Translations under genes and position numbers: made by a program | Assembly (NCBI GenBank): GCA_963713825.1 | Contig: CAVQNG010000003.1 | Location: forward strand, 553,794 to 617,793 | Length of the DNA stretch: 64,000 bases | Direction: 5' to 3' | Origin: an uncultured Acidobacteriota bacterium | GTDB lineage: Bacteria > Acidobacteriota > Thermoanaerobaculia > Multivoradales > JAHEKO01 | Notes under the pieces: generated by a model | Seen by the model: only the letters and a program-made list of their open reading frames with translations | Database searches by the model: none | What the model was told of the DNA's origin: nothing | Part shown: positions 1 through 64,000 of the stretch, piece after piece | Layout: every line of letters starts with the position of its first letter | Position numbering within the stretch: position 1 is the first letter of the stretch

Positions 1-850
1 GAATCCCAGTCAAGTTGATCTGGTGGAAACGTGAGCGACCCCGCCGATCGACCTCCTCGATCTCGGCCTCCTCGAGGTCGTAGTCGGACTTCGCGAACCG
101 ATGCAGCTGCTCCAGAACCTGTGGGTCGTCTTTGGGTAGCAGGCGTTCCAGCGTGGCACCCACGAGCTGTGATGGTGACTCCAGTCCGACCATGAAGGAG
201 AGCGCACTGTTGCATTCCGCGAAGTGTCCGTGCTCGTAGAGAAATTCGACCTGCTCGGCCAGGGGCAACGAGACCGGCATCGGCTCGTCGAGCTCCAGGC
301 GCCAGATTCCCTCGGCGCTGTGAGCCAGGAAGTCGCGATAGCGCTCCTCGCTGGCCCTCAACGCGGCTTCCGAGGCTCGGACCTCGGTCACGTCCAAAGC
401 CACCCCTACCGTTCCTATGACCGATCCGTCATCGTCCCGCAGAGGCTCCACCAGAGAGTGGAAGCTCTGTCCGCCCCACTCCAACTCGAAGGCGAGAGAC
501 TCGCCTGCGATCGCTTGGCGGTGGGCCACAATGGCCGGAAACTCCTCGTCATCCGTGCCGAAGTACTCGAAGATCGTTTGGCCGACCGCCTGATCCGGCT
601 GCAACCCGAGGCCCACCAGGGCGGCGCCCCGGCTCGAGGTGAACTCCAATTGGGCATCGGTGGTCCAGACAACGGCTGGGAGCTGCTCGAGCATGACCCG
701 CAGCCGCGCCGCGTCGTGCTGAAGCGTCTGTTCGACCTCCAGCAGTCTGTCCCTCTCGCGGCGCAATCGACGGAACTGCGCGACTGCCCAACCGACGGCG
801 CCCAGGGCGAGAGCCAGGGAAAGAGCCGCCAAAGCGAAGGAGCCTGTCAA
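1..850 (-). CDS. PAS/PAC-domain sensor protein with N-terminal TM helix; 3' end runs off the window edge. Start uncertain: TTG at 850 or 832, first ATG at 694.
   Basis: Manual minus-strand translation from ~850 to 1 is an unbroken frame (LTGSFALAALSLALALGAVGWAVAQF...MLEQLPAVVWTTDAQLEFTSSRGAALVGLGLQPDQAVGQTIFEYF...RASEERYRDFLAHSAEGIWRLELD...). It reads as a TM helix, a coiled coil and two PAS-like blocks. In-frame TAG upstream at ~877. It is absent from the ORF track because there is no in-window stop. Plus-strand ORF 224..955 is its antisense. Confidence 0.6.
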   Translation of the reverse strand, partial: MTGSFALAALSLALALGAVGWAVAQFRRLRRERDRLLEVEQTLQHDAARLRVMLEQLPAVVWTTDAQLEFTSSRGAALVGLGLQPDQAVGQTIFEYFGTDDEEFPAIVAHRQAIAGESLAFELEWGGQSFHSLVEPLRDDDGSVIGTVGVALDVTEVRASEAALRASEERYRDFLAHSAEGIWRLELDEPMPVSLPLAEQVEFLYEHGHFAECNSALSFMVGLESPSQLVGATLERLLPKDDPQVLEQLHRFAKSDYDLEEAEIEEVDRRGRSRFHQINLTGI

Positions 851-924
851 CGATGCCTCCAGAATCTCGAGCGTTTCCCGATCACGGCGATTGAAACTAT
901 CAGCTGGGTCTCCGGTGCGCTATC

Positions 925-1638
925 TCAGCTCTCAATGCCCAAGGCTGCCAACTGAGCTCTCGCCTGACCCTGCCAATCGCGATTGGCCGCCGGGCTCGCC
1001 GGACTTGGATGGAGGATTCCCGCCACCCGCACGTCGAGGCCCTCGAGAGCGCGTCTAGCGCTCGCCTCCGCGAACCGGCCGACGCCGATGACCCATGTCG
1101 GGTCGAGCTCCTGAACGGAGAGCCGCAGCGCTTCGTCACAGGCTTTCAATAGGGGGGCTCGCTCTCTCGCGGGTAATCGATCCGGCGTCCGATTGCGGCC
1201 ACTGGACTCGAGGAACATCAGCGGACAGTAATTGGCGATGAAGAAGCGTTCGAAGAAGCGCTCCGGCGTCTCGAAGCGCTCTTTCGCCCATCCCCAGACT
1301 CGCCGACCACTCACCTCACTCCTCGAACAGGCCAGACCTTCTACCGGTCGTTTCGGGTGCTCGGAGTCGGGGCGACCCACGGAACTTTCGATCGCCAGCC
1401 AGTCCTTGACGAAAGAGATCTCCCCGAAGGGGACTCCCGTCTGTGCCATGCCCCACGGGCCCGGGTTCATCCCCACCAGGACGACTTCCTTCGGACCCTG
1501 CCCGAAGCGCCGCAGGTACTCCCGATGCGCCGGCCAGGCGTAGTCGAGCGGGTCGTAGACGTGAGTCACCGGTGCAGCGAACCGGAGTGGGCGCAAAGCC
1601 GCCGAGAGGTTCTTCGCAACAGCAGGTAGACCAGACAC
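925..1638 (-). CDS. SMUG1-family (family 3) uracil-DNA glycosylase
   Basis: Motifs GMNPGPWGMAQTGVPFG and HPSPASP match the SMUG1 signatures GMNPGPFG / HPSPRN. Confidence 0.8.
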   Translation of the reverse strand: MSGLPAVAKNLSAALRPLRFAAPVTHVYDPLDYAWPAHREYLRRFGQGPKEVVLVGMNPGPWGMAQTGVPFGEISFVKDWLAIESSVGRPDSEHPKRPVEGLACSRSEVSGRRVWGWAKERFETPERFFERFFIANYCPLMFLESSGRNRTPDRLPARERAPLLKACDEALRLSVQELDPTWVIGVGRFAEASARRALEGLDVRVAGILHPSPASPAANRDWQGQARAQLAALGIES

Positions 1639-1654
1639 GCGGCGCCCTCTCCGA

Positions 1655-2194
1655 CTACCCGTGCGCGGTCACCATGTTGGCCAGGAGCTCTGCCGGATCG
1701 ACCCCCATGGCCAGAGCGACCTTTTCGAGCACATCGCCGAAGCGTTCCGGGTCGAGTACCACAAAGAGCCCGACCGCTTCGGCCAACGGCTCGCCACCCT
1801 CGTCGAGCAGCCTGCCACGAGTTGTCACCTTTCTACCGGTCGCCTCTTCGACCCACGCTTCCAGGAGGGCGTCCGTTCCCAGGGGAATCATTCTCGAGAA
1901 ATCGACCTCGAGATGTGCCGCCACCGAGGCGTAGCCACTCGACCAGGCTGCGACCCCCATGGCCTCATCGAGGACGGCAGCAATGCTGCCACCGTGCGCA
2001 TGGCTCGGTGGACCGGCCGCTCCCGGTCCAAACCAGGCCCGACCCACGACCGCACGATCGCCCCGTCGTTTGAAGTACTGGACCCGCAAGAGACCGCTCT
2101 TTGGCTTGCCGCTGACGAAGGACCTCTGTCCTCCTTCCAGAGCGAGAGCCACGAACGGCTCCCAATCGGGCTCCGCTACCACTTCGGGTGGCAT
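1655..2194 (-). CDS. PaaI/hotdog-fold acyl-CoA thioesterase. Track ORF extends to 2284; the start at MPPEVV (2194) is preferred.
   Basis: HAHGGSIAAVLDEAMG motif typical of PaaI-type thioesterases. The extended start would overlap divergent gene 2269..4722. Confidence 0.65.
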   Translation of the reverse strand: MPPEVVAEPDWEPFVALALEGGQRSFVSGKPKSGLLRVQYFKRRGDRAVVGRAWFGPGAAGPPSHAHGGSIAAVLDEAMGVAAWSSGYASVAAHLEVDFSRMIPLGTDALLEAWVEEATGRKVTTRGRLLDEGGEPLAEAVGLFVVLDPERFGDVLEKVALAMGVDPAELLANMVTAHG

Positions 2195-2268
2195 CTCGGA
2201 GAGGCCCACTTCACTCTTCGTACCGCGTCGATTTTCCACCGCTATAATCCCTGCAGGATATCGCCGAC

Positions 2269-4722
2269 ATGAGGCCATCTCCACCCCCCTCGCCCTCCCT
2301 GACTCAGGCCGAGCATTGGTTCAGAATCTTAGCTGAAACCATGCCGGTGGCCATCTTCGTCCACCGCGAGAAACTGCTCTATGTAAACCCGGCCGCCGAG
2401 GCGATGACCGGGTACTCGGCCCCCGAGTTGATGGACATGGGCTTGCACGATCTAGCCAAGCCTCTGTCCACCAGCGATAACGGGTCCACGGCACGCTCTC
2501 TTCCCGAAGACGAAGCAGAAATCTGGAAACTCCGCCGCAAGGACGGGCAGGAGCGCTGGATTCGGCTGACCTCCGGATACGTCGAGCTCGACTGGCAGCC
2601 AGCCACCCTGGTCACGGCCTTCGACGTGACCGTCCAGGAGCAGTCGGCCATCGCGCTCCACGACGTTCGGCAGCGGCTTGCATTTGCCCAACAGGCTGCC
2701 CGGTCGGTGACCTGGGAATGGGACCCCGACAACGACGCCCTGACAACGTCTGAGCTCATCGATCAGGTTTTTGGTTTGCCCCTGCACGACCAGATCACCA
2801 GTGGTCGCGGATTCCTGGAGCTCGTTCACCCGGAGGATCAACCGAGTCTGGAACAAGCGCTGCTGCGCCTGATCAAAGGCGAGGACGAGAACCTGTCTGT
2901 CGACATCCGCTGCCTGTCGCCTCGCGGCGAGATCCGTTGGCTGGCCGAGAGAGCGGTCGCGATGCGCCATCCGTCGGGTCGCGTGCAGCGGGTCATTGGC
3001 GTCGCGCACGACATTACCGAGCGAAAGATCGCTGAGAACGCCCTATTCCAGGAAAAGGAACGGGCCTTTGTCACGCTAGCCTCGATCGCCGATGGGGTCA
3101 TTCGGACCGATGCCCGGGGCATCATCGACTACCTCAACCCAGTCGCCCAGAAGCTCACGGGGTGGACCCTCGAGGAGGCGTACGGCCAAGAGGCCGAGGC
3201 GGTCTATCGAGTGGTCGACGAGGCGACCGGTAAGAAGGTCCTCGACCCGGTCCACCACTGCCTGGAAGAGCGCCGGGAGGTCGCCTTCCTCGGCCAACGT
3301 CTCCTGGTCCGCAGGGATGGAAGCACGTTTCCCATCCATGACTCGGCCGCACCGATTCGCAACCAGGAAGGCAAGGTCATCGGCTCGATCCTGGTCTTCA
3401 AAGACCTGACCCAGGTGCGTCGCGTGGAAGACGAAATGGAGCACCTGGCCAGCCACGACCCGCTGACCGGCCTGATCAATCGTCGCGAGTTCGAGCGCCA
3501 GCTCCGTCAGACCTTGCAGGCTCGCGACGGACTGGGTGGCAGACACGCACTGTGTCAGCTGGATCTCGACGCGTTCAAGTTGGTGAACGAGACCTGTGGC
3601 CACACCGCGGGGGACCAGTTGATCCGGAAAATCGCCTCGGTCATCGAGGACCGGGTCCGACAACAGGACGTCCTGGCGCGCCTCGGTGGCGACGAGTTCG
3701 GCATCCTCTTTCGAGACTGTCCCTCGGAGGAAGCTGAGAAGCGCGCCAAGGAGATCGGCGAAGCCATACACAGCTTTCGCTTCCATTGGGGCGGCCGCAC
3801 CTTCACCAACCGGGTCAGCGGCGGTTTGGCACCGCTTTCCACCTCACACTCCGGGGCGGACGCGCTGCTGAGTGCCGCCGATGCTGCCTGTTTCGTGGCT
3901 AAAGACAAAGGCGGTGGAACCATCCACATCTATCAGCCTGGCGACCGCGAGATTGCCGAACGGTATGGCGAGATGCAGTGGATCTCACGCCTCCAAAAGG
4001 CCCTCGACGAGGACCGCTTCAGGCTCTATCACCAGATCATCAAACCGCTTGGCGCGAGCAATAGCGAACCGCCCTTGAGCGAGCTCTTCATTCGATTGAT
4101 CGACGAGGAGGGCAAGCTCGTCTATCCGGGATCTTTCATCCCTGCAGCCGAGCGGTACGGGTTGATTCCAACAATCGACCGCTGGGTCCTGCGCACCGCT
4201 CTGCATCTGCTGGCGGACGGCGGCAAAACCGTCATCGCTGACAACAGCCGCTTTGCCATCAACCTCTCGGGTCTCAGCCTCGGTGCCGAAGGCTTTCTCG
4301 ACTTCGTCGTCGATGAGCTCGACAAGACCAGGATTCCACCCGACCGGGTCTTCTTCGAAATCACGGAGACCTCCGCCATCGCCAATCTGCCAACGGCCAT
4401 GCGCTTCATCTCGGTGTTGAAGGGCATGGGTTGCCGCTTCGTACTGGACGATTTCGGGCAGGGCTTAAGCTCGTTCGGCTATCTGAAGAATCTCCCCCTG
4501 GACTTCCTCAAGATCGACGGCGGCTTCGTGAGAGAAATGGTCGCCGACCCGATCCAGGCGGCGCTCGTGGCTTCGATCCACGAGATTGGCGAAGTGATGG
4601 GCCTTGGCACCATTGCCGAGTCGGTCGAAGACGAAGCTACACTCGAGGCGCTGCGCCAGATCGGAGTCGATTACGTTCAGGGGTACCTTTTCCAGCGGCC
4701 ACGGCCGCTGAGCAAAAGCTAG
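2269..4722 (+). CDS. PAS-PAS-GGDEF-EAL signalling protein (diguanylate cyclase/phosphodiesterase)
   Basis: Two PAS blocks, RLGGDEFGILF (GGDEF) and EAL-domain motifs (FEITETSAIAN, DDFGQG, KIDGGFV). Confidence 0.9.
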   Translation: MRPSPPPSPSLTQAEHWFRILAETMPVAIFVHREKLLYVNPAAEAMTGYSAPELMDMGLHDLAKPLSTSDNGSTARSLPEDEAEIWKLRRKDGQERWIRLTSGYVELDWQPATLVTAFDVTVQEQSAIALHDVRQRLAFAQQAARSVTWEWDPDNDALTTSELIDQVFGLPLHDQITSGRGFLELVHPEDQPSLEQALLRLIKGEDENLSVDIRCLSPRGEIRWLAERAVAMRHPSGRVQRVIGVAHDITERKIAENALFQEKERAFVTLASIADGVIRTDARGIIDYLNPVAQKLTGWTLEEAYGQEAEAVYRVVDEATGKKVLDPVHHCLEERREVAFLGQRLLVRRDGSTFPIHDSAAPIRNQEGKVIGSILVFKDLTQVRRVEDEMEHLASHDPLTGLINRREFERQLRQTLQARDGLGGRHALCQLDLDAFKLVNETCGHTAGDQLIRKIASVIEDRVRQQDVLARLGGDEFGILFRDCPSEEAEKRAKEIGEAIHSFRFHWGGRTFTNRVSGGLAPLSTSHSGADALLSAADAACFVAKDKGGGTIHIYQPGDREIAERYGEMQWISRLQKALDEDRFRLYHQIIKPLGASNSEPPLSELFIRLIDEEGKLVYPGSFIPAAERYGLIPTIDRWVLRTALHLLADGGKTVIADNSRFAINLSGLSLGAEGFLDFVVDELDKTRIPPDRVFFEITETSAIANLPTAMRFISVLKGMGCRFVLDDFGQGLSSFGYLKNLPLDFLKIDGGFVREMVADPIQAALVASIHEIGEVMGLGTIAESVEDEATLEALRQIGVDYVQGYLFQRPRPLSKS

Positions 4723-4870
4723 TGACTCTCGAGCCGACCGACACCCCTGTACCTCGGCCCAGCAGAGGTCTGACCTGCAGTCTTGCTGATATATTGAAAG
4801 TCTCCGAAACGGCGGCCGGTTCGGGCCCCGTGAGCCCGAAGTCCGACCAATAGAAGAAAGGCCAAATCCG

Positions 4871-6718
4871 ATGAGATTTACCTCGCCCCAAAAAGCTCCG
4901 CCTACCTCGAACCCGAAATTGCTGGCCTGGGTCGAGAGAGTCATCGACCTCTGCAACCCGGGCAAGGTCTGGTGGTGTGATGGATCGACCGAGGAGTATG
5001 ACGAGTTGGCCCAGATCATGACCGAGACTGGAACGGCTCGATGGCTGGACCAGGAGTTGCGTCCCAATTCGCTCTATGTGCGCTCAGATCCGGCCGATGT
5101 GGCCCGCGTCGAAGACCGCACATTCATCTGTTCCCAGCGTCATGAGGATGCTGGACCGACGAACAACTGGGGTGATCCTGCGGAGATGAAGGCCCACCTG
5201 CGAGGCCTCTACGACAGCTGTATGGAAGGCAGGACGATGTTTGTCATTCCCTACTCCATGGGCCCCATCGGCAGCCCCATCGCCAGAATCGGCATCGTCA
5301 TTACCGACTCGCCCTACGTCGTCTGCAACATGCACATCATGGCTCGTGTGGGCACGAAGGTCCTGGAGGCACTCGGCGACGGTGAAGACTTCGTTCGCGG
5401 GATCCACTCGGTGGGATACCCCTTGGACAGCCAGAAGAAGCCCGATCAGCCCTGGCCCTGTAACGCCGACAACAAATACATCTGCCACTTTCCCGAGACC
5501 CGGGAGATCTGGTCCTACGGCTCCGGCTACGGCGGCAACGCTCTGCTCGGCAAGAAGTGCCACGCGCTGCGCATCGCCTCGGTCCAAGCGCGCGATGAAG
5601 GTTGGCTGGCCGAGCACATGCTGATTCTCAAGCTCACCAACCCGCAAGGGCAATCCAAGTTCGTCGCGGCGGCCTTCCCATCAGCCTGCGGCAAGACCAA
5701 TCTCGCGATGATGAATCCCACGCTGCCGGGCTGGAAAGTGGAGACCGTGGGCGACGACATCGCCTGGATGAAGTTCGGTGACGACGGCCGGCTCTACGCC
5801 ATCAATCCCGAGGCCGGCTTCTTCGGTGTAGCACCCGGCACCAGCATGCACTCGAACCCGAATGCCATGCTGTCGCTGGCCAAGAACAGCATCTTCACCA
5901 ACTGCGCCCTGACTCGGGAAGGTGACGTCTATTGGGAGGACATGCTAGACGAGAAGCCTGCCTTCCTCGTCGACTGGCTGCGCCGCCCATGGACATCGGA
6001 AAGCAAGCGGTCGGCCGCCCATCCCAACGCCCGTTTCACCGCTCCGGCCAGTCAGTGCCCAGTCATCGCGGACGAGTGGGAGGATCCGGCCGGAGTGCCG
6101 ATCGACGCCATTCTCTTCGGTGGACGCCGGGCAAAGGTCGTGCCACTGGTGACCGAGGCCTTGGGTTGGGAGCACGGCACCTTCCTGGGATCGATCATGG
6201 CGTCGGAAAAGACAGCCGCCGCCTCGGGCAGAGTTGGCGTCGTACGCCGAGATCCCATGGCCATGCTGCCGTTCTGCGGCTACCACATGGGTGACTACTT
6301 CGCCCACTGGCTCGAAGTCGGAGCCAAAGGGGGTGCCGAAGGCAAGAGTGAATGGGGATCGATGCCGCGGATCTTCTACGTCAACTGGTTCCGCAAGGAT
6401 GAGGACGGCAACTTCCTGTGGCCCGGCTTCGGTGAGAACAGTCGCGTTCTCAAGTGGGTCTTCGAGCGCTGCAACGACGAGGGCGATGTCCAGGAGAGCT
6501 TCATCGGCCTCCATCCGACCGCCGGTGGTCTGGACCTGGAAGGTCTCGACATCTCACAGGAGGACCTCGATCAGCTACTCGCAGTCGATGCCGAAGACTG
6601 GCGGCGAGAGGTCACGCTGCTGCACGACCACTACTTCCAGTTCGGTGATCACCTGCCGAAGGCCCTCGCCGATCAGCTGGCCGAGCTCGAGAGCGTGCTC
6701 AAGGCGATGACGGACTGA
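4871..6718 (+). CDS. pckG: Phosphoenolpyruvate carboxykinase (GTP)
   Basis: Full-length match to GTP-PEPCK architecture (N-terminal RFTSPQ..., kinase motifs [35 protein letters not shown]). Confidence 0.95.
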
Positions 6719-6797
6719 CTCGACGTGGCCTGGCCTCCAGGTCACTTGTGAATCAACGAACGACCCAATTGCGATACGTTGAGCGAGGAGAACCAAC

Positions 6798-8426
6798 GTG
6801 GACATCGAAGGTAGCAAGGTACTCGTCCTGGGCGGCTATGGCCTGGTGGGGATGGCGGTCTGCCGGGAGTTGTTGGAGCACAAGCCGCGAGAGATCCAGA
6901 TCCACAGCCTGCGGCAGGAAGAATCGGCAGAGGCTCGTGAGCTGCTGACGCCGTTTGCGGAAGGCGTCAAGCTCTCGATCTCGAGTGGCGACATCTTCGG
7001 ACTTGCCGAAGAAGCCTCCAGAATAGAGCGCATCGCGGCTCAGCTGAGCCCCCTTCGCGACTCGGATTGGGGAAGGTTCCTGCTGTACCGGTTGCTGGTC
7101 GATGGCAAGCCGGACATCGTGATCGATTCCGTCAACACCGCGACTGGCATCGCTTACAGGGACGTCTATTCGGCCTCGGCAAAGGTGCTGAAAAGCCTGG
7201 AAGCCGGCAGCTCGCAGTGCGATCAGGTCGAGGATCTGCTCGAAGCCCTCTATGTGCCGCGACTGATCCGCCACATGCAGCTCCTGTATGGAGGCATGAT
7301 CGACGCCGGTACTCGTGCCTATTTCAAGGTGGGGACCAGCGGCACGGGTGGCATGGGCCTCAATGTTCCCTACACCCATTCCGAAGAGAAGCCGAGCCGT
7401 GTTCTGCTCTCCAAGAGCGCCATGGCGGGAGCCCAGTCCATGTTGCTGTTTCTCATGGCCCGCACGCCGGGAGCTCCCATCACCAAGGAGATCAAGCCGG
7501 CGGCCGCTATCGCCTGGAAGAAGATCGACCACGGGCCCATCTACCGTGGACGAAAGCCCATCTACATCATGGAGGCCACCCCCCAGACCCTGGGCGAAAC
7601 CTTCTCAACCAACGATCCGACGGCAGCCAAGGCCACCGAGAGCATTCTCGAGACGGCCTACATCGATACCGGTGAGAACGGCATCTTCAGCGTCGAGGAG
7701 TTCGCGATGCTCACCACGTCTCGACAGATGGAGTTCGTGACGCCCGAAGAGATCGCTCAGTACCTCATCTTCGAGATCGGCGGGGGCAACACGGGGCACG
7801 ACGTCATCAACGCACTGGACAACGCGGTACTGGGTCCCACCTATCGGGCCGGTCTCATGCGCCATTGGGCTCTGGAACGAATGATGGAGTTCGAAGCGCA
7901 GGGCAAAACCAAGAGCGTCGCTTTCGAGATGCTGGGGCCGCCACGCAACACCAAGCTGCTCTTCGAGGCTCACCTCCTCCGAGAGGCGTTCGTCACGATG
8001 ACGGCTGTTCGCGAAGCGACCCCGGACGAAGTTGTCGAGAAGATAGAAACGATGCTTCGGGAAGAGCCGCGGCTTGCCAACGAAGTGGTCTCGGTTGGTA
8101 TTCCCATCCTCTTGTCTTCAGGCGAGATCCTGCGGGGCCAGGAGGTCATCGTGCCAGCCGAGGCGGACCACGAGCCGATCACCCCCGAGAAGCTGGAAGC
8201 CTGGGTGCACGACGGGTGGGTCGACTTGCGGCGCGAGAACTGCGCCAGTTGGATCGATCGGATGCAGCGTATCCACGACGACACGGCGGCCATTCCCAAG
8301 GACGACACCTCGAGTCGCCATTTGCGGAATGTCAGGTTCTGGGACGAGGAGAAGAGGATTCAGCCCGGCAAGATCCTGGGGTGGATTCTCTCAGTCGAGG
8401 AGCACGGCGCCCGCTTCAAGCACTGA
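6798..8426 (+). CDS. Uncharacterised 542-aa protein with N-terminal Rossmann NAD(P)-binding fold
   Basis: GTG start with GAGGAG RBS 7 nt upstream. VLVLGGYGLVG glycine-rich dinucleotide-binding motif. The rest matches no family I recognise. Same strand, 80 nt downstream of pckG. Confidence 0.7.
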   Translation: MDIEGSKVLVLGGYGLVGMAVCRELLEHKPREIQIHSLRQEESAEARELLTPFAEGVKLSISSGDIFGLAEEASRIERIAAQLSPLRDSDWGRFLLYRLLVDGKPDIVIDSVNTATGIAYRDVYSASAKVLKSLEAGSSQCDQVEDLLEALYVPRLIRHMQLLYGGMIDAGTRAYFKVGTSGTGGMGLNVPYTHSEEKPSRVLLSKSAMAGAQSMLLFLMARTPGAPITKEIKPAAAIAWKKIDHGPIYRGRKPIYIMEATPQTLGETFSTNDPTAAKATESILETAYIDTGENGIFSVEEFAMLTTSRQMEFVTPEEIAQYLIFEIGGGNTGHDVINALDNAVLGPTYRAGLMRHWALERMMEFEAQGKTKSVAFEMLGPPRNTKLLFEAHLLREAFVTMTAVREATPDEVVEKIETMLREEPRLANEVVSVGIPILLSSGEILRGQEVIVPAEADHEPITPEKLEAWVHDGWVDLRRENCASWIDRMQRIHDDTAAIPKDDTSSRHLRNVRFWDEEKRIQPGKILGWILSVEEHGARFKH

Positions 8427-8600
8427 TCCCACCCGCCCTCCCGAGGGTTGAGGCGGCCGGGCGTACCTTCCGGCCGATCTTTGAGGGCCTGGGGGTTGAA
8501 GCGGCTGGACTTTGTCCGTCCGGTCTCTGGGGCAGTGGGGCGCAGGTGGTGTTGGGCCCGGCCTCCCCTAAGCCCTTAAGCCCTTACCCCCCTCCCGAAA
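8427..8600. repeat. Composite GC-rich intergenic repeat (family member 1 of >=9)
   Basis: Contains GGTTGAGGCGGCCGG, hairpin CGGCCGGGCGTACCTTCCGGCCG, TGAGGGCCTGGGGGTTGAAGCGG and CCTAAGCCCTTAAGCCCTTACCCCC. The same modules recur at 9820, 14181, 33100, 44391, 52059, 56740, 57840 and 63040. The last codons of the radical SAM gene are encoded by the repeat. Confidence 0.8.
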
Positions 8601-9692
8601 GTCGCTGAGGCGGACGGGTAGCCGGCGTGCACCCCAATCCCCCGGGCTGCCATCGAAGCGTCCCGCACATGGCGTGCCACAGGCGCGGCAACTGCCGTCT
8701 GCCGTCAGTCGCCAATCGTTCAAGACATACCAGTCACGACCGATGAGCCTCTCGCCACACTCGTGGCAATAGGTACTGCCGCCTTCGTGGTCGTGAACGT
8801 TGCCGGTGTAGACATAGCGAACACCGTTGCCCATCGCGATGCGTCGAGCTCCGCTCAGCGTCTGATGCGGCGTCGGCGCGCGGTCCATCATCTTCCAGTC
8901 GGGGTGAAAAGCGGTGAAATGCATCGGCACGTCTCGGCCCAGTTTGTCCACCACCCAGCGCGACATCGCGTCGATCTCTTCGGGTGAGTCGTTTTCGCCT
9001 GGGATCAGCAGCGTGGTGATCTCGAACCAGACATCCGTTTCGTGCTGCAAGTAGACCAGGGTTTCGAGGACAGGCTGTAGGTGTGAGCCGCAGATCTCCC
9101 GATAGAACGATTCGGTGAAGGCCTTGAGGTCGACATTGGCGGCATCCATGTGGCGGTAGAACTCCTCGCGCGGCTCGGCACAGACCTCTCCTGCCGTTAC
9201 CGCCACGGCCTGGATGTCGAGCTCATGACAGGCCTGGGCAACATCGATCGCGTACTCGTGGAAGATGACCGGGTCGTTGTAGGTGAAGGCGACGCTGCGG
9301 CAGCCCAGTTCTCTTGCTGCTCGGGCGATGGTCTCCGGAGCTGCCTGATCGGCCAGGGTGTCGAACTGCCGGGACTTGGAGATGTCCCAGTTCTGGCAGA
9401 AACGGCAGGCCAAGTTGCAGCCCGCCGTTCCGAACGACAGCACCGGGGTGCCCGGAAAGAAGTGGTTCAGGGGCTTCTTCTCGATGGGATCCACACAGAA
9501 GCCACTCGAGCGACCGTAGGTAGTGAGAACCACCTCTCCGTCCAGGCAGCCACGTACGAAGCACAGCCCACGCTGTCCCTCACGGAGCTTGCAGAAACGG
9601 GGGCACAGATCGCACTGCACCCGGCCATCTTCGAGCTCATGCCAATAGCGAGTCGAAACGACGCTGGCGTCACGAGTGATGGGTACGTCCAT
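8568..9692 (-). CDS. Radical SAM enzyme, AmmeMemoRadiSam-system type (PFL-activase-like Cx3Cx2C)
   Basis: N-terminal RYWHELEDGRVQCDLCPRFCKLREGQRGLCFVR and CNLACRFCQNW cluster. C-terminal CHECG...CRACGTPC zinc-ribbon-like motif. Confidence 0.75.
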   Translation of the reverse strand: MDVPITRDASVVSTRYWHELEDGRVQCDLCPRFCKLREGQRGLCFVRGCLDGEVVLTTYGRSSGFCVDPIEKKPLNHFFPGTPVLSFGTAGCNLACRFCQNWDISKSRQFDTLADQAAPETIARAARELGCRSVAFTYNDPVIFHEYAIDVAQACHELDIQAVAVTAGEVCAEPREEFYRHMDAANVDLKAFTESFYREICGSHLQPVLETLVYLQHETDVWFEITTLLIPGENDSPEEIDAMSRWVVDKLGRDVPMHFTAFHPDWKMMDRAPTPHQTLSGARRIAMGNGVRYVYTGNVHDHEGGSTYCHECGERLIGRDWYVLNDWRLTADGSCRACGTPCAGRFDGSPGDWGARRLPVRLSDFREGGKGLRA

Positions 9693-9819
9693 GCCTGAGG
9701 CTTCCTCTCAATGCAACCAACCAAGACTGCACCGAATTCCAGTCAATGACGTACTTTCGGAGGTCCGTTGCGGGGCGTAGGAGCGTGAGGGATGGGCCCC
9801 CCACTGCTCAGAGAATCAG

Positions 9820-9935
9820 CCGCCGGAGTCGGAGGCTGATTCAACCCCCAATGCCCAAGAGCCGGCTGGAGGTACGACGGACGGTCCAACCCCCAAGCCC
9901 CCAAAGAGCGCCCGGCGGTGAGCCGGGCGCCTCCT
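9820..9935. repeat. Composite GC-rich intergenic repeat (family member)
   Basis: CAACCCCCAAGCCCCCAAAGAG followed by CGGCGGTGAGCCGGGCGCCTC. The same pair occurs at 44507-44560 and 56795-56845. Confidence 0.7.
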
Positions 9936-9943
9936 CCCCCCGG

Positions 9944-12900
9944 TCAGGGATTCACGAGCTTCACCCAATTGCGCATTGCACCCAAACTGCAGCCGAACTT
10001 CTCGTGGCCTTTGCCCAGATGCTGCGCCTCGATGATCTGCTCGCAAGAGCAGCCCCCTGTGTCACCCACCGTGAAGAAATCGGTGGGGCCACTCTGGAGC
10101 CGCCTCTGGTTACCACGGCCACCGGGGGCCGTCGTATCGAACACCCCGTCCTCATCCACCAGCGCGTACCGATTGACTCCCAGACGATCCGTCGGTACCG
10201 ACTCCGGAATCACCGTCGCCGGACAGACATCCACGTCATCGGGCACCCCGTCGTTGTCAGCATCGCTGGCCACGAAGAGAACAAGCCCGTCGTGATCGGA
10301 TGAGCGCAGGGGCGTCGTGTCGTCGTTGATCAGATCGACGAAGGCGTCGGCGTTGCCACGACCGAACTCCAGACCAGCCAGGAAGTCGTCCAACCCTTCA
10401 CTCGTCAGCGCATGGTCGAGGGCTTGACCGTTCCCAGTGAAGATGTAGGAGTAACGTTCCGCCTGATCCAGTTTCGCTGTCTGATTCGTCAGATCGGGCT
10501 CCACCAGATCAGCGCATGGGTTCGTGTCGCAGACGAGATTGTCGGCTGGCTCGAAGTCACCCACGATCTGGCCGACTGCGTCGACGTACCCGTCGGTGAA
10601 TTCAAAAGCGTTGTAGTCACCGATCACCACCAGGTGCACTTCAGGGTTCGCCGACTGCAGGGCCTGGACCTTCTCGGCAATGGACTGGGCCTGTTCGTAG
10701 CGCTTCTGCCTTACCCTCTCGCCACCGCTTGGATCATCGATCCCACCCAGGGAACGATTGTGGACCGTCATGACCGCAATGGAGAACGACCCAAACTCGA
10801 GCTCGAAAGCACCCTCGAGTAGCAAAGGTGGACGATCGTGCAGTAGCGAGCCGTCATAACTCAAGATCTCGTCCTCGCCGAGTTGGGTGATCTGGTCAAT
10901 CGTCACTGTGTCACGCACCATGAAGCCGACATCGATGCCGCCAACGTCGTTGCCCTCGATCAGGATCGGCGTGTAGATCACAGACGAATCCTCGAAAGCG
11001 ATGTCCACGGCCAGGTCCTCGAGGACCTCGATTTTCTCCGCCTCCTGGACAGCCAAGACATCGGGGGCATCGAGAACGTCGAGGATGTAGTCGACAAACT
11101 TGGCCTTCCGTCCGAAGTACTCGGCATTGTCGAAGAAACGCAACATGTTCAAGCTGCCCACTGTAAATTCTCCTGCCGCGCGCGCTCTGACCGGGCGCAA
11201 CACATCCGGCACCGGCCCCACCGACATCATCTTGGGTACAACCTTGTATCGACCGAAGGTGAAGTTCAGGGGGCCATAGCCCGAAATCGCCTGGCCGGCG
11301 AATACGGGGTCGGAGATGCCATCCAGGCCATCCGTGTCGACGTCGAAGACTTCGGGGTTTCCATCCCAGACGGGAAGATCTGATAGGCCCGGAAAGATGA
11401 TGCCGGGCTCTCGGAAGGGCCGCGGATTATCGACAACGAGACTGACCTCGCCGAACCGATTCGTCGGCCCTGAAGCGATGCCATCGAAGCTGACCAGCAT
11501 ACCCTCGAATCGCTCGAGATCCGGAACCGGAAACGGCTGGTCCGAAGGTGTCGTCGCATCGAACGGAGTTACTGTAGGCAGGGGTTCGCCGCCCCCCAGG
11601 ATGTCCACAGTTGGCGAGTCCGTGATCTCCGTCAGTTCGAAGTACTCCTGCACCCGCCCAATGACTCGTACGCGGTCTCCAATAGAGACCATTGGTGGGT
11701 CCACGCCCGTGTAGACGTAGATACCGTCCGAGGTATAGGGATCATCATCGCTGTCTGCGTCAGGTGTCTGCATGTAAAAGCTGCGAAAGGCCACTGCTGT
11801 GACCACGTTTTCGGTTGTCTTGACTTCCATGCCCTCATAGGGCGAGTAGAGGCCATCGCCCTGGATCTCCCAGATCTCCACCGTCGGGGGTCCCGGCGGT
11901 GGCTCGACTCCAGAGGTGACCATGAGGTTCTGAAAGGCGATGGCCTCCGAGCCACCATCGGTATTCGCCGTCAGGATCAGGGTGAGCGTTGAGCCGGTGC
12001 CCGTGAGCGGCGCGTAGAACGGGGCCATGTCATTGTTCAGCAGGTCTCCGTTCACCAGCATCGGGTCACTTAGGGTGACGATCGCACCGCCCTCCATCGT
12101 GTAGTCCTGCGAGGCATCCTCGTCGATCGAGCTCTGAAACGCCGTCTGTACCGCGCCACCGTCGATGCTGTAGCTCCAGTTAAAGAAATCATTCGCCGCC
12201 TCGAAGTCCCCCATCGCTCCCATGTCGATCGACAGCCCGAGATCCGACGCACCATAGATGTCGAAGACCCAGGTCGCAACTACGTCACGACCCGAGGTGT
12301 CGCCATTATTCGTGTCGACAATCCCGAAGAACTCGTCCGTATTCCCTGTCTTGATGATGCCGAGCGTATCCCCCGGGAAGGAGCCCGCAGAGTCGTCCAC
12401 CACCGCAAAAGGAATCGACGCCGATACTCCCCGCTGGAACTTGTTGAAACCATCCCCGGCAGAGGTGAACGGAATTGCCGGGTCGTCCGTAAACGACAAC
12501 AGGTTCTGCGACGCCGAGCTCACCATGTCAAAAGCGATGACTGTCGGTGGCGGTGGTGGCCCGACTCCCGCGGTGATGACGAGGTTCTGAAAGGCGATCG
12601 CCTCCGAGCCACCATCGGTGTTCGCCGTCAGGACCAACGTCAGCTGCGAACCGGTTCCCGAGAGAGCCGTGAAAAACGGGGTCAGGTTATTCGTCAGCAA
12701 CACCCCATTCATCAACATCGGATCACTTAGGGTGACGATCGCACCGCCCTCCATGGTGTAGTCCTGCGAGGCATCCTCGTCGATCGAGCTCTGAAACGCC
12801 GTCACTGCCGGACTGCCGTCGATGCTGTAGCTCCAGTTGAAGAAATCATTCGCCGCCTCGAAGTCCCCCATCGCTCCCATGTCGATCGACAGCCCGAGAT

Positions 12901-13936
12901 CCGACGCTCCACTGATATCGAAGACCCAGGTCGCAATTACGTCACGACCCGAGGTGTCGCCATTATTCGTGTCGACAATCCCGAAGAACTCGTCCGTATT
13001 ACCTGTCTTGATAATGCCCAGCGTATCCCCTGGGAAGGAGCCCGCAGAGTCGTCCACCACCGCAAAAGGAATCGACGCCGATACTCCCCGCTGGAACTTG
13101 TTGAAACCATCCCCGGCAGAGGTGAACGGAATCGCCGGGTCGTCCGTGAACGACAACAGGTTCTGCGACGTCGAGCCCACCATGTCGTAGGCAACCGCCA
13201 TCGGCACAGCAGTACTGACGATGAGGTTCTGGAAGGCGATCGCCTCCGAACCACCATCGGTGTTCGCCGTCAGGACCAACGTCAGCTGCGAACCGGTTCC
13301 CGAGAGAGCCGTGAAAAACGGGGTCAGGTTATTCGTCAGCAACACCCCATTCATCAACATCGGATCACTTAGGGTGACGATCGCACCGCCCTCCATGGTG
13401 TAGTCCTGCGAGGCATCCTCGTCGATCGAGCTCTGAAACGCCGTCACTGCCGGACTGCCGTCGATGCTGTAGCTCCAGTTGAAGAAATCATTCGCCGCCT
13501 CGAAGTCCCCCATCGCTCCCATGTCGATCGACAGCCCGAGATCCGACGCTCCACTGATATCGAAGACCCAGGTCGCAATTACGTCACGACCCGAGGTGTC
13601 GCCATTATTCGTGTCGACAATCCCGAAGAACTCGTCCGTATTACCTGTCTTGATAATGCCCAGCGTATCCCCTGGGAAGGAGCCCGCAGAGTCGTCCACC
13701 ACCGCAAAAGGAATCGACGCCGATACTCCCCGCTGGAACTTGTTGAAACCATCCCCGGCAGAGGTGAACGGAATCGCCGGGTCGTCCGTGAACGACAACA
13801 GGTTCTGCGACGTCGAGCCCACCATGTCGTAGGCAACGACCTGAGCCTCCGACGCGGTCGGTAGAGCCAGCAGTAATGCCATCAAGGCCAAGAACAGAGT
13901 GGAAACCGAAACAAACCTCGAGGTCTTTGCGAGCAT
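9944..13936 (-). CDS. Secreted extracellular nuclease, COG2374/ExeM-NucH-like. Order is signal peptide, 3 tandem ~214-aa domains of unknown function, OB-like module, EEP (endonuclease/exonuclease/phosphatase) domain and a Cys-containing C-terminal tail.
   Basis: Start MLAKTSRF... with GGAGGAG RBS. Signal peptide ...ALPTASEA. Three repeats each beginning AYDMVGSTSQNLLSFTDDPAIPF. COG2374-like block FRSFYMQTPDADSDDDPYTSDGIYVYTG...GDRVRVIGRVQEYFELTEI. EEP motifs FTVGSLNMLRFFD and DVLAVQEAE. Confidence 0.85.
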   Translation of the reverse strand: MLAKTSRFVSVSTLFLALMALLLALPTASEAQVVAYDMVGSTSQNLLSFTDDPAIPFTSAGDGFNKFQRGVSASIPFAVVDDSAGSFPGDTLGIIKTGNTDEFFGIVDTNNGDTSGRDVIATWVFDISGASDLGLSIDMGAMGDFEAANDFFNWSYSIDGSPAVTAFQSSIDEDASQDYTMEGGAIVTLSDPMLMNGVLLTNNLTPFFTALSGTGSQLTLVLTANTDGGSEAIAFQNLIVSTAVPMAVAYDMVGSTSQNLLSFTDDPAIPFTSAGDGFNKFQRGVSASIPFAVVDDSAGSFPGDTLGIIKTGNTDEFFGIVDTNNGDTSGRDVIATWVFDISGASDLGLSIDMGAMGDFEAANDFFNWSYSIDGSPAVTAFQSSIDEDASQDYTMEGGAIVTLSDPMLMNGVLLTNNLTPFFTALSGTGSQLTLVLTANTDGGSEAIAFQNLVITAGVGPPPPPTVIAFDMVSSASQNLLSFTDDPAIPFTSAGDGFNKFQRGVSASIPFAVVDDSAGSFPGDTLGIIKTGNTDEFFGIVDTNNGDTSGRDVVATWVFDIYGASDLGLSIDMGAMGDFEAANDFFNWSYSIDGGAVQTAFQSSIDEDASQDYTMEGGAIVTLSDPMLVNGDLLNNDMAPFYAPLTGTGSTLTLILTANTDGGSEAIAFQNLMVTSGVEPPPGPPTVEIWEIQGDGLYSPYEGMEVKTTENVVTAVAFRSFYMQTPDADSDDDPYTSDGIYVYTGVDPPMVSIGDRVRVIGRVQEYFELTEITDSPTVDILGGGEPLPTVTPFDATTPSDQPFPVPDLERFEGMLVSFDGIASGPTNRFGEVSLVVDNPRPFREPGIIFPGLSDLPVWDGNPEVFDVDTDGLDGISDPVFAGQAISGYGPLNFTFGRYKVVPKMMSVGPVPDVLRPVRARAAGEFTVGSLNMLRFFDNAEYFGRKAKFVDYILDVLDAPDVLAVQEAEKIEVLEDLAVDIAFEDSSVIYTPILIEGNDVGGIDVGFMVRDTVTIDQITQLGEDEILSYDGSLLHDRPPLLLEGAFELEFGSFSIAVMTVHNRSLGGIDDPSGGERVRQKRYEQAQSIAEKVQALQSANPEVHLVVIGDYNAFEFTDGYVDAVGQIVGDFEPADNLVCDTNPCADLVEPDLTNQTAKLDQAERYSYIFTGNGQALDHALTSEGLDDFLAGLEFGRGNADAFVDLINDDTTPLRSSDHDGLVLFVASDADNDGVPDDVDVCPATVIPESVPTDRLGVNRYALVDEDGVFDTTAPGGRGNQRRLQSGPTDFFTVGDTGGCSCEQIIEAQHLGKGHEKFGCSLGAMRNWVKLVNP
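11964..13848. repeat. Intragenic tandem triplication with a 642-bp period. Units 12581-13222 and 13223-13864 are ~99% identical; unit 11964-12580 is diverged.
   Basis: Identical antisense ORFs at 12837..13190 and 13479..13832 (offset 642). Direct alignment of 12581-13206 against 13223-13848 shows only a few mismatches. The third copy from ~11964 is about 85% similar. Confidence 0.9.
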
Positions 13937-14180
13937 CACCATTCTCCTCCCAGGCATGCAAATGGATGGATACCAGCCAGAGACACGCCTCCCGTGTACA
14001 TGTCCTCGTACCGGGTGGCCTCCATGCCTGTCTCCCTCCAGACATTGCTCACCTGCGCTGCGGGTGAGCGGATTCCAGGTGTACTACTAACTTAGCCCAC
14101 CCAGCGAAGGAGTCAAGCAGGTATTGACACTTGTCTATGGGTCTTCCTCGCGTCGACACGCCGGCAAGGGAACACTCCCT

Positions 14181-14345
14181 CCCAATCGTCCAGAGGCGTG
14201 GGTCTTGGGGTTGAAGCGTCCGGTCGTCCCACCCGGCCGGTCCTTGAGGGCTTGAGGTTGAAGAGCCCGTCGTCCCTCCGGCCTACCTTTGAGGCAGTGG
14301 GTCTCCCTCCCGTTTTCCTAAGCCCTTAGGCCCCTACGCCCTTAT
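14181..14345. repeat. Composite GC-rich intergenic repeat, same module order as 63075..63252
   Basis: GGTTGAAGCGTCCGGTCGTCCCACCCGGCCGG, TGAGGGCTTGAGGTTGAAG, TTGAGGCAGTGGGTC and CCTAAGCCCTTAGGCCCCTACGCCCTTA. Confidence 0.75.
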
Positions 14346-14364
14346 TGCCTTCAGCGGTGCCAGA

Positions 14365-14546
14365 GGTTCGTCCCGGGGCCTCTCGACAAGCGCAGCGCAA
14401 GAGCCATGGCAATGCTAGACAGATCCGGTTCGCAGGTGGCGGCCCGCCCTTGAAGTAGGGGAGGGGCTTGCCCCCTCCCACTGGAGCCCTCAAGGGGCTC
14501 CCCTACATTGCCGACGCCGTCCCCCTGCGAGCCACCCGGACGGATC
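14365..14546 (+). mobile_element. MITE-like non-coding element with imperfect terminal inverted repeats (copy 1 of 3)
   Basis: Starts GGTTCGTCCCGGGG and ends GAGCCACCCGGACGGATC. Internal CTCGACAAGCGCAGCGCAAGAGCC, GCAGGTGGCGGCC and GCCGACGCCGTCCCCC are shared with 63253..63412 (same orientation) and 51899..52058 (reverse orientation). No ORF. Confidence 0.6.
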
Positions 14547-14631
14547 TCAATTCGAGAACGGCCCCGAGACACTGAATAAGAGAACGGCCGGCAGGGGCGC
14601 CGGCCGCTTGAGGATTCTCACGTATGTGATG

Positions 14632-14976
14632 TCAGTCGCTGGTGCCGCCCTCGAGGCGGTCGGCCTTGGCGGCCCAGACGAAGTCGCTTTCGGTCAGGCC
14701 GTCGATCTTGTGGGTCCAGATCTTCAAGCCTACCTTGCCCCAGGTCAGGAAGATCTCGGGGTGATGGTTCACCTCTTCCGCCAGCTCCCCGACCCGATTC
14801 GTAAAGGCGAGTGCTTCGACGAAGTTACCGAATCGATACTGCTTCTCGAGGTGATGGCTGTCCACCAATTTCCAGTCGTTCCCGAGCCGTTCGTAGAGAC
14901 CCGCCAGTTCTTCGCCTTCGAGAGGAGGTACGCCTCCCCTGCAAGGTACACAAATGCCATCCGCAAGCTCACTCAT
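14632..14976 (-). CDS. phhB: Pterin-4-alpha-carbinolamine dehydratase (PCD/DCoH)
   Basis: EEVNHHPEIFLTWGKVGLKIWTH matches the PCD signature [E]-x3-H-H-P...T-H. 114 aa. Confidence 0.85.
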   Translation of the reverse strand: MSELADGICVPCRGGVPPLEGEELAGLYERLGNDWKLVDSHHLEKQYRFGNFVEALAFTNRVGELAEEVNHHPEIFLTWGKVGLKIWTHKIDGLTESDFVWAAKADRLEGGTSD

Positions 14977-15023
14977 CCGCAGTCTCCTTCGGCTTGCCTT
15001 CGGTTCGCTGTCGCGTCACCGAT

Positions 15024-15752
15024 CTAGTTGCTGTCACTGTAGTTGACCATGGCCTGCGTCCCGTCGTCGGTAGCAGAGATGATCACCATTACCGTGCGAT
15101 CCTCAGTCTCTTGGGAAGCGATGACCTGGCCACCCTTGCCGTCGGGTCCCGAGTACTCGGTCTTCTGGACGCTCCACTCGTCGTCTTCGAGCTGCTCGAC
15201 GTAGAAAGCCAGCACGTCATCCACCGATTCCGAGGTGGTCAGTTGGAACGATCCACCCACGCCGTCGGGTGTCGACGCCGAGTAGGTGCCTGTCGTCGTG
15301 CCGCCGGGAAAGACCGGCACCCAATCCGGCAGGCTGTCCATGTCGGAGCTGCCGACTCGCATGGTCTCCCCACCATCCGTCGTCACTGTGAACAGACCCT
15401 CTTCGGGGTCGCCCGAGGCACTGAACTCCATCTCTCCCTCGTCCGTCTCGAAGCTCAGCTTGCCCTTTTCGATGTCGGCGTAGTTGACCGTGATGACCTC
15501 GCCACTGTCCTTCTCGCGAATCGTGATCGTGCCCGCATCCCGATCACTGTCCACGAGCTCGAGATCCGGGTTCATCTTGATCAACATCTCGGCCGCCGCC
15601 TCTGGATTCTCCTGAAAGTCCTCAGCGAAGTCACCGACCTTCTTGGCTACGAAGAAGCCGCTCACCGACACGATGATTGCACACACCACCAGCAGGCCAC
15701 CGCAGCCAATCGCCACCCAGGCCCACGGGCTCAGACCTTTCTTTTCGGTCAT
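15024..15752 (-). CDS. Membrane-anchored acidic periplasmic protein (single N-terminal TM); possible partner of the upstream ECF sigma
   Basis: Start MTEKKGLSPWAWVAIGCGGLLVVCAIIVSV (TM), then a D/E/T/G-rich soluble domain. Lies 137 nt downstream of the ECF sigma on the same strand. Confidence 0.6.
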   Translation of the reverse strand: MTEKKGLSPWAWVAIGCGGLLVVCAIIVSVSGFFVAKKVGDFAEDFQENPEAAAEMLIKMNPDLELVDSDRDAGTITIREKDSGEVITVNYADIEKGKLSFETDEGEMEFSASGDPEEGLFTVTTDGGETMRVGSSDMDSLPDWVPVFPGGTTTGTYSASTPDGVGGSFQLTTSESVDDVLAFYVEQLEDDEWSVQKTEYSGPDGKGGQVIASQETEDRTVMVIISATDDGTQAMVNYSDSN

Positions 15753-15889
15753 AGGATCTCCTTTCCGCGCTGTCTCTCGAACAGAGACAAAAACTACCAC
15801 AGCCCCGTCTCGGTCCCGCCTGACGGTGAACTGGGATCGGTGGAACCGCCAGAGGCAACTGGAGCCTTCAACCTGTCGAGGTCAGGCGG

Positions 15890-16690
15890 TCAGCCCGTCG
15901 ATACCTGGTCGAGGATCGACTTTCGAAGGGACTCCGGGAGTCGATCCAAGTCGAGCTGCCGACAGGCATCGAAGGTCAGGTCGAGCGTCGACATCACCGA
16001 CTTGCAGCGCGAGCAAAGCTCATCGGGAGGGACCGGAAACTCGACCCCTCGATCGAGGGCCTCTTGCTTGGCACTCAGAAGATCCAGGCAGACTTTCTGG
16101 GAGTGATCCGGTGGCGGTGCCGCCCGCTGGGGTAGCGAGTCGGCCAATTCCTTGCGCAGCGCCAAGCGGCCACGGTGAACCCTGGTCTTGACCGTCGCCT
16201 CTTTGAGACCCAGGATGTCGGCGATCTGCGACAGAGACAACTCGGTGATGTCCTTGAGAAGCAGCGGTAGCCGCAGATGAATCGGCAGACTGGCAAGCGC
16301 CTCATCGACGCGCTCCTGAGCCTCCCTACGCAGCTGCTCATCGAGTTGGCTCTCCTCGGGAGAGGGTAGCGTCGCGACCATTGGCTGGCCCGAGGGCAAG
16401 AGCTCCGAGAGCGACTCGACCCTGGCCGGCTCGCCCGACCGCAGCCGATTGCGCCGCTGACAGATTCTCGCCGCGATCGTGTAGAGCCAGCTACTCGGCG
16501 CGGAGCGCCCTTCGAACTGATCCCATTTCCGGAAGGCCTGCAGGAAAGTCTCCTGCACCAGGTCCTCGGCTTCCTCGCTGTTGCCGCAGAGCTTCATCCC
16601 GAGGCCGTACATCCGCCCGCCCTCCTCATCCATGAGGCGTTCGAGAGCCAGATCGCGGGGCTCAGCAGCGAGTGAATCAGTATCCGTCAT
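15890..16690 (-). CDS. ECF-type sigma-70 factor with fused C-terminal Cys/His (zinc-finger, anti-sigma-like) extension. The track start at 16726 is a TTG inside the tRNA terminator; ATG at 16690 is preferred.
   Basis: Sigma region 2 (LVQETFLQAFRKWDQFEGRSAPSSWLYTIAARICQRR) and region 4 (LSLSQIADILGLKEATVKTRVHRGRLALRKEL). About 90 extra C-terminal aa contain H...C...CSRC...C. Confidence 0.8.
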   Translation of the reverse strand: MTDTDSLAAEPRDLALERLMDEEGGRMYGLGMKLCGNSEEAEDLVQETFLQAFRKWDQFEGRSAPSSWLYTIAARICQRRNRLRSGEPARVESLSELLPSGQPMVATLPSPEESQLDEQLRREAQERVDEALASLPIHLRLPLLLKDITELSLSQIADILGLKEATVKTRVHRGRLALRKELADSLPQRAAPPPDHSQKVCLDLLSAKQEALDRGVEFPVPPDELCSRCKSVMSTLDLTFDACRQLDLDRLPESLRKSILDQVSTG

Positions 16691-16715
16691 GGGATTGGAA
16701 TCAGTCGGCCCAGGT

Positions 16716-16755
16716 CGAAAAAGCAACTGGCCGCCGGAGATAGCCCGGCGGCCAG
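16716..16755 (-). terminator. Rho-independent terminator downstream of tRNA-Asn
   Basis: Stem CTGGCCGCCGG / CCGGCGGCCAG (11 bp, loop AGATAGC) followed on the minus strand by TTGCTTTTTCG. Confidence 0.55.
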
Positions 16756-16765
16756 AAATTTGAAG

Positions 16766-16840
16766 TGGCTCCCCGGGAGGGAGTCGAACCCCCGACCAAT
16801 CGGTTAACAGCCGACCGCTCTACCACTGAGCTACCGAGGA
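16766..16840 (-). tRNA. tRNA-Asn (anticodon GTT), CCA encoded
   Basis: Manual fold: acceptor TCCTCGG/CCGGGGA, D-arm GCTCAGTGGTAGAGC, anticodon stem GTCGG/CCGAT with loop CTGTTAA, T-arm GGGGGTTCGACTCCCTC, 3' GCCA. Confidence 0.85.
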
Positions 16841-16932
16841 ATATGGGGCCTTTGAGAGGCCTTCAAAGGCGAGATATTAGGAGCCGAAGTCCTCTTTGTC
16901 AATCGCTGCCTGGTGCGCAATATCCAGTCGAA

Positions 16933-18648
<1,716 letters not shown>

Positions 18649-18652
18649 GATT

Positions 18653-20425
18653 TCATTCCTCCGGGCCGCGATGCAAGGCTCTACTGAGAGCAGTCTTCTC
18701 CTCGAGCAGGGTCCGCAGACGATCATCGTCACCGGCTCGTTGCGCTTCGGAGATCTCGCCCGAGAGAACTCGCAAGCGGTGCTGCACCCAACGCCGATTC
18801 AGCTGGCCCAATGCCACACCCAGGCCGTTCGCCCCTTCAGCGATCGAACCTTCTAGCAGAAGCCGAGCCACTTGGTCAACTTCTTCGCTGTCGAGGGGCA
18901 CGCTGGCCACGACCTCTTTCACTGCTGGCCGACGACCCTCTCCGTCCCTATATAGATCACAAAAAGTGCTGTAAATATTCCTGCAAGCAGGGATCAGGAA
19001 CGCCTCCGGAGGAGGTAAGTCGTCGAACGAAGGGAGCTCTTCGTCCCCAGCCAGTAGGAGTTGCAGCGTCTGTTCTTCCAGACTTCGCACCAACTTGGGG
19101 CTTTTCTGGACATCGTCGGACGGGGCCTTCGCGTCCAGGTCCGGCTTGCCGCCGACCCTGCGCCAGAGGATCTCGACTGGCACGCCGAGCCGTTCCGAGG
19201 CCTTTTGACTGTAGCTGTATCGCAGAATGCTGTCGCGAACCGACTGCAAAAGCTCGCTCACCTGCTTTCCTGCTTGGGCTTGCAGGCGGGGGTTCTGGTG
19301 AACGGCCGGCGGAATCAAGCGCTCGAGCTCCATCAGCACAGCATCCTCTGCCTCGGTCACCGCCCCGAGGACCGCTTCCGGTCCGTCCAAAGTGCGCAGA
19401 GAATCCGGATCCTGGTCTTGGCCAAACCGCGCACGCCTTACGGTCAGCCCCTGAGAAAGGAGGAGTGGAAGAACGCGTTGAAAAGCCTGCTCGCCCGCTT
19501 CGTCCCCGTCATAGCCCACCACCACCTCGCTGGCGAAGCGACTCAGCAGCCGCGCCTGATCTTCGGTGAGAGCCGTACCCATGGTAGCCACGGTGGCATC
19601 TACCCCGGAAGCCACGGCGCCCATGACATCAAAGTAGCCCTCGACTACCAGGGCCGTGCTGCTCTCCCGAATCGCCCTCTTCGCGAGGTCCAGCCCGTAC
19701 AAGACATATCCTTTGCGGAAGGCCGCGGTCTCGTGACTGTTGATGTACTTCGCCCGATCGTCGGCCAGAGTGCGCCCGCCAAATCCCAATAGCCGACCCG
19801 AAGCCGCCCGGATCGGGAACATCAGCCGCTGACGAAAGCGATCGTAGTACTTGCCGGATTTCTGCGAGATGCCGACCAGGCCCGCTGCCTTGAGGTCGGC
19901 CAGCGGAATCCGGGGATGCAGTGCTTCGAGAAGATGAGTCCACCCATCGGGCGCATAGCCGACACCGAAACGCTCCACCAGCTCCTGCGGCATCTGTCGC
20001 TTCTCGAGATAGGCCAGCGTTTCGGGCGACCGCTTCAAGGCGTCGATGAAGAACTGCGCGGCCGCCTCGAGTGCCGGCTCGAGATCCGGCTCCCGCGGGC
20101 CCCCTCTCTGCTGGCGCGGCGGCGGCAAAGGAACACCATAGCGACGAGCCAGCGTCTCGATGGCAGCGGGGAAGTCGTCGCCACTGAGTAGCATGTGGAG
20201 CTTGATGGCGTCACCACCACGGCCACAGCCGAAGCAATAGAACAGCCCCTGGACCGGGTCGACGCTGAACGAAGGGGTCTTCTCCCGATGCAACGGGCAA
20301 CGACCCATGTGCCGTCGCCCGCTCTTGCGGAGACGGGTGTGCTCGCCGGCGATATCGACGATATCCACCACGTCGCGCACCGCCTGCACGAACTGCGGCG
20401 TGAGTTGGATGTTGCTCAACGCCAT
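18653..20425 (-). CDS. dnaG: DNA primase
   Basis: Zinc-binding [13 protein letters not shown]...[11 protein letters not shown], then TOPRIM and C-terminal domains. Start abuts the mutS2 stop. Confidence 0.95.
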
Positions 20426-22834
20426 TTACGATCTCCTCATGGTGACCACGGTGGCCCCATCCCCTCCCTCGTTACCGCGCCCAGGTCTGGATCCCGACAC
20501 CGCCGGGTGGTCCCGAAGCGACTCGCGCACCGCCCGTCGCAGTCGGCCAGAGCCAAAACCATGAACGACTCGGACCTCGCGATGAGGGCTCAGCAGCGCA
20601 CGATCCAGATAGCTGTCCAACTCATCGAGGGCCGGCTCCACACGCCACCCAATGAGGTTCAGCTCCTTGTCCAGCTCGGCCTCGTCTTCAGCCTCGCGTT
20701 GTAGTCGCACGGCCGGCTTCGAATCGGCGGGACTCACATCAGAGCTGCCGGCCGGCGCCAGATCCTCCAGCTCACAGCGAAATCGCTTGCCCCGCACCAG
20801 AACCTGGGCTCTAGTATCCCGAATCTCCTGCAGGGTTCCTACCCAACCGAGGCTCGAGTGCCTCACCTCGTCTCCGACTTCGATCGACCCTGCCGTGAAT
20901 TCTTCCGCCAGCTCGACCCTCGGCGCTGCTTGAAAAAGGCGCTCCACCGCGGCCTCCGGCACTCTCTTCTTTCTGCCGGCCTCGAGCTGCTGCCGCATGG
21001 TCTCGAACTCGGCCTGGAGCTGCCCTCTCACTTTGCGCCGAAAGGAATCCAACTCCTCCTTGAGCTTGGTGCCCAGCTGGCGGCGCTCGTCTTCGAGGGC
21101 CTCCCGCTGTTCCGACAAGGTCTCCAGCTCGTCCTCGAGAGCGAGTCTGGTGCGCTCCTGGAGAGTCTGTTCGTCCGCCAACTGCCGACGCACGACCTCG
21201 ACCTCTTGAAGGAGCCGCTGCAAGTTGCGGTGCTCTGGGCCCAGGAGCTCTTCGGCCCGTTCGAGGAGACTGTCGGGCAGCCCCAGCCTGCCGGCCAGGG
21301 CCAAGGCTTCGCTACTGCCTGGAGCGCCGGGACGCAAACGATAGGTCGGTCGCCCGGTCTCTGAATCGAACTCCATAGCGGCGCAGGAGGCACCTGGACG
21401 CTCCAATGCCATGGCGGCCAATTGCGACAGGTGCGTCGTCAAGACCGCCAGAGGCTCTTTCTCCAGAAGCTCCTCGACCAGAGCAACGGCAAGGGCGGCG
21501 CCCTCGTCCGGGTCGGTTCCCGAGCCCAACTCGTCGAGCAGGATCAGGCTGTCGGGGCCGGCCAACTCCCAGGCCTCTTTCAATCGCAGCAACCGACCAC
21601 TGAAGGTCGAGCGATCAGCCAGCAGGTCCTGCTCATCGCCAACCGTGGCCACGACAGAAGAGAAGAAAGGAAACCGGGTACCGCTGTCTGCGGGAACCGG
21701 CAATCCACACTGATGGGCCAAGGCCAGCAGCCCGACTGTCTTCAGAGCCACGGTCTTGCCGCCAGCGTTGGGACCGGTAATGACCAACAGGCGGCGCTGC
21801 TCGTCGAGCTCGACATCCAGTGGCACAACAGGCTCGACATGGCCCGATTGCCCCAGAGCCAACTGCCTCAGCTCCGCCAAGGCTGGGTCGAGAAGCGGAT
21901 GCCTGGCGCCGATCAGCCGCAGCGAGTGACCCTCGGAGATCTCGGCCAAACGGCCCGAGCACAGGTCGGCAAAACGATCCATGCTCTGCAGCAGATCGAG
22001 CTCAGCCACGAACTCTACCGTCGCCTCCAGATCGACCAGGGACTCCCGCACCTCCGCCAAGAGCTCGATGAAAATCCTGCGGCGTTCAGCCTCCTCTTCC
22101 TCCAGGGTCTCCTGCAAGCCGTTGTTGGCTTCCACGACACTCAGGGGCTCGAAGTAGAGGCTCTGACCGGTCCCTGATCGACCATGCACCAAGCCCTTGA
22201 TACGACCGCGGGATCCGGCGTGGAGCAAGAGCATCAGCCGTCCCTCTTTCAGGGAGACGGTCTTCTCACTCAAATGCTCCTCGTGCTGGGAGACGGTTTC
22301 CTGCAGATTCTTGTAGAGGTCGTCCCTGATGCGGCGTGACCGCCGACGCAGAGCCGACAATTCCGGGCTGGCATCGTCTCGCACTACGCCTCGCTGGTTC
22401 AGTGTTTTGCTGATCCTGCGGCGCAGTGGTTCGAGATCCGGCAGGCTCGCCCTCAAGTCCTCCAGGGCGGGGCACTCCGACGCGCTGACCGCGATCCGAT
22501 GCCGCGCCTCGTGCGTCATCTTGAGCACCTGGGCCAGTTGCACCAGTTCTCGCCCCGTGACGGCGGCATCACCCTGTTCCAGATTCTCCAGCAGTGGCAG
22601 GATCGGCTCATCCTGGCTCTGCACCAGTCTGCCGTCATGCAGCAGCACTGCCACCTCCGACAGTCGCTGTCGATGGCCTTCCAGCTCCACTGACGACTCG
22701 ACCGGGCGTAGGGCTTCGGCGCGAAGGCGGCCCACATCTGTGACCGCCAACTCTGCCACCAGAGATAGGAGAACGGGCAACTCGAGGGCCGACTCGGAGA
22801 CTGCGGAGGTCACCCGCAATGGGCTCATTTCCAT
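20426..22834 (-). CDS. mutS2: Endonuclease MutS2 (MutS-family ATPase with C-terminal Smr domain)
   Basis: Walker A GPNAGGKTVALKTVGL, C-terminal Smr (VRVVHGFGSGRLRRAVRESLRDHP). 802 aa. Confidence 0.9.
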   Translation of the reverse strand: MEMSPLRVTSAVSESALELPVLLSLVAELAVTDVGRLRAEALRPVESSVELEGHRQRLSEVAVLLHDGRLVQSQDEPILPLLENLEQGDAAVTGRELVQLAQVLKMTHEARHRIAVSASECPALEDLRASLPDLEPLRRRISKTLNQRGVVRDDASPELSALRRRSRRIRDDLYKNLQETVSQHEEHLSEKTVSLKEGRLMLLLHAGSRGRIKGLVHGRSGTGQSLYFEPLSVVEANNGLQETLEEEEAERRRIFIELLAEVRESLVDLEATVEFVAELDLLQSMDRFADLCSGRLAEISEGHSLRLIGARHPLLDPALAELRQLALGQSGHVEPVVPLDVELDEQRRLLVITGPNAGGKTVALKTVGLLALAHQCGLPVPADSGTRFPFFSSVVATVGDEQDLLADRSTFSGRLLRLKEAWELAGPDSLILLDELGSGTDPDEGAALAVALVEELLEKEPLAVLTTHLSQLAAMALERPGASCAAMEFDSETGRPTYRLRPGAPGSSEALALAGRLGLPDSLLERAEELLGPEHRNLQRLLQEVEVVRRQLADEQTLQERTRLALEDELETLSEQREALEDERRQLGTKLKEELDSFRRKVRGQLQAEFETMRQQLEAGRKKRVPEAAVERLFQAAPRVELAEEFTAGSIEVGDEVRHSSLGWVGTLQEIRDTRAQVLVRGKRFRCELEDLAPAGSSDVSPADSKPAVRLQREAEDEAELDKELNLIGWRVEPALDELDSYLDRALLSPHREVRVVHGFGSGRLRRAVRESLRDHPAVSGSRPGRGNEGGDGATVVTMRRS

Positions 22835-22860
22835 TCACCCAAGTCTACTATCGAGCTTTC

Positions 22861-22900
22861 TACAAAAAGCAAAGAGAGCGGGGATCCCTCCCCGCTCTCT
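22861..22900 (-). terminator. Rho-independent terminator downstream of rpsU
   Basis: Stem AGAGAGCGGGGA / TCCCCGCTCTCT (loop TCCC) followed on the minus strand by TTGCTTTTTGTAG. Confidence 0.6.
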
Positions 22901-22927
22901 GGATCTTGCGAAGTTCGAAGAGCTTGC

Positions 22928-23137
22928 TCAGCTCAAACCGAGCCGACGCTCTTCCGACAGTTTGCGCATCATCTTCTTGCGCGCCTGGACTTCCTTGCGC
23001 TTGCGCTTGACCGAGGGCTTTTCGAAGTGTTGCCTCTTCTTGAGCTCAGTGAGAATTCCCGACTTCTCACACTTGCGCTTGAAGCGGCGCAATGCACCCT
23101 CGAAACTCTCGTCCTCTCGCACTGTAACCAACGGCAC
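22928..23137 (-). CDS. rpsU: 30S ribosomal protein S21
   Basis: 69 aa, [48 protein letters not shown]...; canonical S21. Confidence 0.95.
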
Positions 23138-23282
23138 TATTCAATCACCTCACCTTCTCTGCGACTCAAATTCGGCGCGGCCGCCGCCGCGAGGCGGAAG
23201 TCTCGCTGATCCGGCAGTCCTTGTCAATCGACCCGGGTATTTCGTCTCTGCTGGCCCAGGGCCTCTTCAGGCCCGGAAGGCT

Positions 23283-24098
23283 CTACTCTTCGGCGGCCTG
23301 TCCCGGCTTAACCGCCTCGAACTTCACCTGATAGACCGTCATGACGCTGGTCTTCTTGTCAGGCTGAAACCAGACCGCTGCGGCCTCTCCCGTCTCGCTA
23401 GTCGGGTAGAACCAGGCAGTGACGCCCTTGTCTTCGTACTTCCGAACGTTGTGCAGGTTGGCCTGACCGAGCAGCTGACGAATGTCGGCTTCCGTCATTC
23501 CCTTCTTCACCTGCGAGAAGCGCTCCGCTGACATGTAGCGGTTGGTCTCTGCCTCTGCCAGGGCGGCCTGCAGATTGGCGTTGTCCGGATCGAACATCAG
23601 GGCGGTGTTGTAGATCTCGATCGCTCGCTTGTAGTCGCCACCCTTCACGATCCACTCTTGAGCGAGAACGATGTCCTCGTCACTCTTCATCGCCAGCAGC
23701 GCCAATTGCCTTTCGGACGGGGGCTCGCCTTCGATCATGGGATCGGCGTTCAGAAGGCCGACCAGCCGCCCTGTGTACTCTTCCGTCAGGGCCGCTACCT
23801 CGTCCTCCAACTCTGCCAGCCGAGCCACCGGATCTTCGACAGGCTCCATTGCCTCACCCTCGACCTCTTCCGCCGCTTCCTCTTCGGCCACTTCCTGCGT
23901 CGCCGCCAGGGCCACGGCCTCTTGCAGATCGGCAAGCTCCTGCCGCTTGGCGCTGAGCTCCTGCTGTGTCTCTTGCAACCAGGTCCATTCTGCCTCGTTT
24001 GCCAACTCCTGCTCTGAAGGACCGCCGCCGCCACAACCGGTGGCTACGAGTGCGAGCAGAACTGCGGCAATCAGCAGGCCGTTACGGGTCCCAAACAT
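23283..24098 (-). CDS. Lipoprotein with acidic coiled-coil region, TPR-like helix and C-terminal BamE(SmpA/OmlA)-like domain. The track start is upstream; the start at MFGTRNG (24098) is preferred.
   Basis: Lipobox LVATGCGG. C-terminal GMTEADIRQLLGQANLHNVRKYEDKGVTAWFYP...VWFQPDKKTSVMTVYQVKFE resembles the BamE fold. Confidence 0.6.
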   Translation of the reverse strand: MFGTRNGLLIAAVLLALVATGCGGGGPSEQELANEAEWTWLQETQQELSAKRQELADLQEAVALAATQEVAEEEAAEEVEGEAMEPVEDPVARLAELEDEVAALTEEYTGRLVGLLNADPMIEGEPPSERQLALLAMKSDEDIVLAQEWIVKGGDYKRAIEIYNTALMFDPDNANLQAALAEAETNRYMSAERFSQVKKGMTEADIRQLLGQANLHNVRKYEDKGVTAWFYPTSETGEAAAVWFQPDKKTSVMTVYQVKFEAVKPGQAAEE

Positions 24099-24341
24099 GA
24101 TCCGTCCTCCTATCGAGTGCACTCGAGTGCACGGAATTCGAAGGTACCACAGGCCCCTGGCTCCCACAAGCTCGAAACAGCCTGAAGCAAGCCACGCGAC
24201 CACTGCGTTACGACTATCCTAAACCTCTCATCCTCAAGGAGTTTGGTGGTGTGTTACCTTGACACCGCCAACACGGCCAAGCATACAATAGGCGTCTACG
24301 AAAAAACCGTTTTCGACTTCGAAATTTGCTGGAGGATCCGC

Positions 24342-26192
24342 ATGTCTTCGCAGGAGTCTTTTGACGAACTCGAGCCCAAGATCATGGGCCTCGTAGAAGA
24401 GGCTATCCGAGAGGTCAAAGAGGAGTACCTGCGGCGCCTGCAGGACACTCGAAACGTGATCGATGAACTCCTCGGCGAGGCGGAGGAGGCCATGGAAGCG
24501 GGCGCCGTAGCTGAGGCCGATATCGCCGCTGTCGTCGCACCCGAGCCGGTCGAGCTTCCGGAACCCCCGAAACACTACCTGCCCGACCTGCATACAGCGG
24601 TGACCAATCTGGACCGTTGTCGGACCCAGGACGAGATTCTCTCGAGCCTGGTGGCGAGCGCCGGTTCCTTTGCGTCCCGTGCCGCCCTGTTCCTGACTCG
24701 CGAAGACGGGCTCCAAGGTTGGAGCAGTCACGGTTTTGCAGCGGGAGACGAGGCTTTCGAGTCTCTCATCCTCGAATACGACGAAGGTTCCCCTTGGGGT
24801 CGCCTTTCCGAAGGACGCGGGGTCATCGAACTCGATGCTGACGAATGCACGGAGCTCTGTAGCCGCATCGACAACAGTAGTCCTGTCAATGGCGCCCTCG
24901 TTCCAATCGTTCTCAGAGATCACCTTGCAGTGGCTCTCTACGCCGACCAGGACGAAGAGGACGACACGATCGGTCTCTTTGCACTGCAGCTGCTGGCCTA
25001 TGTAGCAGCCCAGGCGCTGGAGACTCTGCCACTTCGCGAGCGTTCTTCCACCGCGACCCTTCGACTCGCGACTGAAGCGCCGTACGGAGAGCCTGTCCTC
25101 TCCCTGTGGCAGTTCGTCGCTCCGCAGGCGGACGTCTCGATCGTGGAAGAGATCGAGGCGGCAGCGGAACCTGCCATCGAGGAAGAGGCCGAAGATCTCT
25201 ATGCCGCAGAACCGGTCGAGGAGGTCGAGGAAGCCTACGAAGAAGAAGTCGCTGAGGTCGTCGATTTCGACGCAGTCGAGGACGAGGTCGAGGTGACCGA
25301 AGAGGCGCCTGAGGAGACCGCAGAAGCTGTCGCCTTCGAAGAGGTCGAGGAAGCTTACGAGGAAGACGTCGAGGAGGCCGTCGACTTCGAAGAAGCCGCG
25401 GTGGCCGCAGAAGCACCGGAGGTGACCGCAGAGGCTGTCGCCTTCGAAGAGGTCGAGGAAGCTTACGAGGAAGAGGTCGCTGAGGAGGAGGCGGAAGCGG
25501 CTGAAGCCACTGACCTCGAAGAGGCGGAGGAGGCAGAAGCCGAGACGGCCGAGGAAGCGCTCGAAGAAGCGGTGGCCGAAGACGAAGCGGAATTGGCAGA
25601 GGCTGTCGACCTCGAAGAGGCGGAGCAAGCCTACGAAGAAGAGGTCGCTCGAGACGAGGTGGAGATTGCTACCGAAGCCGACCTACAGCCTGCCGAGGAC
25701 ACCGGATTCGAAGTCGAGCCGGCGGCCGAGCAGGAATGGGACACGCCCGCAGAGCACGAAGAAGTGCCTGCCATGGAAACCGCCAGCGATGAGATCGAGG
25801 CGCCACCCATGGAACCTGAGGTCGCAACCGAACCAGCCCCGGCAGTCGCCATCGACGGGGCTGAGATCAGTCCTCCCGAAGACGCTCAGGGACCGGGCTG
25901 GGCCTTCACCACCAACCGATTCAGCGCTGACAATGCCGGTGAGGCTGTGCATGAGGAAGCACGTCGACTGGCCCGCCTGCTAGTGACCGAGATCAAGCTC
26001 TACAACGAAGAGCAGGTGGAAGCTGGAAGGCGCAATCGCAACATCTACGAGGTCCTTCGCGAAGACATCGACCGGTCGCGTCAGATCTATGAAGAGAGAA
26101 TCGACGACACCGTCCGCACTGAAGCCGACTACTTCCACGACGAGTTGGTGAGGATTCTCGCTGCCGGCGAGTCGGAAATCCTGGGCCTGTGA
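24342..26192 (+). CDS. Acidic repeat protein: N-terminal GAF-like domain, ~300-aa Glu/Ala/Val-rich repetitive linker, conserved basic/helical C-terminal domain
   Basis: ATG at 24342 with GGAGGA RBS. GAF-like block (...DEILSSLVASAGSFASRAALFLTREDGLQGWSSHGF...). Repeats (AVAFEEVEEAYEE...) at 25221-25560. C-terminus EEARRLARLLVTEIKLYNEEQVEAGRRNRNIYEVLREDIDRSRQIYEERID. Confidence 0.7.
   Translation: MSSQESFDELEPKIMGLVEEAIREVKEEYLRRLQDTRNVIDELLGEAEEAMEAGAVAEADIAAVVAPEPVELPEPPKHYLPDLHTAVTNLDRCRTQDEILSSLVASAGSFASRAALFLTREDGLQGWSSHGFAAGDEAFESLILEYDEGSPWGRLSEGRGVIELDADECTELCSRIDNSSPVNGALVPIVLRDHLAVALYADQDEEDDTIGLFALQLLAYVAAQALETLPLRERSSTATLRLATEAPYGEPVLSLWQFVAPQADVSIVEEIEAAAEPAIEEEAEDLYAAEPVEEVEEAYEEEVAEVVDFDAVEDEVEVTEEAPEETAEAVAFEEVEEAYEEDVEEAVDFEEAAVAAEAPEVTAEAVAFEEVEEAYEEEVAEEEAEAAEATDLEEAEEAEAETAEEALEEAVAEDEAELAEAVDLEEAEQAYEEEVARDEVEIATEADLQPAEDTGFEVEPAAEQEWDTPAEHEEVPAMETASDEIEAPPMEPEVATEPAPAVAIDGAEISPPEDAQGPGWAFTTNRFSADNAGEAVHEEARRLARLLVTEIKLYNEEQVEAGRRNRNIYEVLREDIDRSRQIYEERIDDTVRTEADYFHDELVRILAAGESEILGL
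25221..25560 (+). repeat. Intragenic tandem repeats of ~108-120 bp (36-40 aa acidic units)
   Basis: GAGGTCGAGGAAGC(T/C)TACGA(G/A)GAAGA recurs at 25221, 25341 and 25449. Confidence 0.8.
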
Positions 26193-26289
26193 GGCGAGGG
26201 TCCGCCCCAGCAGCACGACCCTCGTCACTCTGCGCCTGTCTCGAACTTCACATTCTGCGCCCTGGGTGTAGGCGTACAATTCAGCTGAA

Positions 26290-28524
26290 GTGAAGCTCCG
26301 CGCTCAGCTGCGGTGGGTGCTTCTGCTCGCCGCCATCTCTGTTTCGGCCGCCCTGGTCCGGGAGTCCCCTCGCGCCTCCACCGGGACAATCAAGCCGACC
26401 CCTCCCAAGCGGCTGGAGCTTCGCATCGACCCCCTCTCTCCAGCTTATGAAGCAGCGGCGGAAGCGCATCGACAGCAAGACTTCAACGCTGCTAGTCAGA
26501 TCCTCTCGCCCCTCCTCGAGGGCCAATCTTCCACCAAGCTCGCCAGTCTCGTTCTCGGTTTCTATGCCTATACCAGCGATGAGATACAACTGGCGCGTCA
26601 GTACCTCGACACCGCCAGAGACCCTGATGGGATCTTCGAGGATTGGCGCCTTCTCGTCGTGGCGGACACGGCGCTGGCCAATGAAGACTGGTCTGTGGCG
26701 GATACGGCGCTCGAAACGCTACTGAGCCGGCATCCAGCCTCGCCCATCCGAGCTCACGCCGCCGTTCGGTGGGTCGAACTGGCTCGAGCGCAAGAGGAAT
26801 GGACAACCGCGCTCGAGCGCATCGAGCTTCTTCGTCGGCAAACCCTCCCTCCCAGCGCACTGCGAGAGATCGAGATCGCAGCCTGGGAGATCGGCGAGAC
26901 TGCCGGACAAACCAAGCTGCGTTCGAGCGCGGCGCGCCGACTTCTCGTCGCCTTTCCCATCGACGCCTCCAAGCTCGAAGTCATTGAAGTCTTCCGCTAT
27001 CCGAACGGCGACCTCCACTGGGAGGAGATCCTCTCCGACAACGAGCTCATGCAGCGGGCCAGGAACCTGCTGGCTGTCCGCTTGGAGGAGTCGGCGCTAG
27101 AGATGATCAACCAGGTCTCCGAGGAGGGTCGAACCGACGCCTGGACCCTGCTCCGAGCGGAAGCTCTCACCGCGAATCACCAGGGAGTCGAGGCGCTCTC
27201 CGCGCTCAAAGAGCTGAACCCGGCGGAGGCGGCATTCAAAGCCGAAGTCGCTTGGCAAAGGGCACTCGCCGCCCTGGATGGCGCCGCCGCCAGGCGCGGC
27301 AGAACCAACTTGCCCCAGTCGCAGCGGCAGCAGCTGCACAGTCTGGCTCTCGGCTACCTCGAGCTGGTCGTCGAGTTGGACCACGACCGCGACCAGGCCG
27401 TGGCGGCCCTCAACCGGATCTTCCGAGAGCTGGCGGATGAAGAAGAGAACTTCGACGAAACACTCCTGACCCTCCGGCGCCTGCGCCAGATGGTACCGAC
27501 CGACACCTCTGGTGCCAAGCATCTCTGGCAACTTGGTTGGAGAGACTTCGAAGACAGGAACTACAGCGGTGCCATCGGCCTGTGGGGCGAGCTTGCCGGC
27601 CTCTATCCGGAGAGCCGCTACTCTCGAAGCGGGCACTACTGGTCCGGCCGCTCCTATGAAGCTCTCGGGCAGGCTCAACGCGCCACCTCCATTTATCAGC
27701 AGATCACCGCTGCGGCCAGTACCGACTACTATCGGCAGCATGCTCTGGCCCGGCTGGAGAAGACCGGCTACGAGCCCGATCCAGCTCCTGCGCTGCCGAT
27801 CTCGGCCTGGCCCCAGGATCCGATCCTGGCCAGGGCCGGCTGGCTTCACGAACTCGGCCTCGACGACTTTGCACTCCTGGAGCTCGAAGGGCTGGAAGGC
27901 AAGGCCGAAAGACGAGCGCACTGTGGTCTCGAAGCCAAAGTCCTGGCTGGCCTGGGTCGCCGACGAGACAGCATCCAATCGCTCGCCTGCGCGTTTCCTG
28001 CCCTCGGTAAGTCCCACCAGTCGTCGGTACCCGAAGATGCTCTTCGGCTCTACTATCCGCTGGATTTCAGTGAGGTGATCACGCGGCGGGCACAAGAGCG
28101 GGATCTTGCTCCCCACCTGGTGTTCGCCATGATTCGACAGGAAAGCGCCTTCGACATGTCTGCCAGGAGCTGGGCGGGAGCCCGCGGTCTGATGCAAATG
28201 ATGCCGGCCACCGGCCGCGAGCTGGCTGGCCGCCTGGGCCTGAGTTACTCGAGTGACCGACTCTCCGACCCGGACTACAACATCCGCCTCGGGACCCTCT
28301 ACATCCGCCAGGTCCTGGATATGTTCGACGGCAACGTGGAGCTGGCACTGGCCGGATACAACGGCGGTCCATATCGCATCAAGCGCCTGTGGCGCCAGGC
28401 TGGCACCAACCCGGAGCTCGACCGCTTCGTGGAGGGTCTCTCACTCGAGGAAACCAAGACCTACGTCAAGCGAATCGTGCTGTTCAGCAACAGCTACCGA
28501 CATCTCTACCATCAGCCTGGTTGA
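26290..28524 (+). CDS. slt: Soluble lytic murein transglycosylase (Slt family), secreted
   Basis: Signal peptide, long superhelical N-terminal region, C-terminal SLT domain (ESAFDMSARSWAGARGLMQMMPATGRELA..., GYNGGPYRIKR). Confidence 0.85.
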   Translation: MKLRAQLRWVLLLAAISVSAALVRESPRASTGTIKPTPPKRLELRIDPLSPAYEAAAEAHRQQDFNAASQILSPLLEGQSSTKLASLVLGFYAYTSDEIQLARQYLDTARDPDGIFEDWRLLVVADTALANEDWSVADTALETLLSRHPASPIRAHAAVRWVELARAQEEWTTALERIELLRRQTLPPSALREIEIAAWEIGETAGQTKLRSSAARRLLVAFPIDASKLEVIEVFRYPNGDLHWEEILSDNELMQRARNLLAVRLEESALEMINQVSEEGRTDAWTLLRAEALTANHQGVEALSALKELNPAEAAFKAEVAWQRALAALDGAAARRGRTNLPQSQRQQLHSLALGYLELVVELDHDRDQAVAALNRIFRELADEEENFDETLLTLRRLRQMVPTDTSGAKHLWQLGWRDFEDRNYSGAIGLWGELAGLYPESRYSRSGHYWSGRSYEALGQAQRATSIYQQITAAASTDYYRQHALARLEKTGYEPDPAPALPISAWPQDPILARAGWLHELGLDDFALLELEGLEGKAERRAHCGLEAKVLAGLGRRRDSIQSLACAFPALGKSHQSSVPEDALRLYYPLDFSEVITRRAQERDLAPHLVFAMIRQESAFDMSARSWAGARGLMQMMPATGRELAGRLGLSYSSDRLSDPDYNIRLGTLYIRQVLDMFDGNVELALAGYNGGPYRIKRLWRQAGTNPELDRFVEGLSLEETKTYVKRIVLFSNSYRHLYHQPG

Positions 28525-28629
28525 GCCCTCCGTTCAGGCGAGATTCTCGCCTCCACAGCCCCTCCTACGACTCGGTTCTAGCCCCGGCAGGAGTGCTATA
28601 CTTTTCCTCCCCAGCTTCTGGGGAAATGG

Positions 28630-28702
28630 GGGTCCATAGCTCAGCGGTTAGAGCATCCGGCTCATAACCGGCAGGTCCCTGGTTCGAATCCAGGTGGGCC
28701 CA
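28630..28702 (+). tRNA. tRNA with CAT anticodon (elongator Met or lysidine-modified Ile2); no encoded CCA
   Basis: Manual fold: acceptor GGGTCCA/TGGGCCC, D-arm GCTCAGCGGTTAGAGC, anticodon loop CTCATAA, T-arm CCTGGTTCGAATCCAGG, discriminator A. G1-C72 argues against initiator. Confidence 0.8.
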
Positions 28703-28931
28703 TGAAGTGTGGAAACCGAGGTTTCATTGCAGGGAGATCAACAGCTGACGCGGTGCCGTAGCGACCGCTTGCCCACCGCCAGACGATCTTCAATGCCATC
28801 AGGCATGCGCAGGGGGTGTCCTTCGGAGGGACACCCCTTTTCTTATCTTCCACCCGAACGGCCCCGAAAGGTCTGCGCCGACTGGGCGGTGGAAGAGTCT
28901 CTTTTCGAATTCGTGGGGGAAACAAGGGTCC

Positions 28932-29666
28932 ATGGGTGACGAGCTCAAGATCATCGTCGAGCTGCAAGGTGCGATCGACGAACTGAAGGCGGCGGAAGAC
29001 CTCCTCGCCGGCATCCCGGACTGGATGCAGGAGTTGCACGAGGAGCACAGTCGGCAGCAGGCCGAAATGGACGGACTCCGGGCTGCACTGGAGGAGGCCG
29101 AGCAGGCCAAACGGCTAGCCGACACAGAGATCAGTGACCTGCAGACCAAGGTCAAGCATTTCCAAGAGCAGATCGGCATGGTCCGTAACCAGCGTGAGTA
29201 CGGTGCCCTGCTGCAGGAAATCGACACTGCCAAGGAACAGATCAGCGGCACTGAGGAGCGGGACCTGGCGGCTATGGAGCAGGGCGACGAAGCCCAACGG
29301 TTGCTGGACGAGCGCAAAGACGCATTTCAGGAGCTCGATGATCGCTACCAGCAGGAGCTCCAGAAATGGGAGGGGCAAAAGCCCGAGGTGGCCCGCAGAG
29401 CGGAAGAGCTCCGCCAGCAAGTGGCAGAGCTCGAGGGGAAGGTGCCGAAGGCAATCCTCGCCGTCTTCGAGCGCACTCGCCTGCGCTTTGGCGGCAACGC
29501 GATGGCCCTGGTCATGGAAGTGGAACGTAAGGGACCCCGCATCTGGCACTGCGGCGCCTGCAACTACCGTGTCCGCCCCCAGACCGTCGTCTCGATCCAG
29601 GCTGAGAACATCGAGACCTGTGACAGCTGCAGACGCATTCTCCACATCGAAGGTGATGTCGGTTGA
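28932..29666 (+). CDS. COG1579-type coiled-coil protein with C-terminal C4 zinc ribbon
   Basis: Long coiled coil, then C-terminal CGACNYRVRPQ...CDSCRRIL. Confidence 0.8.
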   Translation: MGDELKIIVELQGAIDELKAAEDLLAGIPDWMQELHEEHSRQQAEMDGLRAALEEAEQAKRLADTEISDLQTKVKHFQEQIGMVRNQREYGALLQEIDTAKEQISGTEERDLAAMEQGDEAQRLLDERKDAFQELDDRYQQELQKWEGQKPEVARRAEELRQQVAELEGKVPKAILAVFERTRLRFGGNAMALVMEVERKGPRIWHCGACNYRVRPQTVVSIQAENIETCDSCRRILHIEGDVG

Positions 29667-30115
29667 CCTCTCCTGCAACGCCGAGTGGCCGTGCCTGGAT
29701 CGATGGCGCGTCCCGGGGGAATCCTGGCGACGCCGGATTCGGAGTCTTCCTCGAGACGGATCGAACGCCTGAGGAGATCGTTGGATATCTAGGCAAAGCC
29801 ACGAACAATGTGGCCGAGTATGCGGCGCTGATCGCCGTCCTCACACTGGCCGCTGATCGGGGGATGAAGAAGCTCGTCGTCTACAGCGATAGCCAACTTC
29901 TCGTGCGGCAGGTCAGCGGTGCCTATCGAGTCAAGGCACCTCACCTGGTGCCCATTTTTCTGCAGGCGCTGAAGCTTCGACAGACGATCCCCGATTTCAC
30001 CATCGAGCACGTGGCCCGCGAAGAAAACAAAGAGGCCGACCGCTTGGCCAATCAGGCGATCGATCAGCGAGCCGAGCTGCCTTCCTGGTTGGAGTTTGAA
30101 GTTCCGATCCAATGA
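29663..30115 (+). CDS. RNase H (type 1) domain protein
   Basis: GASRGNPGDAGFG, NNVAEYAALIAVL, VYSDSQLLV and D-containing C-terminal motifs. 4-nt overlap with the upstream gene. Confidence 0.8.
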   Translation: MTSPATPSGRAWIDGASRGNPGDAGFGVFLETDRTPEEIVGYLGKATNNVAEYAALIAVLTLAADRGMKKLVVYSDSQLLVRQVSGAYRVKAPHLVPIFLQALKLRQTIPDFTIEHVAREENKEADRLANQAIDQRAELPSWLEFEVPIQ

Positions 30116-30819
30116 CAACTGTACCCACCGTCGCCGACCGTGTCCGTGGCATTCGCCAGCGCATCGCTGCAGCCTGCGATCGCTGTGGCCGAGACCCCGC
30201 GGAAGTGACTCTGCTGGGCGCCAGCAAGAGCCAGCCTCTAGAACGCATGCAAGAGGCCTGGGCCGCGGGAGTCGAGGTCTTTGGAGAGAACCGGGTCCAG
30301 GAGGCCCTGGCCAAGATGCCCAGTCTCCCAGCCGGAATCGATTGGCATCTGATCGGACCGCTGCAGACCAACAAGGTCAAGAAAGTCGTGCCGCGATTCT
30401 CGACTGTCCACGCCATCGACCGGATCAAGCTGGCCCATGCCCTCGACAAGGAGGCCCAAAGGTCAGAGCGCACCATCGACGGTTTCCTCGAAGTGAATCT
30501 CGGTGGTGAAGAGACCAAGCACGGCTTTCAGCCCGACGATGTGGTGAACGCAGCCGAGCAACTCGCCGCCTTGCAGTCCGTGCGCCTGGTCGGTCTCATG
30601 GCAATTCCGCCAGTCGAGAGCGAAGAAGCGGCGATTCGCGGCTGGTTTCGACAATTGCGAAGTCTTCGCGACGCTCTGCGCCCAGGGCTCGGCTGGCAGG
30701 AATCGGACGGCTACCTCTCCATGGGCATGAGTCAGGACTTCGAGGTCGCCATCGAAGAAGGTGCGACCCATGTGAGAATCGGCACGGCCCTGTTCGGTCC
30801 TCGCGAGATGCGACCGTAG
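30112..30819 (+). CDS. yggS: YggS-family PLP-binding homeostasis protein
   Basis: LLGASKSQP, VFGENRVQE, HLIGPLQTNK, MGMSQDFEVAIEEGATHVRIGTALFG. Confidence 0.9.
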   Translation: MTTVPTVADRVRGIRQRIAAACDRCGRDPAEVTLLGASKSQPLERMQEAWAAGVEVFGENRVQEALAKMPSLPAGIDWHLIGPLQTNKVKKVVPRFSTVHAIDRIKLAHALDKEAQRSERTIDGFLEVNLGGEETKHGFQPDDVVNAAEQLAALQSVRLVGLMAIPPVESEEAAIRGWFRQLRSLRDALRPGLGWQESDGYLSMGMSQDFEVAIEEGATHVRIGTALFGPREMRP

Positions 30820-30861
30820 CCGCCCGCAGATCCCCGGAGTTCATCGACCCCTCTGGACCTC

Positions 30862-31164
30862 ATGCCGAAGTCAGTTCCGCTCGCTGCAACGACCCGCAGA
30901 CTCCTGGCGCACTACAGCGAGAGCAGCGTAGAGCTCCCACAACACCAGGCCTTCTTGATCGGCCGTCTCTTCGAGGAAGGCGATACTCCAGATCTCCGTT
31001 GGCTGACAGACAACGTCAGCGAAGAGGAGCTCTCGGGCTGGCTTCGGACGTACGGAGGTCGCTCCCTCTCGCAACGCTCGCTGGCCTTCTGGGCGACCCT
31101 GCTGAGAGATCCACAAGCCATCGCCGACCGGCCCGCAGCCAATGAGGACCTATGGCCCCTTTGA
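30862..31164 (+). CDS. Small protein (100 aa), putative cognate partner/antitoxin of the downstream AbiEii-like nucleotidyltransferase
   Basis: ORF overlaps the downstream gene by 13 nt. No recognisable domain by eye. Confidence 0.45.
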   Translation: MPKSVPLAATTRRLLAHYSESSVELPQHQAFLIGRLFEEGDTPDLRWLTDNVSEEELSGWLRTYGGRSLSQRSLAFWATLLRDPQAIADRPAANEDLWPL

Positions 31165-31829
31165 CAATTCGCCATCCCGAGAGCCTGTCACCCAAGAGCA
31201 CGGCTCTTCTTTCTGAACTGGCAAGTCTCGAGTGGGCCACGGAGACTTATCTGGCAGGCTCGGCAGCCCTCGCTCTCTACTTGGGACATCGTCCCGTTCG
31301 CGACCTCGATCTCATGAGCCCTGTGCTGCGGCTGCGCGCCGTCGACCGGCGCGACATCCTGCAGGACCTGCTGAGTGTGGATCAAGCCTGCCGAGTGGAA
31401 ACGGCTCGCGATGGGTTCCTCTACGCCCGGATGAGCGGAGAAGTCGCCCTCAGGCTCTTCTACTACCCCTACCCACAAGTCGACGCCGTAACCGAGCACC
31501 AGGGACTCACGGTGGCTTCACCCATCGATCTCGGACTCATGAAGCTGGGGGCCATCATCAGTCGCGGCACTTGTCGGGATTTCGTCGACCTTTATCTACT
31601 CTGCCAGAACCTTCCCTTGGCAGAGCTGCTGGAGGCGTCGGTCCACAAATTCGGACATGTGAGGGATTTCCCCATCCAGGCCCTCAAAGGACTCAGTGAC
31701 CTCTCGCAGACGACAGGTGAGCCCATGCCTATCCTGTCCAGGCCTGTTGATTGGGAGGATGTGGTTGCCTGGACGAGAGAGCAAGTCGAGACCCTGGGCC
31801 GCGAACGCATAGGATTGGAACTGCCATGA
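31152..31829 (+). CDS. Nucleotidyltransferase of the AbiEii/AbiGii (DUF1814-like) toxin family
   Basis: N-terminal LAGSAALALYLGHRPVRDLDLM resembles the AbiEii GGTAL...R.S.DLD motif. About 225 aa. Stop overlaps the hutI start (ATGA). Confidence 0.55.
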   Translation: MAPLTIRHPESLSPKSTALLSELASLEWATETYLAGSAALALYLGHRPVRDLDLMSPVLRLRAVDRRDILQDLLSVDQACRVETARDGFLYARMSGEVALRLFYYPYPQVDAVTEHQGLTVASPIDLGLMKLGAIISRGTCRDFVDLYLLCQNLPLAELLEASVHKFGHVRDFPIQALKGLSDLSQTTGEPMPILSRPVDWEDVVAWTREQVETLGRERIGLELP

Positions 31830-33097
31830 GCGAACTGTTGATCACCAACCTGTCCGAAATCGCCACACCGATTGGTAACGAGGCTCTGACCGGAGTCGAT
31901 CAAGGCAAGGTTCGTCGCTTGTCAGGGGTCGAAGTCTTGTGCCGAGACGAAGAGATCGCAGGCGTCGGGACGAGGGACGAGATCGAGCGCCAAATGGGCT
32001 CCCTGGAGGCGGTCGAGCGACTCGATGCCGATGGCGGCACCCTGGTGCCGGGGTTCGTGGACCCGCACACCCACCTGCCCTGGGCGGGCAGTCGCGAGGC
32101 AGAGTTCGCTCAGCGCCTGGCGGGTAAGACCTACATGGAGATCGCCGCCGAGGGCGGGGGAATACTGTCCACCGTGCGCGCCACGCGTGAGGCTTCGGAA
32201 CCGGACCTCGCCGAGAGAGTCCTGGATCGCCTCGACCTGATGCTCACCCATGGCACGACTACCGCCGAGGCCAAGAGTGGCTACGGTCTGACCCTCGACG
32301 ACGAGTTGAAGCAACTGCGGGCAATCCGCCACGCCTCCGAGGAGCATCCGGTCGACCTGATACCGACGCTTCTCGCGGCTCATGAGACTCCGCCCGAGTA
32401 TCGCCAACAGAGGGACCGCTATCTCGACATCGTCTGCCAGGAGATCATCCCCGCCACCTCCGAGGCTGGGCTCGCCCAGTTCTGCGATGTCTTCTGTGAG
32501 GAGGGCGTCTTCACGGCCGAGGAATCCCACCGCGTGCTGACAGCCGGTGCAGAGAATGGCCTGGCCCCGAGACTTCACGCCGACGAGTTTGTCGACTCAG
32601 GCGGCGCCGAGTTGGCGGCCGAGCTCAAGGCCCTGTCGGCCGATCACCTCACCGCAGTCTCTCCGGCCGGCGTCGAGGCGATGGCAGCCACCGGCGTTAC
32701 GGCGGTTCTGCTGCCGGGAACCAGCTTCTTCCTCATGAAGCACAAATACGCACCGGCTCGTAGACTCCTCGAGGCGGGCGTGCCGATTGCCCTGGCCACC
32801 GACTGTAATCCGGGATCCTCCTTCACCGAGTCGGTGCCGATGGTCTTCGTACTGGCGGTTTACGAGTTGGGGCTATCGATCGAAGAGGCCTTGACCGCGG
32901 CGACACTGAATGCCGCCTGCTGCCTGGACCTCGGTGAGCGCATCGGATCGATCGAAGTCGGCAAGCAGGCCGACCTGGTAGTTCTCGCCGCACCGAACCT
33001 GCTGCACCTCGCCTACCACTACGGCATCAACCTGGTGAGCGCCGTCGTCAAGAGCGGCAAAGTCGTGCATCAGGCCAGCAACTACAAGCACCTATAA
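31826..33097 (+). CDS. hutI: Imidazolonepropionase. The track start at 31751 is upstream; the ATG at 31826 is preferred.
   Basis: GFVDPHTHLPWAGSREAEFAQRLAGKTYMEIAAEGGGILSTV and amidohydrolase metal ligands (HADE...DCNPGSS). Confidence 0.9.
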   Translation: MSELLITNLSEIATPIGNEALTGVDQGKVRRLSGVEVLCRDEEIAGVGTRDEIERQMGSLEAVERLDADGGTLVPGFVDPHTHLPWAGSREAEFAQRLAGKTYMEIAAEGGGILSTVRATREASEPDLAERVLDRLDLMLTHGTTTAEAKSGYGLTLDDELKQLRAIRHASEEHPVDLIPTLLAAHETPPEYRQQRDRYLDIVCQEIIPATSEAGLAQFCDVFCEEGVFTAEESHRVLTAGAENGLAPRLHADEFVDSGGAELAAELKALSADHLTAVSPAGVEAMAATGVTAVLLPGTSFFLMKHKYAPARRLLEAGVPIALATDCNPGSSFTESVPMVFVLAVYELGLSIEEALTAATLNAACCLDLGERIGSIEVGKQADLVVLAAPNLLHLAYHYGINLVSAVVKSGKVVHQASNYKHL

Positions 33098-33099
33098 AG

Positions 33100-33249
33100 A
33101 GGGGGCATAGGGGCGTAGGGGCTTAAGGGCTTAGGGGCGCGGGAGGGGGGGGGGCCACTGCCCTAAAGGTCAGCCGGAGCGAGCGACGGCTGCCTCAACC
33201 CCCAAGCCCTCGAGGATCGGCCGGAGGTACGACCGGCCGCCTCAACTCT
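33100..33249. repeat. Composite GC-rich intergenic repeat (family member) between convergent hutI and the M49-like gene
   Basis: GGCATAGGGGCGTAGGGGCTTAAGGGCTTAGGGG, G11 run, then CTCAACCCCCAAGCCCTCGAGGATCGGCCGGAGGTACGACCGGCCGCCTCAAC. Confidence 0.75.
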
Positions 33250-34923
33250 CTAGGCCTGCGGATAGCTCGGGCGAATGTCCACCGGCACGTCGTCCAGGCG
33301 TCCGATCGCTTCCAGTAGCGGCGCCGATGCCTGGCCGTAGGTCTCGAGGAACTTCGCGGTTCCCTCGTAGTCGCCAGTCGCCTGCAACATCAGCATCTCG
33401 TTCAGCAGGACCTCGATCGCGGCGGGGAACTTCTCCGACACCGCGTGGAATCGCCCTTCGGCATCGACTTCCAGAGCACCCTTTTCCAGCAGATAATTGA
33501 ACTGCGAGACCACGCCTTGCCCGTGCGCCTCGTGGACACCGAAGCGCGCTGCCCGGAACAACCCCGCCACATACGTCGCTTCCAGGGTCTCGCGCAGCTC
33601 CTTCGGCATCACACCCTTGTCGACCAAGGCGAGGATGTTATAGACGCCCATGACGTCGGCCTTGGCCTCCTCCATCGTGGAGTAGAGCTCCTTGAGCTCC
33701 AGTCGAACCTCGGTGTCGCGTCCGTCGAGTTGGATGAGACCCGGCCCCAAGCCGTGGCTCAACTCGTGATGCAGACTCTCGCTGAAGAACGCATCGAAGG
33801 AGACGCGGGACAGATCTTCCGGCGCCAGGACACGCTCGGCGATCGGCATCAGGATCTTGTCGAACTTGGCTCGCAGAATGTTGCGCAGCATCACCTTCTT
33901 CGATCCCTTCGCCTCGCGCACCCGCTCGTCGTTGGGAAGATTGAAGGCCAGGGTCTGGACTCCGGCCTTGGTGTCTCCACCAGCGAACAGCACATCGACG
34001 ACTCGGATCGGGCTTTCCGTGCCGCGGTCCAGGTTCTTGTGCTCCTCCGGAATGGGCAGGTTCATCTCCAACCACGGCAATTCCTGTTTGAAGCCATCAA
34101 GGGCCGCCGACTCCGCGGGCAAAGCCACGGTGACGAAGGCCTCGTAGGCAGCTTTGTAGCCGAAGAGGCTGTCCTCGTAGGTCTCATAGGGACCGATCGT
34201 CACCTCGACGGGCGAGTCCAGATCCATCCAAGCCACGTCACTGTCGTAGTAATCGTCGGTCTCGAAAGCGTCAGCCCGTAGGGATAGAAAGCTCTGAAGT
34301 GAGGCGTTGTCGGTTGCCGCGGCCGCCTCCCGCAGGTTGGCGATCGCCGGCTCCAGCCACTGGTGGTACTCCTGAGCGTAGGGCACTGCGACCAGTCCGC
34401 CGTCCTGCCGGCGAATCACCGTGAACTCAGAGGTAAAGGCCTCTTCATCCTCTGGGTGCTCGGCGAGCCAGGTCTCGAACTCACTCTGCGTCATATCTTC
34501 TGGGTAGTAGCCGGCCCCTGGTGGGTGCGGCTTGGCCCCGATAAAAGGCGCCATCTCTTCCAGGCGGTCCCACGGACCGAAGTTGACGCTGAAGTAGGCG
34601 CGGCCTGCATCCATCTCGGCACCCTGGGCGTCCTCGAGCTCCGCTTGCAGCGCCGGGTTACCCTGCCAAACCTGACGCAGAAAGATTTCGTCCATCGAGC
34701 GGGCCGCCTGGACCAGGATCTCCAGGACTCGAAGCTCGTCCTCGGACAAGCTCGAAACGTCGGCGACCAACTCGGTCGGCTCGAAACGGGCCAGCCTTTC
34801 GGCGACGTTGGCAGCCACCTCCAGGCCCTCTCCGGCTGCAGGACCAGGCCCCTGCTCGGCCTTCGGGGCGCACCCAGCGAGAACCGCGACGATCAAGACT
34901 CCACTGATTAGCCTCATGTTCAT
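33250..34923 (-). CDS. Secreted/lipoprotein zinc metallopeptidase, DPP-III (M49)-like
   Basis: Lipobox LAGCAP. HELSHGLG (HExxH) with downstream EEAKAD. Overall length and layout resemble bacterial DPP3-family hydrolases. Confidence 0.6.
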   Translation of the reverse strand: MNMRLISGVLIVAVLAGCAPKAEQGPGPAAGEGLEVAANVAERLARFEPTELVADVSSLSEDELRVLEILVQAARSMDEIFLRQVWQGNPALQAELEDAQGAEMDAGRAYFSVNFGPWDRLEEMAPFIGAKPHPPGAGYYPEDMTQSEFETWLAEHPEDEEAFTSEFTVIRRQDGGLVAVPYAQEYHQWLEPAIANLREAAAATDNASLQSFLSLRADAFETDDYYDSDVAWMDLDSPVEVTIGPYETYEDSLFGYKAAYEAFVTVALPAESAALDGFKQELPWLEMNLPIPEEHKNLDRGTESPIRVVDVLFAGGDTKAGVQTLAFNLPNDERVREAKGSKKVMLRNILRAKFDKILMPIAERVLAPEDLSRVSFDAFFSESLHHELSHGLGPGLIQLDGRDTEVRLELKELYSTMEEAKADVMGVYNILALVDKGVMPKELRETLEATYVAGLFRAARFGVHEAHGQGVVSQFNYLLEKGALEVDAEGRFHAVSEKFPAAIEVLLNEMLMLQATGDYEGTAKFLETYGQASAPLLEAIGRLDDVPVDIRPSYPQA

Positions 34924-35147
34924 CCTCCTGTTCAGACCTGTTTCACCGCAGCAGAGAACCCGACTCGAAACATCTCGGGCTGTATATCTTCCTCACTCCA
35001 GAGGCTATGCCTGTTGAGCTCTCCCGGCAAGGGTTTGGGCCTGTAAACCAGGTCATCACGCTCCTCGGACACGCTGAGCTACAATCCGCCCCGTATCTGG
35101 CCCCGGCCTCATTCGAGTCCGATCGTGGCCAGCCAAGGAGAACGGTC

Positions 35148-35639
35148 ATGAACAAACTCAGATGGTGCGGATTGATCACGGGTCTCCTGCTTCTGGTCTC
35201 TTCCTCTCCCTCGATGGCGGAGCTGGGCTACCAGACCTGGGGTCTCCGCGGTGGCGTCGGTGTCGATCCCGATCAGGGAATCATCGGAGTCCAGTGGAAC
35301 CTGGGCAACTTCACCCGCAGAATCCGGCTGCAGCCCAACTTCGAGCTCGGCTTTGGCGACAACGCCGTCATCGGCAACCTGGGGATTCCGATTCACTATC
35401 GGTTCGGGAACAGTCCAAACTACACCCCTTTCGTAGGGGGCGGAGTGTTGCTCGGCTACATCAACTATGACGAGAAAAAGTCCGGCAGCAGCAGCGACTG
35501 GTTCATCGAGCCCCTGGCCTTGGTGGGTATCGAGTGGCCCCTGAGTGGAGGCGGCCAGCTCTTCGTCGAGCTAGACCTGTCCTTCGGAGACGCCCATGAC
35601 GCCAAGTTACTCCTCGGCTGGATGCGGCGAATTCGCTAG
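35148..35639 (+). CDS. Small outer-membrane beta-barrel-like protein (signal peptide + alternating beta pattern)
   Basis: Start MNKLRWCGLITGLLLLVSSSPSMA. G/aromatic-rich alternating strands. The track ORF starts earlier at 35007. Confidence 0.5.
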   Translation: MNKLRWCGLITGLLLLVSSSPSMAELGYQTWGLRGGVGVDPDQGIIGVQWNLGNFTRRIRLQPNFELGFGDNAVIGNLGIPIHYRFGNSPNYTPFVGGGVLLGYINYDEKKSGSSSDWFIEPLALVGIEWPLSGGGQLFVELDLSFGDAHDAKLLLGWMRRIR

Positions 35640-35686
35640 GCGCTATCGCACAGTCTGTGGGTTCTAGAACCTCGTGTGGCACGAGC

Positions 35687-36322
35687 TCACTCGTCCACTA
35701 CAGCTGAACGGCTTGCCAGATCGAGAAGGCCCTCTCCTTCCATGATCTGCGATCGTCGCCGATCCGTCCGGAAGGTGAGAGTCAGCGCCAACGGATCGTC
35801 GCCACCCTTGGCTTTCGCCAACCAGGCTCGAAGCACCGACGCCGGCAGATCCTCGCGGCGATAGCCCCAGACTTCGACACTCAGGCGCTCGGTCGTGACC
35901 CGTTGCTCGTTCGGGTTCTGTGTTTCCCAGGCTAGTGCCGGACGGGTGGAGATACTCAGATGCGTCGGTGAGCCCAGCAAGATCAGCGCCCGGCCGCGAG
36001 CCGTCAAACTGCCGCGGATACCCTCCTCTGCGTACAGCACATCCGCCGCCGCAACACGCTGCTCGTAGGCCTCATGGTAGGGATTGCCGGGCTCCTCTGG
36101 GCGAGGATCTCGCCGCGACCAGAAAGCCTCGATGAAGGTGGCAGCCTCCTCCGGGTCCTGAATCTGACGGATCTCCCTTCGCTCGCTCGGCAGGAGGAGC
36201 CATCGGACGGGACCCTCTGCCCAGGCGCTCGGATCCTCCGGCCCCGCAGCCCAGGCGCGAGCCGGTGGCCAGCCAACACCAAGAACCACAATCACGGTCA
36301 AGCCGAGAGCCAGGTTCCGCAT
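35687..36322 (-). CDS. Secreted hypothetical protein, GWxTD-domain-like
   Basis: FIEAFWSRRDPRPEEPGNPYHEAYEQRVAAADVLY...ALILLGSPTHL follows the GWxTD-family pattern but lacks the GWxTD tetrapeptide itself. Confidence 0.45.
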   Translation of the reverse strand: MRNLALGLTVIVVLGVGWPPARAWAAGPEDPSAWAEGPVRWLLLPSERREIRQIQDPEEAATFIEAFWSRRDPRPEEPGNPYHEAYEQRVAAADVLYAEEGIRGSLTARGRALILLGSPTHLSISTRPALAWETQNPNEQRVTTERLSVEVWGYRREDLPASVLRAWLAKAKGGDDPLALTLTFRTDRRRSQIMEGEGLLDLASRSAVVDE

Positions 36323-36350
36323 GATCAGACCTGCCCCGAGGACGCCAAGG

Positions 36351-37718
36351 TTAGTCCTGATCGTCCTCGTGTGAAGGCAGCTTCCAGTGCACGGCCTCAT
36401 CGAACTCCCAACGGTAACGCGGGAAATAGACTCCCACTCCGCGCTCCGCGGAAATCATCGAGAAGCTCAAGAAACGGCGGTGATAGTCATAGGGGTACCC
36501 ATCTCGGGCATGGACAGCGACATCGAGCAGATACTCGCCGGGGGCCAGACGAAACGCTGGGCAAACGAGTCGCACAAGGGTCCGACCCTCGACTCCTTCC
36601 GAGGCGTATCCGGAGAGGCCCGTGTTGGTGCCCCAGACCTCGACATCCCGAGGCGTGAAGACGCCGATCCCGAAGACGAAGTCCGTCAACTCCTGATGCG
36701 CTTCGACTTCGATCTCGAAGCACACTTCCTCACCGCTCTCCAGGTTGTATTTCTCCTGACCGTTGGCGTCGAGTAACCGGACACCCAGGATCTCTGCCTC
36801 TCCCGAGCCCCATCGCCGCGGCTCCTCCGCGCCCTCGACACCAGCTTCCCCGTGTGATTGACTCCCCTGCTGACCATCGGCGTCGACGGCCTTGGTCGAA
36901 TCTATATCCGAAGCCTCTACGAGCTCTCTCTGGCGCGCCTCCTTGGCAGCCAGATGCGCCTCACCCTCTCGTTCGGCCACCGCCAATCGATAGGCATCCG
37001 CCACCCGCCGCGGTGAGCCGAGCAGTCGGTTGCGCCCCTTCTCGAGCCACAGCACCTCATCCGAAAACCGCTCGATGGTGTCCAGCGAGTGGCTGACCAG
37101 CAAGAGGGTGTTGCCCTTGGCGAGGAACTCCTCGATACGTCTTAGACAACGATGCTGAAAAGCCTCGTCTCCCACGGCCAGCACCTCGTCCACCAGCAGG
37201 ATCTCGGGGTCCGTATGGATCGCCACCGAGAATCCGAGTCTGACGTACATGCCCGAAGAGTAGTTCTTGACCGGCTCCTCGATGAAATCCGCCAACCCAG
37301 AGAACTCCACGATGTCGTCGTATCGGCGATCGATCTCCTTGCGGCTCAAACCCAGAACCGCACCGTTGATGTAGACGTTCTCGCGACCCGAGATCTCGGG
37401 ATGGAAGCCGGCTCCCAACTCGATCAGTGCGGCCACCCGGCCCGTCACGTCGACGCTCCCCTCGGTCGGCTGCAACATGCCCGCGAGGATCTTGAGCAGG
37501 GTCGACTTGCCGGACCCATTGCTGCCGATGACGCCGAACGCGGTTCCTTTCTTGACCGTGAAGGAGACGTCTTCCAGCGCCAGAATGGTGTCTTCCTCAC
37601 GATGACCTCCAACCAGGCTGCGTTGGAGCAGCGCACTCTTGAGCGTCCTCAACCGGAAGCCAGGCGCCATCCGCAGATAGGACTTGTGCAGGTTCTCGAC
37701 CTGGATGGCGACGCTCAT
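36351..37718 (-). CDS. ABC transporter ATP-binding protein, polysaccharide/O-antigen exporter type (Wzt/TagH-like) with ~200-aa C-terminal extension
   Basis: Start MSVAIQVENL (ATG 37716-37718), Walker A GSNGSGKST, signature YSSGM, Walker B LLVDEVLAVGD. 4-nt overlap with the permease. Confidence 0.9.
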   Translation of the reverse strand: MSVAIQVENLHKSYLRMAPGFRLRTLKSALLQRSLVGGHREEDTILALEDVSFTVKKGTAFGVIGSNGSGKSTLLKILAGMLQPTEGSVDVTGRVAALIELGAGFHPEISGRENVYINGAVLGLSRKEIDRRYDDIVEFSGLADFIEEPVKNYSSGMYVRLGFSVAIHTDPEILLVDEVLAVGDEAFQHRCLRRIEEFLAKGNTLLLVSHSLDTIERFSDEVLWLEKGRNRLLGSPRRVADAYRLAVAEREGEAHLAAKEARQRELVEASDIDSTKAVDADGQQGSQSHGEAGVEGAEEPRRWGSGEAEILGVRLLDANGQEKYNLESGEEVCFEIEVEAHQELTDFVFGIGVFTPRDVEVWGTNTGLSGYASEGVEGRTLVRLVCPAFRLAPGEYLLDVAVHARDGYPYDYHRRFLSFSMISAERGVGVYFPRYRWEFDEAVHWKLPSHEDDQD

Positions 37719-38521
37719 ACCGCCTCCACCAGGCTGTCGCTGAGTCGGCCGAAGAGCCAGCAGCCCGCGACCCACAGAAGGGCACCCCAACCGACCATTT
37801 GAATCCAGATCTGCAATGACGGCACCACGCCCTGGAACAGAACAGCTTGGTAGGCCCGAGCGTACGGGGTGAAGGGATTGAGCCACTCGATCGCCCATAT
37901 CAGAGGAGGGTAGGCCTTGAGAAAATCGAGAGGGTAGATGATCGGCGTCAAGTAGAAAAGAAGCGCCAGCAGATTGCCGACAATGTCCTTGACGTCCTTG
38001 AAGTGGACATTGAGAGCCGACAGGCCCAGAGTCAAGCCGCCCAGAGCCGGTAGCTGTAGCGCCACGACGATTGGAAACAACACCACCGTCCATCCGCCGA
38101 TGGGATCGCCGAGGATCCGACCGATGATCAATCCGGCTACCAGAATCGGTATCGCGAAGACGAAGTGAACCAGGTTTGAGAGCACCGAGACCATGGGCAA
38201 GACCTCGGCGGGAAAGACAGCCTTGCGGATCAGCCCGGAGTTGGCCGTCAACGACTGGGTGCCCTCCATCAAGGAGGTGGCAACCCAGGTCCATGGAAAC
38301 AGACCGGTCATCAAGAAAAGTACGTACGGGTCCGTGCCTTCGAAGCGAGGCTTGAAGACCACGCTGAAGACGAAGGTGTAGACCCCAAGCAGCAACAGCG
38401 GAGTGACGAGTGACCAGAAGAACCCGAGCACGGAGCCCCGGTAGCGCGCCTTGAGCTCCCTCGACACCAGGGTGGCCAGCAGGCCGCGGAATCGGAACAG
38501 TCTGTCCGCAACTTTGGTCAT
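37715..38521 (-). CDS. ABC-2 type transporter permease (Wzm/TagG-like)
   Basis: MTKVADRLFRFRGLLATLVSRELKARYRGSVLGFFWSLVTPLLLLGVY... with six predicted TM segments. Confidence 0.85.
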   Translation of the reverse strand: MTKVADRLFRFRGLLATLVSRELKARYRGSVLGFFWSLVTPLLLLGVYTFVFSVVFKPRFEGTDPYVLFLMTGLFPWTWVATSLMEGTQSLTANSGLIRKAVFPAEVLPMVSVLSNLVHFVFAIPILVAGLIIGRILGDPIGGWTVVLFPIVVALQLPALGGLTLGLSALNVHFKDVKDIVGNLLALLFYLTPIIYPLDFLKAYPPLIWAIEWLNPFTPYARAYQAVLFQGVVPSLQIWIQMVGWGALLWVAGCWLFGRLSDSLVEAV

Positions 38522-38718
38522 TCTGAGAATCGGACTTTCACTCGGTCGCCCTGACGAGCCGGCATCGCCAACCCTGCCAAAGGCCTGTCCCGCTTGGCGC
38601 CAACGCAAAGAGTACAGCAACGCGACGCAACCATGGTGAACTCAAGCGGAGGCGATGAGAAACACCCCTCCAGATTAGCGCGAAAGGCTGCTATTCAGGT
38701 GACGTGCCGAGGACTGGA

Positions 38719-39906
38719 TCAACCACCCGTCTCGGCGCGGGTCCGCCGCTGATCTTCTTCCAGCCGTCGCAGGCGATCGAGCAGCTCCTGACGACGATGC
38801 TCCACCTCCGCCTCGTAGTCGATCAGCTTGCCGTTGTTGACGACATAGACCCGAGGATATTTCTGGACGTCGCCCCTCTCGTCGAACTGGATGGTACCGG
38901 CGGCACCCGTGAAGTCACGCAGCGATCGCACGGCGCTCCAGAATTCGTTTGGTATCGCACCGGATCGGCGCAGCGCCTCGGCCAGAACCATCATGGCGTC
39001 GAAGCCGTGCACGGCGTAGAGATTGGGGTCACTGTTGTACTTGGCTCGGTAGCTCTCCACGAAAGCCTTCGTCTCGGGCTCTTCTGAGTCGAGATCGAAG
39101 GCCGCCTGGGTCAGAAAAACGCCCTCTGCTGGCCGCCCCACCTTGGCAATGATCTCTGGCGCAGCAAAGGCCGAGGTCGTGAAGATGGTCTCCTTGTAAC
39201 CCTGGTCGCGCAGATAGCCGATCATCTGGGCCAGGTCGTCGGCATAGGCCGCCAGATAGACCGCGTCCGGCTGTAGGGTCATCACCCTCTCGATGACGCC
39301 GGACAGATCCGAGGACAGGGATGGAAACTCGATGGTCTCGACCACCTCTCCTCCGTGGCGCTCGAACTCCTTCCGAAAGACCTCCTGAATCCCCATGGCG
39401 TACTCACTTTGCTTGGCCAGGACCACGACCCTTTCGGCATTCATCTTCTGGGTCGCGAAGTTGCCCATCGTGGCACCCTCGCGGGCATCCGAAGGAAAAA
39501 CCCGATAGAAATTCTTCGAGATTCCGGTGAGCTGGGGCGTCGAGGCCGACGGCGACATCAGCACTCGATCGTTCTCGTCAGCCACTGCCACCATCGACAG
39601 AGCTTCGGGCGTCGTGACGCCGCCGATCACGGCCAATGCATCCTGTTCATAGAGATCCGCCAGGAGCTGCTTGGCTTTCTCTGGATCGCTCTCGGAATCG
39701 ACCACGACCAGCTCGAGCTCGTAGGGAAAGTCACCCAGCGTCTGGAGCTGCTCGATGGCCAGCTCCACGCCCTTGCGGATCGGCTCTCCGTAGACCGCAG
39801 CCTCCCCAGTCAAAGGCAGCACGGCCCCGAATTTGACCGGCTTGTCCTTTTGGCAGGCGACAACTGTCGAGAGCAGAACGAGCAGGAGAATGCTTTTCTT
39901 CGTCAT
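38719..39906 (-). CDS. ABC transporter substrate-binding lipoprotein, branched-chain amino acid (LivK/PBP type 1) family
   Basis: Lipobox VVACQ. KFGAVLPLTGEAAVYGEPIRKGVELAIEQ is typical of Peripla_BP_6. C-terminal coiled-coil tail. Confidence 0.8.
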   Translation of the reverse strand: MTKKSILLLVLLSTVVACQKDKPVKFGAVLPLTGEAAVYGEPIRKGVELAIEQLQTLGDFPYELELVVVDSESDPEKAKQLLADLYEQDALAVIGGVTTPEALSMVAVADENDRVLMSPSASTPQLTGISKNFYRVFPSDAREGATMGNFATQKMNAERVVVLAKQSEYAMGIQEVFRKEFERHGGEVVETIEFPSLSSDLSGVIERVMTLQPDAVYLAAYADDLAQMIGYLRDQGYKETIFTTSAFAAPEIIAKVGRPAEGVFLTQAAFDLDSEEPETKAFVESYRAKYNSDPNLYAVHGFDAMMVLAEALRRSGAIPNEFWSAVRSLRDFTGAAGTIQFDERGDVQKYPRVYVVNNGKLIDYEAEVEHRRQELLDRLRRLEEDQRRTRAETGG

Positions 39907-40070
39907 GGTCGATTCACCGGCTTTCCGTTGATTGAACCAAGAACCTTTCTAACCCACGACCTACACACTATCAAGCCATCGCAACCCTACCTCGAAAGAT
40001 TGCCACAGATCGACCTCATACCGCTAGTCGAGGCACCACAAATGTAGAAGAGCTAGAATAGACACCCGCC

Positions 40071-40379
40071 ATGACAAAGACACGGTCTCTCACCATTCGC
40101 TGCCCCGATTGCGACGCCCACCTGGTCATCGATGCTGCCACGGGTGAGATTCTCGCCCACCGCGCCGCCAAGCAACCCTTGGCCGGTGGCAAGGACTTCG
40201 AAACCCTCCTCGAGGACCTCGATCGAGACAAGGACGCGGCCGAGGAGGTCTTCGCTCAAGAGATGGCCGCGATGAAAGACCGGGACCGGCTCCTCGAGGA
40301 GAAGTTCAAGCAAGCCATGGAGCGGGCCAAAGAAGAGCCTGACGACGTACCTCCCCCGCGGCCCTTCGATCTCGACTGA
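40071..40379 (+). CDS. Small hypothetical protein with N-terminal CxxC and acidic coiled-coil tail
   Basis: RCPDCDAHLVID... 102 aa. Confidence 0.5.
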   Translation: MTKTRSLTIRCPDCDAHLVIDAATGEILAHRAAKQPLAGGKDFETLLEDLDRDKDAAEEVFAQEMAAMKDRDRLLEEKFKQAMERAKEEPDDVPPPRPFDLD

Positions 40380-40406
40380 TCCCCGCAGGTTTTCTGCCCA
40401 GGCCCC

Positions 40407-40799
40407 CTACTGAACTAGGAAGTCCTCGCTTCTGAGGATCGAGATGGCTCGTTGCAGGCTCGCCTCTTTGACGAGTAGGTAGTCCGTGTCGAAGGTGGAG
40501 ATCGCGAACACGCTGACTCCCGCCGTCGCCAGCGGTCTCGTCAGTGAAGCCAGGATTCCCACCTCCGTGAACGCCAGCGGACCCTCGACCATGAGGCAGC
40601 GCCAACCTGTTTCGGCCTCAATCTCGGCGGGAACATTGCCCGCCTCGCAGACGATGGATAGCTCCAGCAGGGTCCGGGTCACCGACGAGAACGTGCCGCG
40701 TTGCGCCCAGTCCGGTACGGCCTCGCAAGCGGACAGGCGACAGACGGCAAAGCTCGGCTCCAGCAGAACCAGGTCGACCGCAGTTCCAGCCATCACCAA
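40407..40799 (-). CDS. ACT-domain protein (COG3603-like)
   Basis: 130 aa; the layout resembles small regulatory ACT proteins. Confidence 0.55.
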   Translation of the reverse strand: MVMAGTAVDLVLLEPSFAVCRLSACEAVPDWAQRGTFSSVTRTLLELSIVCEAGNVPAEIEAETGWRCLMVEGPLAFTEVGILASLTRPLATAGVSVFAISTFDTDYLLVKEASLQRAISILRSEDFLVQ

Positions 40800-40806
40800 G
40801 GGCCCT

Positions 40807-41178
40807 TCAAGCTTCGTCCGGCTCCGCCGGGGAATCTCCTTCGGCCAGCGGTCGCAGCAGCTCTTCGGCTTCCCGGGCGCGCCCTTTCTCGACCCGTATG
40901 GTGGCGGCCAAGCCGCGGCCCGACTGGCTGATTCCGGCCCCCCAGCGACCCACCGGTAGAACGCTCAGCGCCTCCTCGCCCTGCACGACACAGGGGATCT
41001 CGGCGGAGGCCAGGAGTGACTTGACCACCGGCAACAGCGAGACATCAGCGGTCTCGAAAACCGGTACCAGATCCGCATCAGGATCCTCGGGGGGCAAAAC
41101 TGCAACCAATTGGACTTCGCAGTCCGGACAGGACTCGATCTCATCTCGATACTCGGCTCGGCAGTCGGGACAATACAT
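40807..41178 (-). CDS. Zinc-ribbon + DUF2007-like (putative signal-transducing) protein
   Basis: MYCPDCRAEYRDEIESCPDCEVQL, then a DUF2007-like region. Confidence 0.5.
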   Translation of the reverse strand: MYCPDCRAEYRDEIESCPDCEVQLVAVLPPEDPDADLVPVFETADVSLLPVVKSLLASAEIPCVVQGEEALSVLPVGRWGAGISQSGRGLAATIRVEKGRAREAEELLRPLAEGDSPAEPDEA

Positions 41179-41391
41179 TCGATTCCTCCATGGCCCACCT
41201 GTGACAATTCTCGAAACCGGTGGTTCTCCGGGTGGGCGTTCCTACTCCCGAGACGATATCCCAGATGAGCTCTGCGATATCATTTCAGAGTCCTTGGCAA
41301 CGCGATCCGATACCGCTCGAAGAAGTCCACGACGCCGTTCCAGCATCGGAGTCGGGCCCACTGTCAATGCTCGACTCTCGAGGAGCCACCC

Positions 41392-41988
41392 ATGACACGC
41401 CCCCATTTCAACAAGAGCCTGCCGATCCTGCTTCTCGTCCTCGGAGCCCCTTGGGTAGCTCTCGGTCTTCCTTCTGCACAAGAAGTGCCGTCGGAGGGCG
41501 AGACCACCGAACTCTCGGGCCCTGGCGATCCACAGAGCCATTTGGCGGCCACGGTCGGAGAGTGGGACATGACCATCCACGTTTGGACCAGTCCCAACAG
41601 TGAGCCGGTGGAGACCCGCGGCTCCGCCACCAGTCGCTGGATCCTGGGCGAGAATTTCGTCGAGACCCGGCTCGAGGGTGAGGTGCTGGACAGTGCTTTC
41701 GAAGGACTGAGGGTCGAGGGCTACGATGTCGCTATCGGCGAGTTCGTCAGCACTTGGCGAGACAGCCGAGGAACCTACACGTTGGTCTTCCAGGGCAAGT
41801 GCGATGCCAATTGTGCCATTCGCACCATGACTGCCGACTTCACCGATCCGGTCTCCAAGACCGCGCTCACCATCAAGAGCGTCACCACCATCGTCGACGA
41901 CGACAGCTATCGGTACGAGTCCTACATCGTCACCCCGAGCGGCACCGAGATCAAGAACATGGAGCTCGTGGCGGCCCGCAAACCCTGA
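41392..41988 (+). CDS. Secreted hypothetical protein (DUF1579-like)
   Basis: Signal peptide LPILLLVLGAPWVALGLPSA. About 170-aa mature domain. Confidence 0.55.
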   Translation: MTRPHFNKSLPILLLVLGAPWVALGLPSAQEVPSEGETTELSGPGDPQSHLAATVGEWDMTIHVWTSPNSEPVETRGSATSRWILGENFVETRLEGEVLDSAFEGLRVEGYDVAIGEFVSTWRDSRGTYTLVFQGKCDANCAIRTMTADFTDPVSKTALTIKSVTTIVDDDSYRYESYIVTPSGTEIKNMELVAARKP

Positions 41989-42046
41989 ACGCGCGCCGGC
42001 AAGCGAATCGAGCCAGCTGGACTTCAAGGCAATCGACGAGGAGCGA

Positions 42047-43339
42047 GTGAAAGAAACAACTCTCACCGCCGCCGACCATTCCTGGCTTCGCCTGCAAGAG
42101 GCTGCCAATCCGATGGCTTCGCTGGCGGTCCTATTCTTCGCCGATGTGCTACCCATCGACGCCCTGAAGGCCCTGGTCGAAGATCGACTGATGTCCTACG
42201 AGCGTTTCCGCCAGAGCATTCAGCCCTCCAGGCTGCCTCGGGCCCGACCCCGGTGGCACGAGGGAGACGACTTCGCTCTCGATCACCATCTGTACCGCGC
42301 CACCCTGTCACCGCAGGGCACGGAGCGAGACCTGGAGACATTTATCGGCCGGCTCCTTTCCGAACCGATGCCAGAGGACCAACCCCTCTGGCAACTTCAT
42401 CTGGTCGAGGAAGTCGCTGGCGGATCGGTGCTGGTGGTAAAGATCCATCAGAGTGTGGCCGACGGCACCTCAGCTTCCAGGATCGTGCTCGGACTGGGCG
42501 ATGTGGAGTCGAGCGAAGGCGCTCCAGAGATCGTCGACCAGGGGCTGGGGAACCACATCGAGACCGAAGAGATCGTCGAGGCCGCCAACCAACCGGGCTC
42601 CACGGTTCGCTCTCTATGCCGTCTGATCGCTCAGCGTTCGGACACCGATTCCCCACTGATGGGCAAGCCGACAAACCCGCGACAGGTGGCCTGGTCGCAG
42701 GGTTTTCCCATACTCAGGCTCAAGAGCTTCGCAACCCGACTGGAGGCCACCGAAACCGAGCTCCTCATCGTCGCGGTTGCAGCGAGCCTTCGGCAGGAGC
42801 TCACGCGACTCAACCTGCTGCCAGAATCGGCGCTCTTGCGCGCGGTTGTACCGTGCAACCTTCGCAGTCCGGATCAGGAACTTCTCGGCAGCCGGTTCAG
42901 CCTGGCAATGCTGCCTCTGCCCGTCGGCAGAACCACCGTCCACTCCCGCCTCCGGAAGCTCCGCCAAGATCTCGAGGAGCTCGGATCCGCACCAGGGTCG
43001 CTGGCCACCTTCCAAGACCCAGGAGATCCCGGATTCCGGATGTCGGAGGTTGAAGATCAGATCACGCGGCAACTCGCCAAGAAGACCACCCTTCTTCTCT
43101 CCTTTGCGCCTCAACCGACGGAGCCACTCTATTTCTGTGGGCAGAGGCTCGAGCATTGGCTCTTCTGGCCCGCCCAGGCCGGCCCGCAGAGACTTTGTTT
43201 CGGGCTGTCGGCGACCTCCGACCAACTCCGTCTCGGAGTCACCGTCGATGCAGGATCAGCCGCCGATCCTCGTCGCCTGACCCAGGCCTTCGACCAGGCT
43301 CTGGCCGAAATCGCCGCAGCTTCCGGCGAGACAACTTGA
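42047..43339 (+). CDS. WS/DGAT-family acyltransferase homolog with variant active-site motif (HQxxxDG)
   Basis: FALDHHLYRA, PLWQLHLVE and KIHQSVADG align with WS/DGAT FDLDHHF, PLW and KIHHAMVDG. The second His is replaced by Gln. Confidence 0.7.
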   Translation: MKETTLTAADHSWLRLQEAANPMASLAVLFFADVLPIDALKALVEDRLMSYERFRQSIQPSRLPRARPRWHEGDDFALDHHLYRATLSPQGTERDLETFIGRLLSEPMPEDQPLWQLHLVEEVAGGSVLVVKIHQSVADGTSASRIVLGLGDVESSEGAPEIVDQGLGNHIETEEIVEAANQPGSTVRSLCRLIAQRSDTDSPLMGKPTNPRQVAWSQGFPILRLKSFATRLEATETELLIVAVAASLRQELTRLNLLPESALLRAVVPCNLRSPDQELLGSRFSLAMLPLPVGRTTVHSRLRKLRQDLEELGSAPGSLATFQDPGDPGFRMSEVEDQITRQLAKKTTLLLSFAPQPTEPLYFCGQRLEHWLFWPAQAGPQRLCFGLSATSDQLRLGVTVDAGSAADPRRLTQAFDQALAEIAAASGETT

Positions 43340-44080
43340 TCAATCGAACGGGTTGGCTTCCCAGGAGCCGTAGCTCGGATTCGGAAAGATGAAGAATCGG
43401 GAGCCGTAGTCACCAAAAGCCTCTGGAGAAGAGAGTCTCGATTCCTGGCTCATTTCGGGGAAGTCGTTGATGTTGTCACCGAGCCACATGACGATCTCGA
43501 CCGGCGGCACGCCAGGTGATGCCGTGCCCCCCTCGATCTTCTCCCAGCGTGGCTCCTTTTCGCGGTCATCAGTGCGGCAGAGCAGAACGTCGAACGGTAT
43601 GTCGGAGGCTTCCAGGTTGGCTCGGGTGTCGGGGCAATCACGATCCCTCCTGTTGGTCACAACGGCGATGTGCCCACCCAACTCCTGAATGAGACCCAGA
43701 AATTCCAGGGCCCCCGGCAAGGGCTCTGCGGCTTGCTTGGCCACCCAGGCCACCCACAGCTCGTCCGTGGAATCCTGACCGAGTTCTACCAGTTCCTTCT
43801 CGTAGTCCAGATTGCTGATCAGGGTCTCGTCGGCGTCCAGTGCGACCGCCCAGGTCCCTGGCTTCTTCCCCTCCACGCTCTTCCTGAGCTCCTGCCCAGC
43901 GAGAGAGTACGTCTGCAGAACGATGGCCTGGAATTCTGCAGAGTTCCGCATCCAATGTACGGCGCGCTTCAGGTCCGAATTGGTCGGGCTGGTGGATTGC
44001 GCGGGCTGTGGCGGAGCGGTCCCGCCTGATGAGCAGGCAACTACAAAAACGCAGCAGGCGAGAGAGGCGAAATGCTTCAT
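43340..44080 (-). CDS. HAD-superfamily class B acid phosphatase / 5'-nucleotidase lipoprotein e(P4) family
   Basis: Lipobox VVACSS, ALDADETLISN (DxDET), LGDNINDF. Confidence 0.75.
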   Translation of the reverse strand: MKHFASLACCVFVVACSSGGTAPPQPAQSTSPTNSDLKRAVHWMRNSAEFQAIVLQTYSLAGQELRKSVEGKKPGTWAVALDADETLISNLDYEKELVELGQDSTDELWVAWVAKQAAEPLPGALEFLGLIQELGGHIAVVTNRRDRDCPDTRANLEASDIPFDVLLCRTDDREKEPRWEKIEGGTASPGVPPVEIVMWLGDNINDFPEMSQESRLSSPEAFGDYGSRFFIFPNPSYGSWEANPFD

Positions 44081-44174
44081 TGGGGAGACCCTCCGTTCGA
44101 ATCGAAACGCCGATTCTACTAGCTCGGGCGATCCTACGCTCGACCGACGAACTCACGGTACACTGACGACCATC

Positions 44175-44390
44175 ATGAAGACTTGGCTACTCGAGATCCC
44201 GTGGTCACTGCTCATCCTCGCTTGCCTGACCCTCGGCCTGGCACCCTTTGCTCCTCCCCATATCGTGGAGAAGCTGCGCATGCTCTTTCGCGGCACACTG
44301 GTGCGGCCCATCGACTGGCTCGATCTGGTGTTCCACGGAATTCCCTGGCTGCTCCTCATCCTCAAAGCCTGGGCCACCGCCACGAAATAG
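44175..44390 (+). CDS. Small membrane protein (72 aa, two TM)
   Basis: MKTWLLEIPWSLLILACLTLGLAPFAPPH...IPWLLLILKAWATATK. Ends immediately before the octamer microsatellite. Confidence 0.4.
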   Translation: MKTWLLEIPWSLLILACLTLGLAPFAPPHIVEKLRMLFRGTLVRPIDWLDLVFHGIPWLLLILKAWATATK

Positions 44391-44564
44391 AGGACAGGGC
44401 GTAGGGGCGTAGGGGCGTAGGGGCGTAGGGGCGTAGAAGACAATACCCAATAGCTCAAGACCTCAGTGCCCCTCAAGCCCCCAAAGGCAGGCCGTAGGAA
44501 CGCCGGCCTCCTCAACCCCCAAGCCCTCAAAGAACGTCGGGCGGTGAGCCGGACGCCTCAACCC
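44391..44564. repeat. Composite GC-rich intergenic repeat including a (GGGCGTAG)x5 microsatellite (44406..44445)
   Basis: Five perfect tandem octamers, then CCTCAACCCCCAAGCCCTCAAAGAACGTCGGGCGGTGAGCCGGACGCCTCAACCCTCAAGG. Confidence 0.85.
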
Positions 44565-46538
44565 TCAAGGTTCCGAGTCCTCGAGGGGCCGCAAGAGCCT
44601 GAGCCCGTTGAGGACGACCAGAATCGTGCTGCCTTCATGGCCGATGACACCAACGGGTAGCGCCAGGCCGTGGATCAGGTTTACCACCACGAGAATGGCA
44701 ATGACGGCACAGGCGAATGCCAGATTCTGGCGCACGATTCGCTGCGACTTGCGGGCCAATCGAACGGCATAGGGAAGCAGCTTCAGCTCGTCGCGAACCA
44801 GCACCAAATCGGCCGTCTCCAGAGCGGCATCGGTACCGGAGACGCCCATGGCCACACCGACCGTCGCGGCAGCCAAGGCTGGCGCATCGTTGACCCCGTC
44901 GCCCACCATGGCAACCCGCTGCCCTTCTGCCATCATGGCGCGGACGATCGCCACCTTTTCTTCGGGCATCACCTCGGCGTTCCAGTCGTCCACCCCCACG
45001 GCCTCGGCCACCCTTCGGGCCACAACGGGGTTATCGCCGGTCATCATCACCGTTCGATGGGTGCCCAGCCGCTTCAGCTGCTCGATTGCCGACCGCGCTT
45101 CTGGCCGGACCTGATCTTCGATCGCCAGAGCGCCTGAGACCCCATCGCCGGAGAGAAAGACCACGGTTCGGGCTTGCGCCTGCAGAAGCTCGACCTGCTT
45201 CATCTCCTGAGCATCTGGCGCCTGCCCACCCATCTCGATGATGAAGTCCAGGCGGCCAACGGCGATCTCTCGACCCGAGACCTCGGCCACCGCGCCTCGA
45301 CCCCGATGATTCACCAGACCGTGAGCCAAGGGTACCGAGAGGTTCCTCGCCTCCGCTGATTCGACGATTGCACGCCCCAGATGATGTTCCGAAAGGCGCT
45401 CCACCGCAGCCGCCCACCTCAGAACGTCGTCAGCTGCTGACTTCCCGAATGGCACAACAGAGGTCACCACGGGGTGACCTCCGGTGAGGGTGCCCGTCTT
45501 GTCGAAGGCAAAGCTGTCGATAGAGGCTAACTCCTCCAGGGGCGATCCGCCTTTGAAGAGTAGCCCCTTGCGAGCGGCATGTCCGAGGGCCGCCAGAATC
45601 GTGGCCGGGGTCGAGATGACCACGGCACAAGGTGACGCCACGACCAGGAGTGTCATGGCACGATAGAACGCCGGCCGAAACGCCTCACCGAGGGCAACCG
45701 GCAAGACCACCGCAACAGCCGCCGCGAAGATCACCGTCGCTGCATAACCCTGCTCGAATCGATCGATGAACCTCTGGGTCGGAGCTTTGGCCTCGCGCGC
45801 TTCCTCCACCAACTCGATGATGCGGGCCAACGTCGACTCCGAAGCTCGCCGCTCGACCGAGACTTCGGCCGTCCCACCCACGTTGATGGAGCCGGCAAAG
45901 ACCCGATCTCCTGGCCCCTTGGGCTCCGGTGTGGACTCCCCCGTGATGGCGGCCTGGTCCGCTGCCGTATGGCCCGAGACGACCTGGCCATCGACCGGAA
46001 TGCGCTCGCCCGGCCGAATTCTGACGATCTGTCCAGGCTCGAGCTCCTCTGCCGCCACCTTTTTCTCGCTACCGTCCGGTGCCAGCAGCATGGCCTCGTC
46101 CGGCCGCAACTCCATGAGCGACTCGATCGCGCGCGTGGTGCGCCGCAAGGCTCGCGTCTCTAGTGCGTTGGAGAGCGAGAAGAGAAAGAGCAGCGCCGCT
46201 CCCTCGGCGTACTCACCGATGCTTGCTGCACCGAGCGCGGAAAGCAGCATCAGCAGGTCGATGTCGAGGCGCCTGTCCTTCAAGCTCTGAATCGAGCGCC
46301 CGAGGCTGAAGGCACCACCCGCAGCATAGGCTGCCGCAAAAGCCAACATCTCGGCCCACCGGGGCCACCCAAACAGGTCCGGGCCGAGCCATCCAACGAG
46401 CGCCAACGCGCCGCAGACCACCGGTGTCCAGATGGGTTCTTTGCCGTCCGCCAGGGCCTGAACCCAGGCGGGAAGAGCCTCCTGTTGACCTTGTCTTGGA
46501 GTGCTCATGAATCGAGAAGGGACGCGCCAGCTTGCCAT
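44565..46538 (-). CDS. Heavy-metal translocating P1B-type ATPase (Zn/Cd/Co-like); alternative start at 46507
   Basis: ITGES, CPC-equivalent TM region, FDKTGTLT, MVGDGVNDAPALAAATVGVAMG. No N-terminal HMA domain. Confidence 0.9.
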   Translation of the reverse strand: MASWRVPSRFMSTPRQGQQEALPAWVQALADGKEPIWTPVVCGALALVGWLGPDLFGWPRWAEMLAFAAAYAAGGAFSLGRSIQSLKDRRLDIDLLMLLSALGAASIGEYAEGAALLFLFSLSNALETRALRRTTRAIESLMELRPDEAMLLAPDGSEKKVAAEELEPGQIVRIRPGERIPVDGQVVSGHTAADQAAITGESTPEPKGPGDRVFAGSINVGGTAEVSVERRASESTLARIIELVEEAREAKAPTQRFIDRFEQGYAATVIFAAAVAVVLPVALGEAFRPAFYRAMTLLVVASPCAVVISTPATILAALGHAARKGLLFKGGSPLEELASIDSFAFDKTGTLTGGHPVVTSVVPFGKSAADDVLRWAAAVERLSEHHLGRAIVESAEARNLSVPLAHGLVNHRGRGAVAEVSGREIAVGRLDFIIEMGGQAPDAQEMKQVELLQAQARTVVFLSGDGVSGALAIEDQVRPEARSAIEQLKRLGTHRTVMMTGDNPVVARRVAEAVGVDDWNAEVMPEEKVAIVRAMMAEGQRVAMVGDGVNDAPALAAATVGVAMGVSGTDAALETADLVLVRDELKLLPYAVRLARKSQRIVRQNLAFACAVIAILVVVNLIHGLALPVGVIGHEGSTILVVLNGLRLLRPLEDSEP

Positions 46539-46630
46539 TCTAGCTCGCAGGCTCCGATCTGCAGGTCGAACCGACGCCGACTCGACCCGGGGCCCCGAGT
46601 CTGATTAACTCCCATCACGAACTCTCGAGC

Positions 46631-47506
46631 ATGACGACCTACCTCATCGATGCGAGTCCGTACATCTTTCGGGCTCACTTCTCCATGCCTTCGTCCCTTG
46701 TGGACCCGGAAGGCCGGCCGGCGGGTGCCACCTACGGATTCGCCTCCTTCCTTCTCAAGCTCCTCGCCGAAGAGCAACCCAGCCATCTGGCCGTGGCTTT
46801 CGATGGCAGCCTGACCACGAGTTTTCGCAACGAGCTCTACCCGGAGTACAAGGCCAAAAGGGAGACTCCACCAAAAGAGCTGGTGAGCCAACTGGAAGCC
46901 TGCCGCCGTGTGGCGGAGTGCTTGGGGATGGCGACCTTTATTGACCAGTCCTACGAGGCCGACGATCTGATCGGTACCCTGGTGGATCGGGTAACCGGCA
47001 GCGACCAGGCGGCTGTCATCGTGACCTCTGACAAGGACCTGGCGCAGCTCGTCTCCGAGGATGTCACCCTTTTGGACTTCGCTCGGGATGCCCGCTATTC
47101 GATCCCAGCGGTGCAGGAGAAGTTCGGTGTGCGACCCGATCAGATTGTCGATCTTCTGGCCCTGGCCGGCGACGCCGTGGACAACATCCCGGGTGTGCGG
47201 GGAATCGGTGGCAAGACCGCGGTTGCCCTGCTGCAATCGTTCGGCGATTTGGAGACTCTGTACGAGCGCCTGGACGAAGTCGAGGAGCTCCCCATTCGCG
47301 GCGCCGCTTCGGTGCGCGCCAAGCTCGAGGTCGGTCGCAACATGGCCTTTCTCTCGCAGGAGCTCGCCACCGTCGACTGTCGGATCGCCCTCGAAGTGAG
47401 ACTCGAAGACCTGGCCTATGTCGGTGCCGACCGAGATTGTATCGAGACGCTATTCCGGGAGCTCGGCTTCGAACGCATCCGCCAGCGAATCAAGATATGG
47501 GCTTGA
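46631..47506 (+). CDS. Stand-alone 5'-3' exonuclease / flap endonuclease (Pol I N-terminal domain family)
   Basis: YLIDASPYIFRAHF, YEADDLIGTL, H3TH motif GIPGVRGIGGKTAVALL. Confidence 0.8.
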   Translation: MTTYLIDASPYIFRAHFSMPSSLVDPEGRPAGATYGFASFLLKLLAEEQPSHLAVAFDGSLTTSFRNELYPEYKAKRETPPKELVSQLEACRRVAECLGMATFIDQSYEADDLIGTLVDRVTGSDQAAVIVTSDKDLAQLVSEDVTLLDFARDARYSIPAVQEKFGVRPDQIVDLLALAGDAVDNIPGVRGIGGKTAVALLQSFGDLETLYERLDEVEELPIRGAASVRAKLEVGRNMAFLSQELATVDCRIALEVRLEDLAYVGADRDCIETLFRELGFERIRQRIKIWA

Positions 47507-47720
47507 GATCACTGCGGCTAGAGCCAAGGGCTCTTGTGCACAGGCTCCTGAGGTAGACTTTCCACCTCTTGTCGAAGAAGCGAGACCGATCCTGCCTCGA
47601 CAAGGTCGGAGCACCTTCTCGAGGGTTGGCAGCGCTGACCGGTGGCGGGTTTCTCTCTCGTTTTCGTAAAGGATGAGTAGAACACCAAGTATCCAGGCCC
47701 TCGAAGGAGAAACAACAGAA

Positions 47721-48629
47721 ATGAGAAACCTCCGAAGATCCGTGTCTCTGTCGACTCTGGCCCTAGTAGTAGCCCTGGTCTTCCCAGGCCTCGCCACGGC
47801 GGGTCACTACTACGAGGCCGTCACCACCAGCGATACCGGCCAAAAGAAGAAGCAGCAGGATGTGATGCAAGTGCGAGCCTGGGTGGACGGTGAGGCCGCC
47901 AAGGTGGAATTCGTGACCGGCGAGAAAGAGGGGCCCTTCTCTGCGGGCTCCTACCTGGTCACCAAGGACGGTGGTGAAACGGTCTACCTCGTCAACCCGA
48001 AAGACGAGACCTACGGCTCCTTCGATATGGAAGCGATGATGGCCGCCGCTGGTCAGGCCATGAACGCTCTGAGCCAAACAGGCGGCATGGTGAAGATGGA
48101 GTTCACCAACGTCTCCAGCGAAATGCTCTCCGAGGAGGCCGGCGGCAACGTGCTCGGCCATGACACAACCCACTACCGCTGGCAGAGCGGCTACACCATG
48201 CGCATGAAGATGATGGGCTTCAAACAGGAGAACCGGGTCGACACGATCCAGGATGTCTGGAGCACCGATGCTCTGGATGCCAGAGGTTTCGGCGTCTGGA
48301 TGCGGCCGGACCGAGCCTTGAGAACCGGCAATGAGGAGTTCGACAAGCTCATCAGCTCCCAGGTCGCAACGGTCAAGGGCTTCCCGCTGAAGACGGTCAA
48401 CGTCTCGACCACGACCGGCAAAAAGGGCAAGTCGATGCAGACCACCTCGACCACCGAGGTGACCACACTGCGTGAGGAGTCCATCCCGGGCTCGACTTTC
48501 GGCTGGCCCGACCACTACACCGAGGTCGAGATCCTCCCCCAGATGCCCCAGGGCTCCGATCAGCAGGGCGAGACCCAGGACGATGGCAAGAAGAAAGGAC
48601 TCAAGGGCCTCTTCAAGCCGGGTGGTTGA
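47721..48629 (+). CDS. Secreted hypothetical protein with Lys/Thr-rich C-terminus. The track ORF starts at 47673.
   Basis: MRNLRRSVSLSTLALVVALVFPGLATA signal peptide. Confidence 0.55.
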   Translation: MRNLRRSVSLSTLALVVALVFPGLATAGHYYEAVTTSDTGQKKKQQDVMQVRAWVDGEAAKVEFVTGEKEGPFSAGSYLVTKDGGETVYLVNPKDETYGSFDMEAMMAAAGQAMNALSQTGGMVKMEFTNVSSEMLSEEAGGNVLGHDTTHYRWQSGYTMRMKMMGFKQENRVDTIQDVWSTDALDARGFGVWMRPDRALRTGNEEFDKLISSQVATVKGFPLKTVNVSTTTGKKGKSMQTTSTTEVTTLREESIPGSTFGWPDHYTEVEILPQMPQGSDQQGETQDDGKKKGLKGLFKPGG

Positions 48630-48779
48630 TCGGAAAGGAACCACCTCATGATTCGACGAACTCTGGCCTGTGAGCTCTGCCCCCAGTTCGCCGACGTCAT
48701 CCTGCAAGAGTCAGGGCCGGCTCCGGCTCCAGTGGTAGAGTCTCCGGGCATCTCACGAACTCGAGACAGGAACGAGCCC

Positions 48780-49937
48780 ATGAAGCCGCCGCGCTCCATC
48801 ACTCTGCTTGTCGTTGCCGTGCTTTTCGGCGCGGTGTCGGCCCAGGCCCAGTTCAACCTCAACAAGCTGAAGAAAGCTGCCGAAACAGCGCTCGACGTGG
48901 CTGATACGGTGGACGACTTCACCTTTTCCGAAGCTGAGGAAGTCGAACTGGGACTGGCTATCAGTAACCGGATTCGAGCTCGATATGGTGTGGCCCAGGA
49001 CCCCGAGGTGACGCGCTACATGAGCCTGGTTGGCGCCACGGTAGCGCAGAAGAGTGGACGGCCCTCCATTCCCTGGCAGTGGATCGTCCTCAATTCCAAC
49101 ATCGTCAACGCCTTCGCTGCTCCGGGCGGCTATGTCCACGTCACCCGCGGTGCGTTGGCGGTGATCGAGAGCGAAGCGGAGCTCGCCGGGGTACTGGCCC
49201 ACGAGGCGGCTCATGTCACCCGCAAGCACACGCTGAAAGCCCTGCAGAAGTCCATGGGAATGGATCTGGCCCAGAATCAGGCCTCGTTCACCGTGGGCTC
49301 GGCTCTGTTCGAAGCGGCCGCGGACCAGGCAGCCAAGGCGGTGCTGGCTGGCTTCGGCCAGGCCGAGGAGTTGGAGGCTGACCAGGTAGGCATCGAGATC
49401 GCCGCCCGGGTCGGATATCAGGCAGCTGGCTTGAGCAACTTCCTGGGCTCCTTGAATACGCTAACCTCTGGATCTTCTTCGAGCTCTGCGCTCTTCCGCT
49501 CCCATCCCGAAACCGACGAGCGGATCAAGAAGCTCGACAAGACGATCCGGCAGGATCACCTTGACGGTGGGGTTTGGCTGGCGGAGCGCTACGCTGCCGA
49601 GGTGACCTACGAGGTGGCGACAGCAAGCACAGGCGGACCCGGAGTCGCGGGGGGAAGGGGCGTAGCCGGCGCGAGCGAAGGCGATGCACCCGCAGAGGAC
49701 GAGGTTGCAGAAGAGGAAGAAGAGGATAAGGCTGGGTTCTCGCTCGCCAAGCTCGCCAATCCCTTCGCCATGGGTGAGGAAGAGAGCTCTGCAGAGGTAA
49801 CGGGTGCCGGAGCGGGACGGGCCGTGGGTGAAGAAGCTGGAGAGGCAGAAGGCGGTGTCAAGAACACCGAGATCGTCGAGATCCAGCTGACACCCGAGGA
49901 GCTCGCGACCTTCCAGAAAGAGGGCGGCCTGAAGTAG
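48780..49937 (+). CDS. Secreted M48-family zinc metallopeptidase with acidic C-terminal extension. The track ORF starts at 48648.
   Basis: Signal peptide MKPPRSITLLVVAVLFGAVSAQA, HEAAHV (HExxH), downstream EELEAD. Confidence 0.75.
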   Translation: MKPPRSITLLVVAVLFGAVSAQAQFNLNKLKKAAETALDVADTVDDFTFSEAEEVELGLAISNRIRARYGVAQDPEVTRYMSLVGATVAQKSGRPSIPWQWIVLNSNIVNAFAAPGGYVHVTRGALAVIESEAELAGVLAHEAAHVTRKHTLKALQKSMGMDLAQNQASFTVGSALFEAAADQAAKAVLAGFGQAEELEADQVGIEIAARVGYQAAGLSNFLGSLNTLTSGSSSSSALFRSHPETDERIKKLDKTIRQDHLDGGVWLAERYAAEVTYEVATASTGGPGVAGGRGVAGASEGDAPAEDEVAEEEEEDKAGFSLAKLANPFAMGEEESSAEVTGAGAGRAVGEEAGEAEGGVKNTEIVEIQLTPEELATFQKEGGLK

Positions 49938-49946
49938 GGTCCCTCT

Positions 49947-51872
49947 GTGAAGAGGCCATCCAAGCGGTCCGCTCTCGTAGCTCTCGCACTGACCTGTGCC
50001 CTGCTTGGCCTACTTGCGAGCCAGACCACCTTTCTCCGCACACTGGAGCTCAAGACTCTCGACCTGCGGTTCCGCCTTTTGGGCGATCAGGGCGTGGCTT
50101 CGATCGATATCGTCCTCGTCGCCATTGACGACGCCAGTCTCAAGACTCTCGAGCCGGCGGTGGGTCGGTGGCCATGGCCAAGGGAGGCTCACTCCGTCCT
50201 GCTGAGCTACCTGAATCGTGCAGGCGCTCGCCTGGTGGTCTTCGACCTTCTTTTCCTCGAACGCGATCTGCAGAACCCCGGGAGCGATGAAGCCTTCGGT
50301 GAGGCAACCACACTGTCAGGCAATGTTGTCCATTCCATCCACCTCGGCAATCAACAGACTTCTGAAGCCCCACCAGACCTGTTGACCAGCACTTCGATCC
50401 CCTCTGTCGGCAGCTTCGACCAATTCGCTGGCGCCGACTTTCCTCTGCAGCCGATCGCGCGGGGAGCCCAAGGCCTGGGTCACGTTGCGATGACCTTGGA
50501 CCAGGACGGCCCCTGGCGACGTTACCTGCTGCTCGCGGCTCACAACGGTCGGCTGCTGCCATCCCTCGGACTGAGCAGCGCTCTTGCCAGCGAGGGAACC
50601 GAGCTCGGGTCACTCGCTTTCGATGAGCGTCAGGTCCGCGTCGGCGATGCCGAGATTCCTCTCGACAGAGACTGGCGCCTGCCCATTTGGTTCAACGGCG
50701 GTCCCGGTACCTATGCAAAGTACCCTTACGGCCAGCTCTTCTACTCTGAGCTGCAGCTGCGCGAAGATCAGGAACCAGGCCTCGATCCGTCTCTCTTCGC
50801 CGACAAGATCGTCATTGTCGGGCTCTCCGCAGCGGGCCTGCACGACATCTTCACAACTCCCTACAGCGGAGGCAAAGGTGAGCCGGGCGAGGGTCTCGGG
50901 AAGATGAACGGCTTCGAGATCCACGCCAATGTGATCGACGATCTTCTGCACCAGCGCTTCCTGCGACAGTCCCCTCCTTGGCAACGATTGGGACTGGTCC
51001 TATTGGTGGCCCTGGTGACCGTCGGCCTGACCCTGTACACCGGTCTGGCGCCCGCACTGGCCGGCGCGGTACTGGTGCCCCTGGCCTATCTGGCCTTCGT
51101 GCAGTGGGACTTCGGCTACCGAAACCAGTTGCCAGTGGTGAGCGTGATGCTCTCCTGGGCCCTGGCGCTGACCGCGGGGCTCGTCTACCAGTACTGGGTG
51201 GAGTCGGCCGAGAAGCGCAAGGTCAAGCGGATCTTCTCCCGCTACGTCTCACCCGATGTCTACCGGGAGTTGTTGGACAATCCCGACGCTGCCTCACTCG
51301 GTGGGACTCGGCGCGAAATGAGCGTTCTCTTTTCCGACCTTCGAGGCTTCACCACGTTCTCCGAAGGACGCACACCCGAAGAGGTCATCGACCAGCTCAA
51401 TGAGTATTTCGCCGCCATGGTGGAGGTGGTCTTCGCGCATCGCGGCACGGTGGACAAGTTCGTGGGCGACATGATCATGGCTCTCTTTGGGGCTCCCCTG
51501 GAGGATGCCGAGCACGCCGACAATGCCGTGCTCTGTGCGCTGGCAATGCAACAGCGTCTGCGGGACCTCAACTTGATCTGGAGGAAAGAAGGTCGCCCCG
51601 AGCTTGCCAGCGGCATCGGTATCAATAGCGGCGAGATGGTCGCCGGCAACCTCGGTTCCGAGAGAATCCAGAGCTACACCGTGATTGGCGACAACGTGAA
51701 CCTCGGAGCCCGCATCGAGTCACTGTGCAAGGAGTTCCAGGCCGAGATCCTCACCAGCGAGTACACCGAGACCCGGCTCACCGCTGACTACGCCCTCGAG
51801 GAGCTTGGCGAAGTCACCGTCAAGGGCAAGACCCGGCCGGTACGGATCTTCCGCGTGCCACTTTCTATCTGA
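49947..51872 (+). CDS. Class III adenylate/guanylate cyclase with N-terminal CHASE2 sensor domain
   Basis: CHASE2-like periplasmic region, TM helices, cyclase motifs (VLFSDLRGFTTFSE, FVGDMIMALFGAP, YTVIGDNVNLGARIE). Confidence 0.85.
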   Translation: MKRPSKRSALVALALTCALLGLLASQTTFLRTLELKTLDLRFRLLGDQGVASIDIVLVAIDDASLKTLEPAVGRWPWPREAHSVLLSYLNRAGARLVVFDLLFLERDLQNPGSDEAFGEATTLSGNVVHSIHLGNQQTSEAPPDLLTSTSIPSVGSFDQFAGADFPLQPIARGAQGLGHVAMTLDQDGPWRRYLLLAAHNGRLLPSLGLSSALASEGTELGSLAFDERQVRVGDAEIPLDRDWRLPIWFNGGPGTYAKYPYGQLFYSELQLREDQEPGLDPSLFADKIVIVGLSAAGLHDIFTTPYSGGKGEPGEGLGKMNGFEIHANVIDDLLHQRFLRQSPPWQRLGLVLLVALVTVGLTLYTGLAPALAGAVLVPLAYLAFVQWDFGYRNQLPVVSVMLSWALALTAGLVYQYWVESAEKRKVKRIFSRYVSPDVYRELLDNPDAASLGGTRREMSVLFSDLRGFTTFSEGRTPEEVIDQLNEYFAAMVEVVFAHRGTVDKFVGDMIMALFGAPLEDAEHADNAVLCALAMQQRLRDLNLIWRKEGRPELASGIGINSGEMVAGNLGSERIQSYTVIGDNVNLGARIESLCKEFQAEILTSEYTETRLTADYALEELGEVTVKGKTRPVRIFRVPLSI

Positions 51873-51898
51873 GCCCTACATAGCCACCAACGAGCGGA

Positions 51899-52058
51899 GG
51901 TCCGTCCGGGTGGTTCGCAGGCGGACGGCGTCGGCTACTCAGACTGCAACGGGCGGGCCGCCACCTTGTCACGTCATCGCGCCTCATCTCTTGTGTTCTG
52001 CGATGGTCCTTGCGCTGCGCTCGACGTGGCACCCCCTGTCGAACCACCCGGACGAACC
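51899..52058 (-). mobile_element. MITE-like non-coding element (copy 2 of 3, reverse orientation) with 19-bp terminal inverted repeats
   Basis: Starts GGTCCGTCCGGGTGGTTCG and ends CGAACCACCCGGACGAACC. Internal GGCGTCGGCTACTCAG and GGCCGCCACC are the reverse complement of 63335-63390. Followed at 52095 by GGCGTAGGGGCTTAGGGG. Confidence 0.65.
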
Positions 52059-52291
52059 TCTGGCACCGGTGGTCGCATTGAGGCAGTGGGGCACTGAAGG
52101 CGTAGGGGCTTAGGGGACAGAAGACTCGTAGGTACAGAAGTACAAGGCCGTGCCCAGGGTTCGGCGTGGGGACCTCCAGGGGGTTCTTGCAGCGGAAGGG
52201 AGGATAGCCCCCTGGGGGCCCCACGGTGAACGCCTCCTTGGAAGAACGGTTTGGGTTGACGCACAAAAGGGCCGCAGAGGCGCCGGTCGAA

Positions 52292-53809
52292 TCAGGAAAG
52301 CGAGAAGAAGGATTGGATCTTCCGCAGAAAGGTCTTCTCATCTTCCACGGAGACTTCGGCTGCCGCTCGACTGCGGCGATCTTCCAGCGTCTCGAGGGTG
52401 TCAATGCGGCGGGCTGCCAGAGCTCGACTCAGGAGCTCGGCAATACGGGGGTCGGCTTCCAGGGTCAGGGCCAGTGCCTGCTTGGTGAGGACCAGAACAC
52501 CGCACGCATCTCTGGCGATGATCGTTGCGCTACGCGGCTCGCCAGTCAGCAGCGACATCTCGCCGAAGAAGGCTCCCTCTTCCAAGATCGCCAGGTCGAC
52601 GTGCCTGCCCTCTGCCTCGGGATCCGACTTCGTCACCCGAACGGCACCCTTCTCGACCACGAACAGGGAGTCGCCATCCTCGTCCTCTCGTACGAGGACC
52701 TCGCCCGCATCGAAGAGCTTGCGCAGTGAAGATGCGGCGAGCTGCCGTACGATCTCGTCGTCGAGCTCTCGGAAGATATCGACCCTCGAGAACAGCTCGG
52801 ATGCCTTGCGCAGTGCTTTGCTTTGCCGATGCTCCTCCATGTCGGGCGCTTCGTGCATGTGGATCGTGCGGATGGGGAAGGGAATCTCGATGCCGTGCCG
52901 CTTGAGCTGATACCAGATGCGCGAGTTGACACCATCCTTGAAGCGAGAGATGTTCGCCGCTCGCCGCGTCCATACCCGCATGAAGTACGTAATCGCGTGG
53001 TCGTCGAAGCTCTCGAGATGTACCCGCACCGGAGGGCGATCGAGTGCTCCTGGCGCAGACAGCGCCGCCTCCTGTAGGACTTCCTTGATCTCGGCTGGCG
53101 GAACTCCATAGGGAAGACCTATGCGCAGCTCGACTGCGAACGGTCTCTCTCCGGAGCCGTAATTAATCAGCCGAGACACCGAGAGATTGGCGTTCGGCTC
53201 ATAGACGTCGAGGCCCTCCTTGGTGCGCAGGTGAGTACTGCGCCAGGACATGTCCACCACCTGGGCCCGGACGCCCCCTTCGATCACCAACCAGTCACCC
53301 GGACGAAAGGGCTTCTCCAGATCGAGCGCCATGCCCGAGAAGACGTTCTTCAGCGTGTCCTGCAAAGCGAGGCCGATCACGGCGGACAGCACGGTCGAGG
53401 AGACCAGCACCGGCCCGATCGGCTGGTGCAGGATCTCGGTAACCGCGAAGAATCCGACGGCGATCAGGAGGCCCAGTCGTAAGACGTCGCGCGCCAGCTT
53501 CGGCACCAATGGTCCCTGGTCTCTGCCCCAGGGTCGTTGAAGAACCAAGGCATCCATGAAGGCATAGAGAACCAGGGTGGAGAACAACAGTGCAACGGTA
53601 GTAGCAATGCCACCGAAGGCGGATCCGAGCAGGTCGATCCCCAGGGATCGCAGAATTGCCAGCACCGCTAAGCTCAAAGCCCAGAGGTGATAGACGACAT
53701 TGAGGCTGAACCTGGGGACTTTCTTCCTCAACAGGAAGTACAGCGCCTCCAAGAACAGAAAGACTCCCGCACCAACTGCCAACGCCATCACCCACTGTCT
53801 CCAGGCCAT
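52292..53809 (-). CDS. Mechanosensitive channel (MscS family) with C-terminal cyclic-nucleotide-binding domain
   Basis: TM region and MscS beta domain (FRPGDWLVIEGGVRAQVVDMSWRSTHLRTKEGLDVYEPN). C-terminal cNMP-binding domain (DSLFVVEKGAVRV...FFGEMSLLTGEPRSATIIA). Confidence 0.85.
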   Translation of the reverse strand: MAWRQWVMALAVGAGVFLFLEALYFLLRKKVPRFSLNVVYHLWALSLAVLAILRSLGIDLLGSAFGGIATTVALLFSTLVLYAFMDALVLQRPWGRDQGPLVPKLARDVLRLGLLIAVGFFAVTEILHQPIGPVLVSSTVLSAVIGLALQDTLKNVFSGMALDLEKPFRPGDWLVIEGGVRAQVVDMSWRSTHLRTKEGLDVYEPNANLSVSRLINYGSGERPFAVELRIGLPYGVPPAEIKEVLQEAALSAPGALDRPPVRVHLESFDDHAITYFMRVWTRRAANISRFKDGVNSRIWYQLKRHGIEIPFPIRTIHMHEAPDMEEHRQSKALRKASELFSRVDIFRELDDEIVRQLAASSLRKLFDAGEVLVREDEDGDSLFVVEKGAVRVTKSDPEAEGRHVDLAILEEGAFFGEMSLLTGEPRSATIIARDACGVLVLTKQALALTLEADPRIAELLSRALAARRIDTLETLEDRRSRAAAEVSVEDEKTFLRKIQSFFSLS

Positions 53810-53939
53810 CGTGGTCTGAGCTTACTAGAAAGGCCGACTCTCACCCGAGAGATGAAAGGCTCTGATCCGGCTGTTCAGAGATAGACTTCCCATTCAAGAG
53901 TTGAACGACCGATCGACCGGATCGAGGAGAGAAAAGCTC

Positions 53940-54344
53940 ATGAGAATCAAGCAGCCTTGGCTGGTGATTGTTCTAGCCGTCGCCCTGTTCAGCCTGACCA
54001 TCGCCTGCTCATCTACCAAGACGGTCAAGGAACGGCCCTACAAAGGCCAGGCGGGACGCACTTTCATCAACGAGGAGTCAGGGCCCGCCTACGGTCTCGT
54101 GGTGGAGCTCTCCGGGAGCGCGATCGTCGTCACGGATCCCCAGACCGGCATGGCGGGACCATTCAAGAACGTCCAGGGTAATGGCACCACGCGCCTCACC
54201 TTGAGCAATTCCTCGGCGCCTATCGCCGTCGGGGGTGAAGGGTTCAAGCTCATCTTCCGGTCTTACCCTTCCGGCCTCAAGATTCGCAGCTGGTGGTGGA
54301 TCAACCAAAAAGGCAAGCGGCTCGGTAAAAAGAAGTCTGGGTAG
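53940..54344 (+). CDS. Small lipoprotein, hypothetical
   Basis: MRIKQPWLVIVLAVALFSLTIACSS lipobox. Confidence 0.5.
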   Translation: MRIKQPWLVIVLAVALFSLTIACSSTKTVKERPYKGQAGRTFINEESGPAYGLVVELSGSAIVVTDPQTGMAGPFKNVQGNGTTRLTLSNSSAPIAVGGEGFKLIFRSYPSGLKIRSWWWINQKGKRLGKKKSG

Positions 54345-54518
54345 ATCATTCCGTGATGTCCGTGGTGCGAGATGAGCTCGCCCGCTGGGTGGGGGCTGCG
54401 ACTGCTGTTGTCTTTCTTCTCTTCGGCAAGGGCTTGACCGACCTCGGTCGAGTGACCTGGTACGGCCTTCTGTGGGCAGCCCCTGTTGTCCTGATCTTCG
54501 CGTGAGAACACAGGCACC

Positions 54519-56330
54519 ATGAACGAAGTCTTCCTCATCCTGCTGGGCGCAGCGATCCTCTTCGCCAGCAACCGGGTGCGGCCCGATGTCGTGGCGCTGC
54601 TGACGGTGCTGGCGCTCATGCTGACCGAAGTCTTGACCCCGCGCGAGGCCTTGGCCGGATTCGGTGACCCCGTGATCATCGTGATCGCCGGGCTTCTCGT
54701 GGTCGGAGAGGCTCTGACCCGCACCGGAGTCGCACAGGCCATCAGTCGGTGGATCATGCGGTTTGCCGGCAGCAACGAAACTCGGATTCTCATCCTGCTG
54801 ATGGCTTCCGCGGGGCTTCTCGGGGCCGTGATGAGCTCGACAGCCGTCGTCGCGATCTTCATTCCGGTCGCTTTGGCGATTGGGCGCAAGAGCGGTGTCG
54901 CACCCTCTCGGCTGCTCATCCCGCTGAGCTATGCGTCTCTGATCAGCGGCATGCTCACGCTAATTGCCACGACACCCAATCTCGTGGCCAGCTCCGAGCT
55001 CGACAAGGCCGGATTCGAACCCTTCAACTTCTTCGATTTCACCCCGCTTGGCCTGACGGTCTTGGTATTGGGCATCGCCTATATTGTTCTGTTCGGCAGA
55101 CGCTTCCTGCCGGGTCAAGAGAGAACCCCGGTCGAGACTGTGAGGCAGGGAATGCGAGAGCTCCTCGCCGAATTCGACATTCCGGGCCAGGCCGACCGAC
55201 TGCGGATCTCTCCTCTATCGCCGCTCGTCGGCCGGACCCTCGTCGACTCGGAGATCGGGACCCGCTACGACGCCTGGATCGTCCTGCTCGAGCGAGAGGA
55301 GCGCCTGGGACGGGTCACCAAGGCTTCGCCCAGCGGTGATCTGACGCTGCGGGCCGGAGATGTGCTGGTCGTCGGTGGAGCGCAAGAGAGCATCGACCAA
55401 CTCGTCAACGAGACCGAGCTCGAGCGACTGCCCCTGGAGGATCGACATCGGCGGCGCTGGCTGCGGGATGTTGGACTGGCCATCGTTCTCGTTCACCCTG
55501 AATCCCGGATGTTGGGCAAGTCCCTGAAGAAAGGCCGGTTCCGTTCGCGATACTCACTGAATGTGCTGGCCGTCCGTCGAAAAGGCAAGATCTTGGACTC
55601 GTTCCTCGATAAGTCACTCCAAGTCGGCGACGAGCTGTTGCTGCTGGGCTCATGGGATCTCATTGGAAGACTGCAGCGATTCGGTCATGACTTCGTGCTT
55701 CTGGCCCTGCCTGCGGAGCTTCAGGAGATGGCACCAGCGAGACGCCTGGCCCCGGTTGCTCTGCTGATCCTGATCGGAATGGTTCTGCTCACCGCCCTCG
55801 AGATCGTGCCAATCGTCGTGGCGGTGATGTTGGCCGCCCTGGCCGTGGTCGCAACTCGCACACTGACGATGGAAGACGCCTACAGATCCATCCACCTGAG
55901 CAGTCTGGTTCTGGTCGCAGGCATGCTGCCGGTGGCAGATGCCCTACAGAAGACAGGCGGCGTGGATTTGGTCGTTGGTGGTCTGGTTTCGGGCCTCGGT
56001 GACTCAGGCCCCTACCTGATGCTGTCAGCGCTGTTCTGGATGACGGCTGGTCTGGGGGTGTTTCTCTCCAACACCGCTACGGCTGTGCTCATGGCTCCAA
56101 TCGCCATCGGAGCAGCCCAAGCGGTGGGGGTTTCACCCTACGCCTTCGTCATGACCATCGCGATCGCCGCATCAGCGGTCTTCATGAGCCCGTTTTCCAC
56201 GCCCGTAGTGACCCTGGTCGTGGCTCCAGGGGGCTACCGCTTCTCTGATTTTCTCAAGGTGGGGACACCATTGGTAATCCTGACGTGGCTGGTCGCCTTA
56301 CTGCTGATTCCGCTGCTCTTCCCCTTCTAG
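54519..56330 (+). CDS. SLC13/DASS-type anion permease with two central TrkA-C (RCK_C) domains
   Basis: N- and C-terminal multi-TM halves. Central RLRISPLSPLVGRTLVDSEIGTRYDAWIVLLER and LKKGRFRSRYSLNVLAVRRKG blocks typical of TrkA-C. Confidence 0.8.
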   Translation: MNEVFLILLGAAILFASNRVRPDVVALLTVLALMLTEVLTPREALAGFGDPVIIVIAGLLVVGEALTRTGVAQAISRWIMRFAGSNETRILILLMASAGLLGAVMSSTAVVAIFIPVALAIGRKSGVAPSRLLIPLSYASLISGMLTLIATTPNLVASSELDKAGFEPFNFFDFTPLGLTVLVLGIAYIVLFGRRFLPGQERTPVETVRQGMRELLAEFDIPGQADRLRISPLSPLVGRTLVDSEIGTRYDAWIVLLEREERLGRVTKASPSGDLTLRAGDVLVVGGAQESIDQLVNETELERLPLEDRHRRRWLRDVGLAIVLVHPESRMLGKSLKKGRFRSRYSLNVLAVRRKGKILDSFLDKSLQVGDELLLLGSWDLIGRLQRFGHDFVLLALPAELQEMAPARRLAPVALLILIGMVLLTALEIVPIVVAVMLAALAVVATRTLTMEDAYRSIHLSSLVLVAGMLPVADALQKTGGVDLVVGGLVSGLGDSGPYLMLSALFWMTAGLGVFLSNTATAVLMAPIAIGAAQAVGVSPYAFVMTIAIAASAVFMSPFSTPVVTLVVAPGGYRFSDFLKVGTPLVILTWLVALLLIPLLFPF

Positions 56331-56739
56331 CTAGCAACTTCTCGGCGGCCGACTGGGGGGTTCAGGCGGGGTCGGTTGGATTCGAGGAGTCAGCACCGGG
56401 CTCGGCCTCGGTGTCGTTTGGACTACATTCCTTCCGGCGACCTGCCGGATTGGGCACCCCTCACGTAGGCACCCCCAGGCGCGGCAGTACCACGTACTGC
56501 AGCAGGATCCAGCCCACGATGATGCCGATGAAAAGGAGATTATCCATAGTTCTCGCTCTCGTCCTTCACCTTAACAGGCTGGACGCCTGTTTCATTCCAG
56601 ATACGGTCCTGGGGTCGTGAGGTCTTGGAGTCCTGCAACATGCGGGAGTAGGGACCTAGGTGAGCAGGGGGGCGAATGAGACCGCGGGTTGCTTTGGGGC
56701 AATGGACCGTGAGGGAGGGGGTCCCACTGCTCAAGGAAG

Positions 56740-56880
56740 CGGCCGGCAGAGGCGCCGGCCGCTTCTGTCCTCAAAGATCAGCCGAGGCACGCCGGCTGCC
56801 TCAACCCCAAGCCCTCAGAGAACGCCCGGCGGTGAGCCGGGCGCCTCGACCCTGACGACCCGAGCCGATAGCAATCGCTA
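56740..56880. repeat. Composite GC-rich intergenic repeat (family member)
   Basis: Hairpin CAGCCGAGGCACGCCGGCTG, then CCTCAACCCCAAGCCCTCAGAGAACGCCCGGCGGTGAGCCGGGCGCCTCGACCC. Confidence 0.7.
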
Positions 56881-56945
56881 GCGGTGAAATCGAATACACT
56901 TGCGCCGACTCGAAGCAGGGGCATAGCCCTCGAGGGAGGCTGACA

Positions 56946-57811
56946 ATGCAAGAGATGTTCTCGAAGCGATGGTTCCGAATCCTCATTGGCGTTCTGGCCG
57001 TGTTGGCGTCGGTGTTCATGGGCCGCTATCAGCGCCAGACAGGGCCTACGTATCCGGTTCCCGTGAGTGAAGAGCTCGCCGGTTCGAGCATCTCCGGCAA
57101 ACTGATACGCACCCACGGCGGGGCAGGAGATGCCCATGTCACGTTGAGCGTCGCGTCCTCCACAGCCGAGGGTGAGGTTCTCTGGCGACGCTATCCCACC
57201 AACGAGGATTGGGGCCGGCTCCCCATGCAGCGCGAGGGGGGGAGCTCGCGGCAGACCTGCCTCATCAGATCCCAGCAGCGAAGCTCGAATACTCCGTGCG
57301 ACTGACCGACAGTGGGCAGGAGGTAGTCCTCCCGCACGGCGAGACGGCAGTCATCCGCTTCCGTGATGACGTACCGGCCTGGGTTCTCATACCTCACATC
57401 ATTTTCATGTTCGTATCCCTGGCCATCGTCTTCAGGGCAGCGTTTGGTGCTTTGCTGGGGGAGGACAACGTACGCCGCTTCATTCCCTGGGCTCTCGGAT
57501 TCCTGCTGCCGGGGGGATTCCTGCTGGGGCCCCTCGTTCAGAAGTTTGCCTTCGACGCTTACTGGACGGGCTGGCCCTTTGGTGGCGACTGGACCGACAA
57601 CAAGACACTCGCCGCACTGGTAGCCTGGTTGATCGCCTGGTACATCTGCCGGCAATGGCCTCGCTTCGAACGACTCGCCATCCTCTTTGCCTCCGTCGTC
57701 ATGCTGGGGGTCTATCTGATTCCCCACAGCATTCACGGCAGCGAGCTGGATTGGTCCCAAATGGAAGCGGTAGCAACCGAGCCAGCCCCCGAGGCGGCCG
57801 ACGGAGGCTAG
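56946..57811 (+). pseudogene. Membrane protein gene split by a -1 frameshift in a G7 homopolymer (57236..57242); intact with G8
   Basis: Track ORFs 56946..57305 and 57209..57811 overlap in different frames. Inserting one G gives the continuous ...EDWGRLPMQREGGELAADLPHQIPAAKLEYSV... This may be a sequencing error rather than a true pseudogene. Confidence 0.5.
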
Positions 57812-57839
57812 ACACAGATTCGCTGTTGCAAGGCGTCAG

Positions 57840-57960
57840 GATCTCGAGACCCCTACGCCCTGAAGCCCCTGAGCCTCTATTGCCCAGGACCCAAGCCCTC
57901 AAGGACCGGCCGAGACAAAGTCCGGCCGCCTCAACCCCCAAGCCCTCATTGCCTCAGTGC
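57840..57960. repeat. Composite GC-rich intergenic repeat (family member)
   Basis: CCCCTACGCCCTGAAGCCCCTGAGCC, then hairpin CCGGCCGAGACAAAGTCCGGCCG and CCTCAACCCCCAAGCCCTCA. Confidence 0.7.
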
Positions 57961-59501
57961 TTGTGCACGTCCTTGTGCATCAGGCGCCGGCTGGCCTTCA
58001 GGCGCTCACCGGCGGGTAGAGCCTTCAATCGGGCATTGAGCCCTTCATCGGACTCACCTTCGAGCTTGCCGATCACGAGATCGATGAGGCGAGGCGACAA
58101 ACCCCGTGCCTCGAAGAACTCCCGATTCTCGCCAAGGCTACGAGCGGCGGCCACGGCGCTTGCCGGTAGCTGGTCCAGAGAGTCTCCTGCTTCCGGTGTC
58201 TCAGCCCTGCCGTCGCTGACTTCGAGCTGGCGAGCCAGATCCTCCGACTCGGCCGATGAAAGTCCCTCTTCGACACAGAGAGTCACGGCAGCCAAAAGGA
58301 GCTGCGAGAAAGCACTTCCATCTGGGCTTCGATACTCCACCGTCGTCCGCGCCAGGCTCTCGGGGTAAGAACCGGTTTCTGCCGAGTTCGTGACCTGATC
58401 CAAGCGACCCTCGGTGGCGAAATCGAGGGGAACTCGGATGAGACTCGTGCGATTCCGCTCTCCCCAGCAGACGTTGGTCGGCGCTTCCTGTCCCGGTACC
58501 AGTCGCAGATAGCTCGCCGCCACGGTGTTACCGAAGGCCGTCAGCGGTGCCGCTCTCTCGAGCAAGCCGCCGATCATGCGGAGAGATTCTCCTGAGAGCT
58601 CGCCACCAGCATCGCGCATGACGCTCTCACCAGACCGCTGTAAGGCCAGGTGAAGGTGCAGACCGCTGCCAGCCATGCCCTGATCCAGTTTCGGCACGTA
58701 GGTCACCGACGCATCGTGGCGATCGGCGATCACCCTGACCAACCAACGCGTGACGGCCAGCCAGCAGGCCAGGTCCTCGACCGGCATGAGGTCGAACTCC
58801 AACTCGTACTGCTCTACTCTGCGGCCATCGAGCTCGGCCTCCTCGGACTCCAAACGATCGATGTAGCCCACCTCGCTGTGGCAGTACTTGACCTTGCCGG
58901 AAACAGCCGACGCCACACGCAGGATCTCGTCGGCCACGGTATGACCATGCAAGTAGGGCGCACTCTGGTGATAGTTGCGCTGCGATTTGCCGGTGAACCT
59001 GTCGTCGGATCGCTCGAGGACCAGGTAGAACTCCAGCTCGGCCAGGGCCTCCAATTCGAGGCCGGTCCTGTTGCGTAGGCGCTCGGCCGCGGTCACCACG
59101 ACATTGTCAGGTGTGCTGACACAGGGTTGCCCCCGATGGTCGACGAAGCGACAGACGATGTCCAGCTCATCGTCGGCGAAGGGGTTCAAGAAGGCCCAGC
59201 GATAGACCGGCACGGCGTAAAGATCACTCTCCCCAGTGGGGAAGAGCCCGGGGAAGAGACTCGACCCATCGACGCGCTCACCACCCGCCAGGATCCGCTC
59301 GAGGTATGCACGGTTGTTCACCGGCAACCTCAACTCCCTCAGCTTGCCGTCGAACGAGGTGTAGCGGAAGTTCACCACCTGAATGCCATCGGCCAGGCAG
59401 AGCTCCAGCAGATCGGAGCGCTGCCATTGCTCCGGAGGCTTACCCAGCCGGCGTACCAGAGGCCGGATATCCCACGTCAGATCCCCTGATTTCGATTCCA
59501 T
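57954..59501 (-). CDS. Glutamine synthetase-family protein (GS catalytic domain). The track ORF extends to 59687; the start at MESKSG (59501) with GGTGGAG RBS is preferred.
   Basis: GSGLHLHLAL (cf. GSGMHxHxSL), NRTSLIRVP (cf. NRSASIRIP), N-terminal beta-grasp region. Confidence 0.75.
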   Translation of the reverse strand: MESKSGDLTWDIRPLVRRLGKPPEQWQRSDLLELCLADGIQVVNFRYTSFDGKLRELRLPVNNRAYLERILAGGERVDGSSLFPGLFPTGESDLYAVPVYRWAFLNPFADDELDIVCRFVDHRGQPCVSTPDNVVVTAAERLRNRTGLELEALAELEFYLVLERSDDRFTGKSQRNYHQSAPYLHGHTVADEILRVASAVSGKVKYCHSEVGYIDRLESEEAELDGRRVEQYELEFDLMPVEDLACWLAVTRWLVRVIADRHDASVTYVPKLDQGMAGSGLHLHLALQRSGESVMRDAGGELSGESLRMIGGLLERAAPLTAFGNTVAASYLRLVPGQEAPTNVCWGERNRTSLIRVPLDFATEGRLDQVTNSAETGSYPESLARTTVEYRSPDGSAFSQLLLAAVTLCVEEGLSSAESEDLARQLEVSDGRAETPEAGDSLDQLPASAVAAARSLGENREFFEARGLSPRLIDLVIGKLEGESDEGLNARLKALPAGERLKASRRLMHKDVHKH

Positions 59502-59828
59502 TTTTGTCTCCACCCGAGCGAGCTTAGCAGGGTGGTTCATATTTCTGCAGCGCGGCATCCCACATTCTTGAATCTGCACCAGCCCATGAAAGTCACCACC
59601 ATAAGTTGCTTCTTTACAGCTATTTACACTCCCATCTCTCGATGGGCCGGCGACAGGGTCCGTCACTTCGGAGGAGAAATTCTTCAAGATTCTGCACCTG
59701 CACTAGGAAGTTCCAGTCACCTGAATCCCTGGGTACACGCTTCACGAAATTGAATCCGTGTCCCGAATCGTCAATGTTCCTCTTGCTCCTCAGCCAGATG
59801 CGGCCAGTCGTTCGCTCGAGCTTTCGGC

Positions 59829-59845
59829 GTTTGGCACCCTCCTTG
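59829..59845 (+). promoter_or_regulatory. Candidate sigma-54 (-24/-12) promoter for the TonB-dependent receptor gene
   Basis: TTGGCACcctccTTGCT matches TGGCAC-N5-TTGCW, about 110 nt upstream of ATG 59956. It lies in an AT-richer 454-bp intergenic region. Confidence 0.45.
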
Positions 59846-59955
59846 CTCTAGGCCCACCTGACGAGAGCGATTCACAGCGCGCAGATCCACGTGGAGTTCC
59901 GTTCTCGCGAGCAGCACGCAGCCACATCGATCCAACTACCCAAGGAGGATCACCC

Positions 59956-62900
59956 ATGAGAACAAACAGATGGTTATGGCCGCTAGCGTTGGCATTTGCA
60001 CTACTGCTGAGCACAGCGGCAATCACAAATGCACAAGAGGAGACCGGGAACATTTACGTCCAGGTCACCGACACCGCAGGACAAACTCTGCCAGGCGCCA
60101 GTGTTGAAATGGTGGGTGGCGGAGCGCCCAGACTCGGGATCACCAGCGCGCAGGGTGAAACGCGTTTCCTCGGTCTGGCCCCAGGCAATTACAGCCTGAA
60201 GGCCACCCTGGACGGTTTCTCCACCGTTGAGTACCCGAACGTCAACGTCAGGGTCGGCCGTAACACCACGATCCAGGTGCAGCTCAGTGCTGCCATTGGT
60301 GAGGTGATCACGGTGACTTCTGAGAGCCCACTGTTGGATGAGCGCCGGCTCACCGCCGGTACCACGATCAGTCAGGTCGAGCTCGAGAGCATTCCGAGCG
60401 CGCGTGACCCGTGGGCCATCGTGCAGCAGGCTCCCGGAGTCATGACCGACCGCATCAACGTCGGTGGTAACGAGAGCGGCCAGCAGGCCGTCTTCCGTGG
60501 CCAGGCCAACAACGGCGACGAGAACGACTTTCTTGTCGACGGTGTCCAGATCACGGACATGTCCGCCATCGGCTCCTCACCGACCTACTACGACTTCGAC
60601 CAGTTCTCCGAGATTCAGCTGGCAACCGGTGGTCCCGATGTAAGCAAGGGCGCAGCCGGTGTCTCGGTCAATATGGTCACCAAGCGTGGTACCAACGAGT
60701 TCCGCGGCACGGCACGCTTTCTGCTGACGGATGCCGCTGGTTACTTCGGCGCGCTCGAAGCCGCGGATCCGGGTTACTCGGACAGCGACCTCGGACCGGG
60801 CCAGGACAACTACTCCGGTGACACGGTCGATCGGATTCAGGAATTCGGCTTCGAGGCCGGTGGTCCGGCGTGGCGGGATCGCGTCTGGCTGTGGGCTTCG
60901 TGGGGTCAGAACGACATCAATCGGATCGTCGGTAGTGGCCAGTCCGACCGCACGATCCTCGAGGGCACCGCGGTCAAGTTGAACGCCCAGTTCACCGCGG
61001 CCAACTCCTTCGTTGCCTCCTTCAACAACGGCGACAAGGTCAAGTTCGGCCGTGGTGCGTCGCCGGACAACGATCCGTCGTCGACCCGTAACCAGCGTGG
61101 TCCGACGGGGATCACCAAACTCGAGGACACGCACGTCTTCGGCTCGAACCTGTTCCTGACCGGTCAGTACTCCTTCGTCGATGGCGGTTTCTCGCTGACG
61201 GCGCTGGGCGGCTCAGGCCCAGACCTTCCCGCGATTCCGTTCCCTGGCGGCGAAAAGTACACCAACGGCGACGGTTTCGTGACCAACAACTCTACCGGCG
61301 GCAACAGCCGTCCGACCGAGGAGTTCAAGATCGACGGTTCCTACTTCTTCACCACCTCGAGCTTGAACCACGAGATCAAGTTTGGTGGTCGAACGCGCGA
61401 AGCCTCGACCGAGAGCGCCTGGTCGTATCCTGGCCGCAACATCTTCCACTACGACGGCACCTATGCCGGCGTGGCGGGCGACAGGGAACTCGGTGCCTCG
61501 CTCGGACTGCCTGTGGCCCGTGCGGACGACTACGCTGCGGTCTACGCCTACCGTCAGGGTCCCGTACCTGTCATCACGAACTACGATTCGTTGTGGGTGC
61601 AGGACACGATGACGATGGGCTCCTGGACCTTCAACGTCGGCTTCCGTTGGGACGATCAGTCGGGTGAGAACACGGCTGGCGTCGTGGATGCCAACCTCGG
61701 CTTCCCGAATGAAATGCCGGCCCTCGACTTCGCGGGCAACAACGCCGACGGCCTCAACTGGTCGAGTATCACTCCTCGCCTGGGTGTCACTTACGCCCTC
61801 GGTGAGGAGCGCAAGACACTCATCCGCGGTAGCTTCTCGCAGTTCCCGGATGTCATGTCGTTGACCAACATCAGCCGCGTGAACCCCTTGTCCGGACAGT
61901 TGGCGTACATCGTCTTCGTCGACGATCCGGCTGGTTTCCCGGGCTTTTACGATGACGGCGAACAGTACGCAGTGGCAGCCGGCTACTGGGGCTACAACCC
62001 GAACGACCCGGCGGCTCTGTCGTCCTCGAACAAGAACGATCCGGGCATGGATGCTCCGCTCACCAACGAGTTGATCCTTGGTGCCGAGCATGCCTTCCTG
62101 CCTGAGTTCGTGGTCAGCGGTACCCTCACCTGGCGTAAGGTCACGGATGTACAGGACTTCCAGCGGTTGTTCACGCCGCTCGGCAACGACAACGCGACAC
62201 CGCAGACGATTCCGGCCAGCGAGTACATCACGGACCCGACACCACTCGTGATCACGATCCCGGGTATTGGCGGCCCTGCTGCAACCGAGTCGTATACCAC
62301 CTACTCGGCGGATCCGTCGAAATGGAACTACACAGGTGGTCAGCTGTTCACCAACGGTGATCGTGAGATCGACTACCTCGGTGCAACCATCGGCTTCACG
62401 AAGCGACTGGCGAACCAGTGGATGATGCGTGGCTACGTCCAGTACAACTTCGACGAGTCCTGGAGCGTGCCGGGTAGCTACTTCAACAACAACGATCCCA
62501 ACCGAGTGCTGCCTGGTGTGGCGTCCGGTGCTGTCATCGATGGCTCGACCTACGTCATCCAGTCGACCGGTTCCGGCCGCGACGAGTCCTGGCTGCAATC
62601 GGAATGGGGTTGGAACTTGAACGGCATGTACCAGGTGGCGCCCGACAGGCCCTGGGGCTTCAACGTCGCCGCCAACATGACCGGCCGTCAGGGCTATCCG
62701 ATTCCGTACTACCGGAACAGAACCGGTCTGGACGGAATTTCACGGTCGATTCAGGCTGCACAGAACATCGACGACTATCGCATGGACGATCTGTTCTCGA
62801 TGGATATGCGGCTCGAGAAAGAGTTCAGGACGGCGGGCAACCTCGGCCTGACCTTCTCGATCGACGCCTTCAATATCTTCAACAACGGCGTCGTGCTGGA

Positions 62901-62997
62901 CCGCAACCGCAACACCACCTCCGGCAACGTGGGGTGGATCAGTACCTCGCTGGCACCGCGGGTCTTCCGACTCGGTGTCCGCTTGAACTGGCGGTAA
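59956..62997 (+). CDS. TonB-dependent receptor-like outer-membrane protein with N-terminal carboxypeptidase-regulatory-like domain
   Basis: ATG 59956 with AAGGAGGA RBS. Signal peptide; CarboxypepD_reg-like block (NIYVQVTDTAGQTLPGASVEMVGGGAPRLGITSAQGETRF), plug-like region, long beta-barrel ending FRLGVRLNWR. Confidence 0.8.
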   Translation: MRTNRWLWPLALAFALLLSTAAITNAQEETGNIYVQVTDTAGQTLPGASVEMVGGGAPRLGITSAQGETRFLGLAPGNYSLKATLDGFSTVEYPNVNVRVGRNTTIQVQLSAAIGEVITVTSESPLLDERRLTAGTTISQVELESIPSARDPWAIVQQAPGVMTDRINVGGNESGQQAVFRGQANNGDENDFLVDGVQITDMSAIGSSPTYYDFDQFSEIQLATGGPDVSKGAAGVSVNMVTKRGTNEFRGTARFLLTDAAGYFGALEAADPGYSDSDLGPGQDNYSGDTVDRIQEFGFEAGGPAWRDRVWLWASWGQNDINRIVGSGQSDRTILEGTAVKLNAQFTAANSFVASFNNGDKVKFGRGASPDNDPSSTRNQRGPTGITKLEDTHVFGSNLFLTGQYSFVDGGFSLTALGGSGPDLPAIPFPGGEKYTNGDGFVTNNSTGGNSRPTEEFKIDGSYFFTTSSLNHEIKFGGRTREASTESAWSYPGRNIFHYDGTYAGVAGDRELGASLGLPVARADDYAAVYAYRQGPVPVITNYDSLWVQDTMTMGSWTFNVGFRWDDQSGENTAGVVDANLGFPNEMPALDFAGNNADGLNWSSITPRLGVTYALGEERKTLIRGSFSQFPDVMSLTNISRVNPLSGQLAYIVFVDDPAGFPGFYDDGEQYAVAAGYWGYNPNDPAALSSSNKNDPGMDAPLTNELILGAEHAFLPEFVVSGTLTWRKVTDVQDFQRLFTPLGNDNATPQTIPASEYITDPTPLVITIPGIGGPAATESYTTYSADPSKWNYTGGQLFTNGDREIDYLGATIGFTKRLANQWMMRGYVQYNFDESWSVPGSYFNNNDPNRVLPGVASGAVIDGSTYVIQSTGSGRDESWLQSEWGWNLNGMYQVAPDRPWGFNVAANMTGRQGYPIPYYRNRTGLDGISRSIQAAQNIDDYRMDDLFSMDMRLEKEFRTAGNLGLTFSIDAFNIFNNGVVLDRNRNTTSGNVGWISTSLAPRVFRLGVRLNWR

Positions 62998-63074
62998 GTC
63001 GTCCATTCAAACCAGGCCACACGCTTCACCGCCGGGGGGGCAACTCCCCGGCGCTTTTTGTTCCCGCCTAGCCG

Positions 63075-63252
63075 ATGGCTAGGCAGTCAAGGGTTGAGGC
63101 GTCCGGTCGTTCCTTCCGGACGATCTATGAGGGCTTGGGGGTTGAACCGGCCGCACTCCGTGTCGGCCGGCCTTTGGGGCTTGGGGGAACAGCCGACAAA
63201 CAACCCTCGCGCCCCTACTGTCCTATGCCCTTACGCCCCCCTTGGTGCCAAA
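63075..63252. repeat. Composite GC-rich intergenic repeat, same module order as 14181..14345
   Basis: GGGTTGAGGCGTCCGGTCGTTCCTTCCGGACGATC, TGAGGGCTTGGGGGTTGAACCGG, TTTGGGGCTTGGGGGAACAG, CCTATGCCCTTACGCCCCCC. Confidence 0.75.
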
Positions 63253-63412
63253 GGTTCGTCCGGGTGGTTCGGCAGGGGGGGCTCGACAAGCGCAGCGCAA
63301 GAGCCGTCGAAGTTCACGGCCCATCCGGCGCGCCGGAGAGCGCAGGTGGCGGCCAAACCCGTCAAAGCCTGAGTAGCCGACGCCGTCCCCCGGCGAACCA
63401 CCTGGGCGCGGA
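63253..63412 (+). mobile_element. MITE-like non-coding element (copy 3 of 3)
   Basis: Starts GGTTCGTCCGGGTGGTTCG and ends CGGCGAACCACCTGGGCGCGGAC. Shares CTCGACAAGCGCAGCGCAAGAGCC and GCAGGTGGCGGCC with 14365..14546. Confidence 0.6.
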
Positions 63413-63506
63413 CCCCCACTACCAGTTTCTCGATAGGATCAAGTGGACCGATCAGCGTCCCAACAGACGCTTTCAGCTCACCAGCATCTGATCGAGGAGT
63501 CACCCC

Positions 63507-64000
63507 ATGTCCGACCCCCGTCACACCAAGCTGTCCGAGATCCTGGTCCACTACTCCTGCGAACTGAAGGAGGGAGACAAGGTCCTCATCGAGGCCGTCG
63601 ACATCCCGCACGCCTTCACCACCGAGCTCATCCGTGCCGCTAGCGAGGCCGGAGCCCAGCCCTTCGTGACGCTCAAGAACCAGTCGGTCTGGCGAGCGTT
63701 GCAGCTGGCTGGCAGCGAGCCGCAGATGCAGCTCATCGCCGAGATCGAAGCCAAACGCATGGCGGAAATGGATGCCTACATCGGTGTGCGGGGCACCGAC
63801 AATGTCTCCGAGTGGTCCGACATCCCGACTGACAAGATGGGTCTCTATGAGTCCAACGTCTGGAAGAAGGTCCACATCGACATCCGCGTACCCGACACCC
63901 GGTGGGTCGTGCTGCGTTGGCCCAGCCCTTCGATGGCGCAGCTGGCTCAGATGTCGACGGAGAGCTTCGAGAACTTCTACTTCGACGTCTGCAACATCGA
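63507..64000 (+). CDS. M29-family aminopeptidase (PepS/AmpS-like); 3' end runs off the window
   Basis: MSDPRHTKLSEILVHYSCELKEGDKVLIEAVDIPHAFTTELIRAASEAGAQPF parallels the PepS N-terminus LVDYCLELKEGEKLYVRS...AIKAGAHPH. Open frame to the window end. Confidence 0.7.
   Translation, partial: MSDPRHTKLSEILVHYSCELKEGDKVLIEAVDIPHAFTTELIRAASEAGAQPFVTLKNQSVWRALQLAGSEPQMQLIAEIEAKRMAEMDAYIGVRGTDNVSEWSDIPTDKMGLYESNVWKKVHIDIRVPDTRWVVLRWPSPSMAQLAQMSTESFENFYFDVCNI

Follow-up and report, generated by a model that had tools for sequence, protein, structure and literature searches.

We analysed a 64,000-nt stretch of DNA from an uncultured bacterium of the acidobacterial class Thermoanaerobaculia (hereinafter the window), in which a family of G/C-rich composite repeats occupies gaps between genes such as those for a radical-SAM enzyme, an amidohydrolase, an M49 peptidase, a P-type ATPase and a glutamine synthetase. 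The initial annotation had listed nine intergenic loci carrying the same short modules. A covariance model built on the hairpin-plus-linker unit (run with filters off, E<0.03) recovers 16 such units in 8 arrays within the window, every one of them intergenic. Hence, eight of the nine loci hold genuine units, whereas the ninth (52059-52230) has only octamers shared with the family, the rest of it being two other repeat elements, B and C. The features, with gene calls at the loci coming from a simple codon-usage caller made for this analysis, are as follows:

8441..8537, + strand: two-unit array (covariance model; hairpins 8454-8476 and 8502-8523), its head 27 nt past the stop of gene 6798..8426 (+), with a C-rich box at 8427-8442
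8563..8595, + strand: C-rich octamer tail, about 3-4 copies of the CCCTTAAG type, within which the convergent radical-SAM gene 8568..9692 (-) has its stop codon
9772..9796, - strand: degenerate octamer tail of the 9801-9942 array, G-rich on the + strand and C-rich in the array sense
9801..9942, - strand: three-unit array (covariance model; hairpins 9909-9929, 9862-9884 and 9816-9839), first hairpin 14 nt past the stop of gene 9944..13957 (-)
14205..14299, + strand: two-unit array (hairpins 14217-14239 and 14264-14284) with C-octamers after it at 14316-14345; an orphan with no credible gene end at its head, where only an unconvincing 27-aa TTG-start ORF was found
33102..33147, + strand: G-rich octamer array, about 5 copies of GGGGCKTA (Tandem Repeats Finder, octamer search), beginning 5 nt past the stop of the amidohydrolase gene 31751..33097 (+) and having the window's top G-quadruplex propensity score, 2.52
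33156..33252, - strand: two-unit array (covariance model; hairpins 33218-33239 and 33171-33192), first hairpin 10 nt past the stop of the M49-peptidase gene 33250..34923 (-)
44397..44438, + strand: five perfect GGGCGTAG octamers (Tandem Repeats Finder, octamer search), beginning 7 nt past the stop of a conserved 71-aa ORF, 44175..44390 (+)
44474..44568, - strand: two-unit array (covariance model; hairpins 44535-44555 and 44489-44509), whose head motif TGAGGGTTGAGG includes the TGA stop of the P-type ATPase gene 44565..46538 (-)
52080..52116, + strand: G-rich octamer-type tract only, GAGGCAGTGGGGCACTGAAGGCGTAGGGGCTTAGGGG, without a hairpin-plus-linker unit
56764..56856, - strand: two-unit array (hairpins 56823-56843 and 56779-56798) with an extra GC hairpin at 56739-56762; a second orphan orientation, its head toward the start of a + gene
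57892..57941, - strand: single unit (covariance model; hairpin 57907-57928), 25 nt past the stop of the glutamine-synthetase gene 57954..59687 (-) and followed, in its sense, by G-octamers at 57845-57889 (C-rich on the + strand)
63091..63184, + strand: two-unit array (hairpins 63100-63122 and 63147-63170), then C-octamers at 63206-63240; it lies 3' of gene 59758..62997 (+), beyond a canonical terminator at 63031-63060

The four modules from which the family was first recognized were searched on both strands of the window, with expectations taken from dinucleotide shuffles. Module 1 (CTCAACCCCCAAGCCCTC, up to 3 mismatches) returned 6 matches against 0.10 expected, Module 2 (CGGCCGG-N8-CCGGCCG) 4 against 0.08, Module 3 3 against 0.00 and Module 4 (octamer pairs) 18 against 0.55. 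All four are well above chance, which confirms that the repeat family is real. With Tandem Repeats Finder, a period of 8 nt emerges at 8565-8586, 33102-33139 and 44397-44436, and one of 45 nt at 14204-14294.

These modules had been described as shuffled in order and orientation, a view that did not survive closer inspection. Read along the G-rich strand, their order is fixed: a stop codon, an optional C-rich box, the head motif GGGTTGAGG (the C-rich box is often found 5' of it), the units, and finally 8-nt tandem repeats; their orientation simply tracks the strand of the adjacent gene. Each unit spans 46-48 nt and joins a GC hairpin of 20-24 nt to a linker that reads TCTTTGAGGGCTTGGGGGTTGAGG on the G-rich strand; the latter is 24 nt long, nearly invariant, internally periodic at about 8 nt and better conserved than the hairpins. 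The hairpins are drawn from about eight recurring types common to several loci and genomes, and are bounded at the foot by GAGG or GAAG before and (A/G)TCTTTG after. An array contains 1-3 units in the window and up to 5 elsewhere. Successive units are direct repeats, with linkers no more than 120 nt apart sharing a strand in 25 of 25 cases and being spaced mostly by 46-48 nt, and the tail is made of 8-nt mini-satellites with the sequence GGGGCKTA, its variants or their complements. As first noted, 14181-14546 and 63075-63412 share their module order over about 370 bp: both consist of a two-unit array, octamers and element B, the last being a separate entity with terminal inverted repeats. Elements B, C and R share the same gaps as the arrays. 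Another palindrome of 52 nt (14455-14506), with GTAG...CTAC ends, is more REPIN-like than the arrays.

The predicted hairpin is supported by compensatory changes in the aligned units: each of the seven stem pairs has changed on both sides, 82-85% of the stem cells are paired as against 18-49% with the partner slid, and none of 500 shuffles reaches the observed score. The stem mismatches comprise 18 G-U and 14 A-C cases with no strand asymmetry; given that they bear no RNA-strand signature, the hairpin could equally matter in DNA. A small structured RNA, as suggested in the initial annotation, is possible on the covariation of the hairpin, to which these mismatches add no strand signal. In about 40% of the units, the commonest hairpin type included, two pyrimidines face each other as a mismatch in the third stem pair, and such units fold weakly on their own. 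The sense fold is stabler than the antisense fold at seven of eight loci, and the sense-fold z-scores, modest as they are, lie between -1.7 and -2.9 in seven of eight. Several predicted folds pair the G-linkers with the C-octamer tail, a pairing only weakly better than in shuffles. RNAalifold additionally draws a lower G-U helix around each hairpin, UUGGGGGU with YCUUUGA, on which we do not rely, since runs of G and of pyrimidines can pair in many registers and the same pattern would arise from transitions alone.

With respect to the surrounding genes, our own calls bear out the placement of five loci between convergent genes, and extend to eight of nine the intergenic regions including a gene 3' end, which had been put at seven. 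The arrays begin 2-35 nt past stop codons in most cases, sometimes supplying the stop themselves, and the median distance from the last linker end to the stop codon is about 46 nt; two of the eight arrays in the window have no adjoining stop codon. On its G-rich strand, an array reads in the same sense as the gene that ends there. Array heads are turned toward an incoming stop codon in 56 cases and toward a start codon in 14, and in convergent gaps the head lies nearer than the tail in 31 of 33 arrays (p about 1e-7). The same polarity is replicated in an independent metagenome sample (37 versus 9; 20 of 22 in convergent gaps). Arrays paired on opposite strands are tail to tail in 10 of 10 instances, 121-600 nt apart and one per gene, and such pairs at a single locus speak against an explanation of the polarity by replication strand. 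Mean GC skew after stops is 0.13 at gene ends with a head or linker motif versus 0.016 at other ends, which rules out G-richness as a general property of all 3' regions. The flanking genes are ordinary housekeeping genes. Those that are themselves flanked by arrays encode a radical-SAM enzyme (Pfam-confirmed) and, as assigned by sequence alone, protein kinases and a phosphatase-like protein.

The covariance model yields 115 matches in the window and five related Thermoanaerobaculia/Acidobacteriota MAGs and none in 35 unrelated loci. An 18-mer scan of a genome collection returned 99 stretches, 64 of them in the five MAGs; the others are isolated, nearly all one per genome in unrelated taxa, and about as numerous as chance would give for an 18-mer. 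As judged from these matches, the family is confined, among the genomes and contigs scanned, to the five MAGs and related metagenome contigs. Thus, the initial annotation was right to prefer a dispersed family, and local duplication alone is ruled out by the 64 stretches in related MAGs. It was likewise right that no described family could be assigned: Rfam, whether at the gathering score or with E up to 1, returned two tRNAs and two spurious weak matches, none at the repeat loci, and six diagnostic family strings are absent from the literature searched, which also held nothing relevant on Thermoanaerobaculia repeats.

Comparison of orthologous sites indicates that some arrays are conserved across species and that others have been gained, lost or swapped between unchanged stop codons. 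The array at 57892 is 100% identical in its ortholog (L072), within a 1,699-nt block spanning gene and array that is 87% identical; the ortholog (L002) of the array at 9801 keeps the hairpin types and their order, with two units conserved and the third absent. A hairpin array follows the ATPase gene in four of five genomes, with differing hairpin types. At the other extreme, a 0-nt gap in the window (43339/43340) corresponds, between unchanged stops, to repeats of 191 nt (L022) and 405 nt (L063) in relatives. The window matches two metagenome contigs (Ga0316190_10013136 and Ga0316191_10013037) at 99.1-99.9% identity, and at 33098-33249 the whole cassette is replaced between assembled contigs whose flanks are 99.1-99.7% identical. 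The inserted cassette starts with AAGAGGCAGTAGGGG and finishes with GGGTGGCGGGAGA, which are not reverse complements of each other, and no duplication was seen at its flanks.

Taking structure, position and distribution together, the family is best read as a composite, non-coding, lineage-specific intergenic repeat, to be likened in kind to BIME and BOX. Beyond this, we propose, with a probability of about one half, that the arrays act as a BIME/BOX-like composite repeat in 3' UTRs, where they would probably shape mRNA 3' ends and insulate convergent genes. Under this proposal the arrays would be transcribed as 3' UTRs, and the hairpin stack would act on RNA 3' ends by blocking 3'-to-5' exonucleases, by weakly pausing or terminating RNA polymerase, or both. 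Sites for Rho-type loading could be provided by the C-rich octamers and by the linkers, which are C-rich in antisense, such that read-through and convergent transcription might stop before the neighbouring gene. Copy number would change by slippage of whole units, and whole cassettes may be moved or exchanged by an insertion or recombination process. It must be noted that the absence or replacement of cassettes between unchanged stops argues against this interpretation, as it resembles the behaviour of mobile or recombinogenic DNA rather than that of a conserved regulatory element. A function in 3' UTRs is also opposed by the lack of a U-tract, the modest folds, the weak folding of about 40% of the units, the stem mismatches devoid of an RNA-strand signature, the two arrays in the window that adjoin no stop codon and the canonical terminator 5' of the 63091 array.

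The turnover of cassettes leads directly to the notion of the arrays as non-autonomous DNA akin to a REPIN, MITE or minisatellite, purely selfish or neutral and tolerated just past stops with no host benefit; we hold this to be possible but doubtful. The elements would then be spread by a transposase or by recombination, and their polarity would reflect either how they insert or the removal by selection of those inserted the other way round. Presence and absence exactly between unchanged stops (0 versus 191 and 405 nt), the full cassette replacement between nearly identical flanks, the differing hairpin types at one orthologous site and the accumulation of elements B, C and R in the same permissive gaps all favour it. 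So does the recurrent stem mismatch, as single-strand transposases use imperfect palindromes. Furthermore, Croucher et al. read repeat enrichment between convergent genes as tolerance of insertions (PMC3049150). Conversely, tolerance alone leaves unexplained why, between convergent genes, 31 of 33 arrays, and 20 of 22 in the independent sample, are turned the same way relative to the nearer gene, and why one array is 100% identical within an 87% identical 1.7-kb block. The units are direct rather than inverted, and neither terminal inverted repeats nor target-site duplications came to light. The REP-associated transposase (RAYT) that the initial annotation had suggested looking for elsewhere in the genome did not turn up either: a crude motif scan of six-frame ORFs of at least 90 aa for Y-x-x-x-N/Q-P together with an HUH motif found none in 513 kb and a further 257 kb, a weak negative in that these ~770 kb of related DNA come from incomplete genomes only. 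The genes flanked by arrays are, as stated above, ordinary.

At the opposite end lies a stronger version of the 3'-end proposal, which we consider unlikely, namely that the arrays constitute a dedicated lineage-wide transcript-end and insulator system that has largely replaced canonical intrinsic terminators. Here, the sense G-rich hairpin stack, possibly with G-quadruplexes, would fix and protect the mRNA 3' end immediately past the stop, and the antisense strand and C-rich octamer tails would provide unstructured C-rich RNA for loading Rho, by which convergent or read-through transcription would be halted. The strict polarity and the tail-to-tail pairs would be functional design, and cassette turnover a by-product.

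It is improbable that the units are the lineage's intrinsic (factor-independent) terminators and nothing more. They are GC stem-loops in sense orientation, the first of them 2-35 nt past the stop in most arrays and hence well inside the roughly 100 nt usual for terminators, each followed by a short pyrimidine tract (TCTTTG), and strict canonical terminators are scarce, being found at only 21 of 209 gene ends in our own scan (which defined a U-tract as at least 5 T in 8). However, the units lack the U-tract, and a terminator scan of 8-15 kb called none of them; their conserved post-hairpin tail is YCYTTG. Canonical terminators with at least 5 T are present in the window, including the one at 63031-63060 that precedes an array, and 13 gene ends have both an array and a canonical terminator. 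The conserved 24-nt linker and the octamer tails are likewise left unexplained by such a role.

More improbable still is that the elements act in DNA, either by binding nucleoid or topology proteins or as G-quadruplex, cruciform or R-loop punctuation at gene ends, with (GGGGCGTA)5 as the candidate G-quadruplex former. The higher conservation of the linker than of the hairpins and the stem mismatches without RNA-strand bias are consistent with it, as is the fact that about 11 of the 17 window regions with a G-quadruplex propensity of at least 1.5 lie in the repeat loci, the two top scorers being octamer arrays. There is also a precedent in the BIMEs of E. coli, which bind IHF and gyrase. The recruitment of IHF by REPs is also mentioned in one report (PMC3479197). 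Yet a protein-binding or structural site need not be polar to transcription, and the polarity is strong.

Finally, despite the regular succession of repeat, variable segment and repeat and the covarying hairpin, we give next to no credence to the arrays as independent small-RNA genes or a CRISPR-like array (24-nt repeats, 22-nt spacers), for they match no Rfam family, the scanned 8-15 kb region has no promoter-like sites, and none of 10 array-flanking proteins is Cas-like in a Pfam scan; a CRISPR array in particular is contradicted by "spacers" that are about eight palindromes recurring across loci and genomes rather than unique, and by there being only 1-5 units per array at many loci.

Interspersed intergenic repeats are known mainly from cultured enterobacteria, pseudomonads, neisseriae, pneumococci and mycobacteria, and the present family adds well-defined repeats from an uncultured acidobacterial class. 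What is unusual about it is its near-absolute polarity to the upstream gene and the fixed order of its elements on an 8-nt period. Because passive tolerance of insertions hardly accounts for such polarity, the family offers a good test case for repeats acting on mRNA 3' ends. In practical terms, short-read assemblies of these genomes are probably interrupted at the arrays and the elements that accompany them, and the strain-level cassette polymorphisms could serve as typing markers. Arrays that supply stop codons also alter protein C-termini.

Among described systems, the REP/BIME elements of enterobacteria resemble the arrays as high-copy, extragenic, imperfect GC-rich palindromes of 20-40 nt that are combined with conserved non-palindromic linker motifs in mosaics concentrated at gene 3' ends. 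In the broad sense of REP, the units are indeed short imperfect palindromes that are extragenic and present in many dispersed copies, and the assortment of about eight hairpin types with one conserved linker, a head, a C-rich box and octamer tails is a mosaic of the BIME sort. However, the palindromic units of BIMEs alternate in orientation, whereas those of the arrays are all direct with a fixed period of 46-48 nt. The arrays further differ in that the linker is their most conserved part, in their strict polarity to the upstream gene, and in their unrelated sequence from another phylum. Thus, the REP/BIME-like label of the initial annotation is apt in kind (non-coding, intergenic, hairpin-based, mosaic) and does not extend to BIME or REPIN proper, given the direct units (25 of 25). 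The roles proposed for REP/BIME include mRNA 3'-end protection, attenuation and protein binding (PMC3049150; PMC3479197).

A REPIN consists of two inverted REPs with a short spacer forming one long hairpin, and exploits a RAYT gene that is typically REPIN-flanked and usually single-copy (PMC3337134). Like the REPIN-RAYT systems of Pseudomonas and enterobacteria, the arrays are short palindromic elements, vertically inherited, lineage-specific and persistent across species with some turnover; unlike them, they show no inverted doublets within 120 nt and no RAYT-like ORF in the ~770 kb covered by the crude motif scan. In RAYT-associated REP classes, the 5' foot of the palindrome carries a conserved tetranucleotide of the GTAG type, in place of which the arrays have GAGG or GAAG.

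The BOX elements of Streptococcus pneumoniae, whose boxB module is about 45 nt long, are composites of distinct end modules around a variable number of tandem internal modules, as are the arrays. They comprise boxA, n copies of boxB and boxC, are intergenic and highly base-paired when transcribed, and are over-represented between convergent genes (PMC3049150). The arrays differ in being GC-rich rather than AT-rich, in having a hairpin plus linker as the internal module and an 8-nt minisatellite as the tail, and in their lack of the IS-like terminal inverted repeats and target-site duplications of BOX/MITE elements (PMC3049150). BOX elements, for their part, are not defined by a strict polarity next to stop codons. 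The mycobacterial MIRUs are direct tandem repeats of ~46-100 bp, intergenic and oriented with the neighbouring genes, which vary in copy number between strains and sometimes overlap stop codons; in these respects (direct tandem, intergenic, gene-oriented, stop overlap) they are close to the arrays. MIRUs, though, are found inside operons, where they presumably encode small overlapping ORFs, whereas the arrays are hairpin-centred, lie mainly at transcription-unit ends and have octamer tails. These tails recall the STRRs of heterocystous cyanobacteria, C/G-rich heptamer tandem repeats (e.g., CCCCAGT) in intergenic DNA, but have a period of 8 rather than 7, are coupled to hairpin arrays and are strand-polar to genes. 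With intrinsic terminators the arrays share a GC hairpin in sense orientation soon after the stop, and differ from them by the missing U-tract, by tandem copies with a 24-nt G-rich spacer and by coexistence with canonical ones. The family, which is apparently undescribed, belongs with the REP/BIME/BOX kind of repeat rather than constituting a new kind of system.

The repeats that the initial annotation had described as four modules in varying order and orientation form a lineage-specific composite repeat made up of hairpin arrays in direct orientation, in which the modules follow one fixed order once all copies are read in one orientation. On the G-rich strand this order runs from the gene stop codon through an optional C-rich box and a head to the units and then the octamers:

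Parts of the composite repeat, G-rich strand
Optional C-rich box after the stop codon: CCCACCCGCCC-like
Head, before the units: GGGTTGAGG
Unit, 1–5 per element and 46–48 nt long: a 20–24 nt GC hairpin, then the linker (A/G)TCTTTGAGGGCTTGGGGGTTGAGG
Hairpin type example: CGGCCGG-N8-CCGGCCG
Hairpin type example, equal to the previously named module 3: CGCCCGGCGGTGAGCCGGGCG
Hairpin type example: CGCTCGGCGAAGTCGCCGAGCG
Hairpin type example: CAGCCGGTGCAAAGCACCGGCTG
G-rich octamers after the units: GGGGCAGT, GAGGCAAT, GGGGCKTA, GGGTCCTG
C-rich complements of the octamers, further along, in addition to the G-rich octamers or in their place: CCCCTAAG, CCCCTACG, CCCTTAAG

Among copies, the linker hardly varies and the hairpin falls into about eight recurrent types, the commonest of which has a pyrimidine–pyrimidine mismatch at its third stem pair. 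All 25 linker pairs at most 120 nt apart are on the same strand, with a spacing mostly of 46–48 nt; opposite-strand pairs are found only at spacings of 121–600 nt and, in 10 of 10 cases, tail to tail (octamer end to octamer end).

All four modules are indeed present where they had been reported, at counts far above those expected from dinucleotide shuffles of the window (G+C ~62%): 6 matches to module 1 (0.10 expected), 4 to the CGGCCGG-N8-CCGGCCG hairpin (0.08), 3 to module 3 (0) and 18 octamer pairs (0.55). The same loci were found independently by a repeat search and by Tandem Repeats Finder. A covariance model of the hairpin-plus-linker unit, built from 90 units, recovers 16 units from the window, grouped into 8 arrays and every one intergenic; thus, the nine loci said to carry the same modules reduce to eight with units and a ninth, 52059–52230, with octamers and no unit. 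The arrays are non-coding, and an Rfam search of the window at gathering score or E up to 1 matched only two tRNAs. Despite the copies being paralogous subfamilies, so that changes among them are not independent events, the hairpin stem is clearly maintained: in a MAFFT alignment of units, both partners vary in each of the seven stem pairs, 82% of stem cells are paired versus 18–49% with the partner slid, and none of 500 shuffles reached the observed stem score; a model-fitted alignment has 85% paired. Stem mismatches are balanced (18 G-U versus 14 A-C), and hence do not tell apart sense RNA, antisense RNA and single-stranded DNA as the level of the structure.

Scanning 185,579 species-representative genomes for exact matches to an 18-mer yielded 99 stretches. 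Five MAGs, labelled as Thermoanaerobaculia or Acidobacteriota in their record titles, account for 64 of these (JBATEX01, CAMYLC01, JAUVRX01, JARFQS01 and JAUWSP01); the remainder are isolated, with almost always a single one per genome, belong to unrelated taxa and are about as numerous as expected by chance. Blocks of the five MAGs show synteny with the window at 78–87% identity, and two JGI metagenome contigs match it at 99.1–99.9%. The covariance model gives 115 matches in the window plus the five MAGs and none in 35 unrelated loci. The repeat sequences are undescribed: as the initial annotation held, the family cannot be assigned to a known one, there being no Rfam match and its diagnostic strings not being found in the literature searched.

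The arrays follow stop codons directly, their G-rich strand being the sense strand. With genes called by a codon log-odds method (locus calls being our own) and loci picked by motif presence, which leaves orientation unbiased and inflates density, 75 of 77 arrays are intergenic, and the gene boundary faced by the head is an incoming stop codon in 56 cases and a start codon in 14. The end of the last linker is a median of ~46 nt from the stop, the tail side 64–1,029 nt (mostly <570 nt) from its own, and 31 of 33 arrays in convergent gaps have the head as their nearer end (p ~1e-7). This was replicated in metagenome contigs, leaving out two of the window's own organism (stop versus start, 37 versus 9; convergent gaps, 20 of 22). 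The array-flanking genes of the window code for ordinary enzymes and transporters (Pfam check). In five, the first hairpin lies 9–27 nt past the stop codon; in a sixth the distance is ~100 nt and a canonical terminator intervenes. Two further arrays are orphans. A TGA of the head or linker often doubles as the gene's stop codon. One gap can hold two opposed arrays, each adjoining its own gene; hence, polarity tracks the gene and not the replication fork.

We give a probability of about 0.5 to these arrays being functional 3′ UTR elements. They would belong to transcribed 3′ UTRs and there influence RNA 3′ ends, by obstructing exonucleases, by weakly pausing or terminating transcription, or by both. 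Rho could load at the C-rich octamers and at the antisense linkers, which would insulate convergent genes. Indirect support comes from array polarity; the scarcity of canonical intrinsic terminators by strict criteria (a stem of ≥6 bp and ≥5 T in 8), found at 21 of 209 gene 3′ ends in the window and 64 related loci; sense folds predicted to be more stable than antisense at 7 of 8 loci (sense z-scores −1.7 to −2.9 at 7 of 8); predicted pairing of G-linkers with C-octamer tails; and a high sense-strand propensity of the octamers to form G-quadruplexes.

The main rival, that the arrays are selfish or neutral and tolerated only past stop codons, appears less likely to us; the strict polarity and cross-species conservation count against it. 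The 57892 unit is identical over ~90 nt in the related locus L072, within a 1,699-nt block (gene plus array) of 87% identity, and L002 keeps the hairpin types and order of the 9801–9942 array with one whole unit differing. The rival is favoured by cassette polymorphisms: in contig L136 (2354–2790), the 152-nt cassette 33098–33249 is replaced by ~430 nt of different arrays and element B (described below), between flanking genes 99.1–99.7% identical to those of the window. The difference reflects either cassette polymorphism between strains or misassembly at the repeats; provided that both assemblies are right, the exchange of cassettes far outpaces the accumulation of point mutations. Downstream of a P-type ATPase gene, an array is present in 4 of 5 genomes with different hairpin types. 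The convergent genes 42047..43339 (+) and 43340..44080 (−) abut at their stops with a 0-nt gap (43337–43342), and L022 and L063 have 191 and 405 nt of repeats, respectively, precisely at the junction of the same two protein ends, which are unaltered. The arrays vary in whole-unit number and undergo cassette turnover. As for other candidates, canonical intrinsic terminators are ruled out for the units, which lack a U-tract and have true terminators nearby, and CRISPR is ruled out as the variable segments are recurrent palindromes.

Three further repeats (element B, element C and a 52-nt palindrome) share the array-bearing intergenic regions, and another GC hairpin is also recurrent:

Other repeats in the window
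14356–14548, plus strand: element B
63244–63408, plus strand: element B
51897–52067, minus strand: element B
52158–52226 (~52140–52228 with flanks): element C, a palindrome of ~70–90 nt, GGTTCGGCGTGGGGACCTCCAGGGGG...CCCCCTGGGGGCCCCACGG
14455–14506: 52-nt double palindrome with GTAG...CTAC ends, GTAGGGGAGGGGCTTGCCCCCTCCCACTGGAGCCCTCAAGGGGCTCCCCTAC, nested in element B
14583–14608, minus strand: GC hairpin AAGCGGCCGGCAG(G/A)GGCGCCGGCCGCTT
56739–56762, plus strand: the same GC hairpin

Element B (~170–190 nt, with terminal inverted repeats of ~30 bp, GAGGTTCGTCCGGGTGGTTCGCAGGGGG ... CCCCCTGCGAACCACCCGGACGAACCTC) looks like a MITE; it occurs at ~21 places in the clade sample (outside the window in L006, L009, L054, L056, L073 and L077) and at none in unrelated loci. 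The ~370-bp order reported as shared between 14.2 and 63.1 kb is real, and arises because element B, its right-hand half, is present at both. Element C, whose outer arms are similar to those of element B, recurs at 89–100% identity at many related-MAG loci (~30 places in all) and found no Rfam match. The 52-nt palindrome (~9 places) adjoins the same element B sequence in L008 and L077, with a copy in L082, and is more reminiscent of a classical REPIN than are the arrays. The GC hairpin is also found in L068, L073, L025, L026 and L047, and in other genomes lies within a longer repeat, GGCCACGCACGAGGCTCTCCCCCG...CTTCAAGACC; its copy at 14583–14608 has a T-rich tail on the minus strand and scores as a terminator. 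The clearest canonical terminator of the window is at 63031–63060; inspection by eye also shows terminator-like hairpins, with a T-rich tail, near 22.87 and 28.8 kb.

Among the genes, one G is missing at 57235 relative to the 99.87%-identical metagenome contig L139, yielding two overlapping ORFs (56946..57305 and 57209..57811) that are probably one plus-strand gene, 56946–57811; the cause is a frameshift mutation or, alternatively, an error in sequencing. Gene 9944..13957 (−; 1337-aa ORF) has three long direct repeats at 11889–13515 (spacing 642–657 nt, 80–99% identity over 300 nt), indicating a product with large internal domain repeats. Degenerate 57- and 108-nt tandem repeats rich in GAG/GAA/GTC codons at 25214–25702 in ORF 24243..26192 (+) suggest an acidic, repetitive protein segment.

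REPINs are defined by inverted doublets (PMC3337134), which the arrays do not have, ruling out this class. The arrays are also not demonstrably linked to a RAYT, with no RAYT-like ORF seen in ~770 kb of related DNA. The REP/BIME-like nature first proposed holds in kind, and we group the arrays with the REP/BIME, BOX and MIRU elements. They resemble BIMEs in combining palindromes with conserved linkers, BOX elements in having end modules around a variable number of ~45-nt internal modules and in preferring convergent gaps (PMC3049150), and MIRUs in having direct units co-oriented with genes. From each of BIME, BOX and MIRU they differ in a defining feature: the orientation of the units, the terminal inverted repeats or a position inside operons.

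Follow-up and report, generated by a model that had tools for sequence, protein, structure and literature searches.

The window analysed here, a 64-kb stretch of DNA from an uncultured Acidobacteriota bacterium, carries on its minus strand a gene of modular design (9944..13957, an ORF of 1337 aa) whose product, judged from its sequence, would be an exported nuclease of the ExeM/NucH-like type, in a bacterium living in sediment. In the source annotation the gene begins at the Met at 13936 (Met8), giving a product of 1330 aa, which is recorded, like the proteins of the adjacent genes, from a single contig of 1,903,115 bp. The exact 1337-aa and 1332-aa products are absent from the protein collection, in which the 1330-aa form is present. 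As assembled, the protein has three tandem units of about 214-219 aa between its signal peptide and its nuclease part, and a collection of about 15 billion sequences contains this three-unit form only once. A dN/dS of 0.10-0.24 indicates purifying selection. The GC content (0.59) and GC3 (0.77) are like those of the neighbouring genes, a composition that led us to reject a horizontal origin of the units.

The N-terminus is a predicted signal peptide (aa 1-38, …LLALPTASEA|Q; 13844..13957, minus strand), read by eye from the translation by its basic n-region, hydrophobic core and ASEA|Q site; the N-termini of two relatives, L100 and P0122, resemble that of the window protein. Downstream of the units, the nuclease module starts with an N-terminal region (aa 693-930; 11168..11881, minus strand) matching the start of the ExeM/NucH profile. 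The match to NF033681 reached 112.1 bits against a cut-off of 300 and was restricted to profile positions 2-110 (aa 716-826). It is followed by the EEP catalytic domain (aa ~931-1225; 10283..11167, minus strand), which scored 25.7 bits with PF19580, just under the cut-off of 27, and in which motifs with the metal- and phosphate-binding residues are present: GSLNM at 934, VQEAE at 970, VHNRS at 1065, GDYNAF at 1113 and SSDHDG at 1219. Homologs of this nuclease carry PF19580 or PF03372, and the closest solved structure by sequence is that of an unnamed EEP protein, PDB 9sf9 (E = 8e-11, query residues 2-281). The C-terminal tail (aa 1226-1337; 9947..10282, minus strand) contains a TSP3-like acidic motif and a Cys-containing stretch of ~90 aa that gave no family match; it is covered in most homologs and ends in ...NWVKLVNP without a hydrophobic anchor.

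The same general plan is found in ExeM of Shewanella oneidensis, Xds of Vibrio cholerae and NucH, which are secreted, as the window protein is predicted to be, and combine an N-terminal accessory module, the profile-start region and an EEP domain with N/E/H/D-N/S-D-H motifs. The window protein differs from all of them in lying far under the NF033681 cut-off, and with the profile of ExeM proper (NF033680, exonuc_ExeM-GG) it scored 53 bits against a cut-off of 1300. Unlike ExeM, it has no lamin tail domain (no PF00932 match in the protein) and carries three undescribed modules in that place; nor does it end in a GlyGly-CTERM, having the TSP3-like motif and the Cys-containing tail instead.

Anatomy of the repeat

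The repeat search in the 64-kb window returned direct repeats at 11917, 12574 and 13216, with start-to-start spacings of 657 and 642 nt. Both spacings are divisible by 3 and every unit lies inside the one unbroken minus-strand ORF, which bears out the sequence-only reading of this locus in its main point, that a secreted nuclease carries three tandem copies of a ~214-aa domain. TRF gave no report of the array, the longest period that it reported being 500. By tblastn no further copies of the unit were found in the window. Unit A, the extra N-terminal copy, has its core at codons 41-246 (13220..13837, minus strand) and scored 301 bits with the unit HMM. Unit B (codons 255-460; 12578..13195, minus strand) is the positional counterpart of unit 1 in two-unit orthologs, and unit C (codons 474-679; 11921..12538, minus strand) that of their unit 2. 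Units B and C are joined by the linker ITAGVGPPPPPTV (12539..12577, minus strand), which is identical to the linker between units 1 and 2 of the ortholog P0122, and unit C is joined to the nuclease by the Pro-rich linker VTSGVEPPPGPPT (11882..11920, minus strand). The linker between A and B, VSTAVPMA (13196..13219, minus strand; in longer form IVSTAVPMA, 27 nt, or GTCAGTACTGCTGTGCCGATGGCG), is unlike the others and could not be derived by alignment from the B-C linker, the linker between C and the nuclease or the end of the signal peptide. The motif of this junction occurred in none of the 476 retrieved proteins, and the junction peptide IVSTAVPMAVAYD, searched as a wobble-tolerant DNA pattern, had no match in metagenome contigs.

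In codon register, units A and B differ at 3 of 618 nt (99.5% identity) and units B and C at 59 of 618 (90.5%). Direct comparison at offset 642 gave a longest exact run of 587 nt (12609-13195 = 13251-13837), a length that cannot arise by chance in 64 kb; neither arm is assigned a strand as a feature. All three differences between A and B fall within the last 31 of the 618 nt, at the 3' edge, and under uniform mutation such clustering would have a probability of ~1.3e-4. The locus had been described from its letters as a near-perfect tandem duplication of 642 bp with a third unit about 85% similar. The repeat and its spacing of 642 stand, but the register does not: when 12581-13222 is set against 13223-13864 there are 20 mismatches, 18 of them in 13196-13222 against 13838-13864, where the A-B linker is laid against the end of the signal peptide and the 27 nt are non-homologous. 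The third unit is present, and the figure given for it was a little low, as blastn with the unit borders drawn in that reading gave 91.2% over 566 nt. The two antisense ORFs at 12837..13190 and 13479-13832 (plus strand) do encode the same 117 aa, as had been noticed. They gave no Pfam match and lie within the exact repeat, on the strand opposite to a gene that is conserved and shows purifying selection, and were therefore rejected as coding and taken as shadow ORFs.

Unit number and unit likeness among relatives

Comparison of the orthologous gene in related genomes, which had been proposed as a check, gave one unit in P0448, P0449 and P0001, two in L079 and L081, and three in the window gene. 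L079 and L081 are syntenic orthologs with 88.8% nucleotide identity. Since the linker between their two units is the B-C linker of the window gene, and since one-unit relatives exist, the extra unit appears from these alignments to be lineage-specific; the two-unit orthologs stem from k141 short-read assemblies, in which an identical third copy could have collapsed. Unit number also varies further out. L168 has at least three units, of which the second and third are 98% identical, and L084, its relative at 94.6% nucleotide identity, has two. In L167, on a 169-kb contig, two units are present with 96.9% nucleotide identity, and 14 of their 19 mismatches lie in the last 90 nt. Near-identical adjacent units thus recur independently in three lineages, counting that of the window gene. 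In most members of the family the units are stable and diverged, and units in the same position are orthologous, with 60-85% aa identity.

The likeness of the units is higher within the window gene than between genomes. Units B and C share 90.5% of their nucleotides, compared with 86.4% both for B and unit 1 of L079 and for C and unit 2 of L079. The corresponding dS values are 0.014 for A-B, 0.25 for B-C and 0.39-0.57 for positional orthologs. The two units of the ortholog differ at 92 sites; B and C agree with each other at 66 of these, the common state being unit-1-like at some and unit-2-like at others, in a mosaic. Greater likeness among the units of one gene than across genomes at matching positions is the pattern of concerted evolution. 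Of the earlier suggestions for the near-identity (a duplication of recent date, gene conversion still in progress, or variation in copy number), concerted evolution and a unit number varying among relatives are upheld, and a simple fresh duplication of 642 bp is not.

The earlier warning that short-read assemblers may collapse or inflate such an array is well founded for the relatives. The L100 sequence ends inside unit 1 and that of L168 inside unit 3, a unit of P0121 has an internal gap, and many matches are incomplete proteins from contigs shorter than 5 kb. The warning matters less for the window gene itself, where short-read collapse is unlikely because the gene lies on a single contig of 1.9 Mb.

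Origin of the extra unit

A copy made by a fresh duplication of 642 bp would be identical throughout. The 27 unrelated nucleotides of the junction, with their 18 mismatches, therefore speak against a simple duplication, which would not have produced an A-B linker that resembles neither the B-C linker nor the signal-peptide end. Taken together, the unique linker, the edge-clustered differences and the closeness of B and C point to an extra N-terminal unit which would have been homogenised with B by gene conversion, the units acting as binding modules on the secreted nuclease. We give this reading a probability of roughly 60%. The lineage would have had a base architecture of one or two units, and in this genome one more would have been gained at the N-terminal side. 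After the gain or together with it, A and B would have been made identical over at least 587 nt by intragenic recombination, the conversion reaching neither the 3' end of the unit nor the linker. The likeness among all units of the clade would be maintained by the same process. Past the exact tract of 587 nt come 3 differences within 31 nt and, beyond these, the unrelated linker, and at the 5' edge the tract meets the unit start; the clustering at one edge looks like the end of a conversion tract, the differences on which the clustering is based being few. We infer conversion, rather than another mechanism, from this pattern in the alignment.

The same low divergence could have been reached in one step, by a very recent duplication of unit 1 through unequal crossing-over or slippage during replication, a short filler being inserted at the junction and no conversion following, with A and B identical simply because the time was short. 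The A-B dS of only 0.014 would follow directly, and two units in the nearest orthologs, a three-unit protein found once and relatives varying in unit number are what such an event would leave. A duplication that brought in filler DNA and happened only a short time ago would indeed also fit, and the source of the 24-nt linker is left unaccounted for by conversion. We nevertheless hold this course of events to be rather unlikely. The junction differs from a unit end joined to a unit start, and its 24-27 nt, while resembling neither the B-C linker nor the end of the signal peptide, are in length and character like an ordinary inter-unit linker. Moreover, the confinement of the A-B differences to the 3' edge (p about 1e-4) would be unexpected, L167 has the same edge pattern, and conversion is demonstrably active between B and C.

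An artefact of assembly or polishing would mean either a true gene of two units, or some other number, with a contig path looping through a strain variant, or real A-B differences erased by consensus polishing with reads mapping to both copies. Short-read polishing of a long-read assembly could erase differences in the interior of the copies and keep those near unique sequence, and so mimic the edge clustering. The repeats of this family do upset assemblies, as seen in the contig ends of L100 and L168, the gap of P0121 and the many partial matches, and the A-B junction was present in no other data set searched. On the other hand, reads able to build a contig of 1.9 Mb would normally span an array of 1.9 kb, the junction is unique sequence and must exist in the reads, the reading frame runs unbroken through the array and its linker is plausible, and L167, on another long contig, has a similar near-identical pair. 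An artefact of this kind is accordingly quite improbable.

Large identical tandem repeats with copy-number variation are known from the Alp/Rib proteins of group B streptococci and from SasG/Aap, Esp and Bap. Repeats of the Alp/Rib type are in-frame, hundreds of bases long and correspond to one folded domain each; recombination keeps them nearly identical, and their count differs in close relatives. The window repeats resemble them in being in-frame, in comprising a whole folded domain each and in being near-identical, apparently through recombination. They differ in that the near-identical copies are only two and the units of most relatives are diverged, and in that the protein is an enzyme of an environmental bacterium in which unit-number differences are seen between relatives. 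That the gene is a programmed contingency locus, with identical units permitting frequent RecA-dependent gain and loss and size variation of a surface-exposed protein as in Gram-positive cocci, is very improbable: unit number does differ in very close relatives (L168 and L084; the window gene and L079) and near-identical neighbours do occur in three lineages, but only two units are identical here, most of the family keeps stable diverged units in positional orthology, the differences lie between relatives only, and sediment exerts no host immune pressure. With gain of a unit followed by conversion as the preferred reading, the repeat is an ordinary case of evolution by copy gain and homogenisation, that is, textbook domain gain and concerted evolution.

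The unit as a putative binding module

The unit region (aa 40-692) gave no Pfam or NCBIfam match, and a PDB search with the unit family profile returned nothing at E <= 1. An AF2 model of the unit is all-beta with a pLDDT of 95.7 and forms a jelly-roll beta-sandwich akin to MAM domains and carbohydrate-binding modules. The structural matches are weak (~135 of 212 residues aligned, identity up to 15%, TM up to 0.5) and indicate no ligand. With the tandem CBM4, CBM6 and CBM22 modules and with MAM domains the unit shares the fold class and no sequence relationship. Those modules have 130-170 residues compared with ~210 in the unit, a third of which stays unaligned, and tandem CBMs partner glycoside hydrolases, whereas the window units partner a nuclease. 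The invariant residues are mainly acidic or polar (D49, D58, D76, N79, E114 and D118 in unit numbering), and the unit is possibly stabilised by calcium.

In related nucleases the place of the unit is held by the lamin tail domain (LTD), and of the 120 closest nuclease homologs some 80 leave the position empty or have an LTD or a Big_5 domain there. ExeM without its N-terminal LTD still degraded DNA in vivo and did so more slowly in vitro; its activity was reduced and not lost, and such N-terminal modules are therefore accessory (PMC6085458). The unit also exists alone: proteins consisting of a signal peptide, one unit and a PEP-CTERM were found in Gammaproteobacteria, Planctomycetota and Acidobacteriota MAGs. 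They have the same domain over its full length at 40-65% identity; in contrast to the window protein, they have a single unit, no catalytic domain and PEP-CTERM/exosortase anchoring. The whole family comprises ~500 clusters at 50% identity, in contexts including EEP nucleases, PEP-CTERM surface proteins and LTD, RTX, cadherin-like or Calx-beta domains. The literature found concerned ExeM and sediment nucleases, with no paper on this module or on PDB 9sf9.

The fold class of the model and the domain context suggest a ligand-binding module, and the unit is probably a targeting module. Each unit would hold the nuclease on a polymeric substrate or on a cell or matrix surface, and more units would then give greater avidity or reach. 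A wider proposal is possible but doubtful: that the unit founds a family of extracellular binding domains, so far undescribed, and recognises extracellular DNA or a matrix polymer. Its copy number on nucleases might then be adjusted rapidly by recombination within the gene, letting bacteria of the sediment set how firmly their DNA-foraging enzyme grips its substrate.

In marine sediments, much of the phosphorus and nitrogen is recycled by extracellular nucleases (PMC8289736), and what guides them to their substrate is poorly known. The locus described here belongs to a sub-group of ExeM/NucH-like enzymes in which the lamin tail domain is exchanged for one to three modules undescribed in the databases, the same module being displayed alone on cell surfaces by PEP-CTERM anchors. 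As a practical matter, genes of this type are usually truncated at this locus in short-read assemblies. The unnamed module is only a modest lead from this locus; its ligand, if identified, would aid the annotation of several hundred protein families.

The repeat array in the nuclease gene

The whole repeat array is contained in a single ORF of 1337 aa on the minus strand (9944-13957). A direct-repeat search of the window returned three copies with start-to-start distances of 657 and 642 nt, both multiples of three, and the reading frame of the array is unbroken. TRF was blind to the array because its longest period is 500. In codon register, the cores of the three beta-sandwich units, all on the minus strand, occupy 13220-13837 (A), 12578-13195 (B) and 11921-12538 (C). 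The sequence-only reading had described a near-identical tandem repeat of 642 bp in this gene, and this was borne out: an exact run of 587 nt exists at an offset of 642 (12609-13195 equals 13251-13837), and the A and B cores differ at only 3 of 618 nt. The B and C cores differ at 59 of 618 nt. The near-identity stood but the proposed unit boundaries were slightly off, as 18 of the 20 mismatches in that register fall within 27 nt of non-homologous sequence, where the A-B linker had been set against the end of the signal peptide. Two identical plus-strand ORFs, also correctly noted before, fall within the exact repeat on the strand opposite the nuclease gene; they had no family match and are treated here as shadow ORFs.

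Origin of the near-identity of units A and B

The nearest orthologs, at loci L079 (ENA) and L081 (JGI), share 88.8% identity with the window over the gene, with synteny kept, and their units are identical between the two loci. Both carry two units, joined by the same linker as units B and C of the window, indicating that unit A is the extra copy. Units B and C match each other at 90.5% nt identity (dS 0.25), better than they match their positional orthologs (86.4%, dS 0.39-0.57). At 66 of the 92 sites differing between the two units of the ortholog, B and C share one state, and these shared states form a mosaic of unit-1-like and unit-2-like sequence. The dN/dS values of 0.10-0.24 indicate purifying selection in all comparisons.

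Had 642 nt been freshly duplicated in tandem, the copies should be identical throughout. The linker that follows A is not related to the B-C linker or to the sequence in front of A, though it still has the look of a normal inter-unit linker of the family. The A-B differences are found only at unit codons 196, 202 and 206, that is, within the final 31 of 618 nt, a distribution with a probability of about 1.3e-4 under uniform mutation. The best reading is that an N-terminal unit was added to the window gene and that its core was homogenised with B through gene conversion, which would be ongoing among the units. A one-step duplication with filler DNA at the junction is a possible alternative. The earlier interpretation of the array was essentially right overall.

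The A-B identity could also be due to polishing that erased interior differences, and the three-unit protein is a singleton whose A-B junction was not found elsewhere. Against an artefact, the 1.9-Mb contig argues for reads spanning the array, the junction, being unique sequence, must be present in reads, and the ORF across the array is intact. The earlier warning about short-read assemblers did apply to the relatives: the contig of L100, whose 93% nt identity makes it the nearest relative of A and B, stops within unit 1, that of the Zixibacteria MAG L168 stops within the third unit, and many hits are partial proteins from short contigs. A further case is P0121 (L080, 86-3193), a 92%-identical ortholog whose first unit lacks profile positions 143-168 (…TAFENTVDEDLTPFFTTLSG…), either because the beta-sandwich has suffered an in-frame deletion or because a short-read assembly joined repeats wrongly. 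For L079 and L081, which are short-read assemblies too, the count of two units could be the product of a collapse.

The nuclease protein and its surroundings

The longest ORF starts at 13957 (MPGRRMVM…) and the source annotation at Met8 (13936, MLAKTSRF…), giving 1330 aa, so either codon could be the true start. A putative signal peptide (aa 1-38), read from the sequence, precedes the units, which are joined by the linkers VSTAVPMA (A-B) and ITAGVGPPPPPT (B-C); GVEPPPGPPT connects unit C to a C-terminal nuclease module of 645 aa. The start of this module matches the beginning of the ExeM/NucH profile with 112 bits, far under the 300-bit cut-off, and the catalytic EEP domain scored 25.7 bits with PF19580 (cut-off 27); canonical EEP motifs are present at aa 934, 970, 1065, 1113 and 1219. 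The nearest solved structure by sequence is 9sf9, an unnamed EEP protein, and the more than 2000 homologs of the module are frequently labelled 'predicted extracellular nuclease'. The module ends in a TSP3-like acidic motif (DADNDGVPDDVD) and a Cys-containing stretch of about 90 aa (…GGCSCEQIIEAQHLGKGHEKFGCSLGAMRNWVKLVNP). This tail (aa 1226-1337; 9947-10282, minus strand) had no family match, nevertheless most nuclease homologs cover it, and it is possibly a domain for sorting or binding.

The surrounding genes are housekeeping ones (PEPCK, a radical SAM enzyme, pterin-4a-carbinolamine dehydratase, sigma factors, DnaG and MutS2), and the composition of the nuclease gene agrees with theirs. 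Exact copies of the 1330-aa form and its neighbours are on record from a single contig of 1,903,115 bp, with cluster mates named Thermoanaerobaculia. Across 9051-15394 the identity to L079 forms a mosaic: 98.7% (15024-15394) and 96.6% (14653-14977) in the two genes upstream, 88.8% in the nuclease gene itself, and 83.4% over the radical SAM gene that lies downstream (9051-9693). This pattern points to recombination around this locus or to unequal divergence there. Upstream of the nuclease gene, the intergenic stretch (13958-14631) is about 270 nt longer than its counterpart in L079. It contains a 45-bp tandem repeat in two copies (14204-14294) and pieces of 19-35 nt that recur elsewhere in the window in both orientations (for example, 14510-14544 with 51935-51901, and 14382-14405 with 63282-63305). 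All nine related Thermoanaerobaculia short-read contigs (L158-L166) end in the corresponding region, at or within about 100 nt past the Pterin_4a stop; these ends and the recurring pieces together suggest that a dispersed, REP/MITE-like repeat is breaking assemblies. A GC-rich hairpin of 11 pairs with a T-rich tail (14583-14608, minus strand), 24 nt past the Pterin_4a stop, looks like a terminator, which makes a separate promoter for the nuclease gene probable; none of sigma-70-like type was found across 9600-14700.

The unit as a domain family

The unit had no Pfam or NCBIfam match, and nothing was found with the family profile in the PDB. An AlphaFold model built from 48 sequences is confident, with a pLDDT of 95.7, and all-beta. 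The family is small, with 527 clusters at 50% identity among 1.84 billion representatives, and most of its proteins have about 260 aa and consist of a signal peptide, a single unit and a PEP-CTERM anchor. Nuclease fusions make up 30 of the 150 best unit representatives (one unit in 24, two in 5, three in 1), and in other members it is accompanied by lamin tail (LTD), RTX, cadherin-like or Calx-beta domains. Of the nuclease homologs, the 120 closest include 12 with one unit, 27 with two and 80 with none, and many of this last group have LTD or Big_5 domains in place of the unit. The unit stands directly between signal peptide and LTD in L101 (1235-2544), P0333 and P0332, so that unit and LTD are combinable rather than strict alternatives.

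Near-identical adjacent units were also found in two unrelated lineages. In L167, a contig of 169 kb, two units share 96.9% nt identity, with 14 of the 19 mismatches in the final 90 nt. The homologous gene there (4001-7993) is split by gene calling into three ORFs (517, 91 and 655 aa), which cover in order the units with the LTD start, a fragment and the nuclease; it is either a frameshifted pseudogene or the product of indel errors in a long-read assembly. L168 has at least three units; over the 111 nt that can be compared, the second and third are 98% identical. Two units are present in L084, its relative at 94.6% identity, and P0316 has three. Most two-unit proteins keep positional orthology of their units, at 60-85% aa identity. 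Gain and homogenisation of units are thus recurrent but occasional.

We infer that the unit is an accessory binding module, the counterpart of the LTD in ExeM, where removal of the LTD lowers activity without abolishing it (PMC6085458). Asp, Asn and Glu are abundant at the invariant columns of the family, and the module is possibly calcium-stabilised. In this modular secreted enzyme the array is an ordinary case of domain amplification with concerted evolution, and the modest novelty is the module itself, an unannotated domain family.

What the first reader, a model, noticed from the sequence alone, without database searches (positions are those of the whole stretch)
9944..13936. 1,330-aa secreted COG2374/EEP nuclease with an unrecognised triplicated N-terminal domain and a Cys-containing C-terminal tail
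Domain order is signal peptide, 3 x ~214-aa domain (consensus AYDMVGSTSQNLLSFTDDPAIPFTSAGDGFNKFQRG...TANTDGGSEAIAFQNL), COG2374-type OB-like module, EEP catalytic domain, and a ~100-aa tail (...GGCSCEQIIEAQHLGKGHEKFGCSLGAMRNWVKLVNP). The repeated domain matches no family I can name and could be a carbohydrate- or DNA-binding module. Extracellular nucleases of this class act in eDNA turnover, phosphate scavenging and biofilm remodelling. The tail does not match PEP-CTERM or GlyGly-CTERM sorting signals I know.
Basis: partly seen in the sequence, partly recalled or inferred. Interest (0 to 1): 0.5.

Follow-up and report, generated by a model that had tools for sequence, protein, structure and literature searches.

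The report
Secreted DNase with two unnamed add-on domains
This gene encodes a large secreted DNA-cutting enzyme of a known type (like ExeM, NucH and SpnA) that carries three copies of an undescribed sugar-binding-like domain and an undescribed cysteine-bridged end domain; both domains prove to be common in sediment and marine bacteria, so the protein is a useful example but not a surprise.

Summary
Window 9944-13936 (-) encodes a 1,330-aa protein with this order: Sec signal peptide, three ~209-aa repeats, an OB-like module, an EEP catalytic domain with all catalytic motif residues, and a ~105-aa tail with four cysteines.

The nuclease core is a divergent relative of ExeM/NucH nucleases and of S. 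pyogenes SpnA.

Two copies are the norm. The third copy here is a very recent duplication with a 587-nt exact repeat.

The tail is one thrombospondin type-3 calcium-binding repeat plus a fold with no PDB match. At least 406 clusters carry it, attached to many unrelated extracellular domains. It is sometimes followed by real sorting signals, so it is a domain and not a sorting signal.

Verdict: a new variant of a known kind, of moderate to low interest. Host: Thermoanaerobaculia (Acidobacteriota).

The parts
9944..13936 (-). Complete gene: 1,330-aa precursor plus stop codon (9944-9946). Residue numbers in this report use the 1,337-aa ORF from 13957; subtract 7 for the 1,330-aa protein.
   Evidence: ORF list. 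A 100%-identical 1,330-aa database protein, P0241, lies on a 1.9-Mb contig. Start-codon context.
13944..13951 (-). Shine-Dalgarno GGGAGGAG, 7 nt upstream of the ATG at 13936
   Evidence: Read directly from the sequence.
13844..13936 (-). Sec-type signal peptide (ORF aa 8-38). MLAKTSR is the n-region, FVSVSTLFLALMALLLAL the h-region, and PTASEA|Q the c-region. There is no lipobox Cys.
   Evidence: Inspection of the translation. No signal-peptide predictor was available, so this is inferred.
13214..13840 (-). Repeat 1 of the undescribed ~209-aa beta-jelly-roll domain (aa 40-248)
   Evidence: Unit HMM E 4.9e-91; repeat analysis.
12572..13195 (-). Repeat 2 (aa 255-462). Its protein sequence is identical to repeat 1 over the 204-aa core.
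   Evidence: A 587-nt exact DNA identity links 13251-13837 to 12609-13195.
11915..12541 (-). Repeat 3 (aa 473-681), ~90% identical to repeats 1 and 2. This is the copy that was modelled.
11168..11884 (-). OB-like nucleic-acid-binding module with its linker (aa ~692-930), preceded by a Pro-rich linker
   Evidence: NF033681 ExeM_NucH_DNase profile positions 2-110 match aa 716-826. SpnA chain residues 2-305 align to aa 693-973.
10277..11167 (-). EEP (endonuclease/exonuclease/phosphatase) catalytic domain, aa 931-1227. Motif residues: N937, E972, H1066, D1114, N1116, D1181, D1221, H1222.
   Evidence: Scanning the core alone gives PF19580 27.9 bits (cutoff 27) and PF03372 22.7 bits (cutoff 24.5). 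All eight motif residues are 100% conserved in 78 aligned cores; the adjacent H1182 is 97% conserved.
9947..10276 (-). C-terminal tail module (aa 1228-1337). It is one TSP type-3 Ca-binding repeat (about aa 1230-1253, window 10199-10270), then a hairpin and three short helices. It has four Cys: C1245, C1303, C1305, C1323.
   Evidence: Tail HMM E 7.8e-46. AF2 pLDDT 87.8. TSP_3 23.2 bits, and the profile matches the OmpA TSP3 of 5wtl at E 5.6e-8. There is no PDB fold match for the rest. Cys co-loss pattern.

Best explanation
The gene encodes an extracellular DNase, dependent on Ca2+ and Mg2+, of the OB-plus-EEP type exemplified by Shewanella ExeM, NucH and S. pyogenes SpnA.

Export: the Sec pathway exports it and signal peptidase I cleaves it after ASEA (inferred).

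Catalysis: the OB-like module holds the DNA. The EEP domain cleaves phosphodiester bonds using the canonical Asn/Glu/His/Asp-Asn/Asp/Asp-His set. The residues are shown to be present; the chemistry is inferred from the family.

N-terminal repeats: the three very acidic copies (net charge about -23 each) form a CBM-like jelly-roll with many invariant Asp/Glu. They sit where ExeM has its lamin-tail domain. They most likely act as Ca2+-stabilised binding modules. By avidity they would hold the enzyme on a polymeric extracellular target, either matrix or cell-surface polysaccharide or cation-coated particles carrying eDNA. They are unlikely to bind DNA directly (inferred).

Copy number is plastic. 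Two copies is the usual state, and the third copy here arose by a very recent unequal recombination.

Tail: the C-terminal module is an independent extracellular domain with a TSP3 cap and two disulfides. It most likely retains or attaches the protein at the cell surface or matrix. It is not a sorting signal.

Biological role: eDNA turnover and phosphate or nucleotide scavenging by a sediment Thermoanaerobaculia bacterium.
For: Nuclease identity:
- NF033681 ExeM/NucH, E 3e-32.
- SpnA structures 9SF8/9SF9, E 1.4e-11, aligned over the OB and nuclease regions.
- EEP Pfam hits.
- The EEP motif residues N937, E972, H1066, D1114, N1116, D1181, D1221 and H1222 are all conserved in 78 orthologous cores.
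- ExeM needs its OB and EEP domains plus Ca2+ with Mg2+ or Mn2+, and its N-terminal LTD is dispensable (PMC6085458). SpnA needs Ca2+ and Mg2+ (PMC13601614).

Repeat:
- 14 invariant columns, half of them acidic.
- pI 4.05 and only 4 Lys/Arg per unit.
- Fused to an ExeM/NucH-like core in 67 of 79 species-level genome loci. This includes proteins scoring ~600 bits on NF033681 in Alteromonas, Parahaliea and Halieaceae.
- Interchangeable with LTD: P0409 is 4 x LTD + EEP + tail.
- Also stand-alone with PEP-CTERM anchors.

Recent duplication:
- 587-nt exact repeat.
- 64 of 120 homologues have 2 units, and only this protein has 3 units plus the tail.
- Several orthologues have 99-100% identical internal units.

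Tail:
- 406 clusters at E<=1e-30.
- Within 12 aa of the C-terminus in 108 of 136 proteins. In others it is followed by T9SS Por_Secre_tail or TM+RRRR anchors, and one protein has it in tandem.
- Four Cys in 314 of 323 tails. Cys 3 and Cys 4 are lost only together, 6 of 6 cases.

Host: neighbouring housekeeping proteins fall in >=90%-identity clusters named Thermoanaerobaculia.
Against: - No activity, localisation or ligand has been measured for this clade.
- The nuclease core scores below the curated cut-offs: NF033681 112 bits against 300, and PF19580 25.7 bits against 27 on the full protein. It is a divergent subfamily, and other EEP activities (phosphatase, phosphodiesterase) are not formally excluded.
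- The CBM-like fold is generic. The same fold mediates protein-protein contacts in MAM and Eph domains, so a sugar ligand is not demonstrated.
- The strong genomic link of the unit to nucleases would also fit a DNA-related role.
- I could not inspect model coordinates. Ca2+ sites and disulfide geometry are therefore inferred from conservation alone.
- The signal peptide was judged by eye.
Confidence: 0.6

Rival explanations
1. The repeats are DNA-handling modules. They would capture eDNA through Ca2+/Mg2+ bridges, giving the nuclease extra substrate affinity or processivity, as extra OB domains do in SpnA. The stand-alone PEP-CTERM versions would then be cell-surface eDNA receptors.
For: The unit is fused to an ExeM/NucH-like nuclease core in 67 of 79 genome loci. 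It sits directly N-terminal to the OB module. In the Phycisphaerales locus L050 a stand-alone unit gene lies next to a separate EEP gene. Removing the LTD from ExeM slows DNA degradation in vitro (PMC6085458).
Against: Each unit has net charge about -23, pI 4.05 and only 4 Lys/Arg, none of them among the conserved columns. The structural neighbours are CBMs and adhesion domains, not nucleic-acid binders. Most stand-alone copies examined have no nuclease neighbour.
Confidence: 0.2
2. The C-terminal tail is a new C-terminal sorting or secretion signal, analogous to a T9SS CTD or to PEP-CTERM, recognised by a dedicated export or anchoring machine.
For: The tail lies within 12 aa of the C-terminus in 108 of 136 representatives. 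It is attached to many unrelated extracellular cargo domains, including FG-GAP, LamG, Kelch, beta-helix, LTD-nuclease and DUF642. The family is large.
Against: In 28 of 136 proteins something follows the tail. This includes bona fide sorting signals (Por_Secre_tail in 4, TM+RRRR anchors) and Lcl_C domains, and one protein has two tails in tandem. It is a folded, Ca-binding, disulfide-bonded domain. No partner enzyme was identified.
Confidence: 0.15
3. The third repeat is an assembly artefact. The real gene would have two units, like its relatives.
For: Repeats 1 and 2 share a 587-nt exact identity, and near-identical tandem repeats are hard to assemble. The closest relative, P0242 (90% identity), has two units.
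Against: Short-read assemblers usually collapse such repeats and do not expand them. The two copies differ at 2-3 positions and have different junction and linker sequences (IVSTAVPMAV against VITAGVGPPPPPTVI). The contig is 1.9 Mb long. An unrelated homologue, P0252, has the same pattern of two 99.5%-identical units plus one divergent unit.
Confidence: 0.07
4. The EEP domain is not a DNase. It would be another EEP-type hydrolase, such as a phosphatase or a phospholipid or sugar-phosphate phosphodiesterase, targeted by CBM-like modules.
For: The core falls below the curated family cut-offs. The EEP superfamily is functionally diverse (established knowledge).
Against: The OB-like module and the whole core are homologous to ExeM/NucH and SpnA, not to other EEP branches. 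The clade grades into proteins that pass the ExeM/NucH cut-off and carry the same N-terminal unit.
Confidence: 0.05

Closest known systems
ExeM of Shewanella oneidensis and the ExeM/NucH family (NCBIfam NF033681, COG2374)
   Same: Both are secreted, have an OB-like module followed by an EEP catalytic domain, carry an N-terminal beta-sandwich accessory domain and a C-terminal localisation element, and act on eDNA.
   Different: The core reaches only 112 bits against the 300-bit cut-off. ExeM's LTD is replaced by three copies of an unrelated ~209-aa jelly-roll. ExeM's GlyGly-CTERM/rhombosortase anchor is replaced by a globular TSP3 and 4-Cys domain.
SpnA of Streptococcus pyogenes (PDB 9SF8/9SF9)
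   Same: This is the closest solved structure (E 1.4e-11). Its OB domains precede a DNase I-like EEP nuclease that needs Ca2+ and Mg2+.
   Different: SpnA is LPXTG-anchored to the Gram-positive wall. It has extra OB domains at its N-terminus, not jelly-roll repeats, and it has no TSP3/Cys tail.
Jelly-roll carbohydrate-binding modules (e.g. CBM70, CBM4, CBM22, CBM61) and MAM / Eph ligand-binding domains
   Different: Sequence identity is only 3-12%, and there is no sequence-profile match to any PDB chain or Pfam family. The unit is ~70 residues larger than the aligned core. Its ligand is unknown.
Stand-alone PEP-CTERM surface proteins of ~260 aa (e.g. P0119 of Stieleria varia, named only 'PEP-CTERM sorting domain-containing protein')
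   Same: They carry the same ~205-aa domain at 41-64% identity, behind a signal peptide.
   Different: They have a single copy, no enzyme, and an exosortase-type PEP-CTERM anchor in place of the nuclease and tail.
Thrombospondin type-3 repeat (PF02412; OmpA TSP3 repeats in PDB 5wtl)
   Same: The first ~24 residues of the tail carry the DxDxDGxxDxxDxC calcium-binding motif.
   Different: There is only one repeat, below the Pfam cut-off (23.2 against 25 bits). The following ~80 residues have no known relative.

Membership tests
ExeM/NucH family extracellular endonuclease (NCBIfam NF033681) | HMM score at or above the curated cut-off of 300 bits | tested here: not met
   112.1 bits, E 3.2e-32, in two partial stretches. 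It is homologous but outside the curated family. Relatives with the same N-terminal unit score ~600 bits.
ExeM/NucH family extracellular endonuclease (NCBIfam NF033681) | OB-like module immediately N-terminal to an EEP catalytic domain | tested here: met
   Profile positions 2-110 match aa 716-826. SpnA OB and nuclease residues align to aa 693-973.
ExeM proper (NF033680) | Full-length match (cut-off 1300 bits) with an LTD at the N-terminus and GlyGly-CTERM at the C-terminus | tested here: not met
   53 bits. There is no LTD hit. The C-terminus ends ...WVKLVNP, with no TM helix or basic cluster.
EEP superfamily (Pfam PF03372 / PF19580) | Pfam gathering score | tested here: inconclusive
   PF19580 scores 25.7 bits on the full protein (cut-off 27) and 27.9 bits on the core alone. 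PF03372 scores 22.7 bits (cut-off 24.5).
EEP superfamily (Pfam PF03372 / PF19580) | Catalytic motif residues: Asn, metal-binding Glu, His, Asp-x-Asn, Asp, and Ser-Asp-His | tested here: met
   N937, E972, H1066, D1114/N1116, D1181 and D1221/H1222 are present and 100% conserved in 78 orthologous cores.
EEP nucleases | Ca2+/Mg2+-dependent DNase activity | not testable with these tools
   This needs a biochemical assay. It is known for ExeM and SpnA.
Carbohydrate-binding module (jelly-roll, galactose-binding-like fold) for the repeat | Beta-jelly-roll fold | tested here: met
Carbohydrate-binding module (jelly-roll, galactose-binding-like fold) for the repeat | Sequence membership of a described CBM, Pfam or NCBIfam family | tested here: not met
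   No family for the unit in Pfam or NCBIfam. The profile gives no hit against PDB sequences.
Carbohydrate-binding module (jelly-roll, galactose-binding-like fold) for the repeat | Demonstrated glycan binding | not testable with these tools
   This needs glycan arrays, pull-downs or ITC.
Lamin-tail domain (PF00932) for the repeat | Pfam LTD match or LTD-like Ig fold | tested here: not met
C-terminal sorting signals (PEP-CTERM, GlyGly-CTERM, MYXO-CTERM, T9SS CTD) for the tail | Match to a sorting-domain model, or a motif followed by a TM helix and a basic cluster at the extreme C-terminus | tested here: not met
   No such Pfam or NCBIfam hit. Some relatives have real sorting signals downstream of the tail.
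Thrombospondin type-3 repeat (PF02412) for the start of the tail | Pfam gathering score of 25 bits and the DxDxDGxxDxxDxC motif | tested here: inconclusive
   23.2 bits, just below the cut-off. The motif is present and nearly invariant. The profile matches the TSP3 repeat of 5wtl at E 5.6e-8.

The most novel reading that the evidence does not exclude
The ~209-aa unit would be a new Ca2+-dependent binding module specialised for extracellular-DNA foraging. In this reading it recognises eDNA-cation complexes or the matrix or particles that hold eDNA. It would serve both as the targeting arm of a large clade of sediment and marine nucleases and, in its stand-alone PEP-CTERM form, as a cell-surface capture receptor. 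Its copy number would be tuned by concerted evolution. The TSP3/4-Cys tail would be a new, widespread surface-attachment domain.
Probability: 0.15. Interest if true: 0.6.

Novelty: new variant of a known kind. Interest (0 to 1): 0.33.

Why it matters
Extracellular DNA is a major phosphorus, nitrogen and carbon source in sediments (PMC8289736, seen). The nucleases that release it are poorly characterised outside a few model organisms.

This locus is a clean, full-length example of a populous but unstudied clade of ExeM/NucH-like nucleases. It points to two conserved extracellular domain families that current Pfam, NCBIfam and PDB resources do not model. One of them (the tail) is present in at least several hundred 50%-identity clusters.

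Defining what these modules bind would explain how such enzymes are positioned on cells, matrix or particles. It would also improve annotation of thousands of 'hypothetical' secreted proteins.

It does not overturn anything. The value lies in annotation and in providing an experimental handle.

Tried and rejected
- Tandem Repeats Finder missed the repeats because its longest period is 500 nt. The repeat finder and a script recovered them.
- Exact look-ups of the contig failed for the 1,337-aa ORF, the 1,330-aa protein, P0241 and a neighbouring gene. Taxonomy came from cluster names.
- The afdb50 Foldseek library was unavailable.
- The PDB sequence profile search gave nothing for the unit and only the TSP3 match for the tail.
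- No sigma-70-like promoter was found. A terminator-like hairpin follows the upstream pterin dehydratase gene; the other three terminator-like sites lie inside the ORF and the total is what shuffles give. The only Rfam matches in the window are two tRNAs.
- Weak Pfam hits on the full protein (TPR_12, Tox-PAAR-like, RPN2_N) were rejected as noise.
- The NCBIfam PEP-CTERM-family hits on stand-alone unit proteins probably reflect the shared PEP-CTERM segment, since the bare unit hits nothing.
- I considered the tail as a Cys2-His-Cys metal site. I rejected this in favour of two disulfides. Cys 3 and Cys 4 are lost only together, and the His is replaced by Gln in some members.
- Neighbourhoods of stand-alone unit genes gave no consistent nuclease or exopolysaccharide link.

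Full report
OBSERVATION

The minus strand of the window carries a single long ORF, 9944..13957 (1,337 aa from the first ATG). A GGGAGGAG Shine-Dalgarno at 13951-13944 lies 7 nt upstream of that ATG. A public gene call of exactly 1,330 aa, P0241 on a 1.9-Mb contig, is 100% identical. Residue numbers below use the 1,337-aa ORF.

The N-terminus (MLAKTSR, then FVSVSTLFLALMALLLAL, then PTASEA|Q) looks like a Sec signal peptide without a lipobox. I judged this by eye, because no predictor was available.

Three repeats follow, at aa 40-248, 255-462 and 473-681. Each matches a unit HMM at E ~1e-90. The DNA periods are 642 and 657 nt. Repeats 1 and 2 are identical in protein over the 204-aa cores and differ at 2 of 612 nt. 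Repeat 3 is ~90% identical to them.

NUCLEASE CORE

After a Pro-rich linker comes an OB-like module. NCBIfam NF033681 'ExeM/NucH family extracellular endonuclease' matches at E 3.2e-32, and profile positions 2-110 cover aa 716-826. An EEP domain follows. Scanned on the core alone, PF19580 gives 27.9 bits and PF03372 gives 22.7 bits.

The only solved relatives by sequence are 9SF8 and 9SF9 (E 1.4e-11). These are the cryo-EM structures of Streptococcus pyogenes nuclease A. SpnA is an OB-plus-EEP DNase that needs Ca2+ and Mg2+ (PMC13601614).

In an alignment of 78 orthologous cores, the canonical EEP residues are all 100% conserved: N937, E972, H1066, D1114, N1116, D1181, D1221 and H1222. JGI labels many homologues 'predicted extracellular nuclease', which is the COG2374 name.

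For the characterised relative ExeM, the OB-like and EEP regions are essential, the N-terminal lamin-tail domain is largely dispensable, and Ca2+ with Mg2+ or Mn2+ is required (PMC6085458).

The scores here fall below the curated cut-offs (112 against 300 bits). I therefore treat this as a divergent sister clade that works like ExeM/NucH/SpnA, not as a curated member.

THE REPEATED DOMAIN

The unit has no Pfam or NCBIfam family. A 54-sequence profile finds nothing in PDB sequences.

A search with one unit returned 140 proteins. Many are ~260-aa proteins built as signal peptide, one unit, then a PEP-CTERM anchor (PF07589). Their named sources are Gammaproteobacteria, Planctomycetota (including Stieleria varia), Thermoanaerobaculales and others.

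The alignment has 14 invariant columns, half of them Asp or Glu, plus about a dozen more conserved acidic positions and several aromatics. Each unit has pI ~4.05, net charge about -23 and only four Lys/Arg.

The unit is above all a nuclease accessory.
- A genome-wide pattern scan confirmed 172 matches in species-representative genomes.
- Of the 79 best loci, 67 have the unit fused to an ExeM/NucH-like core.
- These include cultured Alteromonas hispanica, Parahaliea mediterranea and a Halieaceae isolate. Their proteins score ~600 bits on NF033681 and have the unit immediately N-terminal to the nuclease.
- It sits where ExeM has its LTD. A sister protein, P0409, is 4 x LTD + EEP + tail, so the two accessory domains are interchangeable.

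Among the 120 best full-length homologues, 64 are two units + core + tail and 13 are one unit + core + tail. Others have 2-3 units with RTX, cadherin-like or IPTL-CTERM C-termini. Only the window's protein has three units plus the tail.

The extra copy is very young. ORF nt 121-707 and nt 763-1349 are identical over 587 nt.

The same signature recurs elsewhere. In P0244, P0245, P0249, P0259 and P0252 the internal units are 99-100% identical to each other, yet only 60-85% identical to units of orthologues. This indicates concerted evolution or recurrent unequal recombination and a plastic copy number.

An assembly artefact is unlikely but not excluded. The two copies differ at 2-3 positions, the flanking linkers differ, the contig is 1.9 Mb long, and P0252 shows the same pattern independently.

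THE TAIL

The last ~105 residues form a conserved module. It begins with a DxDxDGVxDxxDxCP thrombospondin type-3 repeat. TSP_3 scores 23.2 bits, and the profile matches the TSP3 repeat of an OmpA protein, 5wtl, at E 5.6e-8. Then come VIPExVPT..LGxNRxAL.D.D..FDT, a variable Gly/Lys-rich loop, and DTGGCSCEQII....LGxGHxKFGCSxxAM..W.

A trimmed 32-sequence profile was searched against 1.84 billion representatives. It finds 2,788 proteins at E<=1e-3, 1,571 at E<=1e-10 and 406 at E<=1e-30. The weaker tiers include generic TSP3-repeat proteins.

In 108 of 136 full matches the module ends within 12 residues of the C-terminus. In the other 28 it is followed by other elements: T9SS Por_Secre_tail domains, hydrophobic helix plus RRRR anchors, and Lcl_C domains. 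One protein has two tails in tandem.

The upstream partners are diverse extracellular domains: FG-GAP, Laminin_G_3, LTD plus EEP, DUF642, Kelch propellers, P-domain, NosD/beta-helix, DUF7933 and SdrD_B.

The tail is therefore a mobile, folded extracellular domain and not a sorting signal.

Of 323 full-length tails, 314 have all four Cys. Six have lost Cys 3 and Cys 4 together, and none has lost only one of those two. This supports disulfides C1305-C1323 and C1245-C1303.

CONTEXT AND HOST

The gene appears to be its own transcription unit. A terminator-like hairpin (14608-14583) follows the upstream pterin-4a-carbinolamine dehydratase gene.

The neighbours are housekeeping or unrelated genes: PEPCK, an AmmeMemoRadiSam radical-SAM enzyme, an ECF sigma factor, RpoD (assigned by eye from the translation), DnaG and MutS2. 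Their exact sequences sit in >=90%-identity clusters whose named members are 'Thermoanaerobaculia bacterium' MAGs. The host is therefore an Acidobacteriota of class Thermoanaerobaculia.

Homologues come largely from sediment, mud and saline metagenome bins: Woeseiaceae, Anaerolineales, Acidimicrobiia and Zixibacteria.

MECHANISM (COMMITTED VIEW)

What is shown:
- homology and intact catalytic residues of an OB-plus-EEP nuclease;
- a CBM-like fold for the repeats, and their association with nucleases;
- the domain nature and the Cys pattern of the tail.

What is inferred:
- Sec export and release outside the cell;
- Ca2+/Mg2+-dependent DNA cleavage;
- the acidic repeats act as Ca2+-stabilised, multivalent binding modules that hold the enzyme on matrix or surface polysaccharide or on cation-coated particles carrying eDNA;
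- the tail acts as a Ca2+- and disulfide-stabilised attachment module.

I give about 0.85 to 'extracellular DNase'. I give about 0.4-0.45 to the anchoring role of the repeats, against 0.2 for cation-bridged DNA binding.

NOVELTY AND VERDICT

The enzyme class is known. The exact architecture is already abundant in databases, unnamed or labelled 'predicted extracellular nuclease'. Two of its modules are not described in Pfam (2025 copy), NCBIfam 20.0 or the PDB.

I rate it a new variant of a known kind, with interest ~0.33. It is worth a domain-family description and a binding experiment, but it would not surprise a specialist.

Noticed in passing
window 14204-14294 (in the 675-nt intergenic region 13958-14631 upstream of the nuclease gene): An imperfect 45-nt tandem repeat of 2.0 copies with 78% matches. 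The leader or intergenic region is unusually long and G+C-rich. It has no sigma-70-like promoter match and no Rfam family.
   Followed up: partly
Proteins P0244, P0245, P0249, P0259 and P0252 (homologues): The tandem units within one protein are 99-100% identical, while units of orthologues are only 60-85% identical. This is a signature of concerted evolution or recurrent unequal recombination, with copy number varying from 1 to 3.
   Followed up: partly
L073:5608-10222, L036:2352-6991, L045:2019-5219: In three Gammaproteobacteria MAGs the stand-alone unit gene lies between an unannotated 235-291-aa ORF and an M20 peptidase gene. In L073 and L036 a ToxR-like Trans_reg_C regulator lies further upstream; in L045 that position was not scanned.
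   Followed up: partly
L050:6503-8711 (Phycisphaerales MAG): A separate 409-aa EEP-family gene (PF03372, 89.7 bits) lies immediately upstream of a stand-alone PEP-CTERM unit gene. This may be a split version of the fusion. Only one case was seen.
   Followed up: no
window 6798-8426 (+): A 542-aa ORF between the PEPCK and AmmeMemoRadiSam genes has no Pfam family at E<=1e-5. Accession numbering of relatives suggests that a gene is conserved at this position in related Thermoanaerobaculia MAGs.
   Followed up: no
window 15024-16726 (-): An ECF-type sigma factor (278 aa, with a Cys-containing C-terminal extension) is followed by a 258-aa predicted membrane or secreted protein. That protein has no Pfam hit, and its exact sequence is not in the protein collection.
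   Followed up: no
Proteins P0362, P0423 and P0451 (tail family): In these proteins the tail module is not C-terminal. It precedes Lcl_C/DUF1566-like domains, and P0362 has two tails in tandem. The module therefore also works as an internal domain.
   Followed up: partly
window 10513-10530 (ORF aa 1143-1148, NLVCDTNPCADL in the EEP domain): Two further Cys lie five residues apart in an EEP surface insertion. They may form a small disulfide loop. They are not among the >=97% conserved positions.
   Followed up: no

Follow-up and report, generated by a model that had tools for sequence, protein, structure and literature searches.

A candidate toxin–antitoxin-like module of a divergent DUF6922 protein and a short MenT-like nucleotidyltransferase, apparently long resident in a housekeeping operon of Thermoanaerobaculia

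Two small genes lie between yggS and hutI in the 64-kb stretch of DNA analyzed here (the window), and their position raises the question of whether they form a mobile defense module, a long-standing toxin–antitoxin (TA)-like pair or a function now serving the host. A preliminary description had proposed an AbiE-like pair, and the ORF coordinates, the two overlaps (13 nt and ATGA), the motif and the yggS/hutI flanks that it reported are all present in the sequence. The upstream gene (30862..31164, + strand, ATG start) encodes a 100-aa protein, a divergent DUF6922 member and putative antitoxin or regulator, while the downstream gene (31152..31829, + strand, ATG start) encodes a 225-aa MenT-like nucleotidyltransferase (NTase) of the DUF1814/AbiEii family and putative toxin, assigned by PF08843, AF2 and Foldseek. 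The stop of the partner and the start of the NTase overlap by 13 nt (31152..31164, +), implying probable translational coupling of the two; the same overlap is found in L003, L004, L005, L006, L091-L093 and the 31%-identical outgroup L007. At the downstream end, the NTase stop codon TGA (31827-31829) runs over the hutI ATG (31826-31828) in an ATGA (31826..31829, +), an overlap that recurs in L001, L004 and L091-L094; the NTase-hutI gap is at least 100 nt in L002, L003 and L006. Since homologues are numerous (1210 for the NTase, 778 for the partner) and of uniform length across more than 100, both ORFs are real genes rather than chance frames, and conservation of the N-termini backs both start codons. 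A 267-aa ORF in L001 that could pass for a divIVA-partner fusion is a spurious upstream extension, divIVA lying in a different frame.

The host operon carrying the pair (28932..33097, +), whose genes overlap or follow one another closely, contains a CT398-like Zn-ribbon gene (28932-29666, +), an RNase H gene (29663-30115, +), yggS (30112-30819, +; TIGR00044, 198 bits), the pair and hutI (31826-33097, +; TIGR01224, 465 bits). This gene order, pair included, is repeated in L001-L006 and L091-L093. Only 42 nt separate yggS from the partner gene, no sigma-70-like promoter site was found in 28400-33400, and the sole strong terminator-like hairpin of that interval (28811-28839) lies upstream of the operon's first gene. 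Judged from the DNA, the pair appears to be internal to the operon and to lack its own promoter-like site. The preliminary description had also remarked that no other hut genes are nearby, which holds for hutU, no homologue of which was found by tblastn in the 64-kb window.

The 225-aa protein matches Pfam PF08843 (AbiEii/DUF1814) at 35.5 bits (cut-off 22.5, E 1.3e-8), as do all 54 of the wider relatives tested (best E 2.1e-19). The motif quoted in the preliminary description, LAGSAALALYLGHRPVRDLDLM, is residues 34-55 of this protein. In the AF2 model (pLDDT 92.9) the succession of beta1, helix 36-44, loop and beta2 52-56 agrees with the NTase fold. The best PDB matches of this model by Foldseek are MenT1 (8an5/8an4; E 6e-6, TM 0.5-0.59); the top MenT1 and JHP933 (4o8s/4ok0) matches together span E 6e-6 to 4e-5 and TM 0.47-0.59, and MenT3 and MenT4 are absent from the best 50. 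The Pfam score and these nearest solved folds bear out the AbiEii-type assignment of the preliminary description. Sequence searches reach less far: a wider-family profile run against PDB sequences finds JHP933 (E 1.3e-4, the alignment covering motifs I, III and IV), the NTase alone or a clade profile returns only a chance match to PCNA, and MenT1 is not reached by the NTase or by family profiles. Neither protein matches a model in NCBIfam or an entry in PHROGs.

The catalytic set of the family is recognizable throughout. Motif I (31257..31310, +) comprises G36-S37 and R47-P48-V49-R50-D51-L52-D53, in which D51 and D53 are the putative metal-binding aspartates. G36, S37 and D53 do not vary among the 121 clade sequences, and residue 51 is Asp in 117 of them and Glu in the other 4. 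Motifs III and IV (31542..31589, +) supply K131 (31542-31544) and R142-D143-F144-V145-D146 (31575-31589); all 121 clade sequences have K131 and D146, all but one have D143 (120/121), and the corresponding counts for K131, D146 and D143 among 111 outgroup representatives are 108, 109 and 110. This region aligns with the JHP933 stretch KL..A....R..RDLFDL, and its Lys and Asp are 15 residues apart, as they are in MenT1 (K137/D152) and MenT4 (K171/D186) (PMC10435456). The Lys of motif III and the Asp of motif IV (MenT1 K137/D152; MenT3 K189/D211) are needed for toxicity, which MenT1 does not show in E. coli. In some basal members the first catalytic Asp is replaced (D51S in L002, D51G in P0247 and P0248), so catalysis is not kept universally. 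The clade is further marked by a change from GGT to GSA in motif I and by the gain of an invariant VETARDG block, and a 33-sequence NTase alignment contains 65 invariant columns.

Another clade-wide change lies two residues before D51. In MenT1, MenT3 and AbiEii, the antitoxin induces auto-phosphorylation of one active-site Ser/Thr, which has been suggested as a shared control of DUF1814 toxins. The acceptor precedes the catalytic Asp with the spacing [S/T]-x-D-x-D (PMC10435456, PMC11375011), and the corresponding AbiEii residues are R63-S64-T65 (bioRxiv 10.64898/2026.01.19.700257). By linear motif spacing and predicted secondary structure, the [S/T] position of R-x-[S/T]-x-D-x-D, taken by T39 in MenT1, S78 in MenT3 and T65 in AbiEii, is occupied here by V49 (codon 31296-31298, +). 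Position 49 is V in 106/121 and I in 15/121 clade sequences, with no Ser or Thr in any of the 121, and it is Ser in 106/111 outgroup representatives. It therefore looks as though the clade has lost the serine by which its characterized relatives are turned off.

The 100-aa partner scores 14.5 bits (E 0.025) against DUF6922 (PF21956), below the 27-bit gathering threshold, and the assignment is made at the level of the family. In that family 22 of 23 members match DUF6922 at E <= 0.1 (best E 2.4e-6), and a full-length alignment links the partner to its counterparts in L007 and L009. These score above the threshold (49.6 and 36.5 bits) and are recovered by the clade HMM at E 1e-27 to 1e-29. On these alignments, the protein is classed as a divergent DUF6922. 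Structure prediction from a 52-sequence alignment yields a folded, helical protein of 100 aa. The model has no significant PDB fold match in two libraries, 8an5 not being among the matches, and a PDB sequence search returned nothing. No AbiEi or HTH match was found in Pfam or PADLOC, in line with the short, atypical partner without a DNA-binding motif of the preliminary description. No resemblance to MenA1-family antitoxins was seen by sequence or fold, and a full-text literature search for DUF6922 or PF21956 found nothing.

Comparison with characterized systems places the pair closest to MenAT1 (Rv0078B/Rv0078A) of Mycobacterium tuberculosis. The two systems share a short DUF1814 NTase of ∼190-225 aa, MenT1 being the best structural match, and have the D-x-D, K, D catalytic set and the 15-residue spacing in common. 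In each of them the toxin gene is overlapped or adjoined by the gene of a small upstream partner that lacks a DNA-binding domain. The differences are nonetheless considerable. The NTases are only ∼15% identical, MenT1 carries the acceptor T39 where this clade has V/I, and MenA1 (68 aa, a single extended binding helix; PMC11375011) is unrelated to the folded helical DUF6922 protein. Its place within a housekeeping operon also sets the pair apart from MenAT1. AbiE (Streptococcus agalactiae / Lactococcus), MenAT3 and MenAT4 share the PF08843 toxin, the four NTase motifs and the partner-then-toxin order, but their toxins are longer, and AbiEi, MenA3 and MenA4 are COG5340 proteins with a winged HTH that induce auto-phosphorylation of T65 or S78, whereas the present locus has neither an AbiEi homologue nor a Ser/Thr acceptor. 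JHP933 of Helicobacter pylori, the only solved structure reached by sequence and the second-best fold match, is of similar length (232 aa) but retains Ser (R-F-S-E-D-L-D) where this clade has V/I.

Beyond the clade, DUF6922 proteins are encoded directly upstream of the NTase in unrelated neighborhoods, as in L007 (31% identity) and L009/L010 (40%, Chloroflexota). In 8 of 11 IMG/VR viral-contig loci a DUF6922-like ORF directly precedes the NTase, and the partners of all four viral-contig loci run against Pfam are fusions of HTH_3 to DUF6922 (68-82 bits), a layout typical of antitoxins. The IMG/VR modules L095-L103 have both families in the same order and orientation, with NTases 24-29% identical to the present one and motifs kept. 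They lie on predicted viral or prophage contigs, unlike the pair here, and their partner of 164-174 aa carries an N-terminal XRE-type HTH that the 100-aa protein lacks. Their NTases have Ser at the acceptor position, which the search pattern HRxSxD[LF]D itself specified. By gene content and context, the wider DUF6922/NTase family thus bears TA hallmarks (variable context, viral contigs, HTH-fused partner), is mobile elsewhere and is widespread. In the plasmid and phage collections tblastn found no NTase relatives, and a genome-collection scan with the NTase returned two loci, a count that does not gauge prevalence because the search patterns were exact.

Within the clade the history is different. 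The pair occupies the identical site in 13 other loci with NTase identity down to 50%, a fixed synteny that spans HutI identities down to 60%. The pair has the same dS as the genes on either side of it and a normal GC content, and the NTase and HutI trees are congruent at supported nodes, with pairwise distances correlated at r = 0.76. With dN/dS at 0.18-0.24 (NTase) and 0.29-0.46 (partner), both genes are under purifying selection, comparable to that on yggS, the RNase H gene and the Zn-ribbon gene. Empty sites are found in L014 and L015, where yggS is immediately followed by hutI, and in two outgroups, L025 and L028, the order is yggS-divIVA-hutI, with the pair absent. L014 and L015 are nested in a 100%-bootstrap clade of pair carriers, and the carrier L002 falls outside that clade. 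This distribution, as read from the sequences, fits a single old insertion followed by clean losses, whose number is uncertain because support for the branching order in the crown clade is low (bootstraps 10-59%). The empty sites rule out a universal core gene, and the match of dS, trees and GC to the flanks rules out a recent horizontal insertion. The pair is not recently mobile in this clade; it looks as though an ancestor of this Thermoanaerobaculia lineage gained it long ago and passed it on vertically within the housekeeping operon. The insertion between yggS and hutI claimed in the preliminary description thus stands, on the empty sites and the outgroup arrangement, but its recent mobility does not. 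Universal conservation in a syntenic core position, named there as an argument against a mobile module, turns out to be intermediate: the position is conserved across the lineage and the pair is not universal.

The explanation that we hold to be modestly probable is that of a two-gene TA-like module that pairs a DUF6922 protein with a short DUF1814 NTase and combines an old insertion and vertical descent with a MenT-like mechanism. The compared loci show the history: the module inserted between (divIVA/)yggS and hutI in an ancestor of the Thermoanaerobaculia lineage and descended vertically within the Zn-ribbon/RNase H/yggS/hutI operon, purifying selection keeping both genes, and a few lineages lost both together and cleanly. 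By homology to MenT1/3/4 and AbiEii, the NTase, with D51/D53, K131 and D143/D146, may extend RNA by adding nucleotides at the 3' end. Its target would most likely be the CCA end of tRNA, where such addition would block aminoacylation and slow translation; both toxicity and target are inferred from these relatives. The coupled DUF6922 protein may bind the NTase and hold it inactive. Because Val or Ile replaces the acceptor Ser/Thr clade-wide, the antitoxin-induced auto-phosphorylation switch of MenT1, MenT3 and AbiEii would be inoperable, and control would then have to be by stoichiometric binding. MenA1 provides the precedent, since it can block the phospho-deficient mutant MenT1 T39A simply by binding it (bioRxiv 10.64898/2026.01.19.700257), and this is the mode proposed for the pair here. 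With no HTH in the partner, the pair would not regulate itself and would be expressed from the host operon.

Set against the general features of TA systems, the locus gives a mixed picture. It has the two small, adjacent, co-oriented and overlapping genes with the partner upstream. A variable context and an association with mobile elements are lacking in the clade and present in the wider family, while a DNA-binding antitoxin with an autoregulated promoter is lacking (no HTH, no promoter-like site, 42 nt upstream). Long retention at a fixed site in a housekeeping operon, with neither a promoter-like site of its own nor a DNA-binding domain, is unusual for a selfish TA system and fits a domesticated, possibly non-toxic role equally well.

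The TA-like reading matters in several respects. DUF1814 NTases (AbiEii, MenT1-4) form a toxin family of wide occurrence, and DUF6922 represents a new partner family. On its own or as a fusion with an XRE-type HTH, it goes with a large sub-family of short NTases, both in bacteria of at least two phyla and on contigs of metagenomic and viral origin. The natural loss of the switch, with the catalytic residues kept clade-wide, offers a ready test of whether binding alone controls such toxins. Furthermore, a long-lived chromosomal TA-like copy at one housekeeping-operon site, with occasional clean loss, bears on the host functions of chromosomal TA modules.

The strongest competing explanation, which we regard as a serious though less than even prospect, is full domestication. 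The NTase would be a housekeeping or regulatory nucleotidyltransferase acting on RNA or another substrate and no longer arresting growth, with DUF6922 as its specificity or regulatory subunit and both co-expressed with the Zn-ribbon/RNase H/yggS/(divIVA)/hutI operon. Such a role would accord with the fixed synteny over deep divergence of HutI and the NTase, with purifying selection similar to that on yggS and its upstream neighbors, and with the short upstream spacing, the missing promoter-like site and the partner without an HTH. The clade-wide remodeling of motif I (GGT to GSA, Ser to V/I) and the invariant VETARDG block point the same way. Yet every residue required for MenT toxicity is kept, the wider family has TA hallmarks, and no data point to another substrate. 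Moreover, the clean joint loss in L014 and L015 indicates a dispensable function, and paired loss is what a TA system predicts.

A more specific version, which is rather unlikely in our estimation, is that of a domesticated toxin: after insertion into the Zn-ribbon/RNase H/yggS/divIVA/hutI operon of Thermoanaerobaculia the pair would have lost autoregulation (no HTH) and the auto-phosphorylation off-switch (Ser to Val/Ile) while keeping catalysis, and would have become a lineage-wide, host-controlled RNA 3'-end NTase, for instance one that slows translation in step with the state of growth or division, with DUF6922 as a stoichiometric regulator. If true, DUF6922 would be a new, fifth partner family of DUF1814 toxins, and a TA system would have turned into core physiology.

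The original proposal of a mobile AbiE-type abortive-infection or defense module, recently inserted between yggS and hutI and perhaps carrying or regulating hutI, is now very improbable and is largely refuted by synteny and co-divergence. The Pfam AbiEii match of the NTase, the empty yggS-hutI sites in relatives and the distant relatives on viral contigs are what such a module would show. However, AbiE proper requires an AbiEi partner that this locus lacks, and the PADLOC AbiEii models match the NTase only partially and weakly (E 0.0024-0.027, 12-15 bits). The site shared with 13 other loci, the equal dS, the trees congruent with the flanks and the normal GC also speak against recent arrival, and the gene tables contain no flanking mobility genes, nor were there plasmid/phage or PHROG matches. 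The yggS-hutI adjacency is older than the pair and persists where the pair is absent, so hutI was not carried along with it.

That the pair is a decaying TA relic with no present function is similarly far-fetched: the first catalytic Asp is lost in L002, P0247 and P0248, the pair is gone from L014 and L015 and the NTase gene is fragmented in L005, but the low dN/dS of both genes, the 65 invariant NTase columns and the uniform length of more than 100 homologues all argue against decay. The fragmentation in L005 probably reflects frameshift errors, as yggS is also split in that assembly.

The window sequence contains both open reading frames of the preliminary description, a 100-aa partner (30862-31164, + strand) and a 225-aa nucleotidyltransferase (NTase; 31152-31829, + strand) that overlap by 13 nt, with the NTase TGA overlapping the hutI ATG as ATGA (31826-31829). 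The upstream flank is yggS (30112-30819, + strand; TIGR00044, 198 bits) and the downstream flank is hutI (31826-33097, + strand; TIGR01224 equivalog, 465 bits). Searches returned 1210 NTase homologues, the best 120 of which share 61-94% identity, span 220-244 aa and come from Thermoanaerobaculia wherever the source carries a name, while a profile search with the partner returned 778 homologues, nearly all 92-104 aa long among the matches listed. These many homologues, their uniform lengths and the conserved N-termini of both proteins indicate that the two ORFs are genuine genes.

The proposed AbiEii-type assignment of the 225-aa protein holds: it scores 35.5 bits against Pfam AbiEii/DUF1814 (cut-off 22.5), matches the PADLOC AbiEii models weakly, and has no match in NCBIfam. 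Its AlphaFold model is confident (pLDDT 92.9), and the nearest solved structures are the Mycobacterium tuberculosis toxin MenT1 (8an5/8an4, E 6e-6, TM 0.5-0.59) and Helicobacter pylori JHP933, which a wider-family profile also recovers by sequence (E 1.3e-4) with all motifs aligned. The catalytic set comprises D41/D43, K137 and D152 in MenT1 and includes D80, K189 and D211 in MenT3, and a phospho-acceptor lies two residues ahead of the first Asp (T39 in MenT1, S78 in MenT3, T65 in AbiEii) (PMC10435456, PMC7450476, PMC11375011, bioRxiv 10.64898/2026.01.19.700257). The window counterparts of these catalytic and acceptor sites are R47-P48-V49-R50-D51-L52-D53, K131 and R142-D143-F144-V145-D146.

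Across 121 sequences of the Thermoanaerobaculia clade, the catalytic residues are essentially invariant: D53, K131 and D146 occur in all, D143 in 120, and position 51 is Asp in 117 and Glu in four. Position 49 is Val (106/121) or Ile (15/121) and never Ser or Thr, so the acceptor for the antitoxin-induced auto-phosphorylation of MenT1, MenT3 and AbiEii is, by alignment, absent throughout this fixed clade. At this column, 106 of 111 outgroup representatives have Ser, and their GGT becomes GSA in the clade; the acceptor is retained in mobile relatives and JHP933. Published mutants illustrate either outcome of losing the acceptor: MenT3 S78A and AbiEii T65A remain toxic and escape neutralization, whereas binding of MenA1 still blocks MenT1 T39A (bioRxiv 10.64898/2026.01.19.700257). 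A few basal members have lost the first Asp (D51S in L002, a syntenic relative's locus; D51G in the deep-branching proteins P0247 and P0248), giving RSLD in L002 (5956-6684) and RGLD/VGLD in P0247/P0248 with K131 and RDxxD kept; these NTases may be catalytically dead.

The 100-aa partner alone has DUF6922 as its sole Pfam match (14.5 bits, under the cut-off). At the family level, 22 of 23 members match DUF6922 (best E 2.4e-6), and the partner aligns end to end with above-threshold DUF6922 partners from distant loci; it is modeled as a small helical bundle (pLDDT 81). A literature search for DUF6922/PF21956 found no mention. The pair had been described as AbiE-like, which stands for the AbiEii-family NTase; with no AbiEi homologue present, the pair falls outside AbiE strictly defined.

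At E <= 1e-3, an exhaustive phmmer search with the NTase recovers 1620 representative clusters, but only 20 at E <= 1e-30. The clade thus forms a compact group within a large NTase family whose members, 200-225 aa long, share 30-40% identity with it; each of the 54 wider-family members sampled matches Pfam AbiEii. For both outgroup members looked up (L007/L008, 31% identity; L009/L010, Chloroflexota, 40% identity), the gene directly upstream of the NTase encodes a DUF6922 protein of 92-98 aa; their neighborhoods are unrelated to yggS/hutI, and the L007 genes share the 13-nt overlap. About 3.5 kb upstream of the L007 pair, an N6/N4 methyltransferase, an EcoO109I-type restriction enzyme and a 100-aa NTP_transf_2 (MNT-like) gene (L007 1-1314) may form a defence neighborhood.

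Eleven more distant NTases lie on IMG/VR viral contigs (24-29% identity), eight of them with a DUF6922-like ORF directly upstream. In all four Pfam-tested loci, this gene encodes a 164-174-aa protein that joins an HTH_3 (XRE-type) domain to DUF6922 (DUF6922 score 68-82 bits). Such a fusion of DNA-binding and toxin-partner domains is the layout classically seen in antitoxins; the DUF6922-NTase family overall thus looks like a toxin-antitoxin (TA) module with DUF6922 as the toxin-facing domain. The upstream partner is an HTH_3 (XRE/HigA-like)-DUF6922 fusion in L095-L103 and a 116-aa ORF in L104 and L105; the L104 ORF has no Pfam match and only weakly matches a custom DUF6922 HMM (E about 9e-4).

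On balance, we lean towards reading the window pair, whose partner gene is conserved and coupled to the NTase gene, as a TA-like module with a MenT-like toxin and a DUF6922 neutralizer. The NTase would attach nucleotides to the 3' ends of RNA, with tRNA CCA ends the likeliest target, as for MenT1/3/4 and AbiEii, and the DUF6922 protein would bind it and keep it inactive; since the pair has neither acceptor nor HTH, control would come from stoichiometric binding and transcription of the host operon. The pair most resembles MenAT1, with its short toxin, small non-DNA-binding partner and, presumably, neutralization by binding, but its partner is unrelated to MenA1, so it is not of MenAT1 type; it belongs to the DUF1814/AbiEii Pfam family yet lacks the phospho-acceptor feature. 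What is new is the previously undescribed partner family, the lost regulatory residue and the long persistence at a fixed site within a housekeeping operon. The pair might instead be domesticated, a non-toxic enzyme with its regulator, though we hold this rather unlikely. The locus lends itself to a clear, cheap test of how DUF1814 toxins are controlled.

Relatives' loci fetched via the NTase or partner (L001-L006, L091-L093, L094), some of them on contigs of 1.4 to 7.7 Mb, keep the order Zn-ribbon(CT398-like)-(RNase H)-yggS-(divIVA)-partner-NTase-hutI, with 50-94% identity to the window for NTase, 53-78% for YggS and 60-87% for HutI; the fragmented L005 NTase reaches only 37% by tblastn. In L005 (2.07-Mb contig), yggS and the NTase are both split (4678-5417 and 6279-6950), probably through assembly frameshift errors; real pseudogenes are unlikely. 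A second, independent and unbiased sample, anchored on HutI, met both states: L013, L016 and L018 carry the pair, and the pair-less arrangement raised in the preliminary description does occur, with yggS-hutI spaced by 55 nt and no gene between in L014, the yggS stop overlapping the hutI start (ATGA) in L015, and yggS-divIVA-hutI in the more distant L025 and L028. L011 is rearranged upstream of hutI; a 167-aa ORF there (588-1091), about 3 kb ahead of that gene, carries a different NTase-like motif (VVGGVAATLEGAPVTTLDLDIL) and is not related to the AbiEii-type gene.

In bootstrapped neighbor-joining trees of HutI and of YggS+HutI+Zn-ribbon (804 columns), L014 and L015 fall within a 100%-supported clade of otherwise pair carriers, and the carrier L002 falls outside it. 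The NTase and HutI trees agree at supported nodes (pairwise distances r = 0.76). A single ancient insertion that separated divIVA/yggS from hutI, then vertical descent with one or two clean joint losses, is the most economical history; the number of losses is uncertain because branch order within the crown clade is poorly resolved.

Against L092 (dS 0.05-0.12 for all genes), dN/dS is 0.24 for the NTase, 0.46 for the partner and 0.12-0.46 for flanking genes; against L004 (dS about 0.8-1.1 for all genes), it is 0.18, 0.29 and 0.09-0.15. NTase and partner are thus under purifying selection, and a decaying relic is very improbable. A recent mobile AbiE island is just as hard to credit, given the shared site in relatives, the matching NTase and HutI trees, and dS, GC and GC3 in line with those of the neighbors.

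Between 28932 and 33097, neighboring genes overlap or are separated by short gaps, with 4-nt start-stop overlaps among the CT398-like Zn-ribbon gene (28932-29666, + strand), RNase H (29663-30115, + strand) and yggS, an order kept in L004 and L091-L093 and in part in L001-L006. Within 28400-33400, the only strong terminator-like hairpin (28811-28839; 13-bp stem, then a T-run) lies just ahead of the Zn-ribbon gene, and a scan found no sigma-70-like promoter site; this suggests one transcript including the pair, weakly, since the scan relies on a consensus of the E. coli type.

In many relatives, a divIVA gene follows yggS, ahead of the pair or, in pair-less loci, ahead of hutI (L001 5175-5678, L003 5208-5717, L006 5495-6004, L094 2-364; also L005, L025 and L028). 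The window, L004, L091-L093, L002 and L018 lack it there, and tblastn at E <= 1e-5 detects no divIVA homologue anywhere in the window. In L003 (7.66-Mb genome), a separate TA-like pair that is absent from the window, a Fic/Fic_N gene with an adjacent Unstab_antitox gene (10891-12304), follows the syntenic block some 4 kb downstream. No hutU accompanies the imidazolonepropionase-like hutI gene within the 64-kb window; in this lineage (window, L014, L015, L025, L028), hutI is tied to yggS/divIVA and not to a hut operon, and the more distant L019 has the usual hutU-hutI arrangement.
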